64,000 nucleotides of DNA from Acidobacteriota bacterium (GTDB taxonomy: Bacteria > Acidobacteriota > Vicinamibacteria > Vicinamibacterales > UBA2999): positions 1,711 to 65,710 of the forward strand of contig JAEUQR010000136.1 of the NCBI GenBank assembly GCA_016789705.1, read 5' to 3'. Below, one piece after another: positions 1 through 64,000 of this stretch; positions within the stretch are counted from its first letter, which is position 1, and every line of letters starts with the position of its first letter. Made by a program: the position numbers and the translations under genes. The notes beneath the pieces are model-generated. The model did no database searches. It worked only from the letters and a program-made list of their open reading frames with translations, and had not been told where the DNA came from.

Positions 1-475
1 CGTTGGCGTTGGCCGGCGCCGGCATGTCGCTGATGACGACGTCGAGCGTGTGCGTCGCCAGCTGCGCCACGAGTGCCTCGGGCTGGCCTTCGTGGCACAT
101 CACGTGGATGGGCGTCTCGCCCTCGAGGACCGGCCGCAGCAGCCGGTAGACGATGAGTTTCGGCACCGCGTTGGCCACACCCACGCGCAGGCGCGGCGCC
201 CGTCCCGTCGGCCGGCCCTTCAGCGTTTCCTGCAGCTCACGGCCAAGGCCGAAGATCTCATCCGCATAGCGGAAGACGTGCCGGCCCACCTCGGTGACCG
301 CCACCTGACGCCCGCGCCGCTCGAGCAGCGTTTCGCCAAGGGCATGTTCGAACTGGCGCACCTGGGCGCTCACCGTGGGCTGGGCCAGGCGCAGGTGCGC
401 CGCGGCCTTCGAGATGCTGCCCTCACGGACGACCGTCCAGAAATAGAGGAGGTGGTGATAGTTCAGCCATTCCAT
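1..475 (-). CDS. LysR-family transcriptional regulator, NhaR-like (partial; C-terminus runs off the left edge)
   Basis: Reverse complement from ATG (comp. 473-475) reads MEWLNYHHLLYFWTVVREGSISKAAAHLRLAQPTVSAQVRQFEHALGETLLERRGRQV..., a canonical LysR winged-HTH N-terminus. It is absent from the ORF track because no stop codon lies inside the window. Confidence 0.8.
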   Translation of the reverse strand, partial: MEWLNYHHLLYFWTVVREGSISKAAAHLRLAQPTVSAQVRQFEHALGETLLERRGRQVAVTEVGRHVFRYADEIFGLGRELQETLKGRPTGRAPRLRVGVANAVPKLIVYRLLRPVLEGETPIHVMCHEGQPEALVAQLATHTLDVVISDMPAPANAN

Positions 476-490
476 GCCGTCATTATAGGT

Positions 491-503
491 TTTGCAGCGC
501 AAA
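491..503. promoter_or_regulatory. LysR-type T-N11-A palindrome (TTTGC-AGC-GCAAA) in the divergent lysR/terC intergenic region
   Basis: Perfect inverted repeat tttgcagcgcaaa sits in the A/T-rich 92-nt spacer between the divergent regulator (start 475) and terC (start 568). LysR regulators classically bind T-N11-A dyads in this position. Confidence 0.4.
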
Positions 504-567
504 TTGTGGCGAAGTTTCTATTTGTCTATGAGTATGCCTTCCCCTACGCTGGCAGGAGAGGCAACCC

Positions 568-1527
568 GTGGATCTCATCTTTCCGTTCGCCGAGTACTGG
601 TGGTTCTACGCCGGCTTCACCGTGTGTGTGCTGGCGCTCCTCGCCCTCGACCTGGGGGTCTTCCACCGCACCGCCCATGAAGTGTCGATGCGTGAATCGG
701 TCGTGTGGTCGGTCATCTGGGTGGTGCTGGCGCTCGCCTTCAACTATGCCTTCTACGCCTACGCGGTGACGAAGGCCGGTCCGGATGAGGGCGCACGACT
801 CGGTCTCGAGTTCCTGGCGGGCTACGTGGTCGAGAAGTCCCTCGCCGTCGACAACGTGTTCGTCTTCGTGATGGTGTTCGCGTACTTCGGCATTCCGCCT
901 GTCTACCAGCACCGGGTGCTCTTCTACGGCATCCTCGGCGCCCTGTTCTTCCGGGCCGTGTTCATCGCCCTCGGCGCCGTGCTGATGCAGTACCACTGGA
1001 TCGTCGTGACCTTCGGCGTGCTGCTGCTGCTCACCGGCGTCAAGATGCTGTGGGCGCCGGACCAGAAGGTGAGCCCCGACCGCAACCCCATCATCCGGTT
1101 GATGCGCCGGTTGATGCCCGTGACCCCCGACCTGCACGGGCAGCGCTTCGTCGTCACGCTCGACGGGCGCCGCCACGCCACGCCGCTCCTCGTCGCGCTG
1201 GTGTTCCTCGAGCTGAGCGACGTCATCTTCGCCATCGACTCGGTGCCGGCCATCTTCGCGCTGACGCGGGAACCCCTCATCGTCTTCACGTCGAACGTGT
1301 TCGCGATTCTCGGCCTGCGGGCGATGTACTTCCTGCTCGCCGGCGCCGTCCAGCGCTTCCGGCTGCTCAAGTACGCGCTGGCGCTCATCCTCATCTTCGT
1401 GGGCCTGAAGATGGTGTGGCTGAACGAGGCCTTCGGCGGCAAGTTCCCCATCGAGTGGTCGCTCGGCATCATCGGAGCGCTGCTCACCGGCGCGGTCGTG
1501 GCCTCGATATTCAGCGAGCGCAGGTGA
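568..1527 (+). CDS. TerC/Alx-family integral membrane protein
   Basis: 319 aa with a GTG start preceded by AGGAGAGG. The multi-TM sequence MDLIFPFAEYWWFYAGF...LEFLAGYVVEKSLAVDNVFVF...FLELSDVIFAIDSVPAIFA shows the duplicated TerC signature (E-x-SLS/AVDN... and DS-VPA). Confidence 0.85.
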   Translation: MDLIFPFAEYWWFYAGFTVCVLALLALDLGVFHRTAHEVSMRESVVWSVIWVVLALAFNYAFYAYAVTKAGPDEGARLGLEFLAGYVVEKSLAVDNVFVFVMVFAYFGIPPVYQHRVLFYGILGALFFRAVFIALGAVLMQYHWIVVTFGVLLLLTGVKMLWAPDQKVSPDRNPIIRLMRRLMPVTPDLHGQRFVVTLDGRRHATPLLVALVFLELSDVIFAIDSVPAIFALTREPLIVFTSNVFAILGLRAMYFLLAGAVQRFRLLKYALALILIFVGLKMVWLNEAFGGKFPIEWSLGIIGALLTGAVVASIFSERR

Positions 1528-1560
1528 GCCGGCGGCCGCCGACGCCGCTGTACGTGAATC

Positions 1561-1593
1561 GGGCGTCGCGTGGGGGCTTCCCACGCGACGCCC
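1561..1593. terminator. Strong GC hairpin between convergent terC and the TonB-dependent receptor (candidate bidirectional terminator)
   Basis: gggcgtcgcgtggg (1561-1574) pairs perfectly with cccacgcgacgccc (1580-1593) across a 5-nt loop, followed by gcgtcgttgtt. It lies between the stops at 1527 (+) and 1636 (-). Confidence 0.45.
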
Positions 1594-1635
1594 GCGTCGT
1601 TGTTCGGGGCAGGCGCTGACGCGCCTAACGAGCTG

Positions 1636-4600
1636 TTACCACTTGAGCTGCGCGCCGAACCGCACCACGCGCGGGTTCAGGATGCTGCTCACCTGGTTGT
1701 AGGCGGCGGTGCCGAAGTTCGTCGAACGCACGCCGAGCACCGGGTTGGCGTTCATCACGTTGAAGAGGTCCGCCTGCAGCTGCAGGCGACGGCCAGCGCC
1801 GATTTCGAACCACTTGGCCAGCGAGAAATCGAGCTGGTTGATGCGGTCGAGGAACTCGGTGCCCCAGGGCTTGAGCGGCAGCAGGAGCTGTGCTTCCGTC
1901 ATGCCCGGGATCACGAGCTCGCCCGGACGACAGGGGCCGGTGCAGTTGGCCGCGTAACGCGTCGTCGGCGTGACGAGCCAACGGGTGCCGATCGGGCTGC
2001 CCACGTCGCCATAGCCGGGGCCGGCGATGCGGTTGCGGTCGGCCGCCGCCGTACCCGAGTACCCGCCGAGCGAGCGGCCGTTGATGCTCTGGAACGACAT
2101 GCTGGCCTGGATGCCCCACTTGATGGGATACGTGCCGGCGAACTTGAACTGCTTCAGGAACGGGATGTCGTTCTCGCGGTCGTCGCAGAAGCGGAGGAAG
2201 TTCGGGTCGTCGGGCTCGTCGCAGGTCACGCGCAGCGTGCGCTCCATGGTGAAGCCGCCGAAGAGCGTGCCGCCGCCGGGGATGCGGGCGTTGAAGGTGA
2301 TGTCGCCGCCGTTGTAGATCTGCTTGCGGTCGGAGCCGGCGTTGGTGTCGAAGTCGTTGACGGCGCGGAGCTGCGCTGTGGTCGCGACCGTGTAGGCCTT
2401 GAACACCGTGCCGTCGAGCGGGCTCACGACGTCCACGCCACGGTAGTCGGCGGGCGTGCGCAGCAGGTTGTCGGTCACCGGCAGGTCGTAGAACTGGCGG
2501 CGGTAAAACGTGGCAGCAACCGACACACGCGGGAAGAGCTCGTGCTGGATGCCCGCCGTGTATTCCAGGTTGTAGGTGCGCTGGAAGTCTGGATCGACCG
2601 TGGCCAACGAGCGCGTGCCGAAGTTGGCGGGCAGGCCAGCGAAGTTGATCTCGCATCCGGCCGTGCCGAACGTGCAACCGCGTTCGCCCTGGGCGATGTC
2701 GTCGCCGTTGGCGTCGGTCCACGGCAGCGTCACCGAGGTGAGCGCCAGCGGGTTGTACTTCGTGGCGAACTGCGTCGTCCGCGACTCGTTGTAGCGGTTG
2801 AAGCCGGCCTTGATCGCCGTCTTCGAGTTGCCGAACAGGTCGTAGACGATACCGAAGCGCGGCGCGAAGTCCTTCCAGGTGGGCATGGCGATGGCGTCCA
2901 CCGTGCGCTCGCCGACGAAGCGGCCGTTGCCCGAGAACTGGTCGGCCACTTCGTGGGCCAGGTATTCCCAGCGCAGGCCGCTGTTGATGGTCAGCCGGTT
3001 CAGCGACCACGAGTCCTGTAGGAAGATGCCGATGTCGGCCTTGAGCCGCTCTTCGTAGCGCAGCGGCGTGTTGTAGACCGTGACCGAGACGGGGTTCGTG
3101 AAAGGCGCGGCGGCCGTGCCCGCGTAGACCTGCTGCAGGTCGGCATTGGTTTCTCGCGTGTTCACGTATGGTCCCCAGTTGTACTGGATACCGCCCTTGA
3201 TGTTGTGCGAGCCCGTGATGTAGCTGAGCGCACCCATCATGTTAAAGCGGTCTGGATATCGGCCGCCCCAGTTCGCCAGACCGTTCGTCAGCGCGGCGTT
3301 GTTCTGATCGCGTCTGCTTGCGTTGGCGTACCACTCGGGCGAGAACGGCACCTTATTTACGCCGTCCTGGTTGGTGATCACGTACTGCTCGTAGTTGAAC
3401 GAATAGCCGGCCTCGGCGAGCAGCTGGTTGCTGAGCGTGCCCGTGTACTTCGCCGCGGCCGAGTTGTACTTCGGCGACGTCCAGATCTGCGACGCCGTGT
3501 AGTAGTCGTCACCCGAGTTCATGCCATGACCGCGGGCCTTGTTGATCTCGTCGTAGTAGACCGAGAACTTGTGCTTTGGCGAAATCTGCCAGGTGAGACG
3601 CAGCAACGCGCTCTCGATGCTCTGGTCGTCAATGCCTGTTTCGCAGTCAAGTGCGCCGGTGCGGCAGCCCGCGATGCCGTTCTTGTATGACGTACCGCTC
3701 GGCACAACAAAGACGTCCTGCACCGGGGCATTCACCGACCACATGCGGCCGGAGGTGAAGAACCACAGCCTGTCCTTCTTGATCGGCCCCCCGACGGCGA
3801 GGTTGAAGTCATAGATGCGGTCGACACCGCCACCGGTTCGTAGCCCTCTCGCGATGATGTCATCGGTCAGGTTGTCGCTCTGGAACGCCTTGTCGTTCCA
3901 CGAACCGAAGAACGCCCCTGAGAAGCGGTTGCCGCCGTCCTTCGGGACGATGTTCATACGCACGCCGCCGGGCGACACATCAGCACCAGCGCCGCTGGTC
4001 TGATACGACATCTCTTCCATCATCGCCTGGTTGAAGTACTGCTGCACCGCGCCGTCGCCGTCGAGGCCGTTCACCATGAGGCCGTCGACCGTCACGATGT
4101 TGTTGGCCGAGGTGAGGCCGCGGGTGGACATGTAGCTCTGCTGCATGGCGCGCGAACCGCCCACGTCGGGTACGTTCAGCGAGACGCCGCTCACGAGCTG
4201 CGCCAGCGCCTGGATCGAGCGGCCGGTCGGCACCTGTTCGAGGATCTCCGCCGTCATGACCTCGACCTTTGCGTTGCTCGAGACGTCAACGGTGGGCGAG
4301 GCGCCGGTCACCGTGATGGCTTCTTCGAGGGCGCCCACTTCGAGGGTCGCATTGAGGGTGCCCGTGAAGTCCACACGCAACTCCACTTTTTCCTGGCGCG
4401 TGGTCTTGAAGCCGGGCAGGGTGAACGTCACCGTGTAGGTGCCGGGCCGCAGGTCGACGATGCGGTACTGGCCGTTCGCGTCCGTGATGTCAGTCTTGCT
4501 GCCTTCGATGAGGACTGGGCTGGCGGCCTCGACCGTCACGCCCGGCAACACCGCGCCACTCGTGTCCTTGACCACCCCGGTGAACGAACTCTGCGCGAAC

Positions 4601-4665
4601 GCGACGGCCGGCAGGGCCAACGCGAACGCGACACCTGCGAAGAACGCCTTCAGACGCCTTGCCAT
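1636..4665 (-). CDS. TonB-dependent outer-membrane receptor with N-terminal carboxypeptidase-regulatory-like domain
   Basis: I start the gene at internal Met 61 of the track ORF: MARRLKAFFAGVAFALALPAVAFAQ is a signal peptide and GGAG lies upstream. FTGVVKDTSGAVLPGVTVEA...NGQYRIVDLRPGTYTV is a CarboxypepD_reg fold. A plug and long beta-barrel follow, ending in the aromatic C-terminus ...RFGAQLKW. Confidence 0.9.
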   Translation of the reverse strand: MARRLKAFFAGVAFALALPAVAFAQSSFTGVVKDTSGAVLPGVTVEAASPVLIEGSKTDITDANGQYRIVDLRPGTYTVTFTLPGFKTTRQEKVELRVDFTGTLNATLEVGALEEAITVTGASPTVDVSSNAKVEVMTAEILEQVPTGRSIQALAQLVSGVSLNVPDVGGSRAMQQSYMSTRGLTSANNIVTVDGLMVNGLDGDGAVQQYFNQAMMEEMSYQTSGAGADVSPGGVRMNIVPKDGGNRFSGAFFGSWNDKAFQSDNLTDDIIARGLRTGGGVDRIYDFNLAVGGPIKKDRLWFFTSGRMWSVNAPVQDVFVVPSGTSYKNGIAGCRTGALDCETGIDDQSIESALLRLTWQISPKHKFSVYYDEINKARGHGMNSGDDYYTASQIWTSPKYNSAAAKYTGTLSNQLLAEAGYSFNYEQYVITNQDGVNKVPFSPEWYANASRRDQNNAALTNGLANWGGRYPDRFNMMGALSYITGSHNIKGGIQYNWGPYVNTRETNADLQQVYAGTAAAPFTNPVSVTVYNTPLRYEERLKADIGIFLQDSWSLNRLTINSGLRWEYLAHEVADQFSGNGRFVGERTVDAIAMPTWKDFAPRFGIVYDLFGNSKTAIKAGFNRYNESRTTQFATKYNPLALTSVTLPWTDANGDDIAQGERGCTFGTAGCEINFAGLPANFGTRSLATVDPDFQRTYNLEYTAGIQHELFPRVSVAATFYRRQFYDLPVTDNLLRTPADYRGVDVVSPLDGTVFKAYTVATTAQLRAVNDFDTNAGSDRKQIYNGGDITFNARIPGGGTLFGGFTMERTLRVTCDEPDDPNFLRFCDDRENDIPFLKQFKFAGTYPIKWGIQASMSFQSINGRSLGGYSGTAAADRNRIAGPGYGDVGSPIGTRWLVTPTTRYAANCTGPCRPGELVIPGMTEAQLLLPLKPWGTEFLDRINQLDFSLAKWFEIGAGRRLQLQADLFNVMNANPVLGVRSTNFGTAAYNQVSSILNPRVVRFGAQLKW

Positions 4666-4805
4666 GCCACACTCCTTGAGACGAGTCGCTCGGTGGGGAG
4701 CCGCAGGACAGCGGACTCCACCCTGAATGCCGTACGTGCTGTCCGCCATCGGCACCGCGGGTGGCGCGAACCCCAGGGTCCCAGAAGAGCCGATCAAGCC
4801 GTGCC

Positions 4806-4834
4806 TATTTATCACGAGATGTCTTGGCGTGCAA
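4806..4834 (-). promoter_or_regulatory. Candidate sigma70-type promoter for the TonB-dependent receptor (TTGCAC-17 nt-TAAATA)
   Basis: The minus strand reads TTGCAC (comp. 4829-4834), a 17-nt spacer, then TAAATA (comp. 4806-4811). This implies a 5' UTR of about 135 nt before the ATG at 4665. Confidence 0.35.
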
Positions 4835-5013
4835 GGATTCGCCACCTACGGATGTGCCGCCTCAGGTGACGAACTGGCGGGCCCAGCGGTGGGAGTTGCG
4901 GGGGAAATCGATCTAACGATGACGGTTCGACGGGCGTCCCTGGCCGGGGTTGGCCGCGGCGCCCGTCGCACAGGGGATGGCGCCGGCTTCGCCGGCTGCG
5001 CCCGCGAGACGCG

Positions 5014-5328
5014 CTAGCGGCTGCGGGCGGGCGCCGAGGCCGCGGCGTCGGCCGCCCGGCTCTCCACCAGTTCCTGCTCGGCCCGCAGCCAGTCAGCAGC
5101 CGGGTCGGGCGACGGACCGCCGCGTTCGAGTGACAGGTAATAGGCGCGCACGCGGATTTCTTCTTCGGTGGGCGGCGCGATCGTGAGGCCCGCGGGCACC
5201 TCCGTGCCGACGCGCCCGGCGCGGCGTGGCGCGCCGGGCCGCCGCGTTTTCGGGGCGGCCGGGGCGGCCTGGACTTCGGGGGCGGGAGCGGGGGTGGTGC
5301 GGGGGCGGGTGGTCTTTCGTGTTGCCAT
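5014..5328 (-). CDS. DUF2934 domain-containing small protein
   Basis: Starting at the internal Met (MATRKTT...), the protein has a basic Pro/Ala-rich N-terminus followed by EEEIRVRAYYLSLERGGPSPDPAADWLRAEQEL, the DUF2934 signature. Confidence 0.7.
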   Translation of the reverse strand: MATRKTTRPRTTPAPAPEVQAAPAAPKTRRPGAPRRAGRVGTEVPAGLTIAPPTEEEIRVRAYYLSLERGGPSPDPAADWLRAEQELVESRAADAAASAPARSR

Positions 5329-5433
5329 GACTGCGTGTTCGTCCTTCTTCGTCGGGGGCCAGCGGTCGTGGTGGCGGTTGCCACCGAGCATAGACCGGGG
5401 ATGTGACGCCGCCGTGAATCCGACGGCGCGGCG

Positions 5434-6855
5434 CTACCCCTGAGACACGTATCGGTCGATGGCGGCCGCGGCTTGCCGGCCGTCGGCGATGGCCCAGACG
5501 ATGAGCGACTGGCCGCGTTGGAGATCCCCGGCGGCGAACACCCCGGGCTCGCTCGTCTGCCAGCCCTCGTCGCGCCAGACGGTGCCGCGGTCGGTCATCC
5601 TGACGCCCAGCTCCTCGATGAGCTGGCTCCTCTCGGGGCCGGTGAACCCCATGGCGAGCAGCACGAGGTCGGCGGGCACGTCGAACTCCGACGCCGGCAC
5701 GGCGGTGCAGGTCGCGTGGCCGCCGCTCGCGCTCGCCACGACACGGTGGCCGTGCAGCCGGTGGACGCGACCGTCGGGATCGCCCGAGAAGTGCGTGGTC
5801 GCCACGGCGTACTGGCGCTCGCCGCCTTCTTCGTGGGCCGACGACGTGCGGAAGACGTGCGGCCAGAGCGGCCACGGGTTGTCGGCCGCGCGATCGGCCG
5901 GCGGCTGCGGCATGAGCTCGAACTGTGACACCGAGCGCGCTCCCTGCCGGTGCGCGGTGCCGAGGCAGTCGGCGCCGGTGTCGCCGCCGCCGATGATGAC
6001 CACGTGTTTGTCGCGCGCGCTGATCGCGGCCGTGCCGAGGTCGTCGCCCTCGCAGGCGCGGTTCTGCGCGGTGAGGTACTCCATGGCGAAGTGCACGCCG
6101 TGGAGGCCACGCCCGGGCACGGCGAGATCGCGCGGCTGGCCGGCGCCGCCCGCCAGCAGCACCGCGTCGAAGTCGCGGCGCAGGTCTGCCACTGCCACGT
6201 CCACACCCACGTGCATGCCCGGGCGGAAGACCACGCCCTCGGCCTCGAGCAGGTCGAGCCGCCGCTCGAGCACGCGCTTCTCGAGCTTGAACTCGGGAAT
6301 GCCGTAACGCAGCAGGCCGCCGATGCGATCGGCCTTCTCGAACACCGTCACGGTGTGGCCGGCGCGGTTCAGTTCGGCCGCGGCGGCGAGTCCGGCCGGC
6401 CCCGAGCCGATGACCGCGACCTTCTTCCACGTGCGGATGACGGGAGGCTCCGGCACGATCCAGCCCTCCTCGAAGGCGCGGTCGACGATGGCGAGTTCGA
6501 TCGACTTGATCGTGACGGCATCGCGATTGAGCCCGAGCACGCAGGCGCCCTCACACGGCGCCGGGCACAGCAGTCCCGTGAACTCCGGGAAGTTGTTCGT
6601 CGCGTGCAGGCGGTCGATGGCGGCGCGCCAGGCGCCGCGATAGACCAGGTCGTTCCATTCCGGAATCTGATTGCCGAGCGGGCAGCCCTGATGGCAGAAC
6701 GGCACGCCGCAGTCCATGCAGCGCGCGCTCTGCCGCGTCAGCTCGTCGGCGGCGAACGGCAGCTGGACGTGGCGGAAGTCGCTGACCCGCTCGGCCACCG
6801 GCCGCGAGGGCGACTTGAGGCGGGCGAACTCGATGAATCCCGTGGCCTTGCCCAT
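5434..6855 (-). CDS. gltD: Glutamate synthase (NADPH) small subunit
   Basis: 473 aa, MGKATGFIEFAR..., with an N-terminal Fe-S Cys cluster (CMDCGVPFCHQGCPLGN), a Rossmann motif VAVIGSGPAGLAAA and a second dinucleotide fold VIIGGGDTGADC. It begins 1 nt after the gltB stop. Confidence 0.95.
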   Translation of the reverse strand: MGKATGFIEFARLKSPSRPVAERVSDFRHVQLPFAADELTRQSARCMDCGVPFCHQGCPLGNQIPEWNDLVYRGAWRAAIDRLHATNNFPEFTGLLCPAPCEGACVLGLNRDAVTIKSIELAIVDRAFEEGWIVPEPPVIRTWKKVAVIGSGPAGLAAAAELNRAGHTVTVFEKADRIGGLLRYGIPEFKLEKRVLERRLDLLEAEGVVFRPGMHVGVDVAVADLRRDFDAVLLAGGAGQPRDLAVPGRGLHGVHFAMEYLTAQNRACEGDDLGTAAISARDKHVVIIGGGDTGADCLGTAHRQGARSVSQFELMPQPPADRAADNPWPLWPHVFRTSSAHEEGGERQYAVATTHFSGDPDGRVHRLHGHRVVASASGGHATCTAVPASEFDVPADLVLLAMGFTGPERSQLIEELGVRMTDRGTVWRDEGWQTSEPGVFAAGDLQRGQSLIVWAIADGRQAAAAIDRYVSQG

Positions 6856-6856
6856 C

Positions 6857-9800
6857 TCACGCCCCCACCAGGTTGTCTTCGGACAGCCGCGCCGCCCGGC
6901 GTGCCGCCGCGGTGTTGCGCACGCGCTTGAAATCGCGCGGCGTCACCACGACGAACTGCTGCACGGCGTCGTCCCATCGGTCCAGCACACGCGCGCCGAG
7001 GGCGCTGCCCGTGAGCACGACGTGGCGGGCGACGAGCTCGTGCACGAGCGTCAGCTCGTCGTCATCCACGAACGGATCGAGATCCACCATGCCGGTGTTG
7101 CAGCGCCGCGGGAAGGTGCCGTCGGGGTCGAAGACGAAGGCCAGGCCGCCGCTCATGCCGGCGCCGAAGTTGCGGCCGGTGGCGCCGAGCACGACCACGC
7201 GGCCACCGGTCATGTACTCGCACGCGTGGTCGCCCACACCTTCCACCACGGCGCGCGCGCCGCTGTTGCGCACGGCGAAGCGCTCGCCGGCGACGCCGCC
7301 GAAGAACGCGTCGCCGCTCGTGGCGCCGTAGAGGGCGACGTTGCCGATGATGACGTTGTCTTCGGCGGCGAAGGTCGCCGCGGACGGCGGCCGCACGACG
7401 ATCCGTCCACCGGACAGACCCTTGCCCACGAAGTCGTTGGCGTCGCCTTCGAGCGTGAGTGAGATGCCTCGCGGCAGGAACGCGCCGAGACTCTGGCCGG
7501 CCGCGCCGCTGAGGGTCACGCGGATGGTGTCGGCCGGCAGGCCGGTGCCGCCGAAGCGCTTCGTGACCTCGTACCCGAGCAGCGTGCCGATGGTGCGGTC
7601 GATGTTGCGCACGGCCGCCGCGATCTCCACCGGTTCCTGTCGCTCGAGGGCCGGCGCCGCCCGGGCGATGAGCGTGCGATCGAGCACGGTGTCGAGAACA
7701 GCGTCCTGCGGCACGAGCCGCCGCCTGGCGGCGCTGGCCGGCAGGTCGGGCTGGTAGAGCAGTGGGCCCAGATCGAGGCCGCGCGCCTTCCAGTGCTGCA
7801 CGGCCGGCTCGACGTCGAGGCAGTCCACGCGGCCCACCATCTCGTCGATCGTGCGGAAGCCGAGCCCGGCCATGTGCTCGCGCACCTCGTCGGCGAGGAA
7901 GCGGAAGAACGTTTCGACCACCTCCGGCGTGCCGGTGAATGCCTTGCGCAGTTCCGGATCCTGCGTGGCGATGCCGACCGGGCACGTGTTGAGGTGGCAG
8001 ACGCGCATCATCACACAGCCCATGACGACGAGCGGCGCGGTGGCGAAGCCGAACTCCTCGGCGCCGAGGAGCGCCGCGATGACGACGTCGCGCCCGGTCT
8101 TCATCTGGCCATCCACCTGCACCACGATGCGATCGCGCAGCCCGTTCAGGCGCAGCACCTGCTGGGTTTCGGCGAGCCCGATTTCCCACGGCACGCCGGC
8201 GTGCTTGAGGCTCGTGAGCGGCGAGGCGCCGGTGCCGCCGTCGTGGCCGGAGATGAGCACGACGTCGGCGTGCGCCTTCGACACGCCAGCCGCCACGGTG
8301 CCGACGCCGGATTCGGCGACGAGCTTCACGTGCACGCGGGCCACCGGGTTGGCGTTCTTGAGGTCGAAGATGAGCTGCGCCAGGTCTTCGATCGAATAGA
8401 TGTCGTGGTGCGGCGGCGGCGAGATGAGGCCGACGCCGGGCATCGAGTGCCGCACCTTCGCGATCCACGGATAGACCTTGTGGCCCGGCAGCTGTCCGCC
8501 CTCGCCGGGCTTGGCGCCCTGCGCCATCTTGATCTGCAGGTCGTCGGCGTTCACGAGGTACTCGCTCGTCACGCCGAAGCGGCCGGACGCCACCTGCTTG
8601 ATGGCGCTGCGCCGCGAGTCGCCATTGGCGTCGGGCACGTAGCGCGCCGGGTCTTCGCCGCCTTCGCCGGTGTTCGACTTGCCCCCCAGGCGGTTCATGG
8701 CGATGGCGAGCGTCTCGTGCGCCTCCTGGCTGATCGAGCCGAACGACATGGCGCCGGACGAGAAGCGCTTCAGAATGGCCTCGGCCGGCTCGACCTCGTC
8801 GAGCGGCACCGGCGGGCCGACCGGCTTCAGCGTGAAGAGGCCGCGCAGGGTCGCCCGCCGTTCGCTCTGGTCGTCGACGAGGCGGGTGTAGTCCTTGTAG
8901 ATCTCGTAGCGCTTCGTCCGTGTCGCATGCTGCAGGCGGAAGACGGTGTCGGGGTTGAAGAGGTGGTACTCGCCGTCGCGGCGCCACTGGTACTCGCCGC
9001 CGCTTTCAAGCTCCGCTGTCGCCGGACGCCTTCTTCCGAAGGCGCGGGCGTGCCGCCGCCGCACTTCCTCGGCGATGGTGTCGAGACCAACGCCGCCGAG
9101 CCGCGACGGCGTCGACGTGAAGTAGGTGTCGACGAAGGCATTGTCGAGACCGACCGCCTCGAAGATCTGCGCGCCGCAGTAACTCTGCAGCGTCGAAATA
9201 CCCATCTTCGACATCACTTTCAGCACGCCCTTGTTGAGCGCCTTCACGTAGCCGCTCACGGCCTGCTCGTGCGTGACGCCGGCCAGGAGCCCCTGTCGGA
9301 TCATGTCGTGCAGCGTCTCGAAGGCCAGGTACGGATTCACCGCGCCGGCGCCGTAGCCCATGAGCAGGGCGACGTGGTGCACCTCGCGCGCATCGCCGCT
9401 CTCGACGAGCAGGCCGCACTTCGTGCGCGCGCCTTCGCGCACCAGCTGGTGGTGGACGCCGGCCGTCGCGAGCAGGCTCGGAATCGGCGCGTGGGTGGCG
9501 TCGACGCCGCGGTCTGACAGGATGATGATGCCGTAGCCGGCGGCCACGGCCTGACTCGCCTTGCGGCAGAGTTCCGCCATCGCGCGCGCCAGTCCGGCGC
9601 CGCCTTCGGCCGGGTCGTACAGAATCGGCAGCGTCGTCGAGCGGAACGGCGACCCGGTCGGCAGGTGCCGCAGCTTCGCCACCTGATCGTTGTGGAGAAT
9701 CGGGTACTCGATCGCGATCTGCCGGCAGGCCTCGGGCGCCGGTTCGAGCAGGTTGCCCTCCGGGCCGATGGTCGAGGCCATCGTCGTGATGATCTCTTCG

Positions 9801-11395
9801 CGGATGGCGTCGAGCGGCGGATTCGTGACCTGCGCGAAGAGCTGCGCGAAGTAGTCGTAGAGCAGGCGCGGGCGGTCGGAGAGCACGGCCAGCGCCGTGT
9901 CGGTGCCCATCGAGCCAATCGGCTCTTCGCCCGTGGCCGCCATCGGCGCGAGCAGCACGCGCAGGTCTTCGTGCGTGTAGCCAAAGGCCTGCTGCCGTTC
10001 GAGCACGGTCTTGTGGTCGGGCCGCTCGGCACGCGCCGCCGGCAGGTCGTCGATGTTCACGACATGCTGCCGCAGCCACTCGGCGTAGGGCCGCGCCGAG
10101 GCCAGTTCGCGCTTGATCTCGTCGTCGCTGACGATGGCGCCGCGGGCCGTGTCCACGAGCAGCATGCGGCCGGGACGCAGGCGGTCCTTGCGCACGATGC
10201 GCTCCGGCGCCACGTCGAGCACCCCCACTTCCGACGCCATGATGACGAGGTCGTCGGTCGTGACGAGATAACGCGAGGGCCGCAGGCCGTTCCTGTCGAG
10301 CACGGCGCCGATGAGCGTGCCGTCGGTGAAGGCAATCGACGCGGGACCGTCCCACGGCTCCATGAGTGACGAGTGGTACTCGTAGAAGGCGCGCACCGCC
10401 GGGTCCATCTCCGGATTGCCGCTCCACGGTTCCGGAATCATCATCAGCACGGCGTGCGGCAGCGAGCGGCCCGTTCGCACGAGGAACTCGAGCACGTTGT
10501 CGAAGGTCGCCGTGTCGCTGCCGCCGGGCCGGATGACCGGCAGCACCTTGCGCAGGTCGTCGCCGAAGACGCGCGACGAGAGCAGCCCTTCGCGGGCCTT
10601 CATCCAGTTGATGTTGCCGCGCAGCGTGTTGATCTCGCCGTTGTGGGCGACGACGCGGTACGGATGCGCGAGCGGCCACGACGGGAACGTGTTGGTCGAG
10701 AAGCGCTGGTGCACGAGGGCGAGCGCCGAGATCAGGCGCGGGTCGCCCAGGTCGGGGTACATCGCCTCGATCTGCGAGGCCGTGAGCATGCCCTTGTAGA
10801 TGAGCGTCTGCGACGACAGGCTGACGATGTAGAACGCCTGGCGCGCCGCGGCGGGGATGTCCATCCCGGCCGCGGCAGCCTCCACGCGCTTGCGGATAAT
10901 GTAGAGCGCCCGTTCGAAGCTGTCGGCATCGTCGCCCGGGGCGGCGGCCACGAACACCTGCTCGAAGCCGGGTGCGACGGCGGCCGCGGCCCGGCCGATG
11001 CGTTCGAGCCGTGTGGGCACGATGCGCCAGCCGATGACGGGGCGGCCCTCCTCGCCGGCGATGCGTTCGACCAGCCCGCGCAGGCTGGCCTTCGGCGCGT
11101 CGTCCGTCGGCAGGAAGACGAGGCCGGCGCCGTAGTTGCCCGCCATGGGCAGTGCGAAGGGGACCGACGCCCGGAGGAACGCATCCGGCATCTGCAGCAG
11201 GATGCCGGCGCCGTCGCCGGTGCCGGGGTCGGAGCCGCAGGCGCCGCGGTGTTCCAGGTTGATCAGGAGGTCGAGGGCCTGCCGCACGATGTCGTGCGAC
11301 TTCGTGCCCTTGATGTGGGCGACGAAGCCGACACCGCATGCGTCGTGTTCGTCACTCGCTCGATACAGCCCCTGGTCGCCGGGCACCTCGTTCAT
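6857..11395 (-). CDS. gltB: Glutamate synthase large subunit
   Basis: 1512 aa. N-terminal amidotransferase domain with [13 protein letters not shown] (Cys1 after processing), FMN/3Fe-4S central domains, and a C-terminal GXGXG beta-helix ([11 protein letters not shown]...). A GGAGGGG RBS lies upstream. Confidence 0.97.
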
Positions 11396-11463
11396 GTTGC
11401 CCCTCCGGAGGGCCCATTAGAGGCAATCCCGATTGATAAGGAAAGATGAATGTTTCTATAGAA

Positions 11464-11484
11464 TCAATGCCGCAGAGGCATTGA
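11464..11484 (-). terminator. Hairpin immediately downstream of glnK, upstream of gltB (attenuator or processing candidate)
   Basis: tcaatgcc/ggcattga is a perfect 8-bp stem with a 5-nt loop abutting the glnK stop (11485-11487). On the minus strand it is followed by an unusually A/T-rich TTCTATAGAAACATTCATCTTTCC. There is no clean U-tract. Confidence 0.3.
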
Positions 11485-11846
11485 TCATTCTTCGTCGGGC
11501 GGTGCCACCGGTGTCACCGCCGCCTGGTCTTCCTCGCCAGTGCGGATGCGGTAGATCTTCTCGATCGGCAGCACCATGACCTTGCCGTCGCCGACCTCGC
11601 CGGTGCGTGCCGCGCCGAGAATGGCCCGTACGGTCGGCTCGACGAAGTGATTCGAGACGCCGATCTCGATGCGCACCTTCTCGGCCAGCGCCATCTTCAC
11701 GGTGGTGCCGCGATAGTTCTCGACGTGCTCCATCTCGCCGCCATGTCCATGCACGCGGCTGATGGTCAGCCCCTTCACCTCGGCATGGAAGAGGGCTTCG
11801 AGCACGTCGCTCAGCTGTTCGGGGCGGACGATGGCGACGATGAGCT

Positions 11847-11850
<4 letters not shown>
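11485..11850 (-). CDS. glnK: P-II nitrogen regulatory protein
   Basis: 121 aa with a GTG start overlapping the amtB stop (GTGA). MKLIVAIVRPEQLSDVLEAL...NYRGTTV (T-loop Tyr retained)...TGEVGDGKVMVLPIEKIYRIRTGEED is the P-II family signature. Linkage to amtB supports GlnK. Confidence 0.9.
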
Positions 11851-13133
<1,283 letters not shown>

Positions 13134-13351
13134 GACGATATTGAATCGACTGCGCTAGCCACATGTCCAATACGAGTTAATTGTCGAATCCATCCACGCG
13201 GCCACGGCGTCACGCCAGGCACACCGCCGCGCCGGCACCCGCCCGCACGGCCGCGGCCGGCCGCCGCCGGTTACCGACTGTTGTTTTGTGTCCTCGTCGG
13301 CCATAATCCGCGGCGGGCGCACTCGTCCGTTCCCGTGCCCCGGAGGCCGAC

Positions 13352-15025
13352 ATGCAGATCCCCTCGAAGGCGCCCGCCGCCGGCATCGCGCTGGCCTTCC
13401 TTCTCGCCGCCCTGCCGCACGCGCAGCGTCCCGCCGCCACGCCCGTCACACCGTCGGCGGTCGTGGCGCCGGCCTCGCCGCGTGTCGCCGCCCTCAAGGC
13501 GGCCCTCGACGCCGACGTGTCGTCGCCGGCGATGTACGACCTCGGCCAGCAGATGAACGACATGGTGTTCAGCTTCGGCGAGATCGGCTTCCAGGAGTTC
13601 GAGACGCAGAAGTACCTCGGTGGGCTGTTGCGCGAGCAGGGGTTCACCGTGGAGACTGGCGTCGCCGGCATCCCCACCGCCTGGGTGGCGCGCTGGGGCA
13701 GCGGCAAGCCGGTCATCGCCTTCGGCTCCGACATCGACGGCATTCCGCAGGGCAACCAGAAGCCGGGCGTGGCGTATCACGATCCCATGGTGGAAGGGGC
13801 GCCGGGGCACGGCGAAGGGCACAACTCGGGCACGCCGCTCAACATCGTGGCGGCGCTCGCCGTCAAGCGCATCATGGAGCGCGAGAAGCTGCCGGGCACG
13901 CTGATGATCTGGCCGGGCGTGGCCGAGGAGCTGCTCGGCACGAAGGCGTACTTCGTGCGCGCGGGGATGTTCAAAGACGTGGACGTCGTGCTCTACAACC
14001 ACGTCGGCTCCAACCTCGGCACGAGCTGGGGGGATGGCGGCGGCAGCGGGCTCGTGTCGGTCGAGTACACCTTCGAAGGCGAGACCGCGCACAGCGCCGG
14101 CGCGCCGTGGCGTGGTCGCAGCGCCCTCGACGCGGTGGAGCTCATGAACGTGGGCTGGAACTACCGCCGCGAGCACCTCCGGCTCGCGCAGCGCACGCAC
14201 TACGTGATCACCAACGGCGGCGACCAGCCGAACGTCGTGCCCCGCAACGCCAGCGTCTGGTACTACTTCCGCGAGACCGACTACGACACCATCCGGAACA
14301 TGTGGAGCATCGGCGACAAGATGGCCGACGGCGCCGCGCTCATGACGAACACCAGGTGGACGTCGCGCGTGCTCGGCACCGCGTGGCCCCGGCACACCAA
14401 CCGCGCGGTGGCCGAGGCGATGCACGCCAACATCCAGCATGTAGGCCTGCCGCAGTGGAGCGAGGCCGACATCACGCTCGCCAAGGCGACGCAGCGGGTC
14501 ATGAAGGTGCCGGAGATCGGCCTTGCGACCGGCCCCATCGGCCCGCTCCGCGGTCGCGAACGGATTCCGGATGAGGAGAAGTTCGGCGGCCCGTCGGACG
14601 ACGTCGGCGACATCACCTGGACCGTGCCCACCGTGGTGCTCGGCTACCCGGCGAACTTCCAGGCCGGCCCGGGTCACAACTGGGCCAACGCCATTCCGAT
14701 GGCGACGCCCATTGCCCACAAGGGCGTGAACGCCGGCGCCCGCGTGGCGGCGCTCACCGCGCTCGACCTCGTGATGCGGCCGGACCTCGTGGCGGCGGCG
14801 CGCGACTACTTCGAGAACGTCCAGCTGAAGCAGCGCGCCTACACTCCGTTCATCCGCCCCACCGACCAGCCGGCGATCTGGATGAACAAGGCGACGATGG
14901 ACCGGTATCGGCCGGAGATGACGAAGTACTACTTCGACCGTACGAAGTACAAGACCTACATGGACCAGATGAAGGCCCAGTTCGGCATCACCTATCCCAC
15001 CGTGAAGCCGGCCGCGTCGCAATAG
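13352..15025 (+). CDS. Secreted M20-family amidohydrolase (AbgB-like)
   Basis: 557 aa with GGAGG RBS and a signal peptide (AGIALAFLLAALPHAQ). The M20 metal-binding region reads IAFGSDIDGIPQ...GHGEGHNSG, resembling aminobenzoyl-glutamate utilisation protein B. Confidence 0.8.
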   Translation: MQIPSKAPAAGIALAFLLAALPHAQRPAATPVTPSAVVAPASPRVAALKAALDADVSSPAMYDLGQQMNDMVFSFGEIGFQEFETQKYLGGLLREQGFTVETGVAGIPTAWVARWGSGKPVIAFGSDIDGIPQGNQKPGVAYHDPMVEGAPGHGEGHNSGTPLNIVAALAVKRIMEREKLPGTLMIWPGVAEELLGTKAYFVRAGMFKDVDVVLYNHVGSNLGTSWGDGGGSGLVSVEYTFEGETAHSAGAPWRGRSALDAVELMNVGWNYRREHLRLAQRTHYVITNGGDQPNVVPRNASVWYYFRETDYDTIRNMWSIGDKMADGAALMTNTRWTSRVLGTAWPRHTNRAVAEAMHANIQHVGLPQWSEADITLAKATQRVMKVPEIGLATGPIGPLRGRERIPDEEKFGGPSDDVGDITWTVPTVVLGYPANFQAGPGHNWANAIPMATPIAHKGVNAGARVAALTALDLVMRPDLVAAARDYFENVQLKQRAYTPFIRPTDQPAIWMNKATMDRYRPEMTKYYFDRTKYKTYMDQMKAQFGITYPTVKPAASQ

Positions 15026-15048
15026 CGGCGCGCGGACCGGCCCGGGGG

Positions 15049-16650
15049 TCACCGCGTCGGCGCGCTGATCCGGAAGTTCCGCATCATGCCCATGTCCTCG
15101 TGTTCGAGGATGTGGCAGTGATAGAGGTACAGGCCCGGATACGCCGAGAACGTGATCTGCACCCGCACGGTCTCGCCGGGCAGCACGAGCACCGTGTCGG
15201 TGGCGCTCGTGTCGCTGATACCCTCGGCCAGCGCATTCGCTGCCGCGCCCGCCCGTGACAACACCCGGAACTGGGTGCCGTGCACGTGGATGGGATGGGC
15301 CATCGCCATGCCCATCGGGTTGGGTTCGTTCCTGAATTCCCAGATGTGCGTCGAGCCGGGCGCCACCGTTTCGTCGGCGGCCACGTCCGCCATGTCGAAC
15401 GTGCGCCCGCCGATGAGCCACTCCATCCGCATGAAGGTGAGCGGCACGCGGCGGATCGGGGCGCGGGCGCTCGCTGCCCACGACGCCGGCGGCGTGCACA
15501 GCCGATCCGGCAGCGTGTGTCGCCGTGCCGGACCGCTGCCCACCGTGAACGACATGAGATCGAGCGGCGCCCCCTGGGGCAGCGGAGAGAGTTCGCCCAT
15601 CATGCCCACGTGGCCCACGGCGTCAGCGGGGAAGGCGACGCTGCGCAGCGTGAACGTCGAGCCGGCGGATTTCGCCCCCGCGTCGAGCAGGATGTCGGCA
15701 CGCTGGCCGGGTGCCAGCGTGAGGAACGGCCGCGTGCGCGCCCGTTCGAGCAGGCCGCCGTCGCCGCCGAGGATCGTGAAGGGCGCGCCGTCGCTCCAGG
15801 CCAGCTTGTAGATGCGCGCGTTCGACCCGTTCAACAGACGCACCCGGTAGGCGCGGCGCTCGAGCGTGCGTTCGGGCCGGTTGACGCCGCTCACGAACAA
15901 GCGGTCGCCGAGCCACCCATTCATGGTCTCCATCATCTGGCCCATGCCGCCGCCCATCCCCATGCCGCCGCCGCGGCCCATCCCGCCGCCGCGTGTCATG
16001 CCCGACGTCGCGCCGCCGTTGGCGTAGACCAGCTGATTCCCGGGGTCGAACCGGCGGTCCTGGAGCACGAGCACGAGGGCGTCGTCACCCGACGGAAGAC
16101 CGAGCGCGTCGTCTTCGGGATCGCTCACGACGATGACGCCCGCGAGGCCCTGGTACGCCTGGGCGCCGGTGCGCATGTGCGGATGCGGGTGATACCAGTA
16201 GGTGCCGGCGCGGTTCACCACCTCGAAGTCGTAGACGTAGTCGCGGCCGGCGTCCACGGCGAGCCGCGGGTGCCCGTCGGCGGCCTCCGGGACATCGAGG
16301 CCGTGCCAGTGCACGATCGACGGCTCGGACAGGCGATTCTCGAAGCGCACACGAACCTTCTGCCCCCGGCGGAAGTGCAGCACCGGGCCAAGGTACGAGC
16401 CGGGGAGTGTCTGCACGGTCGATGCCGGGCCGCGCACCAGAGTGGCCGTGTATCGCCAGACTCTGGTCGGCGCGCCGGGCAGGAGCGTGACCTCGGCCGG
16501 CGCGGCGCGCATGGTGAGTTCCACGTCGGGCACGGCGCGAGACGCCTGGGCGCCGGCCGACGCCTCGCGCGGCGAACCGAAATCGAACGCGCCGAGCGCC
16601 GGCGCGACAGCCGGCACGGTCAGAAGGCGAAGGGCATCACGTCGGTCCAT
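15049..16650 (-). CDS. Tat-exported multicopper oxidase with Met/Gly-rich insert (CueO-like)
   Basis: Starting at internal MDRRDALRLL (twin-arginine). Copper-site motifs are HWHG, HPHPH, HPIHVHG and HCHILEHEDMGMM. The Met-rich segment is MTRGGGMGRGGGMGMGGGMGQMMETM. Confidence 0.9.
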   Translation of the reverse strand: MDRRDALRLLTVPAVAPALGAFDFGSPREASAGAQASRAVPDVELTMRAAPAEVTLLPGAPTRVWRYTATLVRGPASTVQTLPGSYLGPVLHFRRGQKVRVRFENRLSEPSIVHWHGLDVPEAADGHPRLAVDAGRDYVYDFEVVNRAGTYWYHPHPHMRTGAQAYQGLAGVIVVSDPEDDALGLPSGDDALVLVLQDRRFDPGNQLVYANGGATSGMTRGGGMGRGGGMGMGGGMGQMMETMNGWLGDRLFVSGVNRPERTLERRAYRVRLLNGSNARIYKLAWSDGAPFTILGGDGGLLERARTRPFLTLAPGQRADILLDAGAKSAGSTFTLRSVAFPADAVGHVGMMGELSPLPQGAPLDLMSFTVGSGPARRHTLPDRLCTPPASWAASARAPIRRVPLTFMRMEWLIGGRTFDMADVAADETVAPGSTHIWEFRNEPNPMGMAMAHPIHVHGTQFRVLSRAGAAANALAEGISDTSATDTVLVLPGETVRVQITFSAYPGLYLYHCHILEHEDMGMMRNFRISAPTR

Positions 16651-16866
16651 GGGCCAAGGTGCTCCACTCGCGGCGCCGATGGTCGGCTGCCGACTTCCCG
16701 GTGTAGAGCAAGTGCCACGCCACGTCGTGAGGCTCGCCACGGCCGCACCAAATCGGCCGGGGCCTGGAGCGGGTAAGCCTGCACTGCGGCAAAACTCGCG
16801 GACGATTCCCGGATCGGTATTTGCCGGCTCGTGGCCCGAACGTTGCAGCGGGGCTGACGAATCCGG

Positions 16867-19809
16867 ATGCCGTCCCCCAAGGCTGTTCCCGTCAGCGCGG
16901 CCAATCAGCGCGAAGTCGCGAAGTTTTCAGGCGTCGCCCACGCGAGGGCGCGCGCCCGGACGGCGAGGCGTCGCCCGAAGTGGCACACAGTGTGCCGTCT
17001 CGCGACACTCGTCGCCCTGTGTCTCGTACCGCAGACGGCTCGAGCCGATGATGGAGAGGCGGACCCCCGGCCGTCGGAACGCGGTCTTCCAACCGTGAGC
17101 ATCGTGCCACCCGCGCGGCTCGGCGCGCCCCAGCTCTTTGCCGTCTCCGTGGCCGGGCGCCGCCTCTACGTGGGAACGCTCACGGGACTGGCCATCCACG
17201 ACGGCGCGCACTGGGAGAACGTGCCATCGCCGCGTGCGCTCTACGCGGTGCACGGCGCATCGACCGGCCGCGTCATCGCCGGCGGCCCCGACAGCCTCGT
17301 CGAGCTGGCGCGGAGCGCCGACGGACACCGAGAACTGGTCTCGCTCCTCGACCGCCTGCCCGAGGGGGACCGCGTCATCGGCGACGTGCGATCGATCCAT
17401 GCGCTCGGCGACATCTTTTTCGCCGTCACCGACCGTGCCCTCGTGCGCGTGCGCGGCACCGAGGTGCACGTCGTGGACCGCTGGCGTTCCGATCCGCTGC
17501 GCCGCGGCTTCGTCAGCCAGGGGCGGCTCTACGTGACGTCGCAGAGCGGCGTTCGCGTTTTTGCCGCCGACGCGACGCCAGTGACCGACGAGGTCACGGC
17601 CCTCGCGGCCACTGGCGGCCGGGTGCTGTTCGTCGTCGATCACCCCGCGGCCGGGCAGGTCGTTGGCGTCGAGACACGCGGCCTGCTCACGCGTCGCGAC
17701 GGCGCCTGGCAGGCCGCCGGGCACGGCGGTGGCGAGCTGCTGAGACGCGGCATCACCGACGCGCGTGTGCTCGCAAGCGGCGCCCTCGCGCTTGGCAGCA
17801 CCACGGCCGGCGTGCTGCTGCTCACGCCGGAGCTCACCTTCGACCGTGCGCTCGGCCGCGCCGAGGGTCTGCCCTCGGGCGACGTGCAGAGCCTCAGCGA
17901 AGACGCGGAAGGCGGCGTGTGGGTGGTGAGCCCGGCCGAACTGGCCCGCGTGGATTTCGGCGCGCCGCTCACGCTCATCGACAGCCGGCTCGGCCTCGAA
18001 GGCACGGTCAACGGCGTGGCCCGCTTCGCCGGGCGGCTGCACGTGCTCACGACCTCGGGACTCTTCGTGCTCGACGACAACCAGGGACGGCGCCGCGCCA
18101 GGCCGGTGCCCGGCGTGCCGGCCCGCGCCTGGGACGCCTTCGATGCCGCCGAACATCTCCTCGTGGCCACGGCGTCGGGCATCTACGAGAGCCGGCCGTC
18201 GGGGGCCCGCCTCGTGCCGGGCACGGCGCGGCTGTCGTCCTACGTGCTGGCGCCGCGTGTCGACCGGCCCGACACGATACTCGTCGGCTCGCGCACGGGA
18301 CTCTCGGTGCTCGTGCGCCAGGGCAGCGGCTGGCGGTTCTCGCGTGACGTCACCGGCGCGCCGCGTTACGTGCGGACGATCGTGACGCGTCCCGACGGCG
18401 TCGTGTATCTCGGCACGACCTTCGACGGCCTCGTGCGCCTGCGCCTCGACGATCCGGCCGTGCCGCCGCGCACGCTCGTGCCCGGTGAGGTGCACCTGCG
18501 CGACATCGACGGCGCCCTGCACGTGCTCAACTACGAGACGAACACGCTGTCGGTGCTCGACGAGGCGCGGGAAACCGTGGCGCCGGCGGCGCTGCGCGGC
18601 GCGCACCTGCCCGAACACACGCTCCGTGTCGCCTACGACCCGGGCGGCGCGCTGTGGGCGACCGGCCGTGGCGTCGAGATGTTCGACCGCGGCACGGGCG
18701 CCATGCGGCCGGTTCTCGACCGCGCGGTGAGCGTGCAGGCGCTCGATATCGAGGACGACGGCGTGGTGTGGCTCGGCAGCAACATCGGGCTGTGGCGGTT
18801 CGCCAGTCCGCGGGCCACGCCGTGGACGTCGCGGCCGTCGCCGACGCTCGAGCGGGTCTTCGTCAATGGCCAGCCCGTGGCCCGGGCCCGTCCCGACGGC
18901 TCGCCGCTCGAGCTCGCGTTCGGCTTCGAGCGCCTGCGGCTCGAGCTCACGCCGAACACGTTCGCCCCGGACGCGGCGACCGCCTTCAAGCTCGAGCCGC
19001 TCGACGCCGACTGGAGCGCGGCCCGCCGCGGCGTCGTCGCCGAGTACACGTCGCTGCCGGAAGGCACCTACCGCCTGCGGATGCGGTCCGGCAGCGGGCC
19101 CGACCGAGCGGAAAGCGACTGGGCCTTCACCGTGCGGCCGCCGTGGTACCGCACGCCGCTCGTCTACCTGCTCGAGATCGCCGCCGCGGCCGGCCTGCTG
19201 CTGCTCGTGAGCCAGGTGCGCACGCACCAGCTCCGCCGCCGCTCGCATGAGCTCGAACGTGCGGTCATCGAGAAGACCGCGGCGCTACAGGAGGCCAACC
19301 GACGCCTCGCCGAACTTGCCTGGAGCGACGAACTCACGGCGCTCTACAACCGCCGCCACTTCGAGGAAGCGCTCGCCGAAGAGTGGGCGCGCGCACACCG
19401 TACGCGCAGTCCGATTGCGCTCGTGATGGTGGACATCGACCACTTCAAGTCGCTCAACGACACGCTCGGGCACGTCGCCGGAGACCGGGCGCTGCGGGCC
19501 GTGGCCGACGTGATCAAGGCCTGCGCCCGCCGTCCGGGCGACGTCGCCGCCCGTTATGGCGGCGAGGAGTTCGTGGTGCTGCTGCCGGGCGGACGCCGCG
19601 AGCGCGTGCACGCCCTCGCCGAAGAGATCCGCGAAGCCGTCGAGGCGCTGGCGCTGCCGCATCCCGGACACGCGCTCGGCAAGATCACGGTCAGCGTGGG
19701 TGTGGCGGCGGTCAACGCGCCCGAGAGTCTGCAGGCCACGCTCGTCGATGCGGCGGACCGCGCGCTCTACCGCGCCAAAGCCGCCGGCCGGAACGCGGTC
19801 GCCGCCTGA
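16867..19809 (+). CDS. Sensor diguanylate cyclase: periplasmic beta-propeller/Y_Y_Y-type domain, one TM helix, coiled coil, GGDEF domain
   Basis: 980 aa. The hydrophobic segment CRLATLVALCLVPQTARA is followed by a long repeat-rich extracytoplasmic region, then TM LVYLLEIAAAAGLLLLV, then a GGDEF domain with active GGEEF and an RxxD I-site (RPGD) 5 residues upstream. The start is uncertain; an in-frame GTG at 16990 is an alternative. Confidence 0.85.
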   Translation: MPSPKAVPVSAANQREVAKFSGVAHARARARTARRRPKWHTVCRLATLVALCLVPQTARADDGEADPRPSERGLPTVSIVPPARLGAPQLFAVSVAGRRLYVGTLTGLAIHDGAHWENVPSPRALYAVHGASTGRVIAGGPDSLVELARSADGHRELVSLLDRLPEGDRVIGDVRSIHALGDIFFAVTDRALVRVRGTEVHVVDRWRSDPLRRGFVSQGRLYVTSQSGVRVFAADATPVTDEVTALAATGGRVLFVVDHPAAGQVVGVETRGLLTRRDGAWQAAGHGGGELLRRGITDARVLASGALALGSTTAGVLLLTPELTFDRALGRAEGLPSGDVQSLSEDAEGGVWVVSPAELARVDFGAPLTLIDSRLGLEGTVNGVARFAGRLHVLTTSGLFVLDDNQGRRRARPVPGVPARAWDAFDAAEHLLVATASGIYESRPSGARLVPGTARLSSYVLAPRVDRPDTILVGSRTGLSVLVRQGSGWRFSRDVTGAPRYVRTIVTRPDGVVYLGTTFDGLVRLRLDDPAVPPRTLVPGEVHLRDIDGALHVLNYETNTLSVLDEARETVAPAALRGAHLPEHTLRVAYDPGGALWATGRGVEMFDRGTGAMRPVLDRAVSVQALDIEDDGVVWLGSNIGLWRFASPRATPWTSRPSPTLERVFVNGQPVARARPDGSPLELAFGFERLRLELTPNTFAPDAATAFKLEPLDADWSAARRGVVAEYTSLPEGTYRLRMRSGSGPDRAESDWAFTVRPPWYRTPLVYLLEIAAAAGLLLLVSQVRTHQLRRRSHELERAVIEKTAALQEANRRLAELAWSDELTALYNRRHFEEALAEEWARAHRTRSPIALVMVDIDHFKSLNDTLGHVAGDRALRAVADVIKACARRPGDVAARYGGEEFVVLLPGGRRERVHALAEEIREAVEALALPHPGHALGKITVSVGVAAVNAPESLQATLVDAADRALYRAKAAGRNAVAA

Positions 19810-19822
19810 GCGCCGCTCCCGG

Positions 19823-20623
19823 CTAGCGCGCCGCGCGGGCGAGCGTCGTGCCGGCGAGCCGGCTCACCGCGCGCAGCCCGTCCTCGCCGATGTCGAGGCT
19901 GTGCGCGTTCACGTACAGCCGGATGTGCTGGTCGCACACCGCATCCGACATCTCCTGCGAGTGCGCCCGCACGTAGGCGCGGCTGGCCTCAGGGTGCGCA
20001 AAGGCGTGTGCCACCGACGCGCGAATGGCCGCCTCCGCCGCGGCGGCCGTCTCGGCGTCGAGATCGGCGCGCGCGCAGATGCCGGCGAGCGGCACCGGCA
20101 GCGAGGTCTCGTGCTCCCACCAGTCGCCCAGGTCGATGATCTTCACGAGCCCGTGATCCGGATAGGTGAAGCGGCTCTCGTGGATGATGAGGCCGGCGTC
20201 CACCTCACCGCTCGCCACCGCGCCGAGGATGCGGTCGTAGCGCAGCTCCACGACCTCGCCGAGTGACGGGGCGGCCAGGCGCAGCAGGCGGAATGCCGTG
20301 GTGTCGCGGCCCGGGATGGCGATCCGTCCGCTGACGGCGTCGGCCAGGCGCCGCGACTGGCGCGCGACCACGAGCGGACCCACGCCGTGCCCGAGCGCCG
20401 CGCCGCTGCGCAGCAGGCGGTAGCGATCGCCCACCGCCGCAAACGCGCCGACGCTCAGTTTCGTCAGGTCGAAGGCGCCCTCGTGGGCGCGGCGGTTCAG
20501 CTCCTCGATGTCGAGCAGCGCCGGCTGCACGGCGAACGGCGCCGGCACGAGGCCGTGCACGAGCGCGTGGAAGGCGAACGTGTCGTTGGGACAGGGCGAA
20601 AAGGCGAAGGTCAGCGTGCGCAT
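19823..20623 (-). CDS. mqnD: 1,4-dihydroxy-6-naphthoate synthase (futalosine pathway)
   Basis: Starting at internal MRTLTFAFSPCPNDTFAFHALVHG, the characteristic MqnD N-terminus. About 266 aa. It overlaps the upstream mqnB stop by 13 nt. Confidence 0.85.
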   Translation of the reverse strand: MRTLTFAFSPCPNDTFAFHALVHGLVPAPFAVQPALLDIEELNRRAHEGAFDLTKLSVGAFAAVGDRYRLLRSGAALGHGVGPLVVARQSRRLADAVSGRIAIPGRDTTAFRLLRLAAPSLGEVVELRYDRILGAVASGEVDAGLIIHESRFTYPDHGLVKIIDLGDWWEHETSLPVPLAGICARADLDAETAAAAEAAIRASVAHAFAHPEASRAYVRAHSQEMSDAVCDQHIRLYVNAHSLDIGEDGLRAVSRLAGTTLARAAR

Positions 20624-21201
20624 GCGGCGATCTCCCGGACCAGGCGCGGCGTCAGGGCCTGCACCGCGGCGAAGGCCTCGTCGAAGCGCCACAGGGCGCG
20701 GTCGGTGTCTTCGATGGCGTTGGAGATGACGCGCACCTCGATGGCCGGCACGCCGGCGAGGGCGGCGGCACGCAGCACGCCGAACCCTTCCATGGCTTCA
20801 ACGTCGCAACCGCTCGTGTGGCCGACGCGGCCGCTCGTGCCGATGGCACGACGGGCGGCCTCCGGCAGCGCCCGGCAGGCGGCCTCTACGAGCGTCGCCG
20901 GTGTCACGAGGCGCGCCGGCGCGAATCGTTCGGGCACGCCGAGGTCGCAGTAGATGGTCTCGAGGCCGACGACGATCGCCGCGGGCACGAGACCCGAGGC
21001 GCGTCGCGCGCCGGCGATGCCGACGTGCACGACCACGGCCGGACGACGCGTGGCGAGCGCGGTGGCGGTGGCGGCCGCGGCCTCCACCGGCCCGACGCCG
21101 CAGCAGAGCGTGCGCCAGCCGCCGGACGGCGCGAGTTCACGCGCGGTGGCGGCGACGACGAGCACCGAGTCGATGGTGGCGGAGACGGCGGGCGCGGACA
21201 C
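20611..21201 (-). CDS. mqnB: Futalosine hydrolase-like nucleosidase (PNP/UDP phosphorylase fold)
   Basis: 196 aa, with ...VLVVAATARELAP...VHVGIAGA...GCDVEAMEGFGVLRAA.... It has a nucleoside-phosphorylase-family layout and is directly coupled to mqnD. Confidence 0.6.
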   Translation of the reverse strand: MSAPAVSATIDSVLVVAATARELAPSGGWRTLCCGVGPVEAAAATATALATRRPAVVVHVGIAGARRASGLVPAAIVVGLETIYCDLGVPERFAPARLVTPATLVEAACRALPEAARRAIGTSGRVGHTSGCDVEAMEGFGVLRAAALAGVPAIEVRVISNAIEDTDRALWRFDEAFAAVQALTPRLVREIAACAR

Positions 21202-21240
21202 TCCCGTCAGTGTACGCGCAACGGGGTGGCCCGCCTGAGC

Positions 21241-22242
21241 CTACGACGCGGGTTCGACGGCTGGAGCCAGCGTGGCGGCGGCAGCCGGCTTCACGCCCAT
21301 CTGGCGCACGAACGTGTAGTGCGAGCGCAGCGCATCCAGGAGCGTGAGGTTTTCGCGGCAGGGCACGCCGTGCTCCGCGCAGACTTCCTGGACGATCTTC
21401 GAGAGCGCCGGGTAGTGGACGTGGGCGATGCGCGGAAACAGGTGGTGTTCGCGCTGGTAGTTCAGCCCGCCGAGCAGCAGCGTGGCCAGCCGGCTCCGCG
21501 TGGCGAAATTGGCGGTCGTGGCGATCTGGTGCACGACCCACTCGGGACGCTGCTCGCCGTGCGCGGGATGCTCGACGTTGTCGACCGTGTGCGCGAGCTG
21601 GAAGACGACGCTGAAGATGAAGCCCATCGTCATCGAGACGAGCACGTAGAGGCCGAAGACCGTGCCGGCGCCGTGGCGGGTGAGCGGAATGGCAAACGCC
21701 ACGGTGAAGAAGAACAGCTTGCCGCCGAGCAGCCACGCCATGTCGGCGCCCTTCGGATACCCGGCGCTCAGCCCGTCGTTCTTCCCGAGCAAGAGGCGCT
21801 GCAGGTCGCTGTAGAGATACCGCAGGTGCACGCAGGTGTAGAGCACCCACAGATAGACGTGCTGATACCGATGCCACCAGAACCACGGGTGATCGCCACT
21901 GAGCCGCGCCATCGGGCCGAGATTGATGTCGGCGTCCTCGTGCGGGATGTTCGTGTACACGTGGTGGTTGTGATTGTGCTTGTCTTTCCAGAAGTACGAA
22001 CTCGCCCCCATCAGGTCCAAGGTGAAGCCGGCGAGCCGGTTCACGAACGGCCGGCGCGAGAACGTGCCGTGGTTGCCGTCGTGCTGCACGTTGAAGCCGA
22101 TGCCCACGAGGGCCAGCGCCAGCAGGCCCGCGGACCAGACCACCGTGACGGGGGTCGCGGCGCCGAAGACCAGCACCACATACGCCCAGGTCGCCGTGGC
22201 GATGAGGGCCGCGGCCTTTCCGTACATGACGGGGCTGTCCAC
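21241..22242 (-). CDS. Membrane fatty-acid desaturase (His-box, QxxHH type)
   Basis: His boxes HDGNHG, HNHNHH and QREHHLFP, with 4 TM segments. The annotated GTG start probably truncates the true N-terminus (see findings). Confidence 0.85.
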   Translation of the reverse strand: MDSPVMYGKAAALIATATWAYVVLVFGAATPVTVVWSAGLLALALVGIGFNVQHDGNHGTFSRRPFVNRLAGFTLDLMGASSYFWKDKHNHNHHVYTNIPHEDADINLGPMARLSGDHPWFWWHRYQHVYLWVLYTCVHLRYLYSDLQRLLLGKNDGLSAGYPKGADMAWLLGGKLFFFTVAFAIPLTRHGAGTVFGLYVLVSMTMGFIFSVVFQLAHTVDNVEHPAHGEQRPEWVVHQIATTANFATRSRLATLLLGGLNYQREHHLFPRIAHVHYPALSKIVQEVCAEHGVPCRENLTLLDALRSHYTFVRQMGVKPAAAATLAPAVEPAS

Positions 22243-22543
22243 GGTGGCGCGGGAGCCGACGAACGCCTGGGCACGTTTGTCGAGTGCGAGTTTGAGCGTG
22301 GCGGGGGAGGCGAACTCCGGACGTGAGCGCTGCAGGGTGCGGGGACTGTACTAGGTGCCGCCGCCGGACTTGCCCCCGAATGTCTCCGGCTGGGCACGGA
22401 AACCGTGAGCGGGCCAATCCGGCGTCGCCCTCAGAAGGCGCGACGGCCGGGCCGGGTCGGGGCTACAATCCCAGCGTCGTGTCAGGCGGCCGGGTGTGTC
22501 GATGCCCCCGGCGGTCGGGCCGACGTTCCCCGGAGCCTCACGT

Positions 22544-23182
22544 ATGTCGTCGGACAAGCAGGATCGTCGCGCCCTTCTTCTCGCCGGTCTCGGCCTCGCC
22601 ACCACGTCGGTGTCCCTCGGGGCGCGCGGCGTCCAGGCCCGGCCCACGGCCACGCCCTTCAGCCCCGCGCTCCACGAACAGGATGCCTGGATGTCGGCGA
22701 TGCCCGGCAAGCACCGCGTCGTGCTCGACGTCGTGTCACCCACCGGTGTGCCCGATGGCATCCGCTTCGCCGGCAATCTGTTCAACGGCAGCAAGTCGGG
22801 GTACGGCGTCGAGGAATCCGAGATGGCGCTCATCATGGTGCTGCGCCACTCGGCGACCGGGTTCGGCTACAACGACACCATCTGGTCGAAGTACGGCAAG
22901 ACGCTCGACTCGAAGGCGACGCCCCCGCCAGTGGCCAATCCCTTCAACTCCGGTGAGCGGATGCAGCTGTCGGGGCTGGCCAAGCGCGGCGTGCAGTTCA
23001 TCATCTGCGGCACGGCCAGCCGCGGCCTCGCTGGCCGGATCGCCGGTCAGGGCGGCGACGCCGACGCCGTGTTGAAGGAGATGTCGGCCAACCTCATCCC
23101 GAATGCGCGTATCGCGTCGGCCGGCGTGGTCGGCGTGACACACGCGCAGGAACACGGGTTCACCATGTTGTACGTCGGTTAG
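22544..23182 (+). CDS. Tat-signal periplasmic protein, DsrE/DsrF-like fold (tentative)
   Basis: Starting at the internal ATG with GGAG 8 nt upstream. MSSDKQDRRALLLAGLGLATTSVSLGA is a twin-arginine signal. The core HRVVLDV...IMVLRHSA...VQFIICGTASRGL resembles DsrE-family strands and the conserved Cys loop, and shares a CGxA motif with the 28198 gene. Confidence 0.45.
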   Translation: MSSDKQDRRALLLAGLGLATTSVSLGARGVQARPTATPFSPALHEQDAWMSAMPGKHRVVLDVVSPTGVPDGIRFAGNLFNGSKSGYGVEESEMALIMVLRHSATGFGYNDTIWSKYGKTLDSKATPPPVANPFNSGERMQLSGLAKRGVQFIICGTASRGLAGRIAGQGGDADAVLKEMSANLIPNARIASAGVVGVTHAQEHGFTMLYVG

Positions 23183-23193
23183 GAGTCGTTACC

Positions 23194-24285
23194 ATGCGCG
23201 CCATTGTCGGACTCGCGACGGCGGTTGCCGTCATCTCTGCCGCTCCGCTTGCGGCCCAGCCCGCGGGCGATGCCGCCCGCATCGCCGAAGCCGTCCAGAT
23301 CCTGCCCGAGGACCTGCGGGCTGGCGCCACGGTGGTGACCTACGACGCGGCCACCGGCGCGCGCCGCGTCATCCGTCAGGGCACCAACTTCATCGAGTGC
23401 CAGCCGCGCAACCCGGCGGACGGCTTCGCCCGCTGCTACCACAAGCTGTTCGGACCGCGGGAGGACTTCGAAGCGAAGCTGCGGGCCGAGAAGAAGACCG
23501 AAGAGCAGGTCAGCCAGGCGGTGGCCGCCGCCGTCAAGGCCGGCACCCTGCCGCCGATGCCGCAGGGCGTGATGTCGTACCGCCACTACGACAAGCGCGA
23601 CCGCATCCAGCACCTGTGGGTCTGGTCGACGCCGAACAGCACGCCGGAGTCGGTGGGCGTCTCGACGGTGAGCCAGCGCAACGAAGCGCTCGAAGGCCGC
23701 GGCCTGCCGTGGATGATGCTGCCCGGCACGCCCGGCGCGCACATCATGATCCCGATCAATCCGAAGCCCACGAAGACCAGCATCACGGACGTGGCGGCGG
23801 ATCCCGTGACGCAGGCGACGCTGCCGCTGCCGCAGGACCTGCGGGCCGGCGCCACGGTGTACACCTACGACGCCAACGGCGATCGCAAGGTGCTGCGGCC
23901 CGGCACCAACCAGATCGAGTGCATGCCGCGCGGCGACGACGGCTTCACCTGGTGCTACAACAAGTCCGGCGGGCCGCGTCGGGACCTCGCCGCCAAGCTG
24001 CGCGCGCAGAAGAAGACCGACAAGGAAATCGCGGACGCGATGGCCGAGGCCACCAAGGCCGGCACGATCAAGCCGACCGAGTTCGGCACCATGTCGTACC
24101 GCCTCTACGGCAAGCCCGACCGCATCCAGCTGCTGTGGGTGATCTCGGTGCCCGGGGCGACGCCCGAATCGATTGGCGTCACCACCGCCAGTGCCCGTGA
24201 AGACGCGCTCGAACTGCGCGGCACGCCGTGGCTGATGCTGCCGGGCACGCCCGGCGCGCACATCATGGTGCCGGTCAACAAGTAG
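23194..24285 (+). CDS. Secreted protein of unknown function made of two tandem copies of a ~150-aa domain
   Basis: 363 aa with AGGAG RBS and a signal peptide (MRAIVGLATAVAVISAAPLAAQ). Residues 37-189 and 212-362 align end to end (LPxDLRAGATVxTYDA...GTNxIEC.PR...MSYR.Y...DRIQ.LWV...TPES.GV...PW.MLPGTPGAHIM.P.N). I do not recognise the family. Confidence 0.7.
   Translation: MRAIVGLATAVAVISAAPLAAQPAGDAARIAEAVQILPEDLRAGATVVTYDAATGARRVIRQGTNFIECQPRNPADGFARCYHKLFGPREDFEAKLRAEKKTEEQVSQAVAAAVKAGTLPPMPQGVMSYRHYDKRDRIQHLWVWSTPNSTPESVGVSTVSQRNEALEGRGLPWMMLPGTPGAHIMIPINPKPTKTSITDVAADPVTQATLPLPQDLRAGATVYTYDANGDRKVLRPGTNQIECMPRGDDGFTWCYNKSGGPRRDLAAKLRAQKKTDKEIADAMAEATKAGTIKPTEFGTMSYRLYGKPDRIQLLWVISVPGATPESIGVTTASAREDALELRGTPWLMLPGTPGAHIMVPVNK
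23302..24279 (+). repeat. Intragenic tandem duplication (unit 1 at 23302-23760, unit 2 at 23827-24279)
   Basis: By hand alignment, roughly 95 of about 150 residues are identical between units. Nucleotide similarity is also visible, e.g. ctgcgggctggcgccacggtggt vs ctgcgggccggcgccacggtgta, and ccgtggatgatgctgcccggcacgcccggcgcgcacatcatgat vs ccgtggctgatgctgccgggcacgcccggcgcgcacatcatggt. Confidence 0.75.
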
Positions 24286-24376
24286 GACGCCGGCCCTGTC
24301 CACGCGCTCGTCCTCACCGCTCGTTCACACGGGCCTCGTCCGCGCGCACGGCCTGGCGGCGCTCGTCACGCTGCTG

Positions 24377-25717
24377 GTGTCGGTCACCTTCGGTCTCGTG
24401 GCCGCCTGGCAGCTCATCGCGCCCGACCTCGGGCGCGACGTGGCGTGGCTCGGCTGGGGCCGCGTGCGCTACGCGCACACGCAGGGCATCATGCTCGGCT
24501 GGCTGGCGAACGCGTTCTTCGCGTTCCTCTACCACGCCGTGCCGATCCTCACGGGCCGGCCGGTCACGAGTGCGCGCCTCGGCGTGTGGATCTTCGCGCT
24601 GTGGAACTTCGCGGTGATGGCGCCGGGCTGGACGCTCGTGCTCGCCGGCGTCAGTCAGCCGCTCGAGTGGGCCGAATTCCCGCTCGTCGTCGACGTCGTG
24701 GCGATTCTCGCGCTGGCGCTCGCCGGCGTGCAGTTCCTGCCCGGCTTCTTCCGCCGCGGCATCGAGTCGCTCTACGTCTCGAGCTGGTACATCATCGGCG
24801 GCCTCGTCTTCACGCTGCTCTCGTATCCGATGGGCAACGTCGTGCCGGAGTTCCTGCCCGGCGCGGCTGGCGCCGCCATCAGCGGCCTGTGGATTCACGA
24901 CGCCGTCGGACTGTTCGTGACGCCGATGGCGCTCGCCATCCTCTACTTCGTCATCCCCGCGTCCACCGGGCGGCCGATTTTCAGCCACTTCCTGTCGATG
25001 CTGGGGTTCTGGCTGCTGTTCTTCCTCTACCCGCTGAACGGCACCCATCACTACGTCTACTCGGTCATCCCGATGGCGGCGCAGCTCACGGCGATCGTGG
25101 CCTCGGCGCTGCTCGGCGTGACGGTGGTCATCGTGGTGACGAACCTGTTCCTGTCGATGCGTGGCGCCGGCCTGCTGCCGGCCGACCCGGCGCTTCGCTT
25201 CGTGGGCGCCGGCACGTTCTTCTACGTCGTCGTCAGCCTGCAGGGCTCGGCGCAGGCGCAGATGGCCGTGAACGAGACCGTGCATTTCACCGACTGGGTC
25301 GTGGCGCATTCGCACATGGCGATGCTCGGTTTCGCGAGTTACGCGGCCGCCGCCGGACTGGTGCACGCCTGGCAGCGCATGCCGGCCGCGCGCTACAACG
25401 CCGCCGCCATCTCGTGGGCGTACTGGCTCATCACGATCGGCCTCGTCGGCATGGTCGTGGACCTCACGATCGGCGGCCTCGTGCAGGGCGAGCTCTGGAA
25501 GAGCGGCGCGCCGTGGATCGATTCGGTCACCGCCTCCCGGGTCTACTGGGTGGCGCGCGCGCACATCGGCAGCATCCTCGCCGCCGGCTTCATCGCCCTG
25601 CTCGTGGGTCTCACGACCGGCCCCCGCGGGGCCGGCATGGCCGTGCGTTCGGCGCCGCCGGCTGACGGCCACGACGAAGTGGCGCCCCGGCTCGCCCCGG
25701 TCACGGAGGCCGTGTGA
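24377..25717 (+). CDS. ccoN: cbb3-type (C-family) haem-copper oxidase catalytic subunit, divergent
   Basis: 446 aa from a GTG start. All six metal/haem His positions fit the C-family pattern: RYAHTQG, GLWIHDAVGLF (cf. HNAVGF), GTHHY, HFTDWVVAHSHMAMLG. The N-terminal boundary is uncertain. Confidence 0.8.
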   Translation: MSVTFGLVAAWQLIAPDLGRDVAWLGWGRVRYAHTQGIMLGWLANAFFAFLYHAVPILTGRPVTSARLGVWIFALWNFAVMAPGWTLVLAGVSQPLEWAEFPLVVDVVAILALALAGVQFLPGFFRRGIESLYVSSWYIIGGLVFTLLSYPMGNVVPEFLPGAAGAAISGLWIHDAVGLFVTPMALAILYFVIPASTGRPIFSHFLSMLGFWLLFFLYPLNGTHHYVYSVIPMAAQLTAIVASALLGVTVVIVVTNLFLSMRGAGLLPADPALRFVGAGTFFYVVVSLQGSAQAQMAVNETVHFTDWVVAHSHMAMLGFASYAAAAGLVHAWQRMPAARYNAAAISWAYWLITIGLVGMVVDLTIGGLVQGELWKSGAPWIDSVTASRVYWVARAHIGSILAAGFIALLVGLTTGPRGAGMAVRSAPPADGHDEVAPRLAPVTEAV

Positions 25718-26952
25718 GCCGCGCCGGTCAGGCTCTGCGCACCTCGTACCTCGTGGCCTGCGTGGCCGGCGTGGCGTTCTTCGTGCTGTCGGTGGCGCTG
25801 CTCGGCGTCTGGCCGGCGCGTGTGCTCGACGCCCAGACGGCCGCGATGGCGCCCGAGAAGCCGCTCGAGCCGACGACCAGCGAGAAGCGCGGCCGTGCCG
25901 TGTATGCGCGCGAGGGCTGCGCCTACTGCCACACGCAGCAGATTCGTTATCTGCACGCCGACATGGCGCGCTTCGGCGCGCCGACGCTCGCGTGGGAGAC
26001 GCGTCGCGACACGCCGCACCTCTGGGGCACGCGCCGCATCGGGCCCGACCTGAGCCGCGTCGGCGGCGCGCGCAGCCTCGACTGGCACTACGCGCATCTC
26101 TACGCCCCGCGCGCGATCGTCGCGTCGTCGGTCATGCCCGGATACCCGGCGCTTTTCGACGGCGCGCCCGACCGGCCGCGCCAGGACGCGCGCGATCTCG
26201 TGGCCTATCTCGACTCGCTTGGCCGGGCCCGCGAACTTGCCGGCCCCGAAGGTGAGGCGCGGGCGAAGGAGGGCTGCAACTGTCCGGACGACGAGATGCA
26301 GCAGATGGCGTTCGAGGGGGCGCTCAACGCGCATCCGGCTCGTGCCATCCGCACCCTCGAGTCGGCGCCGTCGCTTGCGGGAGGCGACCTCGCCCGTGGC
26401 CAGGCGCTCTACGGACGGCACTGTGCCAACTGTCATGGCGCGACCGGGGCCGGTGACGGCCCCGGCGCCCGCTACCTCGTGCCCGCGCCCGCGAGACTCG
26501 CCGAGCACAGCTACACGACGGCGCGGCTCGCCGAAGTGCTGTGGCACGGCGTGGCCGGGTCGGCGATGCCGGCGTGGCGCGATCACTCCACCGAAGATCG
26601 CGCGGCGCTGGCGCGCGCGGTGCAGGCGCTCTCGGCGCCGCGGCCGGAACCCGAGGTGCCGGCGCATCTCGTGGCGCTCGGCCGCGACGTCTACGCCGCG
26701 AACTGCGCGCAGTGCCACGGCGTCGACGGCGATGGCCGCGGCTCGGCGGCCGCCAAACTCGCGATGGCGCCGGCCAACTTCACCGCGCAGCGCCTCAGCC
26801 TCACCGAAGCCGTGCGGGTGCTGCGCGAAGGGGTGCACGGGTCGCCGATGGCGCCGTGGACGACCCGTCTCACCGACGCCGAACGGCTGGCCGCCGCGCA
26901 CTACGTGCGCAGCCTGTTCCGCGCGACGCCGCCCGCGACCGAGGCCCGATGA
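25714..26952 (+). CDS. Fused CcoO-CcoP: monohaem FixO-type subunit II joined to a dihaem cytochrome c domain (three CxxCH)
   Basis: 412 aa with GGAGG RBS and a GTGA overlap with ccoN. N-terminal TM anchor. FixO signature GRAVYAREGCAYCHTQQIR...GTRRIGPDLSRVG...DWHYAHLYAPR...SVMPGYP, then CANCHGATGAGDG and CAQCHGVDGDGRG modules as in CcoP. Confidence 0.8.
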   Translation: MSRAGQALRTSYLVACVAGVAFFVLSVALLGVWPARVLDAQTAAMAPEKPLEPTTSEKRGRAVYAREGCAYCHTQQIRYLHADMARFGAPTLAWETRRDTPHLWGTRRIGPDLSRVGGARSLDWHYAHLYAPRAIVASSVMPGYPALFDGAPDRPRQDARDLVAYLDSLGRARELAGPEGEARAKEGCNCPDDEMQQMAFEGALNAHPARAIRTLESAPSLAGGDLARGQALYGRHCANCHGATGAGDGPGARYLVPAPARLAEHSYTTARLAEVLWHGVAGSAMPAWRDHSTEDRAALARAVQALSAPRPEPEVPAHLVALGRDVYAANCAQCHGVDGDGRGSAAAKLAMAPANFTAQRLSLTEAVRVLREGVHGSPMAPWTTRLTDAERLAAAHYVRSLFRATPPATEAR

Positions 26953-27134
26953 TCTCCGACCTCATCGTCTGGGCGTCGGTCGGCTTCGCCGTGGCGTTTG
27001 TCGCCGCCTGGGCGGCCTCGCCGGCGCTGCGGGCGCGGATCGAGCGGCCCAAGCACCACTTCCTGGAATCGGCGCGGCAGTATGATGCGGCGGCACGGCC
27101 CGGCGGGCCGTCCCCTGATCCGAGAACGCCATGA
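26949..27134 (+). CDS. Small single-TM protein, candidate CcoQ-like accessory subunit
   Basis: 61 aa, MISDLIVWASVGFAVAFVAAWAAS... The ATG overlaps the ccoO-P stop (ATGA), and its own stop overlaps the next ATG (ATGA). The call rests on position and topology only. Confidence 0.4.
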   Translation: MISDLIVWASVGFAVAFVAAWAASPALRARIERPKHHFLESARQYDAAARPGGPSPDPRTP

Positions 27135-28165
27135 GTCCCAACGAGTCCCGTGGCCTGCCCGGTCTGGCGGGCATCGTCATCGTCACGCTCGCCATCGGTG
27201 GCGCGGCCGTCGTGGCCGGGCTGCGGTATTCGGCGGTCGAGCCGGGCGGGTCGTCCGACGCGGCATCGCCGACGGCGCCTGCCAACTCGGGCGCCGAACG
27301 TCCGCGTCCGCCGCGTCCGGTGACGGATGTGCCCGAGCACGCCACCGAGGAGTACGGCCGCCGCCTCGTCGCGCAGACGGTCGAACTACTCGGTCCCGAC
27401 CACCCGGATCCGACGCGCCGCTACTCCGGCGGACGCCTCAACTGTGCCTCGTGTCACCTGGCGACCGGCACCGACCCCGGCACGCTGGCACTGCTGCAGA
27501 CGGCCGAACACTACCCGCGTTTCTCGGGCCGCGCCGGCAACATGACCGACGTCGAGGACCGCATCAACGAATGCATGCAGCGCAGCATGAACGGCAAGCC
27601 GCTGCCGCTCGATAGCCCCGAGATGATCGCCATCGCCGCCTACCTGCGGTCGCTCGGTTCGCGCTACGAGGCGATGGGCGCGTCGCTGAAGAAGGCGAGT
27701 GAGCCGCCCGCCTTCAAGACGCCGAAGCGGGCAGCGAGCCTCGAGGCCGGCCAGACCGTGTACGGCGCGCGCTGCTCGGTGTGCCACGGCAACGACGGGC
27801 TGGGCCTGCTCGCCACTGGTGAGAAGGCCAAAGGTTATCTGTTCCCGCCGCTCTGGGGGCCCGACTCGTTCAACAACGGCGCCGGGATGCACCGCGTGCT
27901 GACCGCGGCGCGGTTCATCAAGGCGCGCATGCCGCTCGGCGAGGCCACCCTCACCGACGACGAGGCGTTCGACGTCGCCGCGTACATCAACGCGCAGCCG
28001 CGGCCCGAGATGCCGAACCTCGAGCAGGACTACCCGGACAAGACGGCCAAGCCCGTGGACAACCCGTACGGGCCGTTCGCCGACGACTTTCCGCTCGAGC
28101 AGCACCGCGTCGGCCCGTTCCAGCCGATCGAAGAGCACTACAAGGCGCTCAAGAAGACCAAGTAG
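27131..28165 (+). CDS. Membrane-anchored dihaem cytochrome c, TsdA-like (thiosulfate dehydrogenase family)
   Basis: 344 aa. N-terminal TM (LAGIVIVTLAIGGAAVVAGL) plus a Pro-rich linker. Haem 1 is CASCH with a Cys 39 residues downstream in DRINECMQRSMNG (the His/Cys-ligand position of TsdA/SoxA). Haem 2 is CSVCHG followed by YLFPPLWGPDSFNNGAGMHRV...FIKARMPLG. Confidence 0.7.
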   Translation: MSPNESRGLPGLAGIVIVTLAIGGAAVVAGLRYSAVEPGGSSDAASPTAPANSGAERPRPPRPVTDVPEHATEEYGRRLVAQTVELLGPDHPDPTRRYSGGRLNCASCHLATGTDPGTLALLQTAEHYPRFSGRAGNMTDVEDRINECMQRSMNGKPLPLDSPEMIAIAAYLRSLGSRYEAMGASLKKASEPPAFKTPKRAASLEAGQTVYGARCSVCHGNDGLGLLATGEKAKGYLFPPLWGPDSFNNGAGMHRVLTAARFIKARMPLGEATLTDDEAFDVAAYINAQPRPEMPNLEQDYPDKTAKPVDNPYGPFADDFPLEQHRVGPFQPIEEHYKALKKTK

Positions 28166-28183
28166 CGCCGGCGGCGCCGGCGC
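28165..28183 (+). other. Intercistronic perfect GC hairpin between the TsdA-like gene and the DsrE-like gene
   Basis: gcgccggc-ggc-gccggcgc, an 8-bp stem starting at the last base of the TAG stop. It is followed by GGAGA and the ATG at 28198. No U-tract, so it is more likely an mRNA-stability or processing element than a terminator. Confidence 0.3.
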
Positions 28184-28197
28184 GTGGAGATTCGCTC

Positions 28198-28737
28198 ATG
28201 ACCAGGACCCTGCTGGCTCTCTCGTGTGGCGTTGCCCTGCTCGCCACGGTGTCATCCGTCTCGGCGCAGGCGCTGCCCGTGCCCGGTGTCGAGGCCGCGC
28301 GTGACGTCCCCGGCGCGAAGGAGATGCCGAACCCGTCGATCGTGCACAAGGTGGTCTTCGACATGGCCACGGCGAGCCCCACGCCCACCGAGGTGCACCC
28401 GATGCTGCAGGCGGTGGCGCGCTACGTGAACACGCTGGCGAAGACGGGCGTGCCGGCGGCCAATCGCAAGGTGGCCGTGGTGTTCCACCAGGGCGCGACC
28501 GATTACATCATGACCAACGAGTCGTACAAGCCGCGCCATGAAGGGCACGACAATCCGAATCTGCCGATGATCCAGGCGCTGAAGAAGGCCGGCGTGGACT
28601 TCCGCGTCTGCGGCCAGGCCACGCTCGGCCGCAAGATCGACGCGAAGGACATCATGCCCGAGGTGCAGCGCGACCTCTGGGCGCTCACCACGCTCATCGC
28701 CCTGCAGCAGCAGGGCTACGTGCTCATCGCGCCGTAG
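28198..28737 (+). CDS. Sec-exported DsrE-family protein
   Basis: 179 aa with signal peptide MTRTLLALSCGVALLATVSSVSAQA. HKVVFDMATASP...VAVVFHQGATDYI...DFRVCGQATLGRKI...LQQQGYVLIAP shows the DsrE/DsrF-like layout with a conserved Cys loop. Confidence 0.65.
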   Translation: MTRTLLALSCGVALLATVSSVSAQALPVPGVEAARDVPGAKEMPNPSIVHKVVFDMATASPTPTEVHPMLQAVARYVNTLAKTGVPAANRKVAVVFHQGATDYIMTNESYKPRHEGHDNPNLPMIQALKKAGVDFRVCGQATLGRKIDAKDIMPEVQRDLWALTTLIALQQQGYVLIAP

Positions 28738-28741
28738 GGCG

Positions 28742-31700
28742 TCACTTCGGCACCACGGCCGGCACGTTGCGATCGCGCACCAGCCGGTTGAACGCCGCCA
28801 GGTCATCGCCGAGCAGCGTGGTCGCGCTGCGCTGCTGACGGGCCCAGTCTTCGCCGAGCGCGGCGAGCCTCGCCTGCTGACCGTCGGTCGTGCCGCTGTC
28901 GCTCGCGTCGATCGCGCTGCGCAGGTAGATGTAGTACTGGTTGAGGCGCTGCGGGAAGTTGATGACCGTCTGCCCGTCGACGACGCGCTTCTGTACGAGC
29001 GCGTCCTCGAGCGCGTTCAGCTTCTCGACGTAGGCGCGCCCGGCCTTCTCGATGGCCTCGCCGCCCGGCGTGCCCTTCGTCCGCGTGATCACGTCTTCCA
29101 CCTGACGGCGGACGTCGCGCAGCCGGATGACCGCGCGGTGCACGGCGTTCAACTGCTCGTCCACGCGCACGTGCAGGTCCTGCTGGGCCTGGAGTTCGCT
29201 CATCGGCGTCGTGACGCGCGGGTCCATGCGCACGGTGAGGGGCGTGGTGAGCGTGCGTCCGCCGGCCGTGAGCCGCACCTGGTAGTCGCCGGGCAGCACG
29301 CGTCGGCCCTGCAGGGTGCCGAACACGTAGAGCCCGGGCACCGGCACGGCGGGATCGTAGCGGAGGTTCCACACGAGGCGGTTGAGCCCCGCCTTCACGG
29401 TGAGCGCGCCAGGCGGCGCGTCGAGTGAGACCGGCGCGTCGGCCTCGGGCTTCTTCGTCGAGTAGCGGCGCACCACGGCGCCGCCCTTCAGGATGTCGAT
29501 CGAGACATCGCCCTCGGGCACTTTCGCGAGCCAGACGTTGATGAGCGCGCCATCCGGCGCGCTCCGCCCGGCCCGGGGATTTCCGCCGCCGAAGCCGCCG
29601 AAGGCCTGCGTGCGCCAGGCGGCGCGCGGCGTGAACAGGCGCACGTCGGTGGCGGCGGTCGCATCGTTCCACTGCTGCAGCACCGACACGTCGTCGAGGA
29701 TCCAGAACGCGCGGCCGGCCGTCGACGCCACGAGATCGCCGCGATGCACGCGCAGGTCGGTGATGGGCGTCACCGGCAGGTTGAGCTGCAGGCGCTGCCA
29801 GCGCTGGCCGCCGTTGAACGAGACGTAGAAGCCGGTCTCGGTGCCCAGGTAGAGCAGGTCGCGGCGCACCGGGTCTTCGCGCACCACGCGCGCCCAGGCC
29901 TCCGGCGCGATGCCGTCTACGATCTTCGTCCACGTCGCGCCGAAGTCGGTGGTCTTGAAGACGAGCGGCGTGAAGTCGTTGAACTTGTACTTCGAGATCG
30001 TGACGTAGGCCGTGGCCGGCGCATGCGGCGATACCTCGATGATGTTGACCATCGCTTCGCCGACGCCCGGCGGCGTCACGTTCTTCCAGGTCTTCCCGCC
30101 GTCGCGCGTGAGCTGCACGTAGCCGTCGTCGGTGCCCACCCACAGCGTGTTCGCGTCGTGCGGCGACTCGGCGATGTCGTCGATGACGCCGTAGGTCTCG
30201 CCGCCGGCGCCTTCGTTCGTGATCGGCGCGCCGCCGGGGCCCTGCTTCGTGATGTCGTTGCGCGTCAGGTCGGGGCTCGCCTCCCGCCAGGTCTTCCCGC
30301 GGTTGTCGGATCGCAGCAGCACGTTGCCGCCGTGATAGATGACCGACGGATTGAAGCGGGACACGACGATTGGCGCGCTCCAATTGAAGCGGTACTTCTG
30401 TTCGCGCGGCGGCACCGCCGCCGGCATCTGCGGCCACGCCATGATGTCGCGTTCGGTCCTGAGCGAGTCGTCGAACTCGCTGATGATGCCCATGTAGCAC
30501 CCGGCGTAGACGTAGCGCGGATTCTTCGGGTCGAAGGCCGGCACGGCGCTTTCGCAGCCGCCGACGTCGTACCAGTCGCGTTCGGTAATCCCGCCGGGCG
30601 CGGCGCTCGCGATCTTGACCGACGTGTTGTCCTGCTGGCCGCCGTAGACGTTGTAGGGGAACTGGTCGTCGACGTTCACGCGGTAGAACTGCGCGGTGGG
30701 CTGGTTGCCCTGCGTGGACCAGGTGCGGCCGCCGTTGAACGATACGTTGGCGCCGCCGTCATTGCCCTCGATCACGATCTCGGGATCGCGCGGGTTGAAC
30801 CAGATGCTGTGGTTGTCGCCGTGCGGCGTGCGCACGCTCGTGATGCTGCGGCCGCCGTCGATCGACTTGCTGACGTCGGCATTCAGCACCCAGACGACGT
30901 CTGGATTCTTCGGGTCGGCGGCGACCTTCATGTAGTACCAGGCGCGCGCGTGCAGCGTCCACGCCTCGTTCACGAGCGTCCACGTCTTCGCGCCGTCGTC
31001 GGAACGGTAGAGGCCGCCCTTCGGATCCGCCTCGACCACCGCGTAGAGTCGATCCGGGTTGGCCGAGACGTCGATGCCGATCTTGCCGACCGTGGCCGGG
31101 AGGCCCGTCATCATGCGCTGCCACGTCGTGCCGCCGTCGGTGGACTTGTGAATGCCGCTGCCGGGGCCGCCGCTGCGCACCTGCCAGGGCTGCCGCAGGT
31201 GATCCCACATCGCCGCGTAGAGGATGCGCGGGTTGGTCGGATCCATCGCGAGCTCCGACGGGCCCGTGGTCTCGTTCACGAACAGGACCTGCGTCCAGGT
31301 GCGGCCGCCGTCGGTCGAGCGGTAGACGCCGCGGTCCTTCGTGGGGCCGTAGGCGGCGCCCTGAGCGGCGACGAGCAGCGTATCGGGGTCTGTCGGGTGG
31401 ACGCGGATGCGCGAGATCTGCCGCGTGCGTTCGAGGCCAAGGTGTGTCCACGTGCGGCCGGCGTCGGTCGACTTGTAGACGCCGTCGCCGTGTGAGGTCA
31501 TCACGCCGCGGATGGGATGTTCGCCCATGCCCACGTAGATGACGTTCGGATCGGAGGGCGCCACGGCGATGGCGCCCACGGACGACGTGTTGAGCTGGCC
31601 GTCGGTGATATTGGCCCAGGTCTCGCCGCCGTCCGTCGTCTTCCACACGCCGCCGCCGACGCCGCCGAAGTAGAAGGTGCGCGGCTCCTGTGCGACGCCG

Positions 31701-31876
31701 CTCACGGCGACGACGCGGCCGCCGCGGAACGGCCCGATGTTGCGCCACTGCAGAGCCGCGAGCGACGGGCTGTCGAACTGCGGTGCGGGTGGCGCGGATG
31801 GCGTCTGCGCGACGGCGGACAGGCTGGCGGCCACGACGGCGGCAAGGATGGTGAGCGCGGATGATGGGCGAGTCAT
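28742..31876 (-). CDS. Secreted BNR/Asp-box repeat protein (sortilin/VPS10- or GH74-like double beta-propeller)
   Basis: 1044 aa with a signal peptide. At least ten S-x-D-x-G-x-T-W Asp-boxes are present (TTDGGETW, STDAGRTW, STDGGRTW, STDGGTTW, SDDGAKTW, TRDGGKTW, TTDFGATW and others). Confidence 0.85.
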   Translation of the reverse strand: MTRPSSALTILAAVVAASLSAVAQTPSAPPAPQFDSPSLAALQWRNIGPFRGGRVVAVSGVAQEPRTFYFGGVGGGVWKTTDGGETWANITDGQLNTSSVGAIAVAPSDPNVIYVGMGEHPIRGVMTSHGDGVYKSTDAGRTWTHLGLERTRQISRIRVHPTDPDTLLVAAQGAAYGPTKDRGVYRSTDGGRTWTQVLFVNETTGPSELAMDPTNPRILYAAMWDHLRQPWQVRSGGPGSGIHKSTDGGTTWQRMMTGLPATVGKIGIDVSANPDRLYAVVEADPKGGLYRSDDGAKTWTLVNEAWTLHARAWYYMKVAADPKNPDVVWVLNADVSKSIDGGRSITSVRTPHGDNHSIWFNPRDPEIVIEGNDGGANVSFNGGRTWSTQGNQPTAQFYRVNVDDQFPYNVYGGQQDNTSVKIASAAPGGITERDWYDVGGCESAVPAFDPKNPRYVYAGCYMGIISEFDDSLRTERDIMAWPQMPAAVPPREQKYRFNWSAPIVVSRFNPSVIYHGGNVLLRSDNRGKTWREASPDLTRNDITKQGPGGAPITNEGAGGETYGVIDDIAESPHDANTLWVGTDDGYVQLTRDGGKTWKNVTPPGVGEAMVNIIEVSPHAPATAYVTISKYKFNDFTPLVFKTTDFGATWTKIVDGIAPEAWARVVREDPVRRDLLYLGTETGFYVSFNGGQRWQRLQLNLPVTPITDLRVHRGDLVASTAGRAFWILDDVSVLQQWNDATAATDVRLFTPRAAWRTQAFGGFGGGNPRAGRSAPDGALINVWLAKVPEGDVSIDILKGGAVVRRYSTKKPEADAPVSLDAPPGALTVKAGLNRLVWNLRYDPAVPVPGLYVFGTLQGRRVLPGDYQVRLTAGGRTLTTPLTVRMDPRVTTPMSELQAQQDLHVRVDEQLNAVHRAVIRLRDVRRQVEDVITRTKGTPGGEAIEKAGRAYVEKLNALEDALVQKRVVDGQTVINFPQRLNQYYIYLRSAIDASDSGTTDGQQARLAALGEDWARQQRSATTLLGDDLAAFNRLVRDRNVPAVVPK

Positions 31877-31967
31877 GACCGTCCAAGGATAGGCCAGACG
31901 TCACGGGCGGCGTCTTCGTGGCCGGCCGGCGGCGCCTTCGCATATCATCCGGACGGGTCGACCGCCG

Positions 31968-33626
31968 GTGATGGGGCCGCGGTCACACGGGACGGAACCG
32001 GCGCCAATGGCCACAGAGACACACGCGGCACGGCCCGGCGAGGTCACCGCCTCCGACGTCGCCGCGCAGTCGCCGCTCAGCTTGTTCGACACCTGGCGCG
32101 ACGACCTGCCGGCCGGCATCGTGGTGTTCCTCGTGGCCCTGCCGCTCTGCCTCGGCATCGCCGTGGCCTCGGGCGTGCCGGTCCTGGCCGGACTCGTCGC
32201 CGGCGTCGTCGGCGGGCTCGTCGTGGGCGCGCTGTCGGGTTCCACACTGATGGTGAGCGGCCCGGCGGCCGGGCTCACGCCGATCGTCCTCCTCGGCATC
32301 CAGCAGCTCGGCAGCTTCGAACGGCTGCTGCCCGCGGTGATTCTGGCCGGCGGGCTGCAACTGGTGCTCGCCGCCGTGCGCGCCGGCACGGTGGCGTATT
32401 ACATCCCGTCGTCGGTCGTGAAGGGAATGCTCGCCGGCATCGGCCTCACGCTCATCCTCAAGCAGGTGCCGCACGCCGTCGGCTACGACGCCGATGCCGA
32501 AGGCGACATGTCGTTCATCGAGGCGTCGGGGCAGACCACGCTCAGCACCCTCGCCGAGTCCTTCCAGCAGATCCAGCCGGCGGCCATCGTGGCCGCGCTG
32601 CTCGGCATCGCCGTGATGCTCTGGTGGCCGCGTTCGCCCTTCGCGCGTGTGCGGCTGCTGCCGGCGCCGCTCATCGCCGTCGCCATCGGCGTGCTGGTGA
32701 ACGAAGCGCTGCGGGCGTTGCTGCCCGACCTGGCCGTGCGCGGCACGCACCTCGTGTCGCTGCCAGACATGGGGTTCGGCGCCGTGGCTCCCCACCTCGT
32801 CGTGCCTGACTGGAGCGGACTCTGGACGGCCGGCGTGTGGGAGTTCGCCGTCATCATCGCTCTGGTCGCCAGTCTCGAGACGCTGCTCGGCCTCGAAGCC
32901 ACCCGCAAGCTCGATCCGCTGCGCCGCGAGGCGCCGGTCAATCGCGAACTGCTCGCGCACGGCGTCGGCAACCTCGCCGCGGGACTGCTCGGCGGGCTGC
33001 CGATTGCCGGCGTCATGATCCGGTCGTCGGCCAACGTCGATGCCGGCGCCCGCTCGCGGCTGTCGGTGCTCGTGCACGCCGCGTTGATGCTGACCGCCGC
33101 CCTCACGCTCGGCGCGTTGCTGAACCGCATTCCGCTGGCCGCCGTGGCCTCGGTGCTGCTCGTGACCGGCTTTCGCCTGGCCGCGCCCTCGCTCTGGCGC
33201 CACGCCTGGCGGCTCGGCCCGAGCCACTTCATCCCGTTTGTCGTGACCGCGCTGGCCATTGTCTTCACCGACGTGCTGCGCGGCATCGGCGTCGGCGTGG
33301 CCGTGGGCATCGTGTTCATCGTCATGGAGCACCTGCGCAGCCCGGTGTTCTCGCGTGTCAGCCCGCCAGGCGCCGTGCTCACGCGCTACGCGCTGCCCGA
33401 GCAGGTCACCTTCCTGAGCAAGGCCAGCATCTCGCGCGCCCTCAATGCGCTGCCGTCCGGCACGCGCGTCGAGATCGACGGCCGCCGCACCTCGCGTTTC
33501 GACCACGACGCGCTCGAAGTGCTGCACAGCTTCCGCGACACCGCGCGCCTGCGCGGCATCGACTACCGGCTGGTGGGAATTCCCGAAACGGAACTGCCGC
33601 CCACGCACGACTTCGACCCCGACTGA
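31968..33626 (+). CDS. SulP-family anion (sulfate/bicarbonate) transporter with C-terminal STAS domain
   Basis: 552 aa. DLPAGIVVFLVALPLCLGIAVASG is the SulP N-terminal motif, followed by about 10-12 TM segments and a C-terminal STAS-like region (VTFLSKASI...LEVLHSF). The start is ambiguous (GTG 31968, ATG 31971 or ATG 32007). Confidence 0.9.
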   Translation: MMGPRSHGTEPAPMATETHAARPGEVTASDVAAQSPLSLFDTWRDDLPAGIVVFLVALPLCLGIAVASGVPVLAGLVAGVVGGLVVGALSGSTLMVSGPAAGLTPIVLLGIQQLGSFERLLPAVILAGGLQLVLAAVRAGTVAYYIPSSVVKGMLAGIGLTLILKQVPHAVGYDADAEGDMSFIEASGQTTLSTLAESFQQIQPAAIVAALLGIAVMLWWPRSPFARVRLLPAPLIAVAIGVLVNEALRALLPDLAVRGTHLVSLPDMGFGAVAPHLVVPDWSGLWTAGVWEFAVIIALVASLETLLGLEATRKLDPLRREAPVNRELLAHGVGNLAAGLLGGLPIAGVMIRSSANVDAGARSRLSVLVHAALMLTAALTLGALLNRIPLAAVASVLLVTGFRLAAPSLWRHAWRLGPSHFIPFVVTALAIVFTDVLRGIGVGVAVGIVFIVMEHLRSPVFSRVSPPGAVLTRYALPEQVTFLSKASISRALNALPSGTRVEIDGRRTSRFDHDALEVLHSFRDTARLRGIDYRLVGIPETELPPTHDFDPD

Positions 33627-33640
33627 GGAATCAACCGCTC

Positions 33641-34420
33641 ATGGAAGAGTACCGCCGCATCATCGAGGGCAACCGCGCCTGGGCCGAACGCGTGAAGGCG
33701 AGCGACCCGGCGTTCTTCAGCGAGAGCGCGCAGCGGCAGGAGCCGCTGTTCCTCTACATCGGCTGCGCCGACAGCCGCGTGCCGGCCAACTCGGTCACCG
33801 GCACCAAGCCGGGCGAGCTGTTCGTGCACCGCAACATCGCCAACCTCGTGATGCCGAGCGACATCAACGCGATGAGCGTGTTGCAGTACGCGGTCGAGGT
33901 GCTCGACGTGAAGCACATCCTCGTGACCGGCCACTACGGCTGCGGCGGAGTCAAGGCGGCGATGTCGGGCCAGCAGCACGGACTCGTCGATCACTGGCTG
34001 GGCCCGATCCGCAACGTGCTGCGCTGGAACGCCCAGGAGCTCGACGCCATCACCGATCCGCAGGCCCGGTTCGATCGGCTGGTCGAGCTGAACGTGCTCG
34101 AGCAGCTCTATCACCTGTCGGAGACACCGATCATCCAGCAGGCCTGGGCGCGCGGCCGGCGGCCGCTGCTGCACGGGCTCGTCTACGATCTCAAGGACGG
34201 GCTGCTGCACGAGATCGCGACCGGTATCGATTCGCAGGATGCGGCCGATCATCTCGCCGACCGCCGGCTGTCCGGTGTGCCGGCCGGCCCGCCGCCGCTC
34301 GGCCGGGTGGCGTCGCCGATTCTCGCGGGTGAAGGCCTCGCCGACGAGATCGCCGAGCGTGTCTTCGCGCGTCTGTCAGAGGCGACCGACCCCGCCCTGA
34401 GGCGCCGAGGGCTCCGCTAG
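33641..34420 (+). CDS. Beta-class carbonic anhydrase with C-terminal extension
   Basis: ATG at 33641 preceded by GAGGAA. The zinc ligand motifs IGCADSRVPAN and TGHYGCGGV are present. A tail of about 45 aa extends past the usual CA fold. Confidence 0.9.
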   Translation: MEEYRRIIEGNRAWAERVKASDPAFFSESAQRQEPLFLYIGCADSRVPANSVTGTKPGELFVHRNIANLVMPSDINAMSVLQYAVEVLDVKHILVTGHYGCGGVKAAMSGQQHGLVDHWLGPIRNVLRWNAQELDAITDPQARFDRLVELNVLEQLYHLSETPIIQQAWARGRRPLLHGLVYDLKDGLLHEIATGIDSQDAADHLADRRLSGVPAGPPPLGRVASPILAGEGLADEIAERVFARLSEATDPALRRRGLR

Positions 34421-34453
34421 GTCGCGATTGCGCGCGGAGCGCGGGCGCCGGCT

Positions 34454-34462
34454 TGTTACAAT
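34454..34462 (+). promoter_or_regulatory. Extended -10 element TGtTACAAT, 9 nt upstream of the tex GTG start (leaderless-type)
   Basis: tgttacaat lies at 34454-34462, the start codon at 34472, and no Shine-Dalgarno lies between them (ggccgcccc). Confidence 0.4.
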
Positions 34463-34471
34463 GGCCGCCCC

Positions 34472-36817
34472 GTGTCTGTGCCTGCCGTGCTCTCGATTTC
34501 CGCTCGTATCGCCGAAGAACTGAACGTCCGCGTGCCGCAGGTCGATGCGGCCATCGCGCTGCTCGACGACAAGGCGACCGTCCCGTTCATCGCCCGCTAT
34601 CGCAAGGAAGCCACCGGCGGGCTCGACGACACGCAGCTGCGGGCGCTCGAGGAGCGCCTGACGTACCTGCGCGAGATGGAGGAGCGGCGCGCTGCCATCC
34701 TCAAGAGCATCGACGAGCAGGGCAAGCTCACGCCGGAACTGGCCACCGCGATTGCCGGCGCCGCGACCAAGGCGCGCCTCGAAGATCTCTATCTGCCCTA
34801 CAAGCAGAAGCGGCGCACCAAGGCGCAGATCGCCCGCGATGCCGGACTCGAGCCGCTGGCGCTCGCGCTGCTGCACGACCCCACGCTCGATCCCGACACG
34901 ACGGCCGCTGCCTACGTGAACGCGGAGCAGGCGGTGCCCGATGCCGCCGCGGCGCTCGACGGCGCGCGCTGGATCCTGATGGAGACGTTCGCCGAAGATG
35001 CCGAGCTGCTCGGCGCCTTCCGCACGCTCGTCTGGGAGCGGGGTGAGTGGGCGTCCACGGTGATTCCCGGCAAGGAAGCCGAAGGCGTCAAGTACTCCGA
35101 TTACTTCAACGCCACCGAACACGTGCGGGATGTGCCCTCACACCGCGTGCTGGCGCTGCTGCGCGGGCGCAAGGAAGGCATCCTGCGGCTGTCGGTGGAC
35201 CTGCCAGCCGACGGCGCCGACGGCCCGAGTGAGCCCGAGCGGCGCATCGCCGCCCGCTTCGGCATCGAGTCGCGCGGCCGCGCGGCCGACGCCTGGCTCG
35301 CGAACGTGGTGCGCCTGACGTGGCGCGTCAAGCTGCTGCTGCACCTCGAGGTGGAAACCGAGCAGCGCCTGCGCGAGCAGGCCGAGCAGGAAGCGATCCG
35401 CGTCTTCGGCCGCAACCTCCACGACCTGCTGCTGGCGGCGCCCGCCGGGCAGCGTGTCACGATGGGGCTCGACCCGGGCATCCGCACCGGCGTGAAGGTG
35501 GCCGTCGTGGACGGCACCGGCAAGGTGCTCGACACCGCCACGGTCTACCCGCACGAACCGCGCCGGGACTGGGCCGGCGCGCTGCGCACGCTCGGCCAGC
35601 TGGCGTCGAAGCACGGCGTCCAGCTCATCGCGATCGGCAACGGCACGGCGTCGCGCGAGACCGACAAGCTGGCGGCCGAGCTGATGCAAGCGCATCCCGA
35701 ACTGCCGCTCACGAAGGTCATGGTCTCGGAGGCCGGCGCGTCGGTCTACTCGGCGTCGGAACTGGCGGCCAGGGAGTTTCCCGACCTGGACGTGTCGCTG
35801 CGCGGCGCCGTGTCGATCGCGCGCCGCCTGCAGGACCCGCTCGCCGAGCTCGTGCGCATCGACCCCAAGGCGATCGGCGTCGGCCAGTATCAGCACGACA
35901 TCAGCCCGTTCCAGCTCGGGAAGGCGCTCGATGCGGTGGTGGAAGACTGCGTGAACGCCGTCGGCGCCGACCTGAACACCGCCTCGGCGCCGCTGCTCGC
36001 GCGCATCTCCGGGCTGAGCGAGACGATTGCCGGCAACATCGTGGCGTTCCGCGATGCCAATGGCCCGTTTCGCAGCCGCCGGCGGCTCCTCGATGTGCCG
36101 CGGGTGGGGGAGCGGACGTTCCAGCAGGCGGCTGGCTTCCTCCGCGTCGTGAACGGCGACAATCCGCTCGACGCCTCGGCCGTCCATCCCGAGGCGTATC
36201 CGGTCGTCGAGCGCATCGTCTCGCGCACGGGGCTGGCCGTCGGCGAGCTCATCGGCAAGTCGTCGCTGCTCAAGACCCTGCGTCCCGACGACTTCGCCGA
36301 CGCGCAGTTCGGCGTGCCGACGGTGAAGGACATCCTCGCCGAACTCGACAAGCCGAACCGCGATCCGCGTCCGGAGTTCCGGACCGCCGCGTTCAAGGAC
36401 GGCGTGCAGGCGCTCGGCGATCTCGTGCCCGGCATGCAGCTCGAGGGCGTGGTCACGAACGTCGCCAACTTCGGCGCGTTCGTCGACATCGGCGTGCACC
36501 AGGACGGCCTCGTGCACGTCTCGCAGCTCGCCGATCGCTTCGTGAAGGACCCGCGCGAGGTCGTGAAGGCCGGCGACATCGTGCAGGTCCGCGTGCTCGA
36601 GGTCGACGCCAGCCGCAAGCGCATCGCGCTCACGATGAAGCGCGGCGAGGTGCGTCCGCCGGCGGCGGGCGGCTCCGCCGCGCGTGGCAGTGCGCCGCCG
36701 CCGCGGTCTGGCCCGGGCGCGGCCCCGGGGCCGCGCCCGGCGTCCGCGCCGCGTCCCGCGCCGGCGCCCTCGACTGCGTTCGCCGCGGCCTTCGCGAAAC
36801 TCTCGGGCAAGTCGTAA
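34472..36817 (+). CDS. tex: Tex-like transcription accessory protein (YqgF/HhH/S1 domains)
   Basis: 781 aa. [45 protein letters not shown] is the hallmark Tex N-terminus. C-terminal S1 domain [33 protein letters not shown], then a Pro/Ala-rich low-complexity tail. Confidence 0.95.
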
Positions 36818-36924
36818 CGCCACACCCCCTCGCCCACCTCGCGCGCGCCGCCGACGCGCGTCGTGGGGGCGCGCTGCTTGCGTACCCGTGACGCCACGTG
36901 ACGCGTGGCGTCATCCCTGCCCTG

Positions 36925-36930
36925 TACAAT
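36925..36930 (+). promoter_or_regulatory. -10 hexamer TACAAT, 6 nt upstream of the ferredoxin ATG (leaderless-type)
   Basis: ctgTACAATggtcggATG, with no SD. A 9-bp hairpin (gacgccacg/cgtggcgtc, about 36889-36911) lies just upstream. Confidence 0.35.
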
Positions 36931-36936
36931 GGTCGG

Positions 36937-37293
36937 ATGCCCAAACTGACGGTTGAAGGATATGGAACGTTCGACGTGGCGGCAGGGAAGCGGCTCGTGA
37001 ACGCCATCGAACAGGATGCCAAGGTGGACATCCTGCATGCCTGCGGCGGCAACGCGCGCTGCACCACCTGCCGGGTCGAATTCATCGACGGAGAACCGGC
37101 CAGGATGACCGTCGCCGAGCAGGAACGCCTCAAGGCCCGCGGCCTGAGCGGCGTGCGCCTGTCGTGCCAGATTCTCTGCGACGACGACATGAACGTGCGG
37201 GCCATCAGCCGGCTCGAAGGCTCCGGGCGTCCTGACCCGGGTGGTCCGCCCCAGGCGACGATCATGCCGCCGCCGGAGTGGGTCGAAGACTAG
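36937..37293 (+). CDS. 2Fe-2S ferredoxin
   Basis: Starting at internal MPKLTVEGYG... The Cys pattern HACGGNARCTTCRV...LSCQI is a plant/vertebrate-type 2Fe-2S ligand spacing. 118 aa. Confidence 0.8.
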   Translation: MPKLTVEGYGTFDVAAGKRLVNAIEQDAKVDILHACGGNARCTTCRVEFIDGEPARMTVAEQERLKARGLSGVRLSCQILCDDDMNVRAISRLEGSGRPDPGGPPQATIMPPPEWVED

Positions 37294-37315
37294 CCACCGG
37301 CCCGCGAGCGCCGTC

Positions 37316-38356
37316 GTGACTGCCGTCAGCCCGCCCGTCGAGGCCTTCCGCGCGATTCTGGCGCGGCCCGCGCCGTTCCTCACGCTCGCGCCGATGCAGG
37401 AAATCACCGACGGCGCGTTCTGGTCGCTCGTGCACGGCTACGGGGGCGCCGACATCTACTGGACCGAGTACTTCCGCGTCCACGCCGACTCGACGCCGGA
37501 GCGGAAGATCGTCGAGGCGATCACGCGTAACAGCACCGGCCGTCCGGTCGTGGCGCAGATGATCGGCAACGACATCACCGCGCTCGTGCGGACGGCGCGC
37601 GTGCTCCAGACGCTGCCGATCGCCGCCATCGACCTGAACCTCGGCTGCCCGGCGCCGATCGTCTACCGCAAGTGCGCCGGTGGCGGTCTGCTGCGCGAGC
37701 CGGCGCGCATCGACGCCATCCTCGGCGCCTTGCGCGAGGCCATCGCCATCCCCTTCACCGTGAAGACGCGTGTCGGCTTCGCGGCGCTCGAGGAGTTCGA
37801 CACGTTGCTGCCGATCTTCGCGCGGCACTCGCTCGACGCGCTCACCGTGCACGCGCGCACCGTGGCGCAGCTCTATCGCCTGCCCGTGCACTACGAGCGC
37901 ATCCGTCAGGCGTCCGAGTGCATGCCGTGTCCGGTCATCGCCAACGGTCATGTGTATTCCGCGGCGCAGGCCGAGGATGTGCTGCGCGTGGCGGCAGCGC
38001 GCGGGCTCATGATCGGGCGCGCGGCCATCCGCAGCCCGTGGCTCTTCGCGCAGATCCGCCAGCATCTGGCGGGCCAGCCGGTCACCTATCCAACGGGCCG
38101 CGATGTGTGGGGATACATCCGCGCCTTGTGGGACTCCCAGGCAGCGTTCGACAAGCCCGAGAAGGCGCGCTGCGAACGCATGAAGAAGTTCCTGAACTAC
38201 CTCGGCGAAGGCGTGCCCGGCCAGTTCCTGCACCGCATCCGCCGCGCGCAGACGGCGGCCGAATTCCACGGCATCTGCGCCGATTTTCTCGATCACGACC
38301 GGCCCATGCCACTCGAGCCGCTTGCCCCGGAGCCGCTCGCCGTGACGCCGCCGTGA
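37316..38356 (+). CDS. tRNA-dihydrouridine synthase family protein
   Basis: FLTLAPMQEITDGAFW...VAQMIGND...IDLNLGCPAP...FTVKTRVG...LTVHARTV shows Dus TIM-barrel motifs including the catalytic Cys in GCP. The start is uncertain: I chose the GTG at 37316, while the ORF is open from 37241. Confidence 0.8.
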   Translation: MTAVSPPVEAFRAILARPAPFLTLAPMQEITDGAFWSLVHGYGGADIYWTEYFRVHADSTPERKIVEAITRNSTGRPVVAQMIGNDITALVRTARVLQTLPIAAIDLNLGCPAPIVYRKCAGGGLLREPARIDAILGALREAIAIPFTVKTRVGFAALEEFDTLLPIFARHSLDALTVHARTVAQLYRLPVHYERIRQASECMPCPVIANGHVYSAAQAEDVLRVAAARGLMIGRAAIRSPWLFAQIRQHLAGQPVTYPTGRDVWGYIRALWDSQAAFDKPEKARCERMKKFLNYLGEGVPGQFLHRIRRAQTAAEFHGICADFLDHDRPMPLEPLAPEPLAVTPP

Positions 38357-38377
38357 CGCGCAGGGCCCCGGGTCGCG

Positions 38378-38406
38378 TTGACAGCCACGCCGGGCGGCGC
38401 AACCAT
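38378..38406 (+). promoter_or_regulatory. Candidate promoter TTGACA-17 nt-AACCAT, 6 nt upstream of the protease ATG (leaderless-type)
   Basis: TTGACA at 38378-38383, AACCAT at 38401-38406, ATG at 38413, and no SD. Confidence 0.35.
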
Positions 38407-38412
38407 GACCTC

Positions 38413-40050
38413 ATGCGTCGTGGCTGGATGCTCCTCGTGCTCCTCGGCCTTGCCTGGCCAGCTGTCGCGGCGATGCAGGGGCCGGGCGTGCTGCGCGTCT
38501 CGGTCGTGCTCACCGGCGAGGGCAACGTGGCCACGCCGGTCCGCCGCCACCTGCTGCTCATCAGCGACAACCCGTCGAGTGCGCCGCCGCGGCGTGTCTT
38601 CACCGGGGCCGACGGCACCGTGGACGTGCGGCTCAGTCCCGGCAACTACACGGTGGAGTCGGACCAGCCGGTGGTGTTCGAAGGCCGGACGTTCCAGTGG
38701 ATCCAGACGGTGGACCTCGTGGCCGGACGCGAGACGTCGCTCGCGCTCACCGCGGCCAACGCCGATACGGTCACGCCGCCGCCCTCCGCGCCGGCGCCCT
38801 CGAACGCCGAGCCCGGCGAGGACCGCGCGTCGATCGCCGCGCGCTGGCAGGAGAGCGTCGTGGCCATCTGGTCGCCGCGGTCGCATGCCTCCGGCGTCGT
38901 GGTCGATGGCGCCGGCCTCGTCGTGACGAATCACCAGGGGGTGGGGGCGGACACGGCCGTCGAGGTGCAGTTCTCTCCCACGCGCAAGGTGCGCGGGCTC
39001 GTCGTGGCCACCGACGCCGAGCGCGATCTCGCCGTGGTGCGGATCGATCCGGCGGTCGCCGCCGCCGTGCCCGTGGTGCCGCTCGGCTGCGGGCAGCCGA
39101 CGGCCGCGCCGAATGTTGGTGACGAGATCATCGGCCTCGAGGCGCCGCTGCGCCAGCCGAAAGGGGCCATCTCGGGCGCGGTGACACGCGTGGCCACCCG
39201 CATCATCGAGTCGGACCTGCTGCCCGGCACGGGTGGCTCCGGCGGGCCCGTGTTCTCGGCGCGCGGCGAGTTCCTCGGCATCCTGTCGGAAGGCGACGCG
39301 CGCATGCGGCGCAACGCCGCCGACGTGCGTGTCGTGCGCGCCGCCGGGGTGTGCGAGGTGGTGGCGCGCGCGCAGGGCGCGCTGGCGACGACGGCCGTGC
39401 CGCCGGCAACACTCCTGCCCGTCGAGCCGGCGAAGGCGTATCCGACGGCCGCGCTCGGGGATGGCGCCACGCTGCTCGCGCGGCGTCCACCCGTGCAGGC
39501 CACATCCTCAGGCTTCGACGTCACGTTCCTCACGCCCGTGCACGTCCACGGCGGCCGCGAACAGCGTCTCGCCACCTCGGGCCGTTCGATGCCGGCCGGC
39601 GCCGCGTTCCTCAGGGCACGGCTCGCGACCGAGTTTGCCAACTGGGACGACTACGTGGCCGAGGTGCCGCCGGTGCTCTTCATCCGCGTCACGCCGAAGA
39701 TGGTGGAGAGCGTGTGGATGAAGATCGCGCGCGGCGCCGCCTACACCCAGGGGATGGCGCTGCCGGCCATCAAACGTCCGTCGTCCGGGTTCTCGTCGAT
39801 GACCGTGTGGTGCGGCGACCGCGAGGTCACGCCGATCCACCCGTTCGTGCTCGGCATCGAGGTGTCGGACACCGACACGGTGAGCGAGGGCCTCTACGCG
39901 TTCGCGCCCGACGCGATCTCGCCGGCCTGCGGCGCGGTGCGCCTCGACCTGCGCTCGCAGAAGGAGCCGGCGAAGGCCGACGTCGTCACCGTGGATCCGA
40001 AGGTGCTCGAGCAGATCTGGGCCGACTTCGCCGTCTACCGCGCGCCGTAG
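38413..40050 (+). CDS. Secreted trypsin-like serine protease with N-terminal CarboxypepD_reg-like domain and an unknown C-terminal domain
   Basis: 545 aa with signal peptide MRRGWMLLVLLGLAWPAVAA. GVLRVSVV...DGTVDVRLSPGNYTVES resembles a carboxypeptidase-regulatory fold. The catalytic triad context is VVTNHQGV, DLAVVRID and GTGGSGGPVF. The last ~250 aa are unassigned. Confidence 0.75.
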   Translation: MRRGWMLLVLLGLAWPAVAAMQGPGVLRVSVVLTGEGNVATPVRRHLLLISDNPSSAPPRRVFTGADGTVDVRLSPGNYTVESDQPVVFEGRTFQWIQTVDLVAGRETSLALTAANADTVTPPPSAPAPSNAEPGEDRASIAARWQESVVAIWSPRSHASGVVVDGAGLVVTNHQGVGADTAVEVQFSPTRKVRGLVVATDAERDLAVVRIDPAVAAAVPVVPLGCGQPTAAPNVGDEIIGLEAPLRQPKGAISGAVTRVATRIIESDLLPGTGGSGGPVFSARGEFLGILSEGDARMRRNAADVRVVRAAGVCEVVARAQGALATTAVPPATLLPVEPAKAYPTAALGDGATLLARRPPVQATSSGFDVTFLTPVHVHGGREQRLATSGRSMPAGAAFLRARLATEFANWDDYVAEVPPVLFIRVTPKMVESVWMKIARGAAYTQGMALPAIKRPSSGFSSMTVWCGDREVTPIHPFVLGIEVSDTDTVSEGLYAFAPDAISPACGAVRLDLRSQKEPAKADVVTVDPKVLEQIWADFAVYRAP

Positions 40051-40058
40051 CCACTCCC

Positions 40059-41422
<1,364 letters not shown>

Positions 41423-41428
41423 GCGTCC

Positions 41429-41434
41429 ACTATA
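41429..41434 (-). promoter_or_regulatory. -10 hexamer TATAGT, 6 nt upstream of the glutaredoxin-like GTG start (leaderless-type)
   Basis: The minus strand reads GCTATAGTGGACGCGTGCCGCCG. The hexamer is the complement of 41429-41434, the start codon is the complement of 41420-41422, and there is no SD. Confidence 0.35.
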
Positions 41435-41472
41435 GCGGCTTCGCTGCCGGAGGCCGCGGCCGCGCCATCGTG

Positions 41473-41478
41473 TATCGT
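41473..41478 (+). promoter_or_regulatory. -10 hexamer TATCGT, 9 nt upstream of the yheU ATG (leaderless-type)
   Basis: tgTATCGTggcagagtcATG, with ATG at 41488 and no SD. It sits in a 65-nt divergent spacer shared with the glutaredoxin-like gene. Confidence 0.35.
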
Positions 41479-41487
41479 GGCAGAGTC

Positions 41488-41787
41488 ATGCCACACGACG
41501 ACGAACACGAACTCGTGGTCGAACTCGACGCCGCGCCTGAGACGGAGGAGGCGCCACCCATCCGTGTGGCGCCCGGCGACCTCGCGCCCGACACGCTGCG
41601 CGCCGTCGTCGAGTCGTTCGTCCTGCGCGAAGGCACCGACTACGGTCTGCAGGAAACGCCGCTCGAGACCAAGGTGGCGCAGGTGATGGCGCAGCTCGAG
41701 CGCGGCGACGCGCACATCCTCTTCGAGCCGTCGAGCGAGACGGTGACGATCGTGGTGACCCGCGCCATCCGCGGGCTCGACCTGTAG
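41488..41787 (+). CDS. yheU: YheU-family protein (UPF0270)
   Basis: 99 aa. LAPDTLRAVVESFVLREGTDYG...LETKVAQVMAQLERGDAHILF closely matches the E. coli YheU core (LENLIESFVLREGTDYG). Confidence 0.85.
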   Translation: MPHDDEHELVVELDAAPETEEAPPIRVAPGDLAPDTLRAVVESFVLREGTDYGLQETPLETKVAQVMAQLERGDAHILFEPSSETVTIVVTRAIRGLDL

Positions 41788-41836
41788 CGGACCCCTCCGG
41801 CAGAACTGCCGGGCCGCGGCGGACGTCCAATACGAT

Positions 41837-43843
41837 GTGTTCCGGTTGCTCCGCACGGACCTGGGCCGTGCCCGGCTCCTGCTCTATGCGTTCGTCCTGA
41901 CCGCCGCCATCGGCGTGGGCTGGGTGGGCAAGCAGGCCTGGGCCGTGCGCGGGCTCACGCGCGGCGTCGGCGACACCTGGTTCCACGACGGCGCCGGCCG
42001 GCGCTGGTTCCGCCTCGACGAGCAGCGGCACGACGTGCCGATTGCCGCCATCTCGCCGCACCTCCAGCACGCATTCGTTGCCGTGGAGGACCACCGCTTC
42101 TTCCGGCATCCCGGTGTCGACCCGGTGGCCGTTGCCCGCGCCATCGTCCGCAACGTGCGCGCCCCGGGCACGGTCGAAGGCGGCAGCACCATCACGCAGC
42201 AGCTCGCCCGCACGCTCTTCCTCTCGAACCGCCGCAGCTACCTGCGGAAGGGACGCGAAGCGGTGCTGTCGCTGCTCATCGAAGCGCAGCTCTCGAAGGA
42301 GCAGATCCTCGAGCTATATCTCAACCGCATCTACCTGAGCGCCGGTGTCTACGGCGTGGAGGCGATGTCGCAGCGGGTATTCGGCAAGCCCGCGCGGGCG
42401 CTCTCGATTGCGGAAAGCGCGCTCATCGCCGGGCTGGCGCGCGCGCCGGCCACGCTCTCGCCGTGGTCGAATCTCGACGGCGCCGTGGCGCGCAGCCATG
42501 TGGTGCTGGCGCGGATGCGCGATGCCGGTTTCATCACCGACGCCGAGCGCCAGGCGGCGCGTGCGGTGCGCCATCGCGTGCGTCCGTACCGCAGCGACAG
42601 CGGCGGCACCCACGGCTACGCCAAGGCGTACTTGCGGCAGCGCTTCCGTGACGAGTTCGGCGGCGACCATCCGCCCGACTGGCGCGTCGACACCACCTTC
42701 AACGTGGGGCTCCAGGATGCCGCGGAGGCGTCGGTCGAAAACGGGCTCGCACGTCTGGGCACGCCCGGGCTGCAGGCGGCGCTCGTGGCGATGGACCCGG
42801 TCACCGGCAACGTGCTCGCCCTCGTCGGCGGCCGCGACTACCAGCGCTTCGCCTTCAACCGCGCCACGCGCAGCCGCCGGCAGCCGGGCTCCGCCTTCAA
42901 GCCGTTCGTCTTCGCCGCTGCGCTCGAACGCGGTCTGTCGCCCGTCTCGATCCTCGCCGGCCTCGACCGGATCGCGCCGCAGGGGCCTGACGAGTGGACG
43001 CCGCGCAACGTGCGCGACGACGCGCCGGCCGCCCTCACGCTGCGGGCCGCGCTGGCCGAGTCCGACAATCGTGCCGCCGCGCAGCTCCAGCAGCAGGTGG
43101 GCACCGGCCGTGTGCTGCGCATCGCCGAACGTGCCGGGCTCGACGGCCTGCCCGACGTGCCGTCGCTCGCGCTCGGCACCGGCCTCGTGACGCCGCTCGC
43201 GCTCACGACCGCGTTTGCCGTCTTCCCGAATGGCGGCTACGCCGTGGAGCCGCGCGACATCACCCGTGTCGTGGACGCTGATGGCGCCACCGCCGAGACA
43301 CGCCCCGTCGTGCGTACGCAGGTGCTCTCACCGGAAGTCGCCTTCCAGATGGTGTCGATGCTCGAGGACGTGATTGGCCGCGGCACCGGGGCTTCGGCGC
43401 GGCGGCTCGGCGTGCGCGGTGCCGTCGGCGGCAAGACCGGCACGACCGACGACTTCAAGGACGCCTGGTTCGTGGGGTTCTCGTCGTCGCTCGTCGTCGG
43501 CGTCTGGGTGGGCTTCGACGAGCCGAAGACGATGGGCCGCAACGCCTACGGCTCACGGCAGGCCCTGCCGATCTGGGCCGACTTCATGCGCCGCGCGTCG
43601 CGCGTGCGGCCGGCACGCGACTTCGCCCGTCCCGCCGGGCTGCACGACGAGGTGTTCTGTGCCATCAGTTACCGCAGACCCGTGGACGGGTGCCCGCTCT
43701 ACACCGAGTACTTCAAGGACGGTGACGACGTGCCCGGCGAGCTCTGCACGCTGCACGAGGGCTCGATCCGGCAACGGCTCGCCCGCACCGTGCAGGGCTG
43801 GTGGGCGGAAGCCGGACGGCGCGTGCGCGGCATCTTCCGCTGA
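41837..43843 (+). CDS. mrcA: Bifunctional class A penicillin-binding protein (PBP1A-type glycosyltransferase/transpeptidase)
   Basis: 668 aa with an N-terminal TM. GT51 motifs AFVAVEDHRFFRHPGVD and GGSTITQQLAR. Transpeptidase motifs SAFKPF (SxxK), SDN and KTGTT. Confidence 0.92.
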   Translation: MFRLLRTDLGRARLLLYAFVLTAAIGVGWVGKQAWAVRGLTRGVGDTWFHDGAGRRWFRLDEQRHDVPIAAISPHLQHAFVAVEDHRFFRHPGVDPVAVARAIVRNVRAPGTVEGGSTITQQLARTLFLSNRRSYLRKGREAVLSLLIEAQLSKEQILELYLNRIYLSAGVYGVEAMSQRVFGKPARALSIAESALIAGLARAPATLSPWSNLDGAVARSHVVLARMRDAGFITDAERQAARAVRHRVRPYRSDSGGTHGYAKAYLRQRFRDEFGGDHPPDWRVDTTFNVGLQDAAEASVENGLARLGTPGLQAALVAMDPVTGNVLALVGGRDYQRFAFNRATRSRRQPGSAFKPFVFAAALERGLSPVSILAGLDRIAPQGPDEWTPRNVRDDAPAALTLRAALAESDNRAAAQLQQQVGTGRVLRIAERAGLDGLPDVPSLALGTGLVTPLALTTAFAVFPNGGYAVEPRDITRVVDADGATAETRPVVRTQVLSPEVAFQMVSMLEDVIGRGTGASARRLGVRGAVGGKTGTTDDFKDAWFVGFSSSLVVGVWVGFDEPKTMGRNAYGSRQALPIWADFMRRASRVRPARDFARPAGLHDEVFCAISYRRPVDGCPLYTEYFKDGDDVPGELCTLHEGSIRQRLARTVQGWWAEAGRRVRGIFR

Positions 43844-43852
43844 CGCCCGGCG

Positions 43853-45622
43853 TCACGGAAACGCCGGCGGCGGCACCCGCTTCTTCGTGGCCTGCTCGAA
43901 CGCGTAGGCGATGCCCACGAGCTTCGGGTCGGCGCAATGGGCGCCCACGAACGTGACGCCGAACGGACGCACCGCGTCGGTCGATCCCTTGGCGCCGTCG
44001 GCGTAGTTCACGACCGTCCCGTAGGGCACGGCGATGATCGGGTAGCCGGCCTTCGTCGCGTAGTTGGCGCCGGCTGACCCGGGGAAGAGCAGGGCATCGA
44101 GCTTGTGGGCGGTGAGCGCCGCGTCAAGGCCCTGGTCGCGGGTGAGGCGCAGGTCGTTCTGCCGGTCCGCTTCGTAGCGTGCCTTGTCGCGCGCCAGATC
44201 GGCCGCGTCGGCGAAGTCGAGCCGGCCCTGGCCGTAGCGCATGGCGCCGCGGTCGCGGTTGGCGGCGTTCCACGCGCGCAGCTCGGTCAGGGTCGTCACC
44301 GGCGCGGTCGGGTCGAGCGAGTCGAGCCACAGATTGAAGTCGCGCTTCATCGTGTACTGCAGCACGTGGGAGCAGAGTTCTTCGGAGTCCGGGCCGGAGG
44401 TCGGCGCCTCGCAGATCGGATGCGACGTGAGGTTGTCGGCCCGCGAGGTGGCCGTCATGCTCGGCAGGTCCGCCGGGTCGACGATCTCGGCACCGGCGGC
44501 CTTGAGCGCCGCAATCGCCCCTTCCATGGCCGCCAGTTCATCGGCCTTGAGGCCGGGGAACGGCCGCGCTTTTCCGGGGAACTCGCGCGCCGTGTAGAGG
44601 CCGGCACGCGGAACGCCGATGCGCGCGCCCTTGAGGGCCTCGGCCTTCAGGAACACCGTGTAGTCGTTGTTCGGCGGCGCCGTGCACTCGCTCGTGCGCG
44701 GGTCGTTCGGGTCGGGCGCCCCCTCCATCACGCCGAGCATGATGGCGGCATCCGCCACGGTCTTCGTCATCGGGCCCGCCGTGTCCTGATCGAGCGACAG
44801 CGGGATGATGCCGTAGCGGCTGATGCGCCCGGTGGAGGGACGGATCCCCACGAGCATCGTGAAGTTCGACGGCCCTTCGATCGAGCCGCCCGTGCTCGTG
44901 CCGACGTTGCCGGCCCAGAGGTTCGCGGCCACGCCGCCGCCGGAGCTCGATCCGCTCGTCTCGAGCACCGGCGTGCCGTCGTCGTTGGCGCGCGGATCGT
45001 ACGGGTTGTAGCTCTGGCCCACGGCGCCGTTGTAGCCGCCGGGGCGGAACGCCGTGCCGAACCAGCCGGCCAGTTCGCTCATCGTGGACTTGGCGAGGAT
45101 GATGGCGCCGGCCTTCTTGAGGTTGGTCGCGAGGGTGGCCTCGTACGGCGCCTGGTAGTGGCGGAAGAGCAGCATGCCGCCGGTCGTGGGCATGGCGTCG
45201 TTCGTCAGGATGTTGTCCTTGAGCGCCACCGGAATGCCGTGCAGCGGTCCGCGCAGCGTGCCGGCCGCGCGTTCCCGATCGAGTACGTCTGCTTCGGCCA
45301 GCGCCTGCGGATTGATCGAGACGGCCGCGTTCAGCCGGTCTTCATAGAGGCCGATGCGCGTCAGGTACTGGGTGACGATGGCGCGCGAGGTCGTGCGCCC
45401 CTCGCGCAGTGCCGCCTGCATGTCGGGAATCGAGGCCTCGACCACGCTGAAGGGCGCGGTGGCCGGCGCGGGCGTGGTGGGCGCCGGCGCGCTGCAGGAC
45501 GCGGCGGCAAGGGCCGCGCCGAGAGCGAGGGTGAACGGGGCAGACAGGCGAATCGCGCGCACGGGGACCTCCGGGGACGGGTGCATCATACTGGCGGCGC
45601 CGTTCGCGCCGTCTTGATTCAT
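43853..45622 (-). CDS. Exported amidase (amidase-signature family)
   Basis: 589 aa. Signal or lipoprotein-like N-terminus (LALGAALAAASC). LKDNILT (catalytic Lys context) and the Ser/Gly-rich signature ETSGSSSGGGVAA...GTSTGGSIEGPS are present. The exact start is uncertain. Confidence 0.85.
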   Translation of the reverse strand: MNQDGANGAASMMHPSPEVPVRAIRLSAPFTLALGAALAAASCSAPAPTTPAPATAPFSVVEASIPDMQAALREGRTTSRAIVTQYLTRIGLYEDRLNAAVSINPQALAEADVLDRERAAGTLRGPLHGIPVALKDNILTNDAMPTTGGMLLFRHYQAPYEATLATNLKKAGAIILAKSTMSELAGWFGTAFRPGGYNGAVGQSYNPYDPRANDDGTPVLETSGSSSGGGVAANLWAGNVGTSTGGSIEGPSNFTMLVGIRPSTGRISRYGIIPLSLDQDTAGPMTKTVADAAIMLGVMEGAPDPNDPRTSECTAPPNNDYTVFLKAEALKGARIGVPRAGLYTAREFPGKARPFPGLKADELAAMEGAIAALKAAGAEIVDPADLPSMTATSRADNLTSHPICEAPTSGPDSEELCSHVLQYTMKRDFNLWLDSLDPTAPVTTLTELRAWNAANRDRGAMRYGQGRLDFADAADLARDKARYEADRQNDLRLTRDQGLDAALTAHKLDALLFPGSAGANYATKAGYPIIAVPYGTVVNYADGAKGSTDAVRPFGVTFVGAHCADPKLVGIAYAFEQATKKRVPPPAFP

Positions 45623-45642
45623 GGCGCCGGGCGCCCCACAAT
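45614..45642 (+). promoter_or_regulatory. Candidate promoter TTGATT-17 nt-CACAAT, 12 nt upstream of the serine-hydrolase ATG
   Basis: TTGATT at 45614-45619, CACAAT at 45637-45642, ATG at 45655, and no SD. It overlaps the divergent amidase start region. Confidence 0.3.
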
Positions 45643-45654
45643 GCCCGCACCCGC

Positions 45655-46812
45655 ATGACCCGCAGACTCCTCACCCTGCTCGCCCTCGTCGCCAGCACCG
45701 CCGCCCTGCACGCCCGCCAGCCCGACGGTGCCTGGCCGCTCATCGCCGCGCGTTTCGCACAACGGGTGCAGGAGACGGGCATCGTCGGTGCGAGCCTCGT
45801 CTTCGTGAAGGACGGCGCCGTGCGGCACCAGGCGGTGGCCGGCCTGCAGGACCGCGCGGCGGGGCGTCCCGTGGACCGCGACACGATCTTCCACTGGGCC
45901 TCGATTACGAAGACCTTCACCGGTGTCGCGATCCTGCAGTTACGCGATCGCGGCCTGCTGTCGCTCGACGATCCGGTCGTGAAGTACGTGCCCGAACTGC
46001 GCGAAGTCCACAATCCGTTCGGCGACATCGCGCAGGTGAAGGTCCGGCATCTGATGTCGCACAGCGGCGGCTTCCGCGCCGGCACGTGGCCGTGGGGCGG
46101 CGACCAGGCGTGGCACCCGTTCGAGCCGACGCGCTGGGCGCAGCTCGCCGCGATGATGCCCTACACGAACCTCGCGTTCGCGCCCGGCACCCAGTACAGC
46201 TACTCGAATCCGGGGGTCGTCTTCCTCGGCCGCATCATCGAGGCGCTCGCCGGCGAGGACTACGAGGTCTACATCACGAAGAACATCCTGATGCCGCTCG
46301 GCATGACGCGCACCTTCTTCGATCGCGCGCCGGCGTTCCTGCGCGACCATCGCTCGCACAGCTACGGCGGACGGAAGGACGACATCCGCGAGCGGCCGTT
46401 CGACTTCGACTCCGGTATCACCGTGTCGAACGGCGGCCTGAACGCGCCGCTGGCCGACATGGCGAAATACCTGGCGTTCCTCATCGACGGCAACGAGGCC
46501 GTGCTGAAACACGCCTCGCTGCTCGAGATGGCCACGCCGCAGGTGACGGCGAAAGACGGCGAGGGCGGCAGTGGCAGCGACGTCCGCGCCGGCCTGTCGT
46601 GTTTCATCGAGCGGCACGACGGCGTCGAGCTCGTCGGCCACAGCGGCGATCAGAACGGCTTCATCTCGCACCTCTACGTGCACCGTCCGTCGCGGTCGGG
46701 ATACGTGGTGTCGTTCAACACCGACGTCACCTCGACGACGCCGTCACCGCTGACGACCCGGGCCGTTGACGACGACGTTCGGACCGCGATCCTGCGGGCC
46801 TACTGGAAGTGA
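45655..46812 (+). CDS. Beta-lactamase-related serine hydrolase (class C/DD-peptidase fold)
   Basis: 385 aa with a signal peptide. SxxK motif in HWASITKTFTG and YSN in QYSYSNPG. Confidence 0.85.
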   Translation: MTRRLLTLLALVASTAALHARQPDGAWPLIAARFAQRVQETGIVGASLVFVKDGAVRHQAVAGLQDRAAGRPVDRDTIFHWASITKTFTGVAILQLRDRGLLSLDDPVVKYVPELREVHNPFGDIAQVKVRHLMSHSGGFRAGTWPWGGDQAWHPFEPTRWAQLAAMMPYTNLAFAPGTQYSYSNPGVVFLGRIIEALAGEDYEVYITKNILMPLGMTRTFFDRAPAFLRDHRSHSYGGRKDDIRERPFDFDSGITVSNGGLNAPLADMAKYLAFLIDGNEAVLKHASLLEMATPQVTAKDGEGGSGSDVRAGLSCFIERHDGVELVGHSGDQNGFISHLYVHRPSRSGYVVSFNTDVTSTTPSPLTTRAVDDDVRTAILRAYWK

Positions 46813-46870
46813 CGGACGGACTCGGAGCCCCGCGCCGTCACTGGTCATCAGCGCCAGGCCGTGCGGGCGG

Positions 46871-47884
46871 TCACTTGATGCCGACCACCATCGAGTCGGG
46901 TCCGACCAGGTGCTCGACCCGGGTGCTCGCGAAACCGGCCTCGGCCATCCAGCCGGCACAATCCGCGCCCGTGTAGTCGAAGCCGCCCGGCGTCTCGATG
47001 AGCATGTTGAGGCTCATCATCAGACCAAAGGCATTCTTCGAACGGTCGTCGTCGATGATCGCCTCGTAGACGATGAACGCGCCGCCAGGCGGCAGCGCGT
47101 CGTAGGCCTTGCGAATCAGCATCTTCTTGGTGGGCAGGTCCCAGTCGTGCTGGATGTGGCCCATCAGCACCACGTCGGCCTTCGGGAGATCGTGCGCGAA
47201 GAAGTCGCCGGGCTGGAACGTGAGGCGGTCGGCCACTCCGCTCGCGGCGACGTATTCCTCGAAGGCCGGCGCCACGGCCGGCAGGTCGAAGCCCACGCCG
47301 CGCAGGTGTGGGTGAGCCAGCGCGATCTGTGTCGCCAGATCACCCTGCGCCGTGCCGACGTCGACGAACGTGCGGCGGTCGGCCCATGGGAACACCCGCG
47401 CGATGGTCATGTTGGCACCGTGGCTGATGCCGGTCATCGACCGCAGGAATTCCTTCAGCCGCGCCGGATCGGCGTACAGAGCCTCGAACAGGTTCGGGTC
47501 ACCCGTGCGGATCTCGTTCTGCGGTAATCCGGTGCGCAGGGCGGTCGTCAAATGCCCCCAGAACGGATAGAGACGGTGGTTCGCCATCTCGAGAATACCG
47601 CCGACGTACGACGGCTTCTTGCGGTCGAGGAACAGATCGGTCTCGACCGTGTTGCGGTAGCGGTCACCGTCGCGCTGCAGGAAGCCCAGCGCCACGAGGG
47701 TGTCGAGGAAGTCGCGCGCCGAGCGCGGGTGCAGGCCCAGACGCCCGGCCAGAGTGGTCAGGGGCTCGGGGCCCTGGGCCAGTTCGGTGAAGACGCCAAT
47801 CTCGATGGCGCTCAGTAGCGTCTTCGAGGCCCAGAACGCCAGGCCGGTCTGCAGGATGTGTGCGGGGGTAGGCGGGTGGCTCAC
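46871..47884 (-). CDS. SAM-dependent O-methyltransferase (family 2, with N-terminal dimerisation/wHTH domain)
   Basis: I place the start at the GTG (comp. 47882-47884) preceded by [31 protein letters not shown] is the dimerisation domain. [30 protein letters not shown] is the SAM motif I region. Confidence 0.8.
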
Positions 47885-48029
47885 AGGTCGCTCCTCGGGT
47901 GGGCGCCCAGGCGCCCAAGCGCCGCCGCCGGTGCGGCACGCGGCTGCGAACGTATGCGAACTGCCGGGGCGGATCCCCTCACCGGGGCGCTGGGTGACGC
48001 CGGGCGGCGCCATCACGGGGAGCGAAGGT

Positions 48030-48105
48030 TGGTGGACCTGACCGGGATCGAACCGGTGACCTCCTGAATGCCATTCAGGCGCGCTCCCAACTGCGCTACA
48101 GGCCC
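48030..48105 (-). tRNA. tRNA-Ala (anticodon GGC), CCA encoded
   Basis: The reverse complement GGGCCTGTAGCGCAGTTGGGAGCGCGCCTGAATGGCATTCAGGAGGTCACCGGTTCGATCCCGGTCAGGTCCACCA folds as a cloverleaf. It has the G3:U70 alanine identity pair, anticodon loop aTGGCAt, and a T-loop GGTTCGATCC. Confidence 0.95.
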
Positions 48106-48208
48106 ATCTCGTGCGGGGAGACTTCGAATAATACCAGATTCCACCGGCCCCCAGCCATCAACCCGCCGCGCGGCGCCCGCCCGAGGGCGCCGGCGGCCGG
48201 CCGGACGC

Positions 48209-49285
48209 TCAGTACTCGCTGAAGATCCGCTGGATCTCGTCGCGATTGTTCGTCTTGCTGAGTGCCAGCATCAGCAGGATGCGCGCCTTGACCGGAATGT
48301 GATCTTCGGCCGAGATGCTGAAGGCGCGGCGGCGCTGCTGGGCCGGCGTGGGTGTGGCCGGCCCCTGGCCACGGTTCGGGGCGATACGTCCGGCGCCCGT
48401 GCGCGTCGCGGTCACGACGAAGACGCCCTTCTCGGTCGCGTAGTCGATGCCCTCGCCCTGCGTGCCGCTCGCGGCGCCGGCACCGGCGCCGGCAATCACG
48501 ATGCCCTTCGCGCCGAGGTCCACGAGCGCCTTGATGACATCGCCGGTGGCGCCCTGGTAGACCATCACGACGTCCACCCGCGGAAGACTCGTCAGGCGCG
48601 TCACGTCGAACTCGCTCCGGTGCGTGTGGCGCTGCAGGATCTCGCGGAACAGCACCACGCGGTCGCGATCGACGATGCCGAGCACGCCGTGGGTCGGGCT
48701 GCGGAAGGTCTGCAGGCGCAGGGCGTCGGTCTTGGTGACGTCGCGCGCCGAGTTGATCTCGTCGTTCAGCACCACGAGCACGCCCTTGCTGCGGGCCGAC
48801 GGCTCCGCGGCCACCCGCACGGCTTCGAGCAGGTTGGCGGCGCCCTCGTAGCCGAGCGTGCTGGGGTTGCGCATCGAGCCCACGACCACGACCGGCCGTG
48901 TGTCCTTCACCGTGAGGTGCAGGAAGAACGCCGTCTCTTCGAGGGTGTCGGTGCCACTCGTCACGACGATGCCGGCCAGCTCCTTGTCGTTCGCGAGGAG
49001 CTCGTTGACGCGGCGCGCGAGCTGCAGCCACTGCTCGAGCGTGATCTGGCTGCTCGCGACGTTCAGGAACTGCTCGTGGGTGAGCGTGGCGGCGCGCTCG
49101 AGGCCGGGCATCGACTTCGCCAGCTCTTCAGCCGTGAGGCGGCCGCCGTCGCGGTTCGAGATGGTGCCGCCGGTGGCGACCATGTGCACCCGCGGCAGGG
49201 CCTGGGCGAAGGCGGAGGACACGGTCGTGGCCGCGAGCAGCCACACACAGGCGAGGAGACGAAGACGCATGGCGCCTATTTTCAT
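48209..49285 (-). CDS. ansB: Periplasmic type II L-asparaginase
   Basis: 358 aa with a signal peptide (LLACVWLLAATTVSSAFAQ). The catalytic motifs MVATGGTISN and VVTSGTDTLEETAFFL are present. Confidence 0.9.
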   Translation of the reverse strand: MKIGAMRLRLLACVWLLAATTVSSAFAQALPRVHMVATGGTISNRDGGRLTAEELAKSMPGLERAATLTHEQFLNVASSQITLEQWLQLARRVNELLANDKELAGIVVTSGTDTLEETAFFLHLTVKDTRPVVVVGSMRNPSTLGYEGAANLLEAVRVAAEPSARSKGVLVVLNDEINSARDVTKTDALRLQTFRSPTHGVLGIVDRDRVVLFREILQRHTHRSEFDVTRLTSLPRVDVVMVYQGATGDVIKALVDLGAKGIVIAGAGAGAASGTQGEGIDYATEKGVFVVTATRTGAGRIAPNRGQGPATPTPAQQRRRAFSISAEDHIPVKARILLMLALSKTNNRDEIQRIFSEY

Positions 49286-49326
49286 CGATTTCCGGAACGA
49301 CTGCGGCGCCGGGCCGCCAGACCCCG

Positions 49327-49614
49327 CTATCGCGGCCGTGAGGCCGAGACGAGCGACAGCCAGTTGGTCAGCTCACGCGCCGCCAGCTCGGGTGTCCTGC
49401 CGTAGAACGGCATGACCGCCGTGGGCATGCCGGGACGGCGGGCGAGCCTGGCGCGCCACTGCTCCTGCGACACGGCATGCACTTCGATGTGATACGTGCG
49501 GCCGGCGATCTCTTCTTCGTAGCGGTGGATGTCCACGTGTGGGTGTCGGCTGGGGGAGGTGTCAGACAGGGAACGCAGGAGCGACGATTCTACGTCGCTC
49601 ATCGAACGAAACAA
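49327..49614 (-). CDS. Hypothetical small protein
   Basis: A 95-aa ORF co-directional with the asparaginase and 41 nt upstream of it. Its composition is not the Arg/Ala/Gly bias of shadow ORFs (HVDIHRYEEEIAGRTYHIEVHAVSQEQW). I recognise no family. Confidence 0.4.
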   Translation of the reverse strand: MFRSMSDVESSLLRSLSDTSPSRHPHVDIHRYEEEIAGRTYHIEVHAVSQEQWRARLARRPGMPTAVMPFYGRTPELAARELTNWLSLVSASRPR

Positions 49615-49706
49615 GCGAAGGTGGGTACGAAGGCCGACGGTTCACCGGGTTTGGGCGGCGACTTGGCTGGACTTCTCCGCGCGAAAAAACTTGGCGGCGT
49701 GTGATC

Positions 49707-49746
49707 TCCACAGGGTTTGCACCGTCCGTCCACAGGTTTTCCACAG
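49707..49746 (+). promoter_or_regulatory. Three helically phased direct repeats TCCACAG(G)(TTT) upstream of the 49826 gene
   Basis: TCCACAG occurs at 49707, 49729 and 49740, spaced 22 and 11 nt apart. The first two extend to CCACAGG(G)TTT. They lie 45-85 nt upstream of the predicted -35 at 49790. Confidence 0.35.
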
Positions 49747-49789
49747 CGGCCAATCCGCCGCCGCCGACGTCTGCTCCAGGAGACGCGTC

Positions 49790-49819
49790 TTGACCGCCGG
49801 AAGAAGCCCCACGTACGCT
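49790..49819 (+). promoter_or_regulatory. Candidate promoter TTGACC-18 nt-TACGCT, 6 nt upstream of the ATG at 49826 (leaderless-type)
   Basis: TTGACC at 49790-49795, TACGCT at 49814-49819, ctcagc, then ATG, with no SD. Confidence 0.35.
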
Positions 49820-49825
49820 CTCAGC

Positions 49826-51217
49826 ATGCAGCAGTGGCGAGGCGCCGTCATGGCGTCGATGGTGGTCGTGTTCCTCGCGGTGGCCGCCGCGGCGAACGCC
49901 CAGCCGCCGGCCACGCCGCCGCTCCTGCGGGTGTTCCTCACCGACGGCACGTCGCTCACGAGCTTCGGCGAGTGGGTGCGCATGGACGACCGCATCGTCT
50001 TCTCGCTGCCGCTGAGCGATGGTCCCACGCCCGACCTGCAGCTCGTGACGCTGGCCGCCGGCCGAGTCGACTGGGTGAAGACGGAGCGCTACGCGCAGAC
50101 CGCGCGCACGGTGCATTACGCCTCGACGCGTGCCGAGGACGACTTCGCGCAGTTCTCGAATCAGGTGGCGTCCGTGCTCACGGGCGTCGCCAGGGAACCC
50201 GACCCCAGGCGCCGGCTCGCCATGGCCGAGAGCGCGCGTTCGGCGCTCGCCGAGTGGCCGCGCCAGCATTACGGGTATCGCGCCGCCGACGTGCAGCAGA
50301 TGTTGTCGCTGCTCGACGAGGTCGTGTCGGACCTGCGCGCCGCGGCCGGGCAGGACACCTTCGAACTGAACCTCGTCTCCACCACGCCGATGGCGCCGGC
50401 TGAAACCCTCCTGCCGCCGCCGAGCACGGCGCAGCTCGCCGAGGAGTTGCTGGCCGCCTCGACGCTCGCCGAGTCGCCGGCCGAGCGCACGACGCTGCTC
50501 GAGCGTGTCGTCGGGCTCATCGAACGCGCCGCGAATCTGCTGCCCACGGCCTGGGCCACGAAGGTGAAGGCGTCGGCCCTGGGCGGCATCCGCACCGAGC
50601 GCGCGACCGATCTCGCCTACACAAAGCTCGCGGCCACGACCCTCGATCGCGCCGCCCAGCGGGCCCGCGCCGCCGACGTGCGCGGGCTCGAACGGCTGCG
50701 CGCGGAGACGCTCAGGGCCGACGCGAAGCTCGGCGCGAAGCGGCCGGCCGAGCTCGGCGTGATGCTCGCCGCCATCGACGCCGGCACCGAGTCGGCCCGC
50801 CGCCTGCGCCTGGCGCGCGATCAGTGGCGGCTGCTCGCGCCGGTGTATCGCAGCTACGAACGGTCGGTGCGTCCGGCCCTGGTCACACTCGCGGGGGCCG
50901 AGCGGACGCTCGAGGACATCCGCGCGCAGGCCGGCCCCAGTCCCGCGCTGCTCAAGAAGGCCATCACGCGCTTCTATCGGGCGCGCCCGGCGGTGAACGG
51001 CACGAATCCCCCGGCGCAGCTCGTCGCCGCGCACGCCCTGCTCAAGAGCGCCTGGGAGATGGCCGACAGCGCCCTGGCGCTGCGCATGCGGGCGGTCGAG
51101 ACCGGCGATCCGGCGCGCGCCGCCGAGGCCTCGGCGGCGGCGGCCGGGGCGCTCATGCTCACCGTGCGCGCCCGCGACGACATCGCGCAGGCCGTCAAGG
51201 CACCCGCGCTGCCGTGA
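49826..51217 (+). CDS. Secreted, predicted all-helical protein of unknown function
   Basis: Starting at internal MQQWRGAVMASMVVVFLAVAAAANAQ (signal peptide). 463 aa, Ala/Leu/Arg/Glu-rich with helical character. Its stop overlaps the addB-like GTG start (GTGA). Confidence 0.6.
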   Translation: MQQWRGAVMASMVVVFLAVAAAANAQPPATPPLLRVFLTDGTSLTSFGEWVRMDDRIVFSLPLSDGPTPDLQLVTLAAGRVDWVKTERYAQTARTVHYASTRAEDDFAQFSNQVASVLTGVAREPDPRRRLAMAESARSALAEWPRQHYGYRAADVQQMLSLLDEVVSDLRAAAGQDTFELNLVSTTPMAPAETLLPPPSTAQLAEELLAASTLAESPAERTTLLERVVGLIERAANLLPTAWATKVKASALGGIRTERATDLAYTKLAATTLDRAAQRARAADVRGLERLRAETLRADAKLGAKRPAELGVMLAAIDAGTESARRLRLARDQWRLLAPVYRSYERSVRPALVTLAGAERTLEDIRAQAGPSPALLKKAITRFYRARPAVNGTNPPAQLVAAHALLKSAWEMADSALALRMRAVETGDPARAAEASAAAAGALMLTVRARDDIAQAVKAPALP

Positions 51218-54200
51218 CCACGCCGCGCTCGACCTGCCTGCACCGCGCGGTCGATCCCGAAGGCTTCCGGCGCGCCATCGCCGACATCGTCGCCGAGGCC
51301 CAGCCACTCGCCGCCCGCGACGTCTTCGTCGTCGTGCCGACGCGCGCCGCCGCCGACGAAATGCGCCGCACCCTCGAACAGCTCGCGTGGGCCGGTGGCG
51401 CGGCCGCGTTGTGCCTGCCGCTCATCGGCACGCGCGGCGACCTGCTCGACGAACTGGCCGGCCGGCTGGCCGAGCCGCCGCCGCGCCTGAACGGCTTCGA
51501 CCGCGAGGTCATGCTGGCGCGCGCCGCCCGCGACGCGCGCGCGGCCGGCGCCGAACCGCCCTTTGCCGTGCGGCCCGGGCTCGTGGCCGAGATGCTGGCG
51601 CTCTACGACGCGCTGCGCCGTCAGCTCCGCACCGTGGCGCGCTTCGAGGAGTTCCTGACCGAGGAACTCGAAGCGTCGGACGATCGCGGCGCCGTGCGGA
51701 TGCTGGCGCAGACGCACTTTCTTGCCCAGTCGTTCCGCGGCTACGAGGCCCTCGCCGCATCGAGCGGCGCGCTCGACGAGCACGCGCTGCGCGACCGCCT
51801 GCTGCACGAACTGCCGGCGCGTCCGTTGCGGCGCGTCGTCATCACGGTGACGGACCGCGTAGCCGATCCGGCCGGCCTCTGGCCGTCGGACCTCGACCTG
51901 CTGACGCGTCTGCCCGGGCTCACGCAGCTTGACGTCGTGGCCACCGAAACGCGGCTGGCCGGCGGCTGGCTCGAACGCCTGCACGCCGAGATGCCGGGCA
52001 TCGAGGAACGCGCCGTGCCGGCCGGGTCGGGCGGGCGTCCGCTGTGTCTCGTGCCCGACGCCGACGCGTGGATCTTCACGAGCCGCGACCGCGAGGAGGA
52101 ACTGGCGGCCTTCGCCCGCCGCCTCAAGGCGGAACGCCGCGCCGGGCGTCTCACCGCCGACTCGCGCGTGGCGCTCGTGGTGCGCCGCCCGCTGCCGTAT
52201 CTCTACCTCGCGCGCGACGTGCTCGGCCGGGCCGGCATCCCCTACGCCACACGCGACACGCTGCCGCTTGCCGCCGAGCCCTTCGCCGCCGCCATCGACG
52301 TGCTCTTCGAGTGGGTCACGAGCGGCTTCACGCGCGCGGCCACGCTCGCCGTGCTGCGCGCGCCGCACTTCCGCTTCCTCGACGGCGACCAGCCGCTCGA
52401 CGGACGCGCCGTCGTCGCGCTCGATCGCGCGCTCGCCGAGGCGCGGTACCTTGGCGATCCCGATCGCCTCGCCGCACTCGTCGAGACGTGGAGCGCGCTG
52501 CCGGAGCGGCGGCGTCACGAGCATGCGCGCCTGGCGCTGCCGGCCGCCCGCGCGGCGGCGGCGGCGGCGGCGCTGCTCAAACCGCTGGCCACCGCGCGGC
52601 CCGTGGGTGCCCATGTGGCCACACTCACCGCGTTCCTCGAGCGCCACCTGCGTCCGCTCACGGATGACGACGCGCTGCACTCGCGTGAGGCGCGCGTCAG
52701 GTCCGCCGTGATCGGCGCCTGCCAGTCGCTGGCCGCTGCCTACGCGACTTTCGATGCGGACGAGGCCCTCGACGTCACCGTCGTGGCCGCGGCCGTGCGG
52801 CGCTGGCTCGGCGCGCAGACGTTCGCGCCGCCGACGGGCGCTTGCGGCGTGCAGATCGTGGATGCGGCCACCGCCCCCTACGGCCTCTACGACGACATCC
52901 AGATCGTCGGCCTCATCGACAACGACTGGCCGGAGCGCGAACGCCGCAGCATCTTCTATCCGGCGTTCCTGCTGCAGTCCCTCGCCTGGCCCGAGGAGCG
53001 CAAGCGCCTCGACGGCGCCCGCGCCGCGTTTCTCGATCTGCTGGCGCTGGCCCGGCACCGCTTCGCGCTCTCGACCGTGACGCTCGAAGACGACGCCGTG
53101 GTCGAGCCGTCGGCGTTTCTCCACGACGTGCGCGCGCTGGCGCCGCCGCGGCAGGTGGTGCCGCCCGACACGACGACGCGCATCTTCCCGTGGGAGGCGC
53201 TCGCCATCGACCCGCCGGCACTCGACGCGCTGCCCGACGTGCCGCGGACGTGGGCTGCCGTGCGGCTGGCGCGTCCGCCGCGCACGAACGCCGAGTTCCA
53301 CGGCGACGCCGGCCCGTGGCTGCTGCCGCGCCTGTCGGTGAGCCGCCTCGAGCGGTATCTCGATTGTCCGTTCAAGTTCTACGCCTCGCAGGTGCTGAGC
53401 CTCGAGGAGCCGCCGGAGGACGAAGACAGCCGCACGCCGCTCGAGCGGGGGCTCTTCCTGCACGAGCTCTTCGAGAAGACGTTCGCCGAATGGAAGGCGG
53501 CGGGCCACGGCGCCATCACGGCCGATCTGCTGCCCGAGGCGCAGCGGGTGTTCGACGGTGTGGCGACGGCGGCGCTGGCGACCCTGCCACCCGGTGAAGC
53601 GGCGATCGAGCGGCTCAGGCTCTTCGGCACTGCCGGCGCGCCGGGCATCGCGCGTCGGGTGCTCGCCATGGAAGTGGAACGCGGCGGCATCGTCGTGGAT
53701 CGCCTGCTCGAGTTCGAACTCGACGGGGCGTTCACATTCACCGCCGCCGATGGCCGTTCGCGCACGCTCACGCTGCGGGGCAAGGTCGATCGCATCGACC
53801 TGCTCAACGACGGCACGTTCCACCTCATCGACTACAAGACCCGCGCCGTGCCCGACACGCGGCGCGCCCTCCAGTTGCCCATCTATTCGGTGTGCGTCGC
53901 GCAGCGGCTCGCGGGCTACCGCGGCCGCCACTGGACGCTCGGCGCCGCGAGCTACCTGTCGTACGAAGGCACCGATGCGCTCGTGCCGCTCACGAAGAAG
54001 CCGGCCGACCTGCCGGCGCGTGTGGCCGAGGCGCAGGGGCAGCTCCTCGACGTGCTCGACGGCATCGGCGCCGGGCGCTTCCCGCCGAAGCCGGCCGAGC
54101 GGTCGCTCTGCAACTACTGCGCGTATGCGCCGGTGTGCCGCAAGGACTACGTGAGCGACGAGCCGGCCCTCGTCGCCGAGGCCGGCGAGGCGGGCGCGAG

Positions 54201-54222
54201 CGGGGAGGTGCCGGGTGACTGA
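51214..54222 (+). CDS. addB: AddB-type helicase-nuclease subunit (PD-(D/E)XK nuclease with Fe-S cluster; degenerate helicase domain)
   Basis: About 1002 aa from the GTG at 51214. The C-terminal RecB-type nuclease motif is GKVDRIDLLNDGTFHLIDYKT. Four Cys residues are arranged as in the AddB iron staple (LERYLDCPFKFY ... CNYCAYAPVC). No intact Walker A is visible. Confidence 0.75.
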   Translation: MTTPRSTCLHRAVDPEGFRRAIADIVAEAQPLAARDVFVVVPTRAAADEMRRTLEQLAWAGGAAALCLPLIGTRGDLLDELAGRLAEPPPRLNGFDREVMLARAARDARAAGAEPPFAVRPGLVAEMLALYDALRRQLRTVARFEEFLTEELEASDDRGAVRMLAQTHFLAQSFRGYEALAASSGALDEHALRDRLLHELPARPLRRVVITVTDRVADPAGLWPSDLDLLTRLPGLTQLDVVATETRLAGGWLERLHAEMPGIEERAVPAGSGGRPLCLVPDADAWIFTSRDREEELAAFARRLKAERRAGRLTADSRVALVVRRPLPYLYLARDVLGRAGIPYATRDTLPLAAEPFAAAIDVLFEWVTSGFTRAATLAVLRAPHFRFLDGDQPLDGRAVVALDRALAEARYLGDPDRLAALVETWSALPERRRHEHARLALPAARAAAAAAALLKPLATARPVGAHVATLTAFLERHLRPLTDDDALHSREARVRSAVIGACQSLAAAYATFDADEALDVTVVAAAVRRWLGAQTFAPPTGACGVQIVDAATAPYGLYDDIQIVGLIDNDWPERERRSIFYPAFLLQSLAWPEERKRLDGARAAFLDLLALARHRFALSTVTLEDDAVVEPSAFLHDVRALAPPRQVVPPDTTTRIFPWEALAIDPPALDALPDVPRTWAAVRLARPPRTNAEFHGDAGPWLLPRLSVSRLERYLDCPFKFYASQVLSLEEPPEDEDSRTPLERGLFLHELFEKTFAEWKAAGHGAITADLLPEAQRVFDGVATAALATLPPGEAAIERLRLFGTAGAPGIARRVLAMEVERGGIVVDRLLEFELDGAFTFTAADGRSRTLTLRGKVDRIDLLNDGTFHLIDYKTRAVPDTRRALQLPIYSVCVAQRLAGYRGRHWTLGAASYLSYEGTDALVPLTKKPADLPARVAEAQGQLLDVLDGIGAGRFPPKPAERSLCNYCAYAPVCRKDYVSDEPALVAEAGEAGASGEVPGD
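52552..52572 (+). repeat. (GCG)7 trinucleotide run encoding poly-Ala inside addB
   Basis: gcggcggcggcggcggcggcg is in frame and translates as AAAAAAA. Confidence 0.9.
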
Positions 54223-57200
54223 CGGCCAGCTCCCGTTCCACTTCGACGACGAGCCCGCGGCGGCCACTCCGGACGCGACGACGGCGCCCGGGCCGCTCGC
54301 GGACGCGCTGGCGCGCGATCGCGACGCCCGCGAGTACGCCGTGGACCCGGGCGTGCACGTGGCGCTCGAGGCCTCGGCCGGCACCGGCAAGACGAAGGTG
54401 CTCGTCGATCGCTACGTGAACCTGCTGCGGGCCGGCGTCGAGCCGCGCCGTGTGCTCGCCATCACGTTCACGCGCAAGGCCGCCGCCGAGATGCGCGCCC
54501 GCATCGTGGCCGAACTCACGCGGATGGCCGAACTCGGCGCCATCCCGGCACCGGTCTGGAAGAGCCTGCGCGGGCGGCTGAGCGAGATCGCGATCAGCAC
54601 CATCGACGCCTTCTGCCTGGCGCTGCTCGGCGAGTTCCCGCTCGAGGCCGACGTCGACCCCGGCTTCGGCGTGGCCGACGAAACCGAGACGCCGCGCCTC
54701 GTGGACGACGCGCTCGATCGCACACTGCGCATCGGCCGCGCGCAGAGTGCGCACGATGCCGAGGTGGCGCTGCTCTTCGCCCGCATGGGCGAGGGCCGTC
54801 TGCGCGGGGCCCTGACGCGCCTGCTCGACCGCCGCCTCGTGGCGGTGGCCGCGCTCGACCGTTTCCTGCAGCGCGCGCCACACGGCATGACGGCGGAGGT
54901 GGCGGCCGCGCGCGCCGCGGCGCGGCTCGCGGATCTCTTCGCCGGCGGCCGGCTGTCGCGGCTCATCGCCACCGGGCCCGCCGCCAACGACTTCCGGCTT
55001 CTCGCCTCGGGTCTCTCGCGCGTGGTCACGCCCGGGGCCGCCGTAGAGCCGGGTGAGATCGCCGACCTGCTGACGCGGCTGCGCGACTATGCGTGCACGA
55101 AGACCGGCACGCCGCGGAAACGTCCGCGGCATCTGAAGGCGGAGTTCCCGCCGGGCGCCGCCTACCAGATCCACACGGCGCTCCTCGGAGAGATCGGCGC
55201 CGACGTGCCGCGTCTCGTGGACGCGCATCGCGCCGACGTGAACGTGGTGCTCGCGCGCAGTCTGCGCTGGCTCACGGCTCGCGCCATCGAGCAGTACCGC
55301 AAGACGCTCGACGAACACGCCATGGTGGATTTCACCGACGCGCTCGTGAAAGCGCTGGCGCTGCTCGAGCGGATGGAGGAGTTCTCGCAGAGCCGCTACC
55401 GCCTGGAGTCGCGCTACCAGCACGTGCTCGTGGACGAGCTGCAGGACACGAGCCGGCCGCAGTGGGCGCTCGTCGAGCTGCTCGTGCGGGCGTGGGGTGA
55501 AGGCGTGGGCGTGGCCTACGAGGGGCCGGCGCCGCCTTCGCTCTTCGTCGTGGGCGACCGGAAGCAGTCGATCTACGGCTTTCGCGATGCCGAGGTGGGC
55601 GTGCTCGAAGAAGCCGTGCGGCTCATCGGCCGGCTGCGGCCGGGGCGTCCCGCCCGCCGCGCCATCGTGCAGAGCTTCCGCGCCGTGCCCGCCCTGCAGC
55701 AGTTCGTGAACGACATCTGCGACGAAGTGGAGAAGCGCACCGATCGCGGCGACGCCTTCCGCTACGACGATCGCGATCGCTTCCCGGTGACCGTGGACGA
55801 CTGGCGCGGGCGGCCCGTGGGCGTCGTGGCGGCGCCCGAGACGCGCGAGGTGGCGCGCGCCGTGGCCGGCGAGATCGCCGGAATGATCGCCCGGCGGGAG
55901 ACCGTGCGGGATCGCGACACCGGCGTGCCGCGCGAGATCGCGCCCGGCGACATCGCCATTCTCTTCCGTTCGCGCGACAGCCACCGCGACTTCGAGCGCG
56001 AGCTCGAAGCGGTGAGCGTGCCCTACTACGTCTACAAGGGCCTCGGCTTCTTCGACGCCGACGAAGTGAAGGACGTCATCGCGCTCATCCACTATCTGGC
56101 GGAGCCCGGCTCGGACCTGCATGCCGCGGCCTTCCTGCGGTCGCGATTCGTGCGGTTGTCCGACCCGGCGCTGAAGCTGCTGGCGTCACGGCTGGCGCTC
56201 GCGCTCGGCGGTGCGGACGTGCCGGCTGCATTCGACGCCCTGACCGCCGACGACCGCCTGGTGCTGGCCCACGCGCGCGCTTCGGCGGCGCGCTGGGTGG
56301 CGCTCGCCGACCGCCTGCCGCCGGCCGAACTCGTGGACGCAGTGCTGCACGAGAGCGCCTACGCCTTCGAACTGCGTGGCGCCGGCCGCGTGCAGGCGCG
56401 CGAGAACCTGAAGAAGCTGCGCGGGCTCATCCGCCGTCTGCAGAACCGCGGCTACGCCACGCTCGGGCGCGTGGCCGAGCGGGTGTCGCAGCTCATGGCG
56501 GGTGACGAGTCGAACGCCATCGTGGACGCGCTCGACGCCGTGAACCTCATGACCGTGCACGCCTCGAAGGGCCTCGAGTTCCCGGTGGTCTTCGTGGTGA
56601 ACCTGTCGCGCGGCACCGGCGGACGCGGCGACCCGGTGGAAGTCGTGTCGCGCATGGATGGCGACGGCGAGCCCGACGACCTCGTATCGATCGACAGCCT
56701 GGTCAACGACGCCCGCGATGAGATCGAGGCGCGTGAGCGCGAAGAGAACAAGCGGCTCGTCTACGTCGCGGTGACGCGGGCGCGTGACCGACTGTATCTG
56801 GCCACCACGCTCACGAAACACGGCGTGTTCGCGCCCGGGCCGACGGCGCTCGGCGCCGTGCTTCCGCCCTCGTTCGCCGCCGTGTTCGCGCAGGCCGCCA
56901 CCGGCAGCGGGGAGACGGCGACATGGACGGCCGCGTCCGGCACGACCCACGTGTGCCGGCTCGTGCGGCCGGCGCCCGTGGCAGCGCTGCCGCCGGCACC
57001 AGCCGAGGCCGTGCCGGCCCACGACGACTTCGCGCCGCTCGTCTTCACCGCCACCGCCGCCACGAACGTGAGCGACCTGACCCGGGCCGGTGAGCCGCCG
57101 GCCGCCGCCCGCGATGGCTCACCCGAGCGGGCCACGGCCCGTGCGATCGGCGCGCTCGTGCATCGGGCCGTGGCCGCGGGGGCGCTCTCGGCCGGCCAGG

Positions 57201-57556
57201 AACGTCGCGCCGCCATCGTCGCCTCGCTCGGGGCCGGTGCCACACACGACATCCGCGCGGCGGCCGCTGCCGCCCTGACGCGGCTGGCCGGCCGGTCCGA
57301 CATCCAGGCCCTCATCAGCGAACAAGATGTGCAGCATGAGGTGACGTTCTCGTGGCGGGGCGAGGATGGCGCCACCGTGCGCGCGGTGGTGGATGCGGTG
57401 GTGCGCCGGGCCGATGGCTCGGTGACGCTCGTCGAGTTCAAGACCGGCGCGCCGCGTGACGCGGATACGCGGCAATTGCAGGCATACGTGGACGGCGTGC
57501 GCCGTCTGCTGCCCGAAACGGCATTGGACGGGCGGATTATCCGCCTCGATTCATGA
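54215..57556 (+). CDS. addA: AddA/RecB-type UvrD-family helicase-nuclease
   Basis: 1113 aa with a GTG start overlapping the addB stop by 8 nt. Walker A LEASAGTGKTKVLV, SF1 motifs (VDELQDTS, VGDRKQSIYGFRDA, TVHASKGLEFPVV, YVAVTRAR), and a C-terminal RecB nuclease motif GSVTLVEFKTG. Confidence 0.9.
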   Translation: MTDGQLPFHFDDEPAAATPDATTAPGPLADALARDRDAREYAVDPGVHVALEASAGTGKTKVLVDRYVNLLRAGVEPRRVLAITFTRKAAAEMRARIVAELTRMAELGAIPAPVWKSLRGRLSEIAISTIDAFCLALLGEFPLEADVDPGFGVADETETPRLVDDALDRTLRIGRAQSAHDAEVALLFARMGEGRLRGALTRLLDRRLVAVAALDRFLQRAPHGMTAEVAAARAAARLADLFAGGRLSRLIATGPAANDFRLLASGLSRVVTPGAAVEPGEIADLLTRLRDYACTKTGTPRKRPRHLKAEFPPGAAYQIHTALLGEIGADVPRLVDAHRADVNVVLARSLRWLTARAIEQYRKTLDEHAMVDFTDALVKALALLERMEEFSQSRYRLESRYQHVLVDELQDTSRPQWALVELLVRAWGEGVGVAYEGPAPPSLFVVGDRKQSIYGFRDAEVGVLEEAVRLIGRLRPGRPARRAIVQSFRAVPALQQFVNDICDEVEKRTDRGDAFRYDDRDRFPVTVDDWRGRPVGVVAAPETREVARAVAGEIAGMIARRETVRDRDTGVPREIAPGDIAILFRSRDSHRDFERELEAVSVPYYVYKGLGFFDADEVKDVIALIHYLAEPGSDLHAAAFLRSRFVRLSDPALKLLASRLALALGGADVPAAFDALTADDRLVLAHARASAARWVALADRLPPAELVDAVLHESAYAFELRGAGRVQARENLKKLRGLIRRLQNRGYATLGRVAERVSQLMAGDESNAIVDALDAVNLMTVHASKGLEFPVVFVVNLSRGTGGRGDPVEVVSRMDGDGEPDDLVSIDSLVNDARDEIEAREREENKRLVYVAVTRARDRLYLATTLTKHGVFAPGPTALGAVLPPSFAAVFAQAATGSGETATWTAASGTTHVCRLVRPAPVAALPPAPAEAVPAHDDFAPLVFTATAATNVSDLTRAGEPPAAARDGSPERATARAIGALVHRAVAAGALSAGQERRAAIVASLGAGATHDIRAAAAAALTRLAGRSDIQALISEQDVQHEVTFSWRGEDGATVRAVVDAVVRRADGSVTLVEFKTGAPRDADTRQLQAYVDGVRRLLPETALDGRIIRLDS

Positions 57557-57566
57557 CTTTTCTTTC

Positions 57567-57596
57567 TTGTGCCTGCCGGAAGCTTTTCACTAGACT
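57567..57596 (+). promoter_or_regulatory. Candidate promoter TTGTGC-18 nt-TAGACT for the 57643 miniprotein
   Basis: It lies in an unusually A/T-rich stretch just after the addA stop. A GAGGAG RBS precedes the GTG at 57643. Confidence 0.35.
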
Positions 57597-57642
57597 ATGA
57601 CCAGCGTGCGCCCGCCTCCGGGCCCGCGAGAGGAGCAAGGGC

Positions 57643-57864
57643 GTGGCGTTGACGTGTCCGAATTGCGGCAATGACCAGAACTTCCAGGTCAAGACGCTGC
57701 AGATGCATGTGGTGAAGCTCGATGACAGCCGGGTCGAGGTCACCGATGAGTCGCGTCCCGCCGTGTTCGAGGTGCTGTGCGACGAATGCGAAACCGAGCT
57801 GAGCCTCGATGACGCCGACGACGCCCTGCGCCGCGAAGTGATGCTGACGGTCGGCGCGCGCTAG
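57643..57864 (+). CDS. Zinc-ribbon miniprotein (CxxC...CxxC), unknown function
   Basis: 73 aa, MALTCPNCGNDQNF...VLCDECETELSLDD, with its own RBS and terminator. Confidence 0.6.
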   Translation: MALTCPNCGNDQNFQVKTLQMHVVKLDDSRVEVTDESRPAVFEVLCDECETELSLDDADDALRREVMLTVGAR

Positions 57865-57890
57865 CGCGTCCGGCGTCCGGGTTCGACCTG

Positions 57891-57913
57891 AAGGGGCCGC
57901 ACGGCCCCTTTTT
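57891..57913 (+). terminator. Rho-independent terminator (possibly bidirectional) between the two convergent zinc-ribbon genes
   Basis: aaggggcc-gcac-ggcccctt is followed by ttt. There is a clear stem plus T-run in the plus direction, and an A-run on the other side gives a weaker minus-strand terminator. Confidence 0.75.
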
Positions 57914-57937
57914 GCTGCGCGTCACCTGCCGGCGGCG

Positions 57938-58105
57938 TCACTCCTCGTCGAGTTCGCGGTCCGCTTCCTCGAAGTAGTCGCACTCCGGACAGATCCACTC
58001 GCGGATCGGCGTGCGCAGGACCTGCGAAGACCCCGGGATGTGACGGATCTCCTCGCGGAGACTGAGCCGCATGTTCTCGCCGCACTGCGGACATTCCTTC
58101 TGCAT
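57938..58105 (-). CDS. Zinc-ribbon miniprotein, YgiT/MqsA-N-terminal-like zinc finger without an HTH domain
   Basis: Starting at internal MQKECPQCGENMRLSLREEIRHIPGSSQVLRTPIREWICPECDYFEE (55 aa), with GAGGA upstream. The CPxCG...CxxC spacing (31 residues between pairs) resembles YgiT-type fingers. Confidence 0.55.
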   Translation of the reverse strand: MQKECPQCGENMRLSLREEIRHIPGSSQVLRTPIREWICPECDYFEEADRELDEE

Positions 58106-58161
58106 GGTTCGACAATCCTCGCGGCCGCCCCACGCGGCCCGCTCTTCGTATCGGCGTTGTC

Positions 58162-58190
58162 TTGACAACACCGCACCCCGCTCCTATCGT
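58162..58190 (+). promoter_or_regulatory. Near-consensus promoter TTGACA-17 nt-TATCGT overlapping the palindrome GTTGTC-TT-GACAAC
   Basis: TTGACA at 58162-58167 and TATCGT at 58185-58190. The -35 is embedded in the inverted repeat gttgtcttgacaac (58157-58170) within the divergent spacer between the 58105(-) and 58227(+) genes. Confidence 0.45.
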
Positions 58191-58198
58191 ACGGGTCT

Positions 58199-58218
58199 CG
58201 CGGGCCCCCGGGCCCGCG
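58199..58218 (+). other. GC hairpin in the predicted 5' UTR of the 58227 gene
   Basis: cgcgggcc-cccg-ggcccgcg, an 8-bp G/C stem, lies between the predicted -10 and the ATG. No SD precedes the ATG. Confidence 0.35.
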
Positions 58219-58226
58219 TTTCTGTT

Positions 58227-58679
58227 ATGCCCCGCTACTGGAGCGTCGACGAGGCCTGGACGGCCACCGACCACTCGCCCGAACTCGAGCGCGAGATCGG
58301 GCGGTCTCTGTCCGACGAAGTTGCCATCGACTTTCCCTCGATGCGCGGGCCGATCGGCCGCATGCGCGCCGGCTTCGGCGACACCGTCGAGGCCGAGCCG
58401 ATGGTCGCGCTCGTGCAGCTCTCGGCGCGGCAGGCCGGCACCGGCGTGAAGGTGCCGCTCGACGTGCCGCTCGCGCGCGCCTGTGTTGGCTGCGGGGGGC
58501 GCGGCGAAACGTGGAACGCCGCGTGCGATCCCTGCGAAGGCACCGGGGCCACCATCGAACGATACCCGCTCACGCTCACCGTGCCGGCCGGCGTCGTCGA
58601 CGGCGCCCGCTTCGCCTTCAGCGTGGCCCACCCGCGCGGCCACCGCGCGCACGTCGAAGTGCGCGTCGCCGTCCTGTGA
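58227..58679 (+). CDS. J-domain-less DnaJ-type protein (single CR zinc centre plus DnaJ C-terminal-like beta domain)
   Basis: 150 aa from the internal ATG. CVGCGGRGETWNAACDPCEGTG gives two CxxCxGxG repeats. It is flanked by VALVQLSARQAGTGVKVPLDV and YPLTLTVPAGVVDGARFAF, which resemble DnaJ CTD-I strands. There is no HPD/J-domain. Confidence 0.55.
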   Translation: MPRYWSVDEAWTATDHSPELEREIGRSLSDEVAIDFPSMRGPIGRMRAGFGDTVEAEPMVALVQLSARQAGTGVKVPLDVPLARACVGCGGRGETWNAACDPCEGTGATIERYPLTLTVPAGVVDGARFAFSVAHPRGHRAHVEVRVAVL

Positions 58680-59083
58680 TCCGCCACATCGACTTCCTGG
58701 CCCAGCTCTACCGCGTGTGGGGCGCCGTGTTCGCGATTGTCGGCGCCGCGGCGCTGGCGCTCACGGGCGGGGCGGCTGCGATCGCGCGCGTGTCCGGGCC
58801 GGTCGCCACCGGGTCTGACGTGGCCGCCGGCGTGACCGCCGTGGCCATGGGCACGCTGGCCGTCGTGGCACTCATCTGGGCCGCGCTGCATACGTGGGTC
58901 GGACGGGCGCTGGCCGGCTACGGTCCGCGCGCGCGTCTGCTCGCCCTCGGACTCGCCATCGGCAATCTGCCGCTTCTGCCCTTCGGCACCGCGCTTGGCG
59001 GCTACGCGCTCTGGGTGCTGCTGCACAACGAAGGAAGGCAGGTGTTCCTGCCGCACCCGCCGCCGCCCTCGACGCCGGCCTGA
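58676..59083 (+). CDS. Small polytopic membrane protein, unknown function
   Basis: 135 aa. The GTG start overlaps the upstream stop (GTGA). Four hydrophobic segments are visible (e.g. WGAVFAIVGAAALALTGGAAAI, GTLAVVALIWAAL). Confidence 0.5.
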   Translation: MIRHIDFLAQLYRVWGAVFAIVGAAALALTGGAAAIARVSGPVATGSDVAAGVTAVAMGTLAVVALIWAALHTWVGRALAGYGPRARLLALGLAIGNLPLLPFGTALGGYALWVLLHNEGRQVFLPHPPPPSTPA

Positions 59084-59088
59084 GGCTG

Positions 59089-59403
59089 CTACGCGCCGGC
59101 CGGCGGCGGATCGAGCGTGCCGAGCGGCGTCCACGGGCCGCAGCGCAGCACGCGCTTGCCGGCCATCCAGCCGCCGCGCACGAGTCCGTAACGGCGGATC
59201 ACGGCTTCGCCGTAATGACTGCACGTGGGATCGAAGCGGCACCTGGCGCCGGCGCTGGCGAACACGCGGGACGCCGTGGCCTGATAGGCGTGGATGCCGG
59301 CCACGGCGACACGCGCGCCGACCTGTCGTTCCGGCGCGCGGGCGAGATCGGCGGCGATGGCGGCGGCCATCACCACGAGCACCGCCCACGCGCTCCGTCG
59401 CAT
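59089..59403 (-). CDS. yidD: Membrane protein insertion efficiency factor YidD
   Basis: 104 aa from internal MRRSAW... The motif CRFDPTCSHYGEAVIRRYGLVRGGWMAGKRVLRCGPW is the YidD signature. The rest of the 403-aa track ORF is rejected. Confidence 0.85.
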   Translation of the reverse strand: MRRSAWAVLVVMAAAIAADLARAPERQVGARVAVAGIHAYQATASRVFASAGARCRFDPTCSHYGEAVIRRYGLVRGGWMAGKRVLRCGPWTPLGTLDPPPAGA

Positions 59404-59405
59404 GG

Positions 59406-59774
59406 TTACAGTCTGTCGGCGTACTGCGACACGCCGGGGATGATGAGGCGGCCGCCGTTCAGGCCCTTGACGATGGCAAGGATGTGGACGGCGATGATCG
59501 CGAGCCCCACCGGGAACGTGAGCAGCGCGAACAGGCAGCCGAGAATCGTGCCGAGAATCGCCTGCACGATATACATGGCGATCCAGAGGATGAGCTCGGC
59601 CAGCATCAGGACCACGCCGTGCTTGGCGTGCCACTGGACGTCCTTGTCGTCCTTTTCGACGAGCAGCGGCACGAGCGCCAGCAGCCACAGGTACGACAAC
59701 ACGATCATCACGCCGCGGTTGCTCGACGGGGTGCCGGCGGCGGGCAGCGGCGGCGGAGTGGTAGCGTCTGCCAT
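59406..59774 (-). CDS. DUF4870-family membrane protein
   Basis: 122 aa with AAGGAG RBS. VLSYLWLLALVPLLVEKDDKDVQWHAKHGVVLM is the DUF4870 signature, and there are 3 TM segments. Confidence 0.75.
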   Translation of the reverse strand: MADATTPPPLPAAGTPSSNRGVMIVLSYLWLLALVPLLVEKDDKDVQWHAKHGVVLMLAELILWIAMYIVQAILGTILGCLFALLTFPVGLAIIAVHILAIVKGLNGGRLIIPGVSQYADRL

Positions 59775-59896
59775 CGGAGAGTCTCCTTTGGGCGGCGGGA
59801 GTGACCGGCCGGGGTGGAGTCTTACACAAACCCGGGGGCGCCGCCACCGCGGAAACCGTGGAGTAAGCTTGATCGGATACCTCGGAGGATGTGGTG

Positions 59897-60997
59897 ATGT
59901 CAGACGGATTGCAGCCGGCGGCGGTGCTCGACGCCCTGAAGCGAGTGGTCGATCCCGAGTTCGGCAAGGACCTCGTGGCGCTCGGCATGGCGAAGCAGGT
60001 GACGGTGGCCGACGGCCGCGTCGCGTTCACCCTTGAACTGGCCACGCCCGCCCATCCGCTGCGCCAGCGCCTGCGCGACGAGGCGCACGCGGCCGTGGCG
60101 GCCCTGCCCGGGGTGACGGCCGTGGACATCGCCGTGACGGCGAATGTGAAGGCCGTGACGAAGCCCGAACACGGCAGCACGCCGCTGCCCACGGTGAAGA
60201 ACATCATCGCGGTGGGCGCCGGCAAGGGCGGCGTGGGCAAGACCACGGTGTCGGTCAACATGGCGCTCGCGCTCTCGCAGATGGGTGCGAAGGTGGGCAT
60301 CCTCGACGGCGACGTCTACGGGCCCAACGTGCCGCTCATGTTCGGCATTTCGACCGAACTCGGCACCGACGGCACGCGGATCATCCCGGCCGAGAAGTTC
60401 GGCGTGCAGATCGTCTCGATGGCGTTCCTCGCCAAGGACGATCAGGCGCTCATCTGGCGCGGGCCGATGCTGCACAGCGCCATCCGCCAGTTCTTCACCG
60501 AAGTGGCGTGGAAGGATCTCGACTACCTCATCATCGACATGCCGCCCGGCACCGGCGACGTGGCGCTCTCGCTCAGCCAGACAGTGAAGGTGGCGGGCGC
60601 CGTCGTGGTCACGACGCCGCAGGTGGTGTCGCTCGCCGACACCCGGCGCGCCGTCAAGATGTACGAGAAGCTCACGATTCCCACGCTTGGCCTCGTGGAG
60701 AACATGAGCTACTACTCCTGCCCGAACTGTCACGTCGAAAGTGACATCTTCGGACACGGCGGCGGCGAGGCGCTGGCGAAGGAGATGGACGTGACCTTCC
60801 TCGGCCGCCTGCCGGTGTATCCGCCGATCCGTGTGGGCGGCGACCGCGGCGTGCCGCTCGTCATCGGCGATCCCGAGTCGGCGGCGGCCCGCGGCATGTT
60901 CCAGCTCGCCGAGCGCGTGGCGATCCGGGCGGCGGTGGCCGCGCACGAGAACGCGATCAAGCACAAGGGCAAGATCCCGCTGATTCAGGTGAAGTAG
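59897..60997 (+). CDS. apbC: Mrp/NBP35-family Fe-S cluster carrier ATPase
   Basis: ATG lies 8 nt after GGAGG. N-terminal DUF59-like region VLDALKRVVDPEFGKDLV, deviant Walker A GAGKGGVGKTT, and a CPNC cluster-bridging motif. Confidence 0.92.
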   Translation: MSDGLQPAAVLDALKRVVDPEFGKDLVALGMAKQVTVADGRVAFTLELATPAHPLRQRLRDEAHAAVAALPGVTAVDIAVTANVKAVTKPEHGSTPLPTVKNIIAVGAGKGGVGKTTVSVNMALALSQMGAKVGILDGDVYGPNVPLMFGISTELGTDGTRIIPAEKFGVQIVSMAFLAKDDQALIWRGPMLHSAIRQFFTEVAWKDLDYLIIDMPPGTGDVALSLSQTVKVAGAVVVTTPQVVSLADTRRAVKMYEKLTIPTLGLVENMSYYSCPNCHVESDIFGHGGGEALAKEMDVTFLGRLPVYPPIRVGGDRGVPLVIGDPESAAARGMFQLAERVAIRAAVAAHENAIKHKGKIPLIQVK

Positions 60998-61003
60998 CCC
61001 GGC

Positions 61004-62224
61004 CTAGCCGGCCGTGTGGGGCCGGCCGAGCCCGGCCATCGCGACGGTGCCACACACCGGGCCGAGCGCGAGCAGCGCGCACGCCCACTGCCAGCCGGCC
61101 ACACTCGCCACTCTCGGCAGGGCGTCGATCGTCACCATCGTGAGCAGGAAGCCGAGCGACGTCTGCAGGGTGAGCGCCGTGCCGACGGCATCGGGCGGCG
61201 CGTGTTCGCTCACGAGCGCCGAGAACTGTGCCGAGTCGGCCACCACGCTGAAGCCCCACACGGCGACGAGCAGCACCAGCCACACGGGGTGGCGGCTGTA
61301 GACGAGCGCCGTGCCGAGCGCACATGCCGCCGAGAGCACCATCGACGCGCGGGCGATTCGTGAGCGGCCGAGCATGTCCGCGAGCCGGCCCGCCAGCACG
61401 CAGCCAACGGCGCCCGTGCCGATGGCGACGAAGGCCACGAGCGCCGCCGGGCGGGTCACCTCGCCCATGCCGCCTGCGGCGAGACTGGCGGCCGCGAAGG
61501 CTCCCACCCACGCCCACATCGCATAGAGCTCCCACATGTGGCCGAGGTAGCCGAGGGTCACGAGCCGCACCTCCCGCACCGCGAGGATGCGCCGGATCGC
61601 GCCGAGGTCGAAACGCGCCGCCGTCACCGCCAGGGGACCGTCGCGCACGACGCCGAGCGCCACGGCGGCGCCGAGGAGCGCGAGCGTGGACGTGAAGCTC
61701 ATCGACGTGCGCCAGTCGCCGCCGAAGAGTGCCGTGAGCAGGTGGGGCGTGGCCTTGCCAAGCGTGAGCGCGCCGACGAGCACGCCCAGAGCGACACCGC
61801 GATGGCGGCGGAACCAGCCGGCCACGAGCTTCATGGCCGGCGGGTAGACCCAGGCGAGGGCCGCACCCGTGAGCACACGGGTCGCGATGAGCGTGAGCGG
61901 CGAGACGGCGAGGAGCGCTGCCGTATTGGCCATCGCGCCGGCGATGCAGCCGGCACCCATCAGGCGCTTCGCCGGGAAGACGTCCGCGAGATTGGCGATG
62001 GCCGTGGCGAGCGTGCCGATGACGAAGCCGCCCTGCACGGCCATCGTCAGCCATGCGGTTTCTCCGGGCGACAGGTGGAACGCCGCGACGAGCGACGGCG
62101 TCACCGCCGTGGCCGAGAACCAGAGCGACATGCCGAGCAGTTCGGCCGCCGCGAGCCAGCCGAGCATGCGCCAGGCCGGCGCGGCATCCACCGCGGACGT
62201 CTCATCGTGGGGCGATCGTTCCAT
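61004..62224 (-). CDS. MFS transporter
   Basis: 406 aa with about 12 TM segments. The substrate is unknown. Confidence 0.8.
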   Translation of the reverse strand: MERSPHDETSAVDAAPAWRMLGWLAAAELLGMSLWFSATAVTPSLVAAFHLSPGETAWLTMAVQGGFVIGTLATAIANLADVFPAKRLMGAGCIAGAMANTAALLAVSPLTLIATRVLTGAALAWVYPPAMKLVAGWFRRHRGVALGVLVGALTLGKATPHLLTALFGGDWRTSMSFTSTLALLGAAVALGVVRDGPLAVTAARFDLGAIRRILAVREVRLVTLGYLGHMWELYAMWAWVGAFAAASLAAGGMGEVTRPAALVAFVAIGTGAVGCVLAGRLADMLGRSRIARASMVLSAACALGTALVYSRHPVWLVLLVAVWGFSVVADSAQFSALVSEHAPPDAVGTALTLQTSLGFLLTMVTIDALPRVASVAGWQWACALLALGPVCGTVAMAGLGRPHTAG

Positions 62225-62285
62225 CGTCGGCAGCTACCGTACTTCATCCGGCCGCGGGCAGTATGCTGAGACCGGCGGTCCCTCG

Positions 62286-62978
62286 ATGGTGCATGTGGAG
62301 CGACATCGTTCGGCCCACGTCGGCTGGCTGCGCGCGGCGGTGCTCGGCGCCAACGACGGCCTCATCTCGACGAGCAGCCTCGTCGTCGGCGTCGCCGCGG
62401 CGTCGGGCGTCGAACACGCGGCGGTGCTGCTGACGGCGTCGGCGGGCCTCGTGGCCGGCGCGCTGTCGATGGCGGCGGGTGAATACGTCTCGGTCAGCTC
62501 GCAGGCCGACACCGAGCGTGCCGACTACGAGCGCGAGCGGCGGGAACTCGCGGACAACCCGGCGTTCGAACATGCGGAACTCGCCGGTATCTACCGCGCG
62601 CGCGGTCTCAGCGCGGCACTGGCCGATGCCGTCGCCACCGAACTCACCGCCCACGACGCGCTCGGCGCGCATGCGCGCGACGAGCTCGGCATGACCGATC
62701 TGTCGAAGGCGCGGCCGCTGCAGGCGGCGCTGACGTCGGCCGCCGCGTTCGCGCTCGGCGCGGCGCTGCCGGTCGTCGTCACGATGTTCGTGCCGGTGCC
62801 ACGCATCAGCCTGGTCGTGGCGGGCTCGACGTTGCTGCTCCTGGCCGCGCTCGGCGCGTTCGCCGCGCAGCTCGGCGGCGCCCCGCTGGCCCGCGGGGCC
62901 GTGCGCGTCACGTTCTGGGGCGCGGTGGCGATGGCCTCGACGGCCGTCGTCGGCCGGCTCTTCGGTGCGGTGGTGTGA
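62286..62978 (+). CDS. VIT1/CCC1-family iron/manganese transporter
   Basis: 230 aa from the internal ATG. LRAAVLGANDGLISTSSLVVGVAAA is the VIT-family signature, with a cytosolic Glu-rich metal-binding helix region (ERADYERERRELADNP). Confidence 0.85.
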   Translation: MVHVERHRSAHVGWLRAAVLGANDGLISTSSLVVGVAAASGVEHAAVLLTASAGLVAGALSMAAGEYVSVSSQADTERADYERERRELADNPAFEHAELAGIYRARGLSAALADAVATELTAHDALGAHARDELGMTDLSKARPLQAALTSAAAFALGAALPVVVTMFVPVPRISLVVAGSTLLLLAALGAFAAQLGGAPLARGAVRVTFWGAVAMASTAVVGRLFGAVV

Positions 62979-63065
62979 TGAGGCGCGGTGATGCGCCTCG
63001 CGCGGCGATGCGCCGTGACCTGATGCGCGCCTTCACGATACGATGGCGGTTTGGCGCCTGACGCG

Positions 63066-64000
63066 ATGGACATTCCTTACACGACACACACGCTCCCGAA
63101 CGGGCTCGACGTCATCGTGCACGAAGACCGCCACATCCCGATGGCGGCCGTGAGTGTGTGGTACCACGTGGGTTCGCGTCACGAACAACCCGGGCGCACC
63201 GGCTTCGCGCATCTGTTCGAGCACCTGATGTTCAAGGGGTCGGCGCATCATCCGGCCGGCTACTTCGAAGCGCTGCAGGAAGCGGGCGGTCTCGTGAACG
63301 GCTCGACCAACACCGACCGCACTAATTACTGGGAAGTGGTGCCGTCGCAGTCGCTCGAACTGGCGCTGTGGATGGAGTCCGACCGCATGGGCCATCTGCT
63401 GCCCGCCCTGAGCGAGGAGAAGTTCACGACCGAACGTGAGGTCGTGCTGAACGAGCGGCGGCAGAACTACGAGAACCGGCCCTACGGCCTGTCGAGCGTG
63501 GCGCTCGCCGAGGCCCTGTTCCCGCCGGACCATCCCTACTCGTGGGTCACGATCGGCGCGCCGGCCGATCTCGTGGCGTCGAACGTCGACGACGCGCGCC
63601 AGTTCTTCCGCGCGTTCTACCATCCGGCGAACGCCTCGATTGCGATTGCCGGCGATGTCGGCACCGACGCCACGCTGGCCCTCGTCGAGCGGTACTTCGG
63701 TGACATGCCGGCCGGCCCGGCCGTGGTGCACCCCAGGCGCGAGGCGCGGCTCGCCGCGCCGGCGCGCCTCGTGCTCGAAGACCGCGTGGAACTGCCGCGT
63801 CTCTCGCTCGCCTGGCACACACCGGCGATGTTCCACGATGACGACGCGGCCATGGACATCGCCGCCGACGTGCTCTCGAACGGCAAGACGTCGCGCCTCT
63901 ATCGCGCGCTCGTCTACGACACGCGCCTCGCCGCCGACGTCTCGGCGCTGCAGGCCTCGCGCGAGATGTCGAGTGTGTTCCACGTCTCGGCCACCGCCGC
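63066..64000 (+). CDS. M16-family zinc peptidase (pitrilysin/insulinase-like), partial (runs off the right edge)
   Basis: MDIPYTTHTLPNGLDVIVHEDRH...GFAHLFEHLMFKGS contains the inverted zinc motif HxxEH, and EREVVLNERRQ contains the distal Glu. It is absent from the ORF track because no stop lies in the window. Confidence 0.85.
   Translation, partial: MDIPYTTHTLPNGLDVIVHEDRHIPMAAVSVWYHVGSRHEQPGRTGFAHLFEHLMFKGSAHHPAGYFEALQEAGGLVNGSTNTDRTNYWEVVPSQSLELALWMESDRMGHLLPALSEEKFTTEREVVLNERRQNYENRPYGLSSVALAEALFPPDHPYSWVTIGAPADLVASNVDDARQFFRAFYHPANASIAIAGDVGTDATLALVERYFGDMPAGPAVVHPRREARLAAPARLVLEDRVELPRLSLAWHTPAMFHDDDAAMDIAADVLSNGKTSRLYRALVYDTRLAADVSALQASREMSSVFHVSATA

Follow-up and report, generated by a model that had tools for sequence, protein, structure and literature searches.

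The cbb3-type (C-family) haem-copper oxidases are exemplified by the ccoNOQP operon of Pseudomonas stutzeri (PDB 3MK7/5DJQ). Its tightly coupled genes encode CcoN, with His ligands to haem and CuB and a Tyr in helix VII, a CcoO-type monohaem subunit followed by a small single-helix peptide and, as the product of the last gene, a membrane-anchored dihaem cytochrome; each of these features recurs in the operon described below. An operon joining a cytochrome that oxidizes an inorganic substrate to a terminal oxidase is found in Acidithiobacillus ferrooxidans, where Cyc2, Cyc1, rusticyanin and an aa3 oxidase are encoded together by the rus operon. There, a single transcription unit supplies the terminal oxidase together with the carriers and the cytochrome that oxidizes the substrate, and the path from inorganic donor to O2 is hard-wired and bypasses the quinone pool; the same is proposed for the present operon. 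The rus system differs in its Fe(II) donor, A-family oxidase, outer-membrane cytochrome and copper carrier, and apart from the oxidase superfamily the two systems share no homologous proteins.

The thiosulfate dehydrogenases of the TsdA family, for which the Allochromatium vinosum enzyme (4V2K/4WQ7), the TsdBA fusion of Marichromatium purpuratum (5LO9) and Campylobacter jejuni TsdA served as the comparison set, have a Cys-ligated haem as their active site and a strictly conserved Met (PMC4423706, PMC5146829). The oxidation-biased A. vinosum enzyme has Lys at the position adjoining this residue, Met209, and the reaction bias of a TsdA cannot be read from its sequence (PMC5146829). For soluble systems, it has been proposed that TsdA passes its electrons to TsdB, a dihaem cytochrome of the c4 type, and that they continue from there to a cbb3 oxidase (PMC9237845).

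Organization of the Operon

Seven co-directional genes of a soil acidobacterium, in the order p1, p2, ccoN, ccoO-P, p5, tsdA-like and p7, occupy positions 22544-28737 (plus strand) of a 64,000-nucleotide stretch of DNA (the window; Table 1). The open reading frame layout and junction sequences reproduced the arrangement given in an earlier note on this DNA: an 11-nt gap with GGAG lies between p1 and p2, and 4-nt start/stop overlaps join ccoN to ccoO-P (GTG at 25714, ccoN end at 25717; GTGA), ccoO-P to p5 (ATG at 26949, ccoO-P end at 26952; ATGA) and p5 to the tsdA-like gene (ATG at 27131, p5 end at 27134; ATGA). A 32-nt gap before p7 contains a perfect hairpin and then GGAG ahead of the p7 ATG. 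No T-run accompanies the hairpin, the sole terminator-like call overlapping it is on the minus strand, and a convergent gene starts 4 nt beyond the p7 stop. The earlier limit of 91 nt for the gap between p2 and ccoN applies only if ccoN begins at its first canonical start, GTG 24377, with which helix I would be lost. The frame is open upstream of this codon and encodes conserved helix-I sequence, and a CTG in this frame at position 24296, lying 8 nt beyond an AGGA, aligns within three codons of the ATG or GTG starts of other clade members. This CTG is the probable start of ccoN, and the gap is therefore probably 10 nt. Among all callable genes of the window there were no sox genes (SoxX, SoxYZ or SoxB) and, in contrast to canonical ccoNOQP loci, no ccoGHIS genes near the module, as had been stated.

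TABLE 1. Features of the operon and the main basis of each assignment.
Feature	Description	Coordinates	Strand	Basis
p1	Tat-signal periplasmic DsrE-fold protein, Cys155 in FIICGTASRG (ATG start)	22544..23182	+	predicted fold
p2	Sec-signal periplasmic protein, two homologous domains (ATG start)	23194..24285	+	homologues average 81% column identity
ccoN	C-family haem-copper oxidase subunit I, divergent (start probably CTG)	24296..25717	+	COX1 1.5e-55
ccoO-P	CcoO fused at its C terminus to a CcoP-like/c4-like dihaem cytochrome c domain, three CxxCH	25714..26952	+	FixO 2.6e-38
p5	61-aa single-helix membrane peptide, ccoQ position	26949..27134	+	conserved in 73 loci
tsdA-like	membrane-anchored dihaem cytochrome c, TsdA family, ccoP position	27131..28165	+	PDB AvTsdA 5.5e-40
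hairpin	GC-rich, perfect, 8-bp stem, 3-nt loop	28165..28183	+	sequence read directly
p7	Sec-signal periplasmic DsrE-family protein, Cys in FRVCGQATLG (ATG start)	28198..28737	+	Pfam DsrE 1.8e-12

The Oxygen Reductase Core

The COX1 match of CcoN agreed with its earlier description as a divergent cbb3 subunit. It aligned with P. stutzeri CcoN (3MK7_A) across helices I-XII but is very divergent from canonical CcoN, scoring 161 bits with TIGR00780, below the cut-off of 583. Equivalents of H60, H207, Y251, H257/H258 and H345/H347 were all present in this alignment, and since none of the six His ligands is lost and the Tyr of helix VII is also kept, CcoN reads as an O2 reductase. Its clade carries Gln in place of Glu323 (P. 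stutzeri numbering), for which reason its kinetics may differ from those of the cbb3 enzymes studied.

The fusion of CcoO and CcoP proposed earlier was likewise borne out by the FixO match of ccoO-P, which covers positions 15-146 of the 219 in the profile, together with two Cytochrome_CBB3/Cytochrom_C domains (NF011054, 1.8e-45; against the PDB, CcoO 1e-30 and CcoP 1e-9). Three CxxCH motifs occur in 73/80 related loci. Unlike the canonical arrangement, a CcoP-like dihaem domain is thus fused to a shortened CcoO. The p5 peptide had no family match in Pfam and NCBIfam profile searches and differs from its canonical counterpart in having no detectable CcoQ similarity; a motif C-terminal to its helix, LRAWIERPK(H/Y)xF...YD, is conserved in 73 loci, and overlaps of -4 or -1 are kept on both of its sides across loci.

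The TsdA-Like Subunit

The slot held by ccoP in canonical operons is filled by a TsdA homologue. As the earlier note had suggested, the product of the gene at 27131 belongs to the TsdA family: it matched Allochromatium TsdA (4V2K/4WQ7) at E=5.5e-40, with Cys96, Met209 and both CxxCH motifs aligned, the TsdBA fusion at 1.7e-31 and PF21342 (SoxA-TsdA_cyt-c) at 1.8e-12. Matches to SoxA were found at 2.3e-8 in the PDB and at 2.2e-13 with the SoxA model TIGR04484, the latter scoring 50 and so below its cut-off of 110. The axial Cys96 column is Cys in 74/75 homologues and R82, R92 and R99 of the active-site pocket are kept in 74-75/75; counting both CxxCH motifs and M209, each of these features is retained in 73-75/75. 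Of the ligand columns singled out beforehand, Cys96 and Met209 thus agreed with TsdA, whereas the Lys208 position is Arg in 69/75.

The protein shares with TsdA the two-domain dihaem fold, a His/Cys haem 1 and Met209 at haem 2. It differs in being membrane-anchored (an N-terminal hydrophobic anchor is present in 73/74 of these proteins), in having about 90 extra N-terminal and about 50 extra C-terminal residues, and in being encoded inside an oxidase operon, neither alone nor beside tsdB and without a separate TsdB or HiPIP partner gene. Its second domain matches Cytochrome_CBB3.

Exported Companion Proteins

Both flanking proteins had been described as DsrE-like with a Cys in a common loop. 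For p7 this was confirmed by the Pfam DsrE profile (47.9 bits against a cut-off of 22.7), and its Cys is kept in 35/35 p7-type homologues. The p1 protein had no Pfam match, the DsrE profile included, and its assignment as DsrE-type draws on its predicted fold and on JGI's own naming; the AF2 model (pLDDT 81) matched ST0148 (2PD2) and MTH1491 (1L1S) in Foldseek with a probability of 1.0 and TMt of 0.77-0.80. The twin Arg and C155 of p1 are invariant among its homologues.

By sequence, p1 also appears to be distantly related to NCBIfam NF052225 ("thiosulfate dehydrogenase"), a family that probably models the periplasmic thiosulfate dehydrogenase TSD of A. ferrooxidans (AFE_0042). All 26 p1 homologues matched this model weakly, and intermediates reached 5e-12; at 16-46 bits the scores fall short of the family cut-off of 300 by an order of magnitude, and hence p1 is not an equivalog. 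Features of p1 in common with TSD and the DsrE3A-type thiosulfonate carriers, taken together, are its small size, its export and a DsrE fold with one invariant Cys, whereas the characterized DsrE3A proteins are cytoplasmic. The tsd genes of A. ferrooxidans adjoin rhodanese and thiosulfate-oxidizing genes (PMC6335251).

Each domain of p2 contains a conserved Cys pair and the motif PW(M/L)MLPGTPGAHIM. No match to p2 was found above threshold in Pfam or NCBIfam, nor any PDB fold match to its AF2 model (pLDDT 83) at E<=0.001; in Bryobacterales it is present in a single-domain form.

Conservation of the Module

The CcoN clade is carried by 425 species genomes, with carriers among the Acidobacteriota, Woeseiaceae and other Pseudomonadota, and the loci of the best 80 of these were surveyed. 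All 80 derive from metagenome-assembled genomes; no cultured carrier was identified, nor any published description of the module. The gene order ccoN-ccoO(P)-peptide-tsdA was kept in all 73 of the 80 loci not cut by a contig end, across Acidobacteriota and Gammaproteobacteria, with -4 overlaps mostly conserved at the three junctions (59, 54, and 47 of the 80 loci). Because it is present in 73/80 related loci, the arrangement is far beyond chance; the divergences of the genes within the module are also correlated (rho 0.68-0.84). Many species thus share the four core genes as a single inherited module, with p5 and the membrane-anchored TsdA homologue translationally coupled to ccoN and ccoO-P. 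In one locus (L021), an ordinary CcoN-CcoO fusion lies 3 kb from the module.

The seven genes do not form one fixed unit. The four in the middle alone are constant, while p1, p2 and p7 often accompany them but can change place: p1 is linked to the core in 52/80 loci, p2 in 42/80 and a p7-type DsrE gene in 26/80, that of the window itself occurring mainly in its closest relatives. A sulfur-themed neighbourhood was nonetheless found in 72/80 loci. A tandem rhodanese lies directly 3' of tsdA in 13/80, and other neighbours encode TauE (8), BLH/DUF442 (7) and a sulfite-oxidase-family Mo enzyme (3). Several full-length loci (L034, L057) lack any gene of the DsrE type within 8 kb. As the accessory genes vary between loci, none of them is essential to the function of the core.

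Proposed Function

Given these sequence relationships, the operon is proposed, with a probability of roughly 55%, to encode a specialized cbb3-type oxygen reductase, the electron-entry side of which would be built for a sulfur substrate. The earlier interpretation is supported for the core, its substrate and electron path being inferred. Held by its N-terminal helix on the periplasmic face, the TsdA-like subunit would be physically joined to the oxidase, as its gene position, coupling and anchor suggest. Thiosulfate would be oxidized at its His/Cys haem (2 S2O3 2- -> S4O6 2- + 2 e-), through a Cys S-thiosulfonate intermediate as in A. vinosum TsdA. The electrons would then pass from the His/Met haem of this subunit to the two CcoO-fused haems, the CcoO haem, haem b and finally haem b3-CuB, where O2 would be reduced. 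The tetrathionate/thiosulfate couple lies at about +0.2 V, well below that of O2/H2O, and while quinone, bc1 and soluble cytochromes would be bypassed, energy would still be conserved at the oxidase. More speculatively, the exported Cys-bearing p1 and p7, together with p2, may handle substrate or product, either delivering thiosulfate or capturing tetrathionate as a protein thiosulfonate, and comparable tasks may fall, in relatives, to a rhodanese and an enzyme of the sulfite-oxidase type. Standing against the thiosulfate reading are the Arg in place of Lys at 208, the variable accessory genes, and the lack of an evident fate for tetrathionate in the window. The occurrence of the module in numerous species belonging to two phyla suggests a pathway, so far undescribed, that would lead directly from thiosulfate-type sulfur compounds to O2.

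The same complex could instead perform other chemistry, in which the Cys-ligated haem couples thiosulfate, sulfite or persulfide to the Cys of p1 or p7, in the manner of SoxAX/SoxY conjugation and without free tetrathionate, the electrons again passing to O2. This alternative, though unlikely, has evidence in its favour: a p1- or p7-type gene for a Cys-bearing periplasmic DsrE-fold protein adjoins the core in most loci, the SoxA model gives a score for the TsdA-like protein as well, SoxA and TsdA have a mechanism in common (PMC4423706), and the rhodanese, sulfite-oxidase-type enzyme and TauE of relatives fit a multi-step pathway. However, the sequence is much nearer to TsdA than to SoxA and falls short of the SoxA cut-off, the remaining Sox components are absent from the window, and several full-length loci carry no DsrE-type gene nearby.

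It is rather improbable that the TsdA-like protein is a mere electron-entry cytochrome, replacing CcoP and fed by soluble cytochromes, with sulfur neighbours unrelated to the oxidase. Its slot, its CcoP layout (N-terminal helix plus two c haems) and the match of its second domain to Cytochrome_CBB3 would suit such a role, and the cytochrome c subunits of C-family oxidases are known to differ (PMC11214002). Yet a CcoP-like dihaem domain is already fused to CcoO, the catalytic Cys and three pocket Arg are retained almost without exception across two phyla, and sulfur-related genes accompany most loci. Because His/Cys haems have very low potentials, the retention of this pocket would be unexpected for a plain relay.

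Least probable is a protective or sensing role, in which the Cys-ligated haem and the DsrE-like proteins would remove or sense sulfide, sulfite or polysulfide that could otherwise poison the oxidase, or an enzyme that mainly reduces NO. The oxidase is a second, specialized C-family enzyme (L021 having an ordinary one nearby), and NO reduction by such oxidases is known in vitro (PMC11214002). However, its CuB ligands and cross-link Tyr are intact without a NOR-type signature, no component of the module resembles a sensor output, and four subunits so tightly coupled in translation suggest a stoichiometric enzyme.

Conservation of the Operon Core

Seven plus-strand genes lie between the desaturase and Sortilin/BNR genes in the ORF layout of the window, the G+C content of which is approximately 70%. 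Matches to CcoN that carry source names put the window in the Vicinamibacterales, Acidobacteriota. The tight junctions on which the earlier note had based a sulfur-compound-to-oxygen respiratory operon were all recovered in the sequence: a gap of 11 nt, with GGAG in it, from p1 to p2, overlaps at GTGA (25714), ATGA (26949) and ATGA (27131), and a 32-nt gap before the last gene, p7, that holds a perfect 8-bp GC hairpin and GGAG. A promoter and terminator scan was uninformative, with zero promoter-like sites and five terminator-like sites (2.0 expected), all weak and unconvincing. As had been stated, no sox and no ccoGHIS genes are among those called in the window, the remainder being of a housekeeping nature.

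Coordinates of the features discussed (window positions unless a related locus is named)
Feature	Position	Strand	Description
Multicopper oxidase gene	15049-16740	-	Tat signal; about 6 kb upstream of the operon
GGDEF protein gene	16867-19809		Large; regulator-propeller repeats
Fatty-acid desaturase gene	21241-22242	-	Divergent; upstream neighbour of the operon
p1	22544-23182	+	Invariant twin-arginine signal
p2	23194-24285	+	Secreted; two homologous domains
p7	28198-28737	+	Pfam DsrE
Sortilin/BNR gene	28742-31876	-	Convergent; downstream neighbour of the operon
SulP-family permease and beta-carbonic anhydrase genes	31968-34420	+	Anhydrase immediately after permease
p2-type gene, locus L046	13074-13682	-	
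Tandem-rhodanese gene, locus L035	11747-12646	+	
CcoN-CcoO fusion gene, locus L021	14536-16800	+	Second C-family oxidase

With one genome taken per species, a scan based on aligned CcoN homologues found a relative encoded in 425 genomes. The best 80 of these (67-95% identity), which were taken with 8-kb flanks, belong mostly to the Vicinamibacterales, Bryobacterales and other Acidobacteriota, with about a dozen from the Woeseiaceae and other Pseudomonadota. Clustering of the flanking ORFs was noisy from spurious GC-rich ORFs, and gene presence was established instead by targeted tblastn with the seven window proteins and extra queries. The order and orientation of ccoN, ccoO-P (ccoO fused to a dihaem domain), the gene for a 61-aa peptide, and the TsdA-like gene were retained in 73 of the 80 loci; the other seven stop, or judging by their length seem to stop, a short way past ccoO-P. 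Overlaps of 4 nt persist in 59 (N/O-P), 54 (O-P/peptide) and 47 (peptide/TsdA) loci, and the divergences of the four core genes are correlated (rho 0.68-0.84). The core is one inherited module that has been transferred between phyla. Of the seven-gene unit proposed earlier, the four-gene core order is thus conserved, whereas p1, p2 and p7 are not fixed parts. Several loci (L017, L028, L031, L039, L054 and L081) bear host labels such as 'uncultured Bifidobacteriaceae', 'Acidimicrobiia' or 'Rhodospirillaceae' despite a module of the Acidobacteria/Woeseia type; these are probably mislabelled or misbinned MAGs and not real hosts.

At least one sulfur-related neighbour gene of the types that follow accompanies the module in 72 of the 80 loci. 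Genes of the p1 type occur in 52: Vicinamibacterales often have a tandem pair of them upstream, and in Woeseiaceae they lie downstream on the other strand. For p2 the count is 42, with a single-domain form in Bryobacterales, and p7-type DsrE genes occur in 26, usually divergent and just upstream of ccoN in Bryobacterales. Pfam-confirmed neighbours comprise a secreted tandem rhodanese encoded immediately downstream of the TsdA-like gene (13/80), TauE/SafE (8/80), BLH_phosphatase/DUF442 (7/80), and a nearby Tat-exported molybdoenzyme of the sulfite oxidase family (3/80: L035, L036 and L053). The tandem-rhodanese gene is carried by L035 and by 12 further loci of Bryobacterales/Terriglobia, where a p7-type DsrE gene and one of the p2 type often come after it. 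Two tandem p1 paralogues precede p2 in L007, L009, L010, L014-L022, L024, L026, L027, L030, L032, L037, L039, L041 and L063; the window has one p1 only, compared with two in many of its Vicinamibacterales relatives.

The C-Family Oxidase

CcoN matches the Pfam COX1 model at 1.5e-55, and all six of its metal-ligand His align at the residue level with those of Pseudomonas stutzeri CcoN (3MK7_A). In the C family, low-spin haem b is ligated by H60 and H347, high-spin haem b3 by H345, and CuB by H207, H257 and H258. The cross-link Tyr of helix VII precedes the HH pair by six residues (FFLYPLNGTHH) and is in register with Y251, and Y218 (446-aa numbering) is invariant in the CcoN homologue alignment A1. 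This Tyr distinguishes O2 reductases from NO reductases, and the latter identity was rejected for subunit I on the presence of Tyr251 and of the CuB His residues. CcoN is a genuine C-family subunit I, if a divergent one.

The adjoining ccoO-P gene matches FixO at 2.6e-38 (132 bits against a Pfam cut-off of 29.6) and the CcoO of the PDB at 1e-30; its product is a shortened CcoO fused to two cytochrome c domains resembling CcoP, and three CxxCH motifs are present in it at 73 of the 80 loci. The equivalog models gave 161 bits against a cut-off of 583 (TIGR00780, CcoN), 118 against 201 (TIGR00781, CcoO) and 59 against 180 (TIGR00782, CcoP). Because all three cut-offs were missed, the oxidase is assigned on sequence to a divergent C-family subfamily, distinct from the canonical proteobacterial enzyme. 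The 61-aa product consists of one hydrophobic helix and a conserved LRAWIERPKxxF...YD segment; family-model searches detected no homology to CcoQ, to which the peptide is analogous in position and topology only.

Translation from the first canonical start of ccoN, GTG at 24377, would leave out transmembrane helix I. Upstream of this codon the frame stays open and encodes LVHTGLVRAHGLAALVTLL, a stretch matched in alignments by P. stutzeri CcoN helix I and by the homologues' N-termini. An in-frame CTG at 24296, with AGGA 8 nt and the p2 stop 10 nt ahead of it, is kept in about 20 close relatives and falls at most three codons from the ATG or GTG starts of more distant clade members. The true ccoN start (region 24286-24379) therefore appears to be this non-canonical CTG. 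Gene callers place the start at the internal GTG, giving a truncated protein of 446 aa. In that numbering, Gln289 (window 25241-25243) aligns with Glu323 of P. stutzeri CcoN, and the substitution is invariant in the clade (20/20 sequences). Glu323, situated close to haem b3's proximal His, is presumably conserved in the cbb3 enzymes studied to date.

The TsdA-Like Cytochrome

The homology to TsdA suggested for the 27131 product was borne out by the PDB search, in which its residues 90-294 matched chain residues 34-237 of Allochromatium vinosum TsdA (AvTsdA) at E=5.5e-40; the TsdBA fusion was matched at 1.7e-31. All of C49xxCH53, Cys96, C160xxCH164 and Met209 of AvTsdA have counterparts. The predicted axial Cys likewise falls in place, RINECMQRSMNG aligning with RIGDCFERSLNG of AvTsdA, which contains Cys96, the distal ligand of haem 1. 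This Cys is present in 74 of 75 TsdA-like sequences, the lone exception being a frameshifted stretch, and both CxxCH motifs and R82, R92 and R99 are kept in 74-75 of the 75. At the Met/Lys column of haem 2 (FIKARMP), the expectation held for Met209 (73/75), whereas Lys208 is replaced by Arg in 69/75. The Lys208 position is known to vary among TsdAs, whereas the haem-2 Met (Met209 in Av, Met255 in Cj) is strictly conserved, and TsdA with its haem-1 Cys replaced is inactive (PMC5146829). In TsdA, two thiosulfates are joined to tetrathionate at the Cys-ligated haem by way of a Cys S-thiosulfonate (PMC4423706). A hydrophobic anchor is present in 73 of 74 TsdA-like proteins. By homology, the 27131 product is assigned to the TsdA relatives; an identity as SoxA was rejected (50 bits on TIGR04484 against a cut-off of 110, with no sox genes in the window).

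The Exported Proteins p1, p2 and p7

Both flanking proteins had been attributed to the DsrE family. For p7 this holds, with 47.9 bits on Pfam DsrE (PF02635) against a cut-off of 22.7, and the p7-type neighbours in L035 and L046 also pass; p1, on the other hand, has no Pfam match at E<=0.1. The AlphaFold model of p1 (pLDDT 81) matches two DsrE-like structures, ST0148 (2PD2) and MTH1491 (1L1S), with probability 1.0 and TM 0.77-0.80 at 17-20% identity, suggesting that p1 is DsrE-like in fold only. Its homologues are labelled DsrE/DsrF family by JGI. A Cys is invariant in each type, C155 in p1 homologues and a Cys in every p7-type protein; these are candidates for the sulfur-carrying Cys that follows a central beta-strand in DsrE-like proteins. 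Sequence searches of the PDB returned zero matches for p1 and only spurious ankyrin-repeat matches for p7.

A weak match to NF052225, the NCBIfam 'thiosulfate dehydrogenase' model, was found in p1 (16.5 bits against the 300-bit equivalog cut-off) and in 26 of 26 aligned homologues (best 3.4e-7). More distant family members found by a p1 profile search reached 5e-12 and 45.6 bits over most of the model. As all scores are far below the 300-bit cut-off, p1 is classed on this comparison as a remote relative of NF052225 and not as a member. We assume that AFE_0042, a 25-kDa TSD in the periplasm of Acidithiobacillus ferrooxidans, probably underlies the model. The TSD genes of A. ferrooxidans are found with doxDA and a rhodanese (PMC6335251).

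Each domain of p2 contains a Cys pair and a Met/His-rich PWxMLPGTPGAHIM motif, and mean column identity among p2 homologues is 81%. Searches of Pfam and NCBIfam placed p2 in no family, the best being a sub-threshold DUF6166 (E=0.02), and its confident model (pLDDT 83) had no fold match in the PDB. A role as a copper chaperone was set aside, the Met/His motif being the one feature in its favour.

Proposed Function

In place of the canonical ccoN-ccoO-ccoQ-ccoP arrangement, the module encodes CcoN, CcoO fused to a CcoP-like dihaem domain, the peptide, and a TsdA-homologous, membrane-anchored dihaem cytochrome. The simplest reading of the observed gene content, linkage and conserved catalytic residues is that the oxidase has the TsdA-like protein in CcoP's place, either as a subunit or as an obligate docked partner. 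We propose, with a probability of roughly one in three, that the four core products assemble in the membrane into a single thiosulfate:oxygen oxidoreductase complex in which a catalytic TsdA-type His/Cys haem subunit replaces CcoP, together with a new periplasmic sulfur-trafficking route (the exported DsrE-fold proteins, p2, and rhodanese in relatives) that recycles tetrathionate or feeds protein-bound sulfur to the complex. In the complex, substrate and direction of flow that we infer, two thiosulfates would be converted to tetrathionate at the Cys-ligated haem of the TsdA-like protein, as in TsdA, and the electrons would pass through five c haems to haem b and on to haem b3-CuB. Driving force would be ample, because the tetrathionate/thiosulfate couple lies far below O2/H2O. 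More speculatively, p1, p2 and p7 may capture tetrathionate or thiosulfate on Cys in the manner of DsrE3A-type carriers. A soluble chain from TsdA through a c4-type TsdB to cbb3 was suggested earlier (PMC9237845).

A serious variant of this proposal has thiosulfate conjugated, in the manner of SoxAX, to a carrier with the DsrE fold. Plain replacement of CcoP by the TsdA-like protein, devoid of sulfur chemistry, is unlikely, since the module already includes a CcoP-like domain and conserves the TsdA pocket in full. A NO-reductase or purely protective role has little support.

The component parts belong to known families. A full-text literature search turned up neither a cco operon containing tsdA nor a TsdA-type oxidase subunit, and public annotations of these genes read "cbb3-type cytochrome c oxidase subunit I" or "hypothetical". 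The rus operon provides a precedent for the joining of donor and oxidase in one operon. If the thiosulfate:oxygen oxidoreductase exists as proposed, a haem-copper oxidase would carry its own inorganic-substrate dehydrogenase site, a new subunit architecture among C-family oxidases, and a large group of TsdA homologues would be supplied with a physiological electron acceptor. Vicinamibacterales, Bryobacterales and Woeseiaceae, abundant soil and sediment heterotrophs, would then obtain energy from thiosulfate with no need of Sox, bc1 or a quinone step. Three uncharacterised exported families (p1, p2 and the p7-type DsrE proteins) are placed in a functional context by the module. The module is widespread, ecologically relevant and directly testable. 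Thiosulfate is a central sulfur-cycle intermediate in soils and sediments, and the module's carriers rank with the most abundant bacteria of these habitats, yet their usual classification is as non-sulfur-oxidisers or just as cbb3-bearing. A dedicated oxidase with a wired-in TsdA-type haem would alter the reading of thiosulfate/tetrathionate turnover and of "high-affinity oxidase" genes in metagenomes.

Other Features of the Window and Related Loci

Within the window, positions 38400-40050 contain zero ORFs that pass the codon-position G+C filter. The SulP-family permease and beta-carbonic anhydrase pair is more suggestive of bicarbonate than of sulfate transport and is, as far as can be seen, unrelated to the operon. 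In L021, the CcoN-CcoO fusion scores strongly on COX1 and FixO, and its gene is found some 3 kb downstream from the TsdA-linked module; that genome thus has the module as an additional, specialised oxidase. The gene for the Tat-signal multicopper oxidase adjoins that for the large GGDEF protein, and synteny with L001 extends over GGDEF, MqnD, MqnB-like and desaturase genes.
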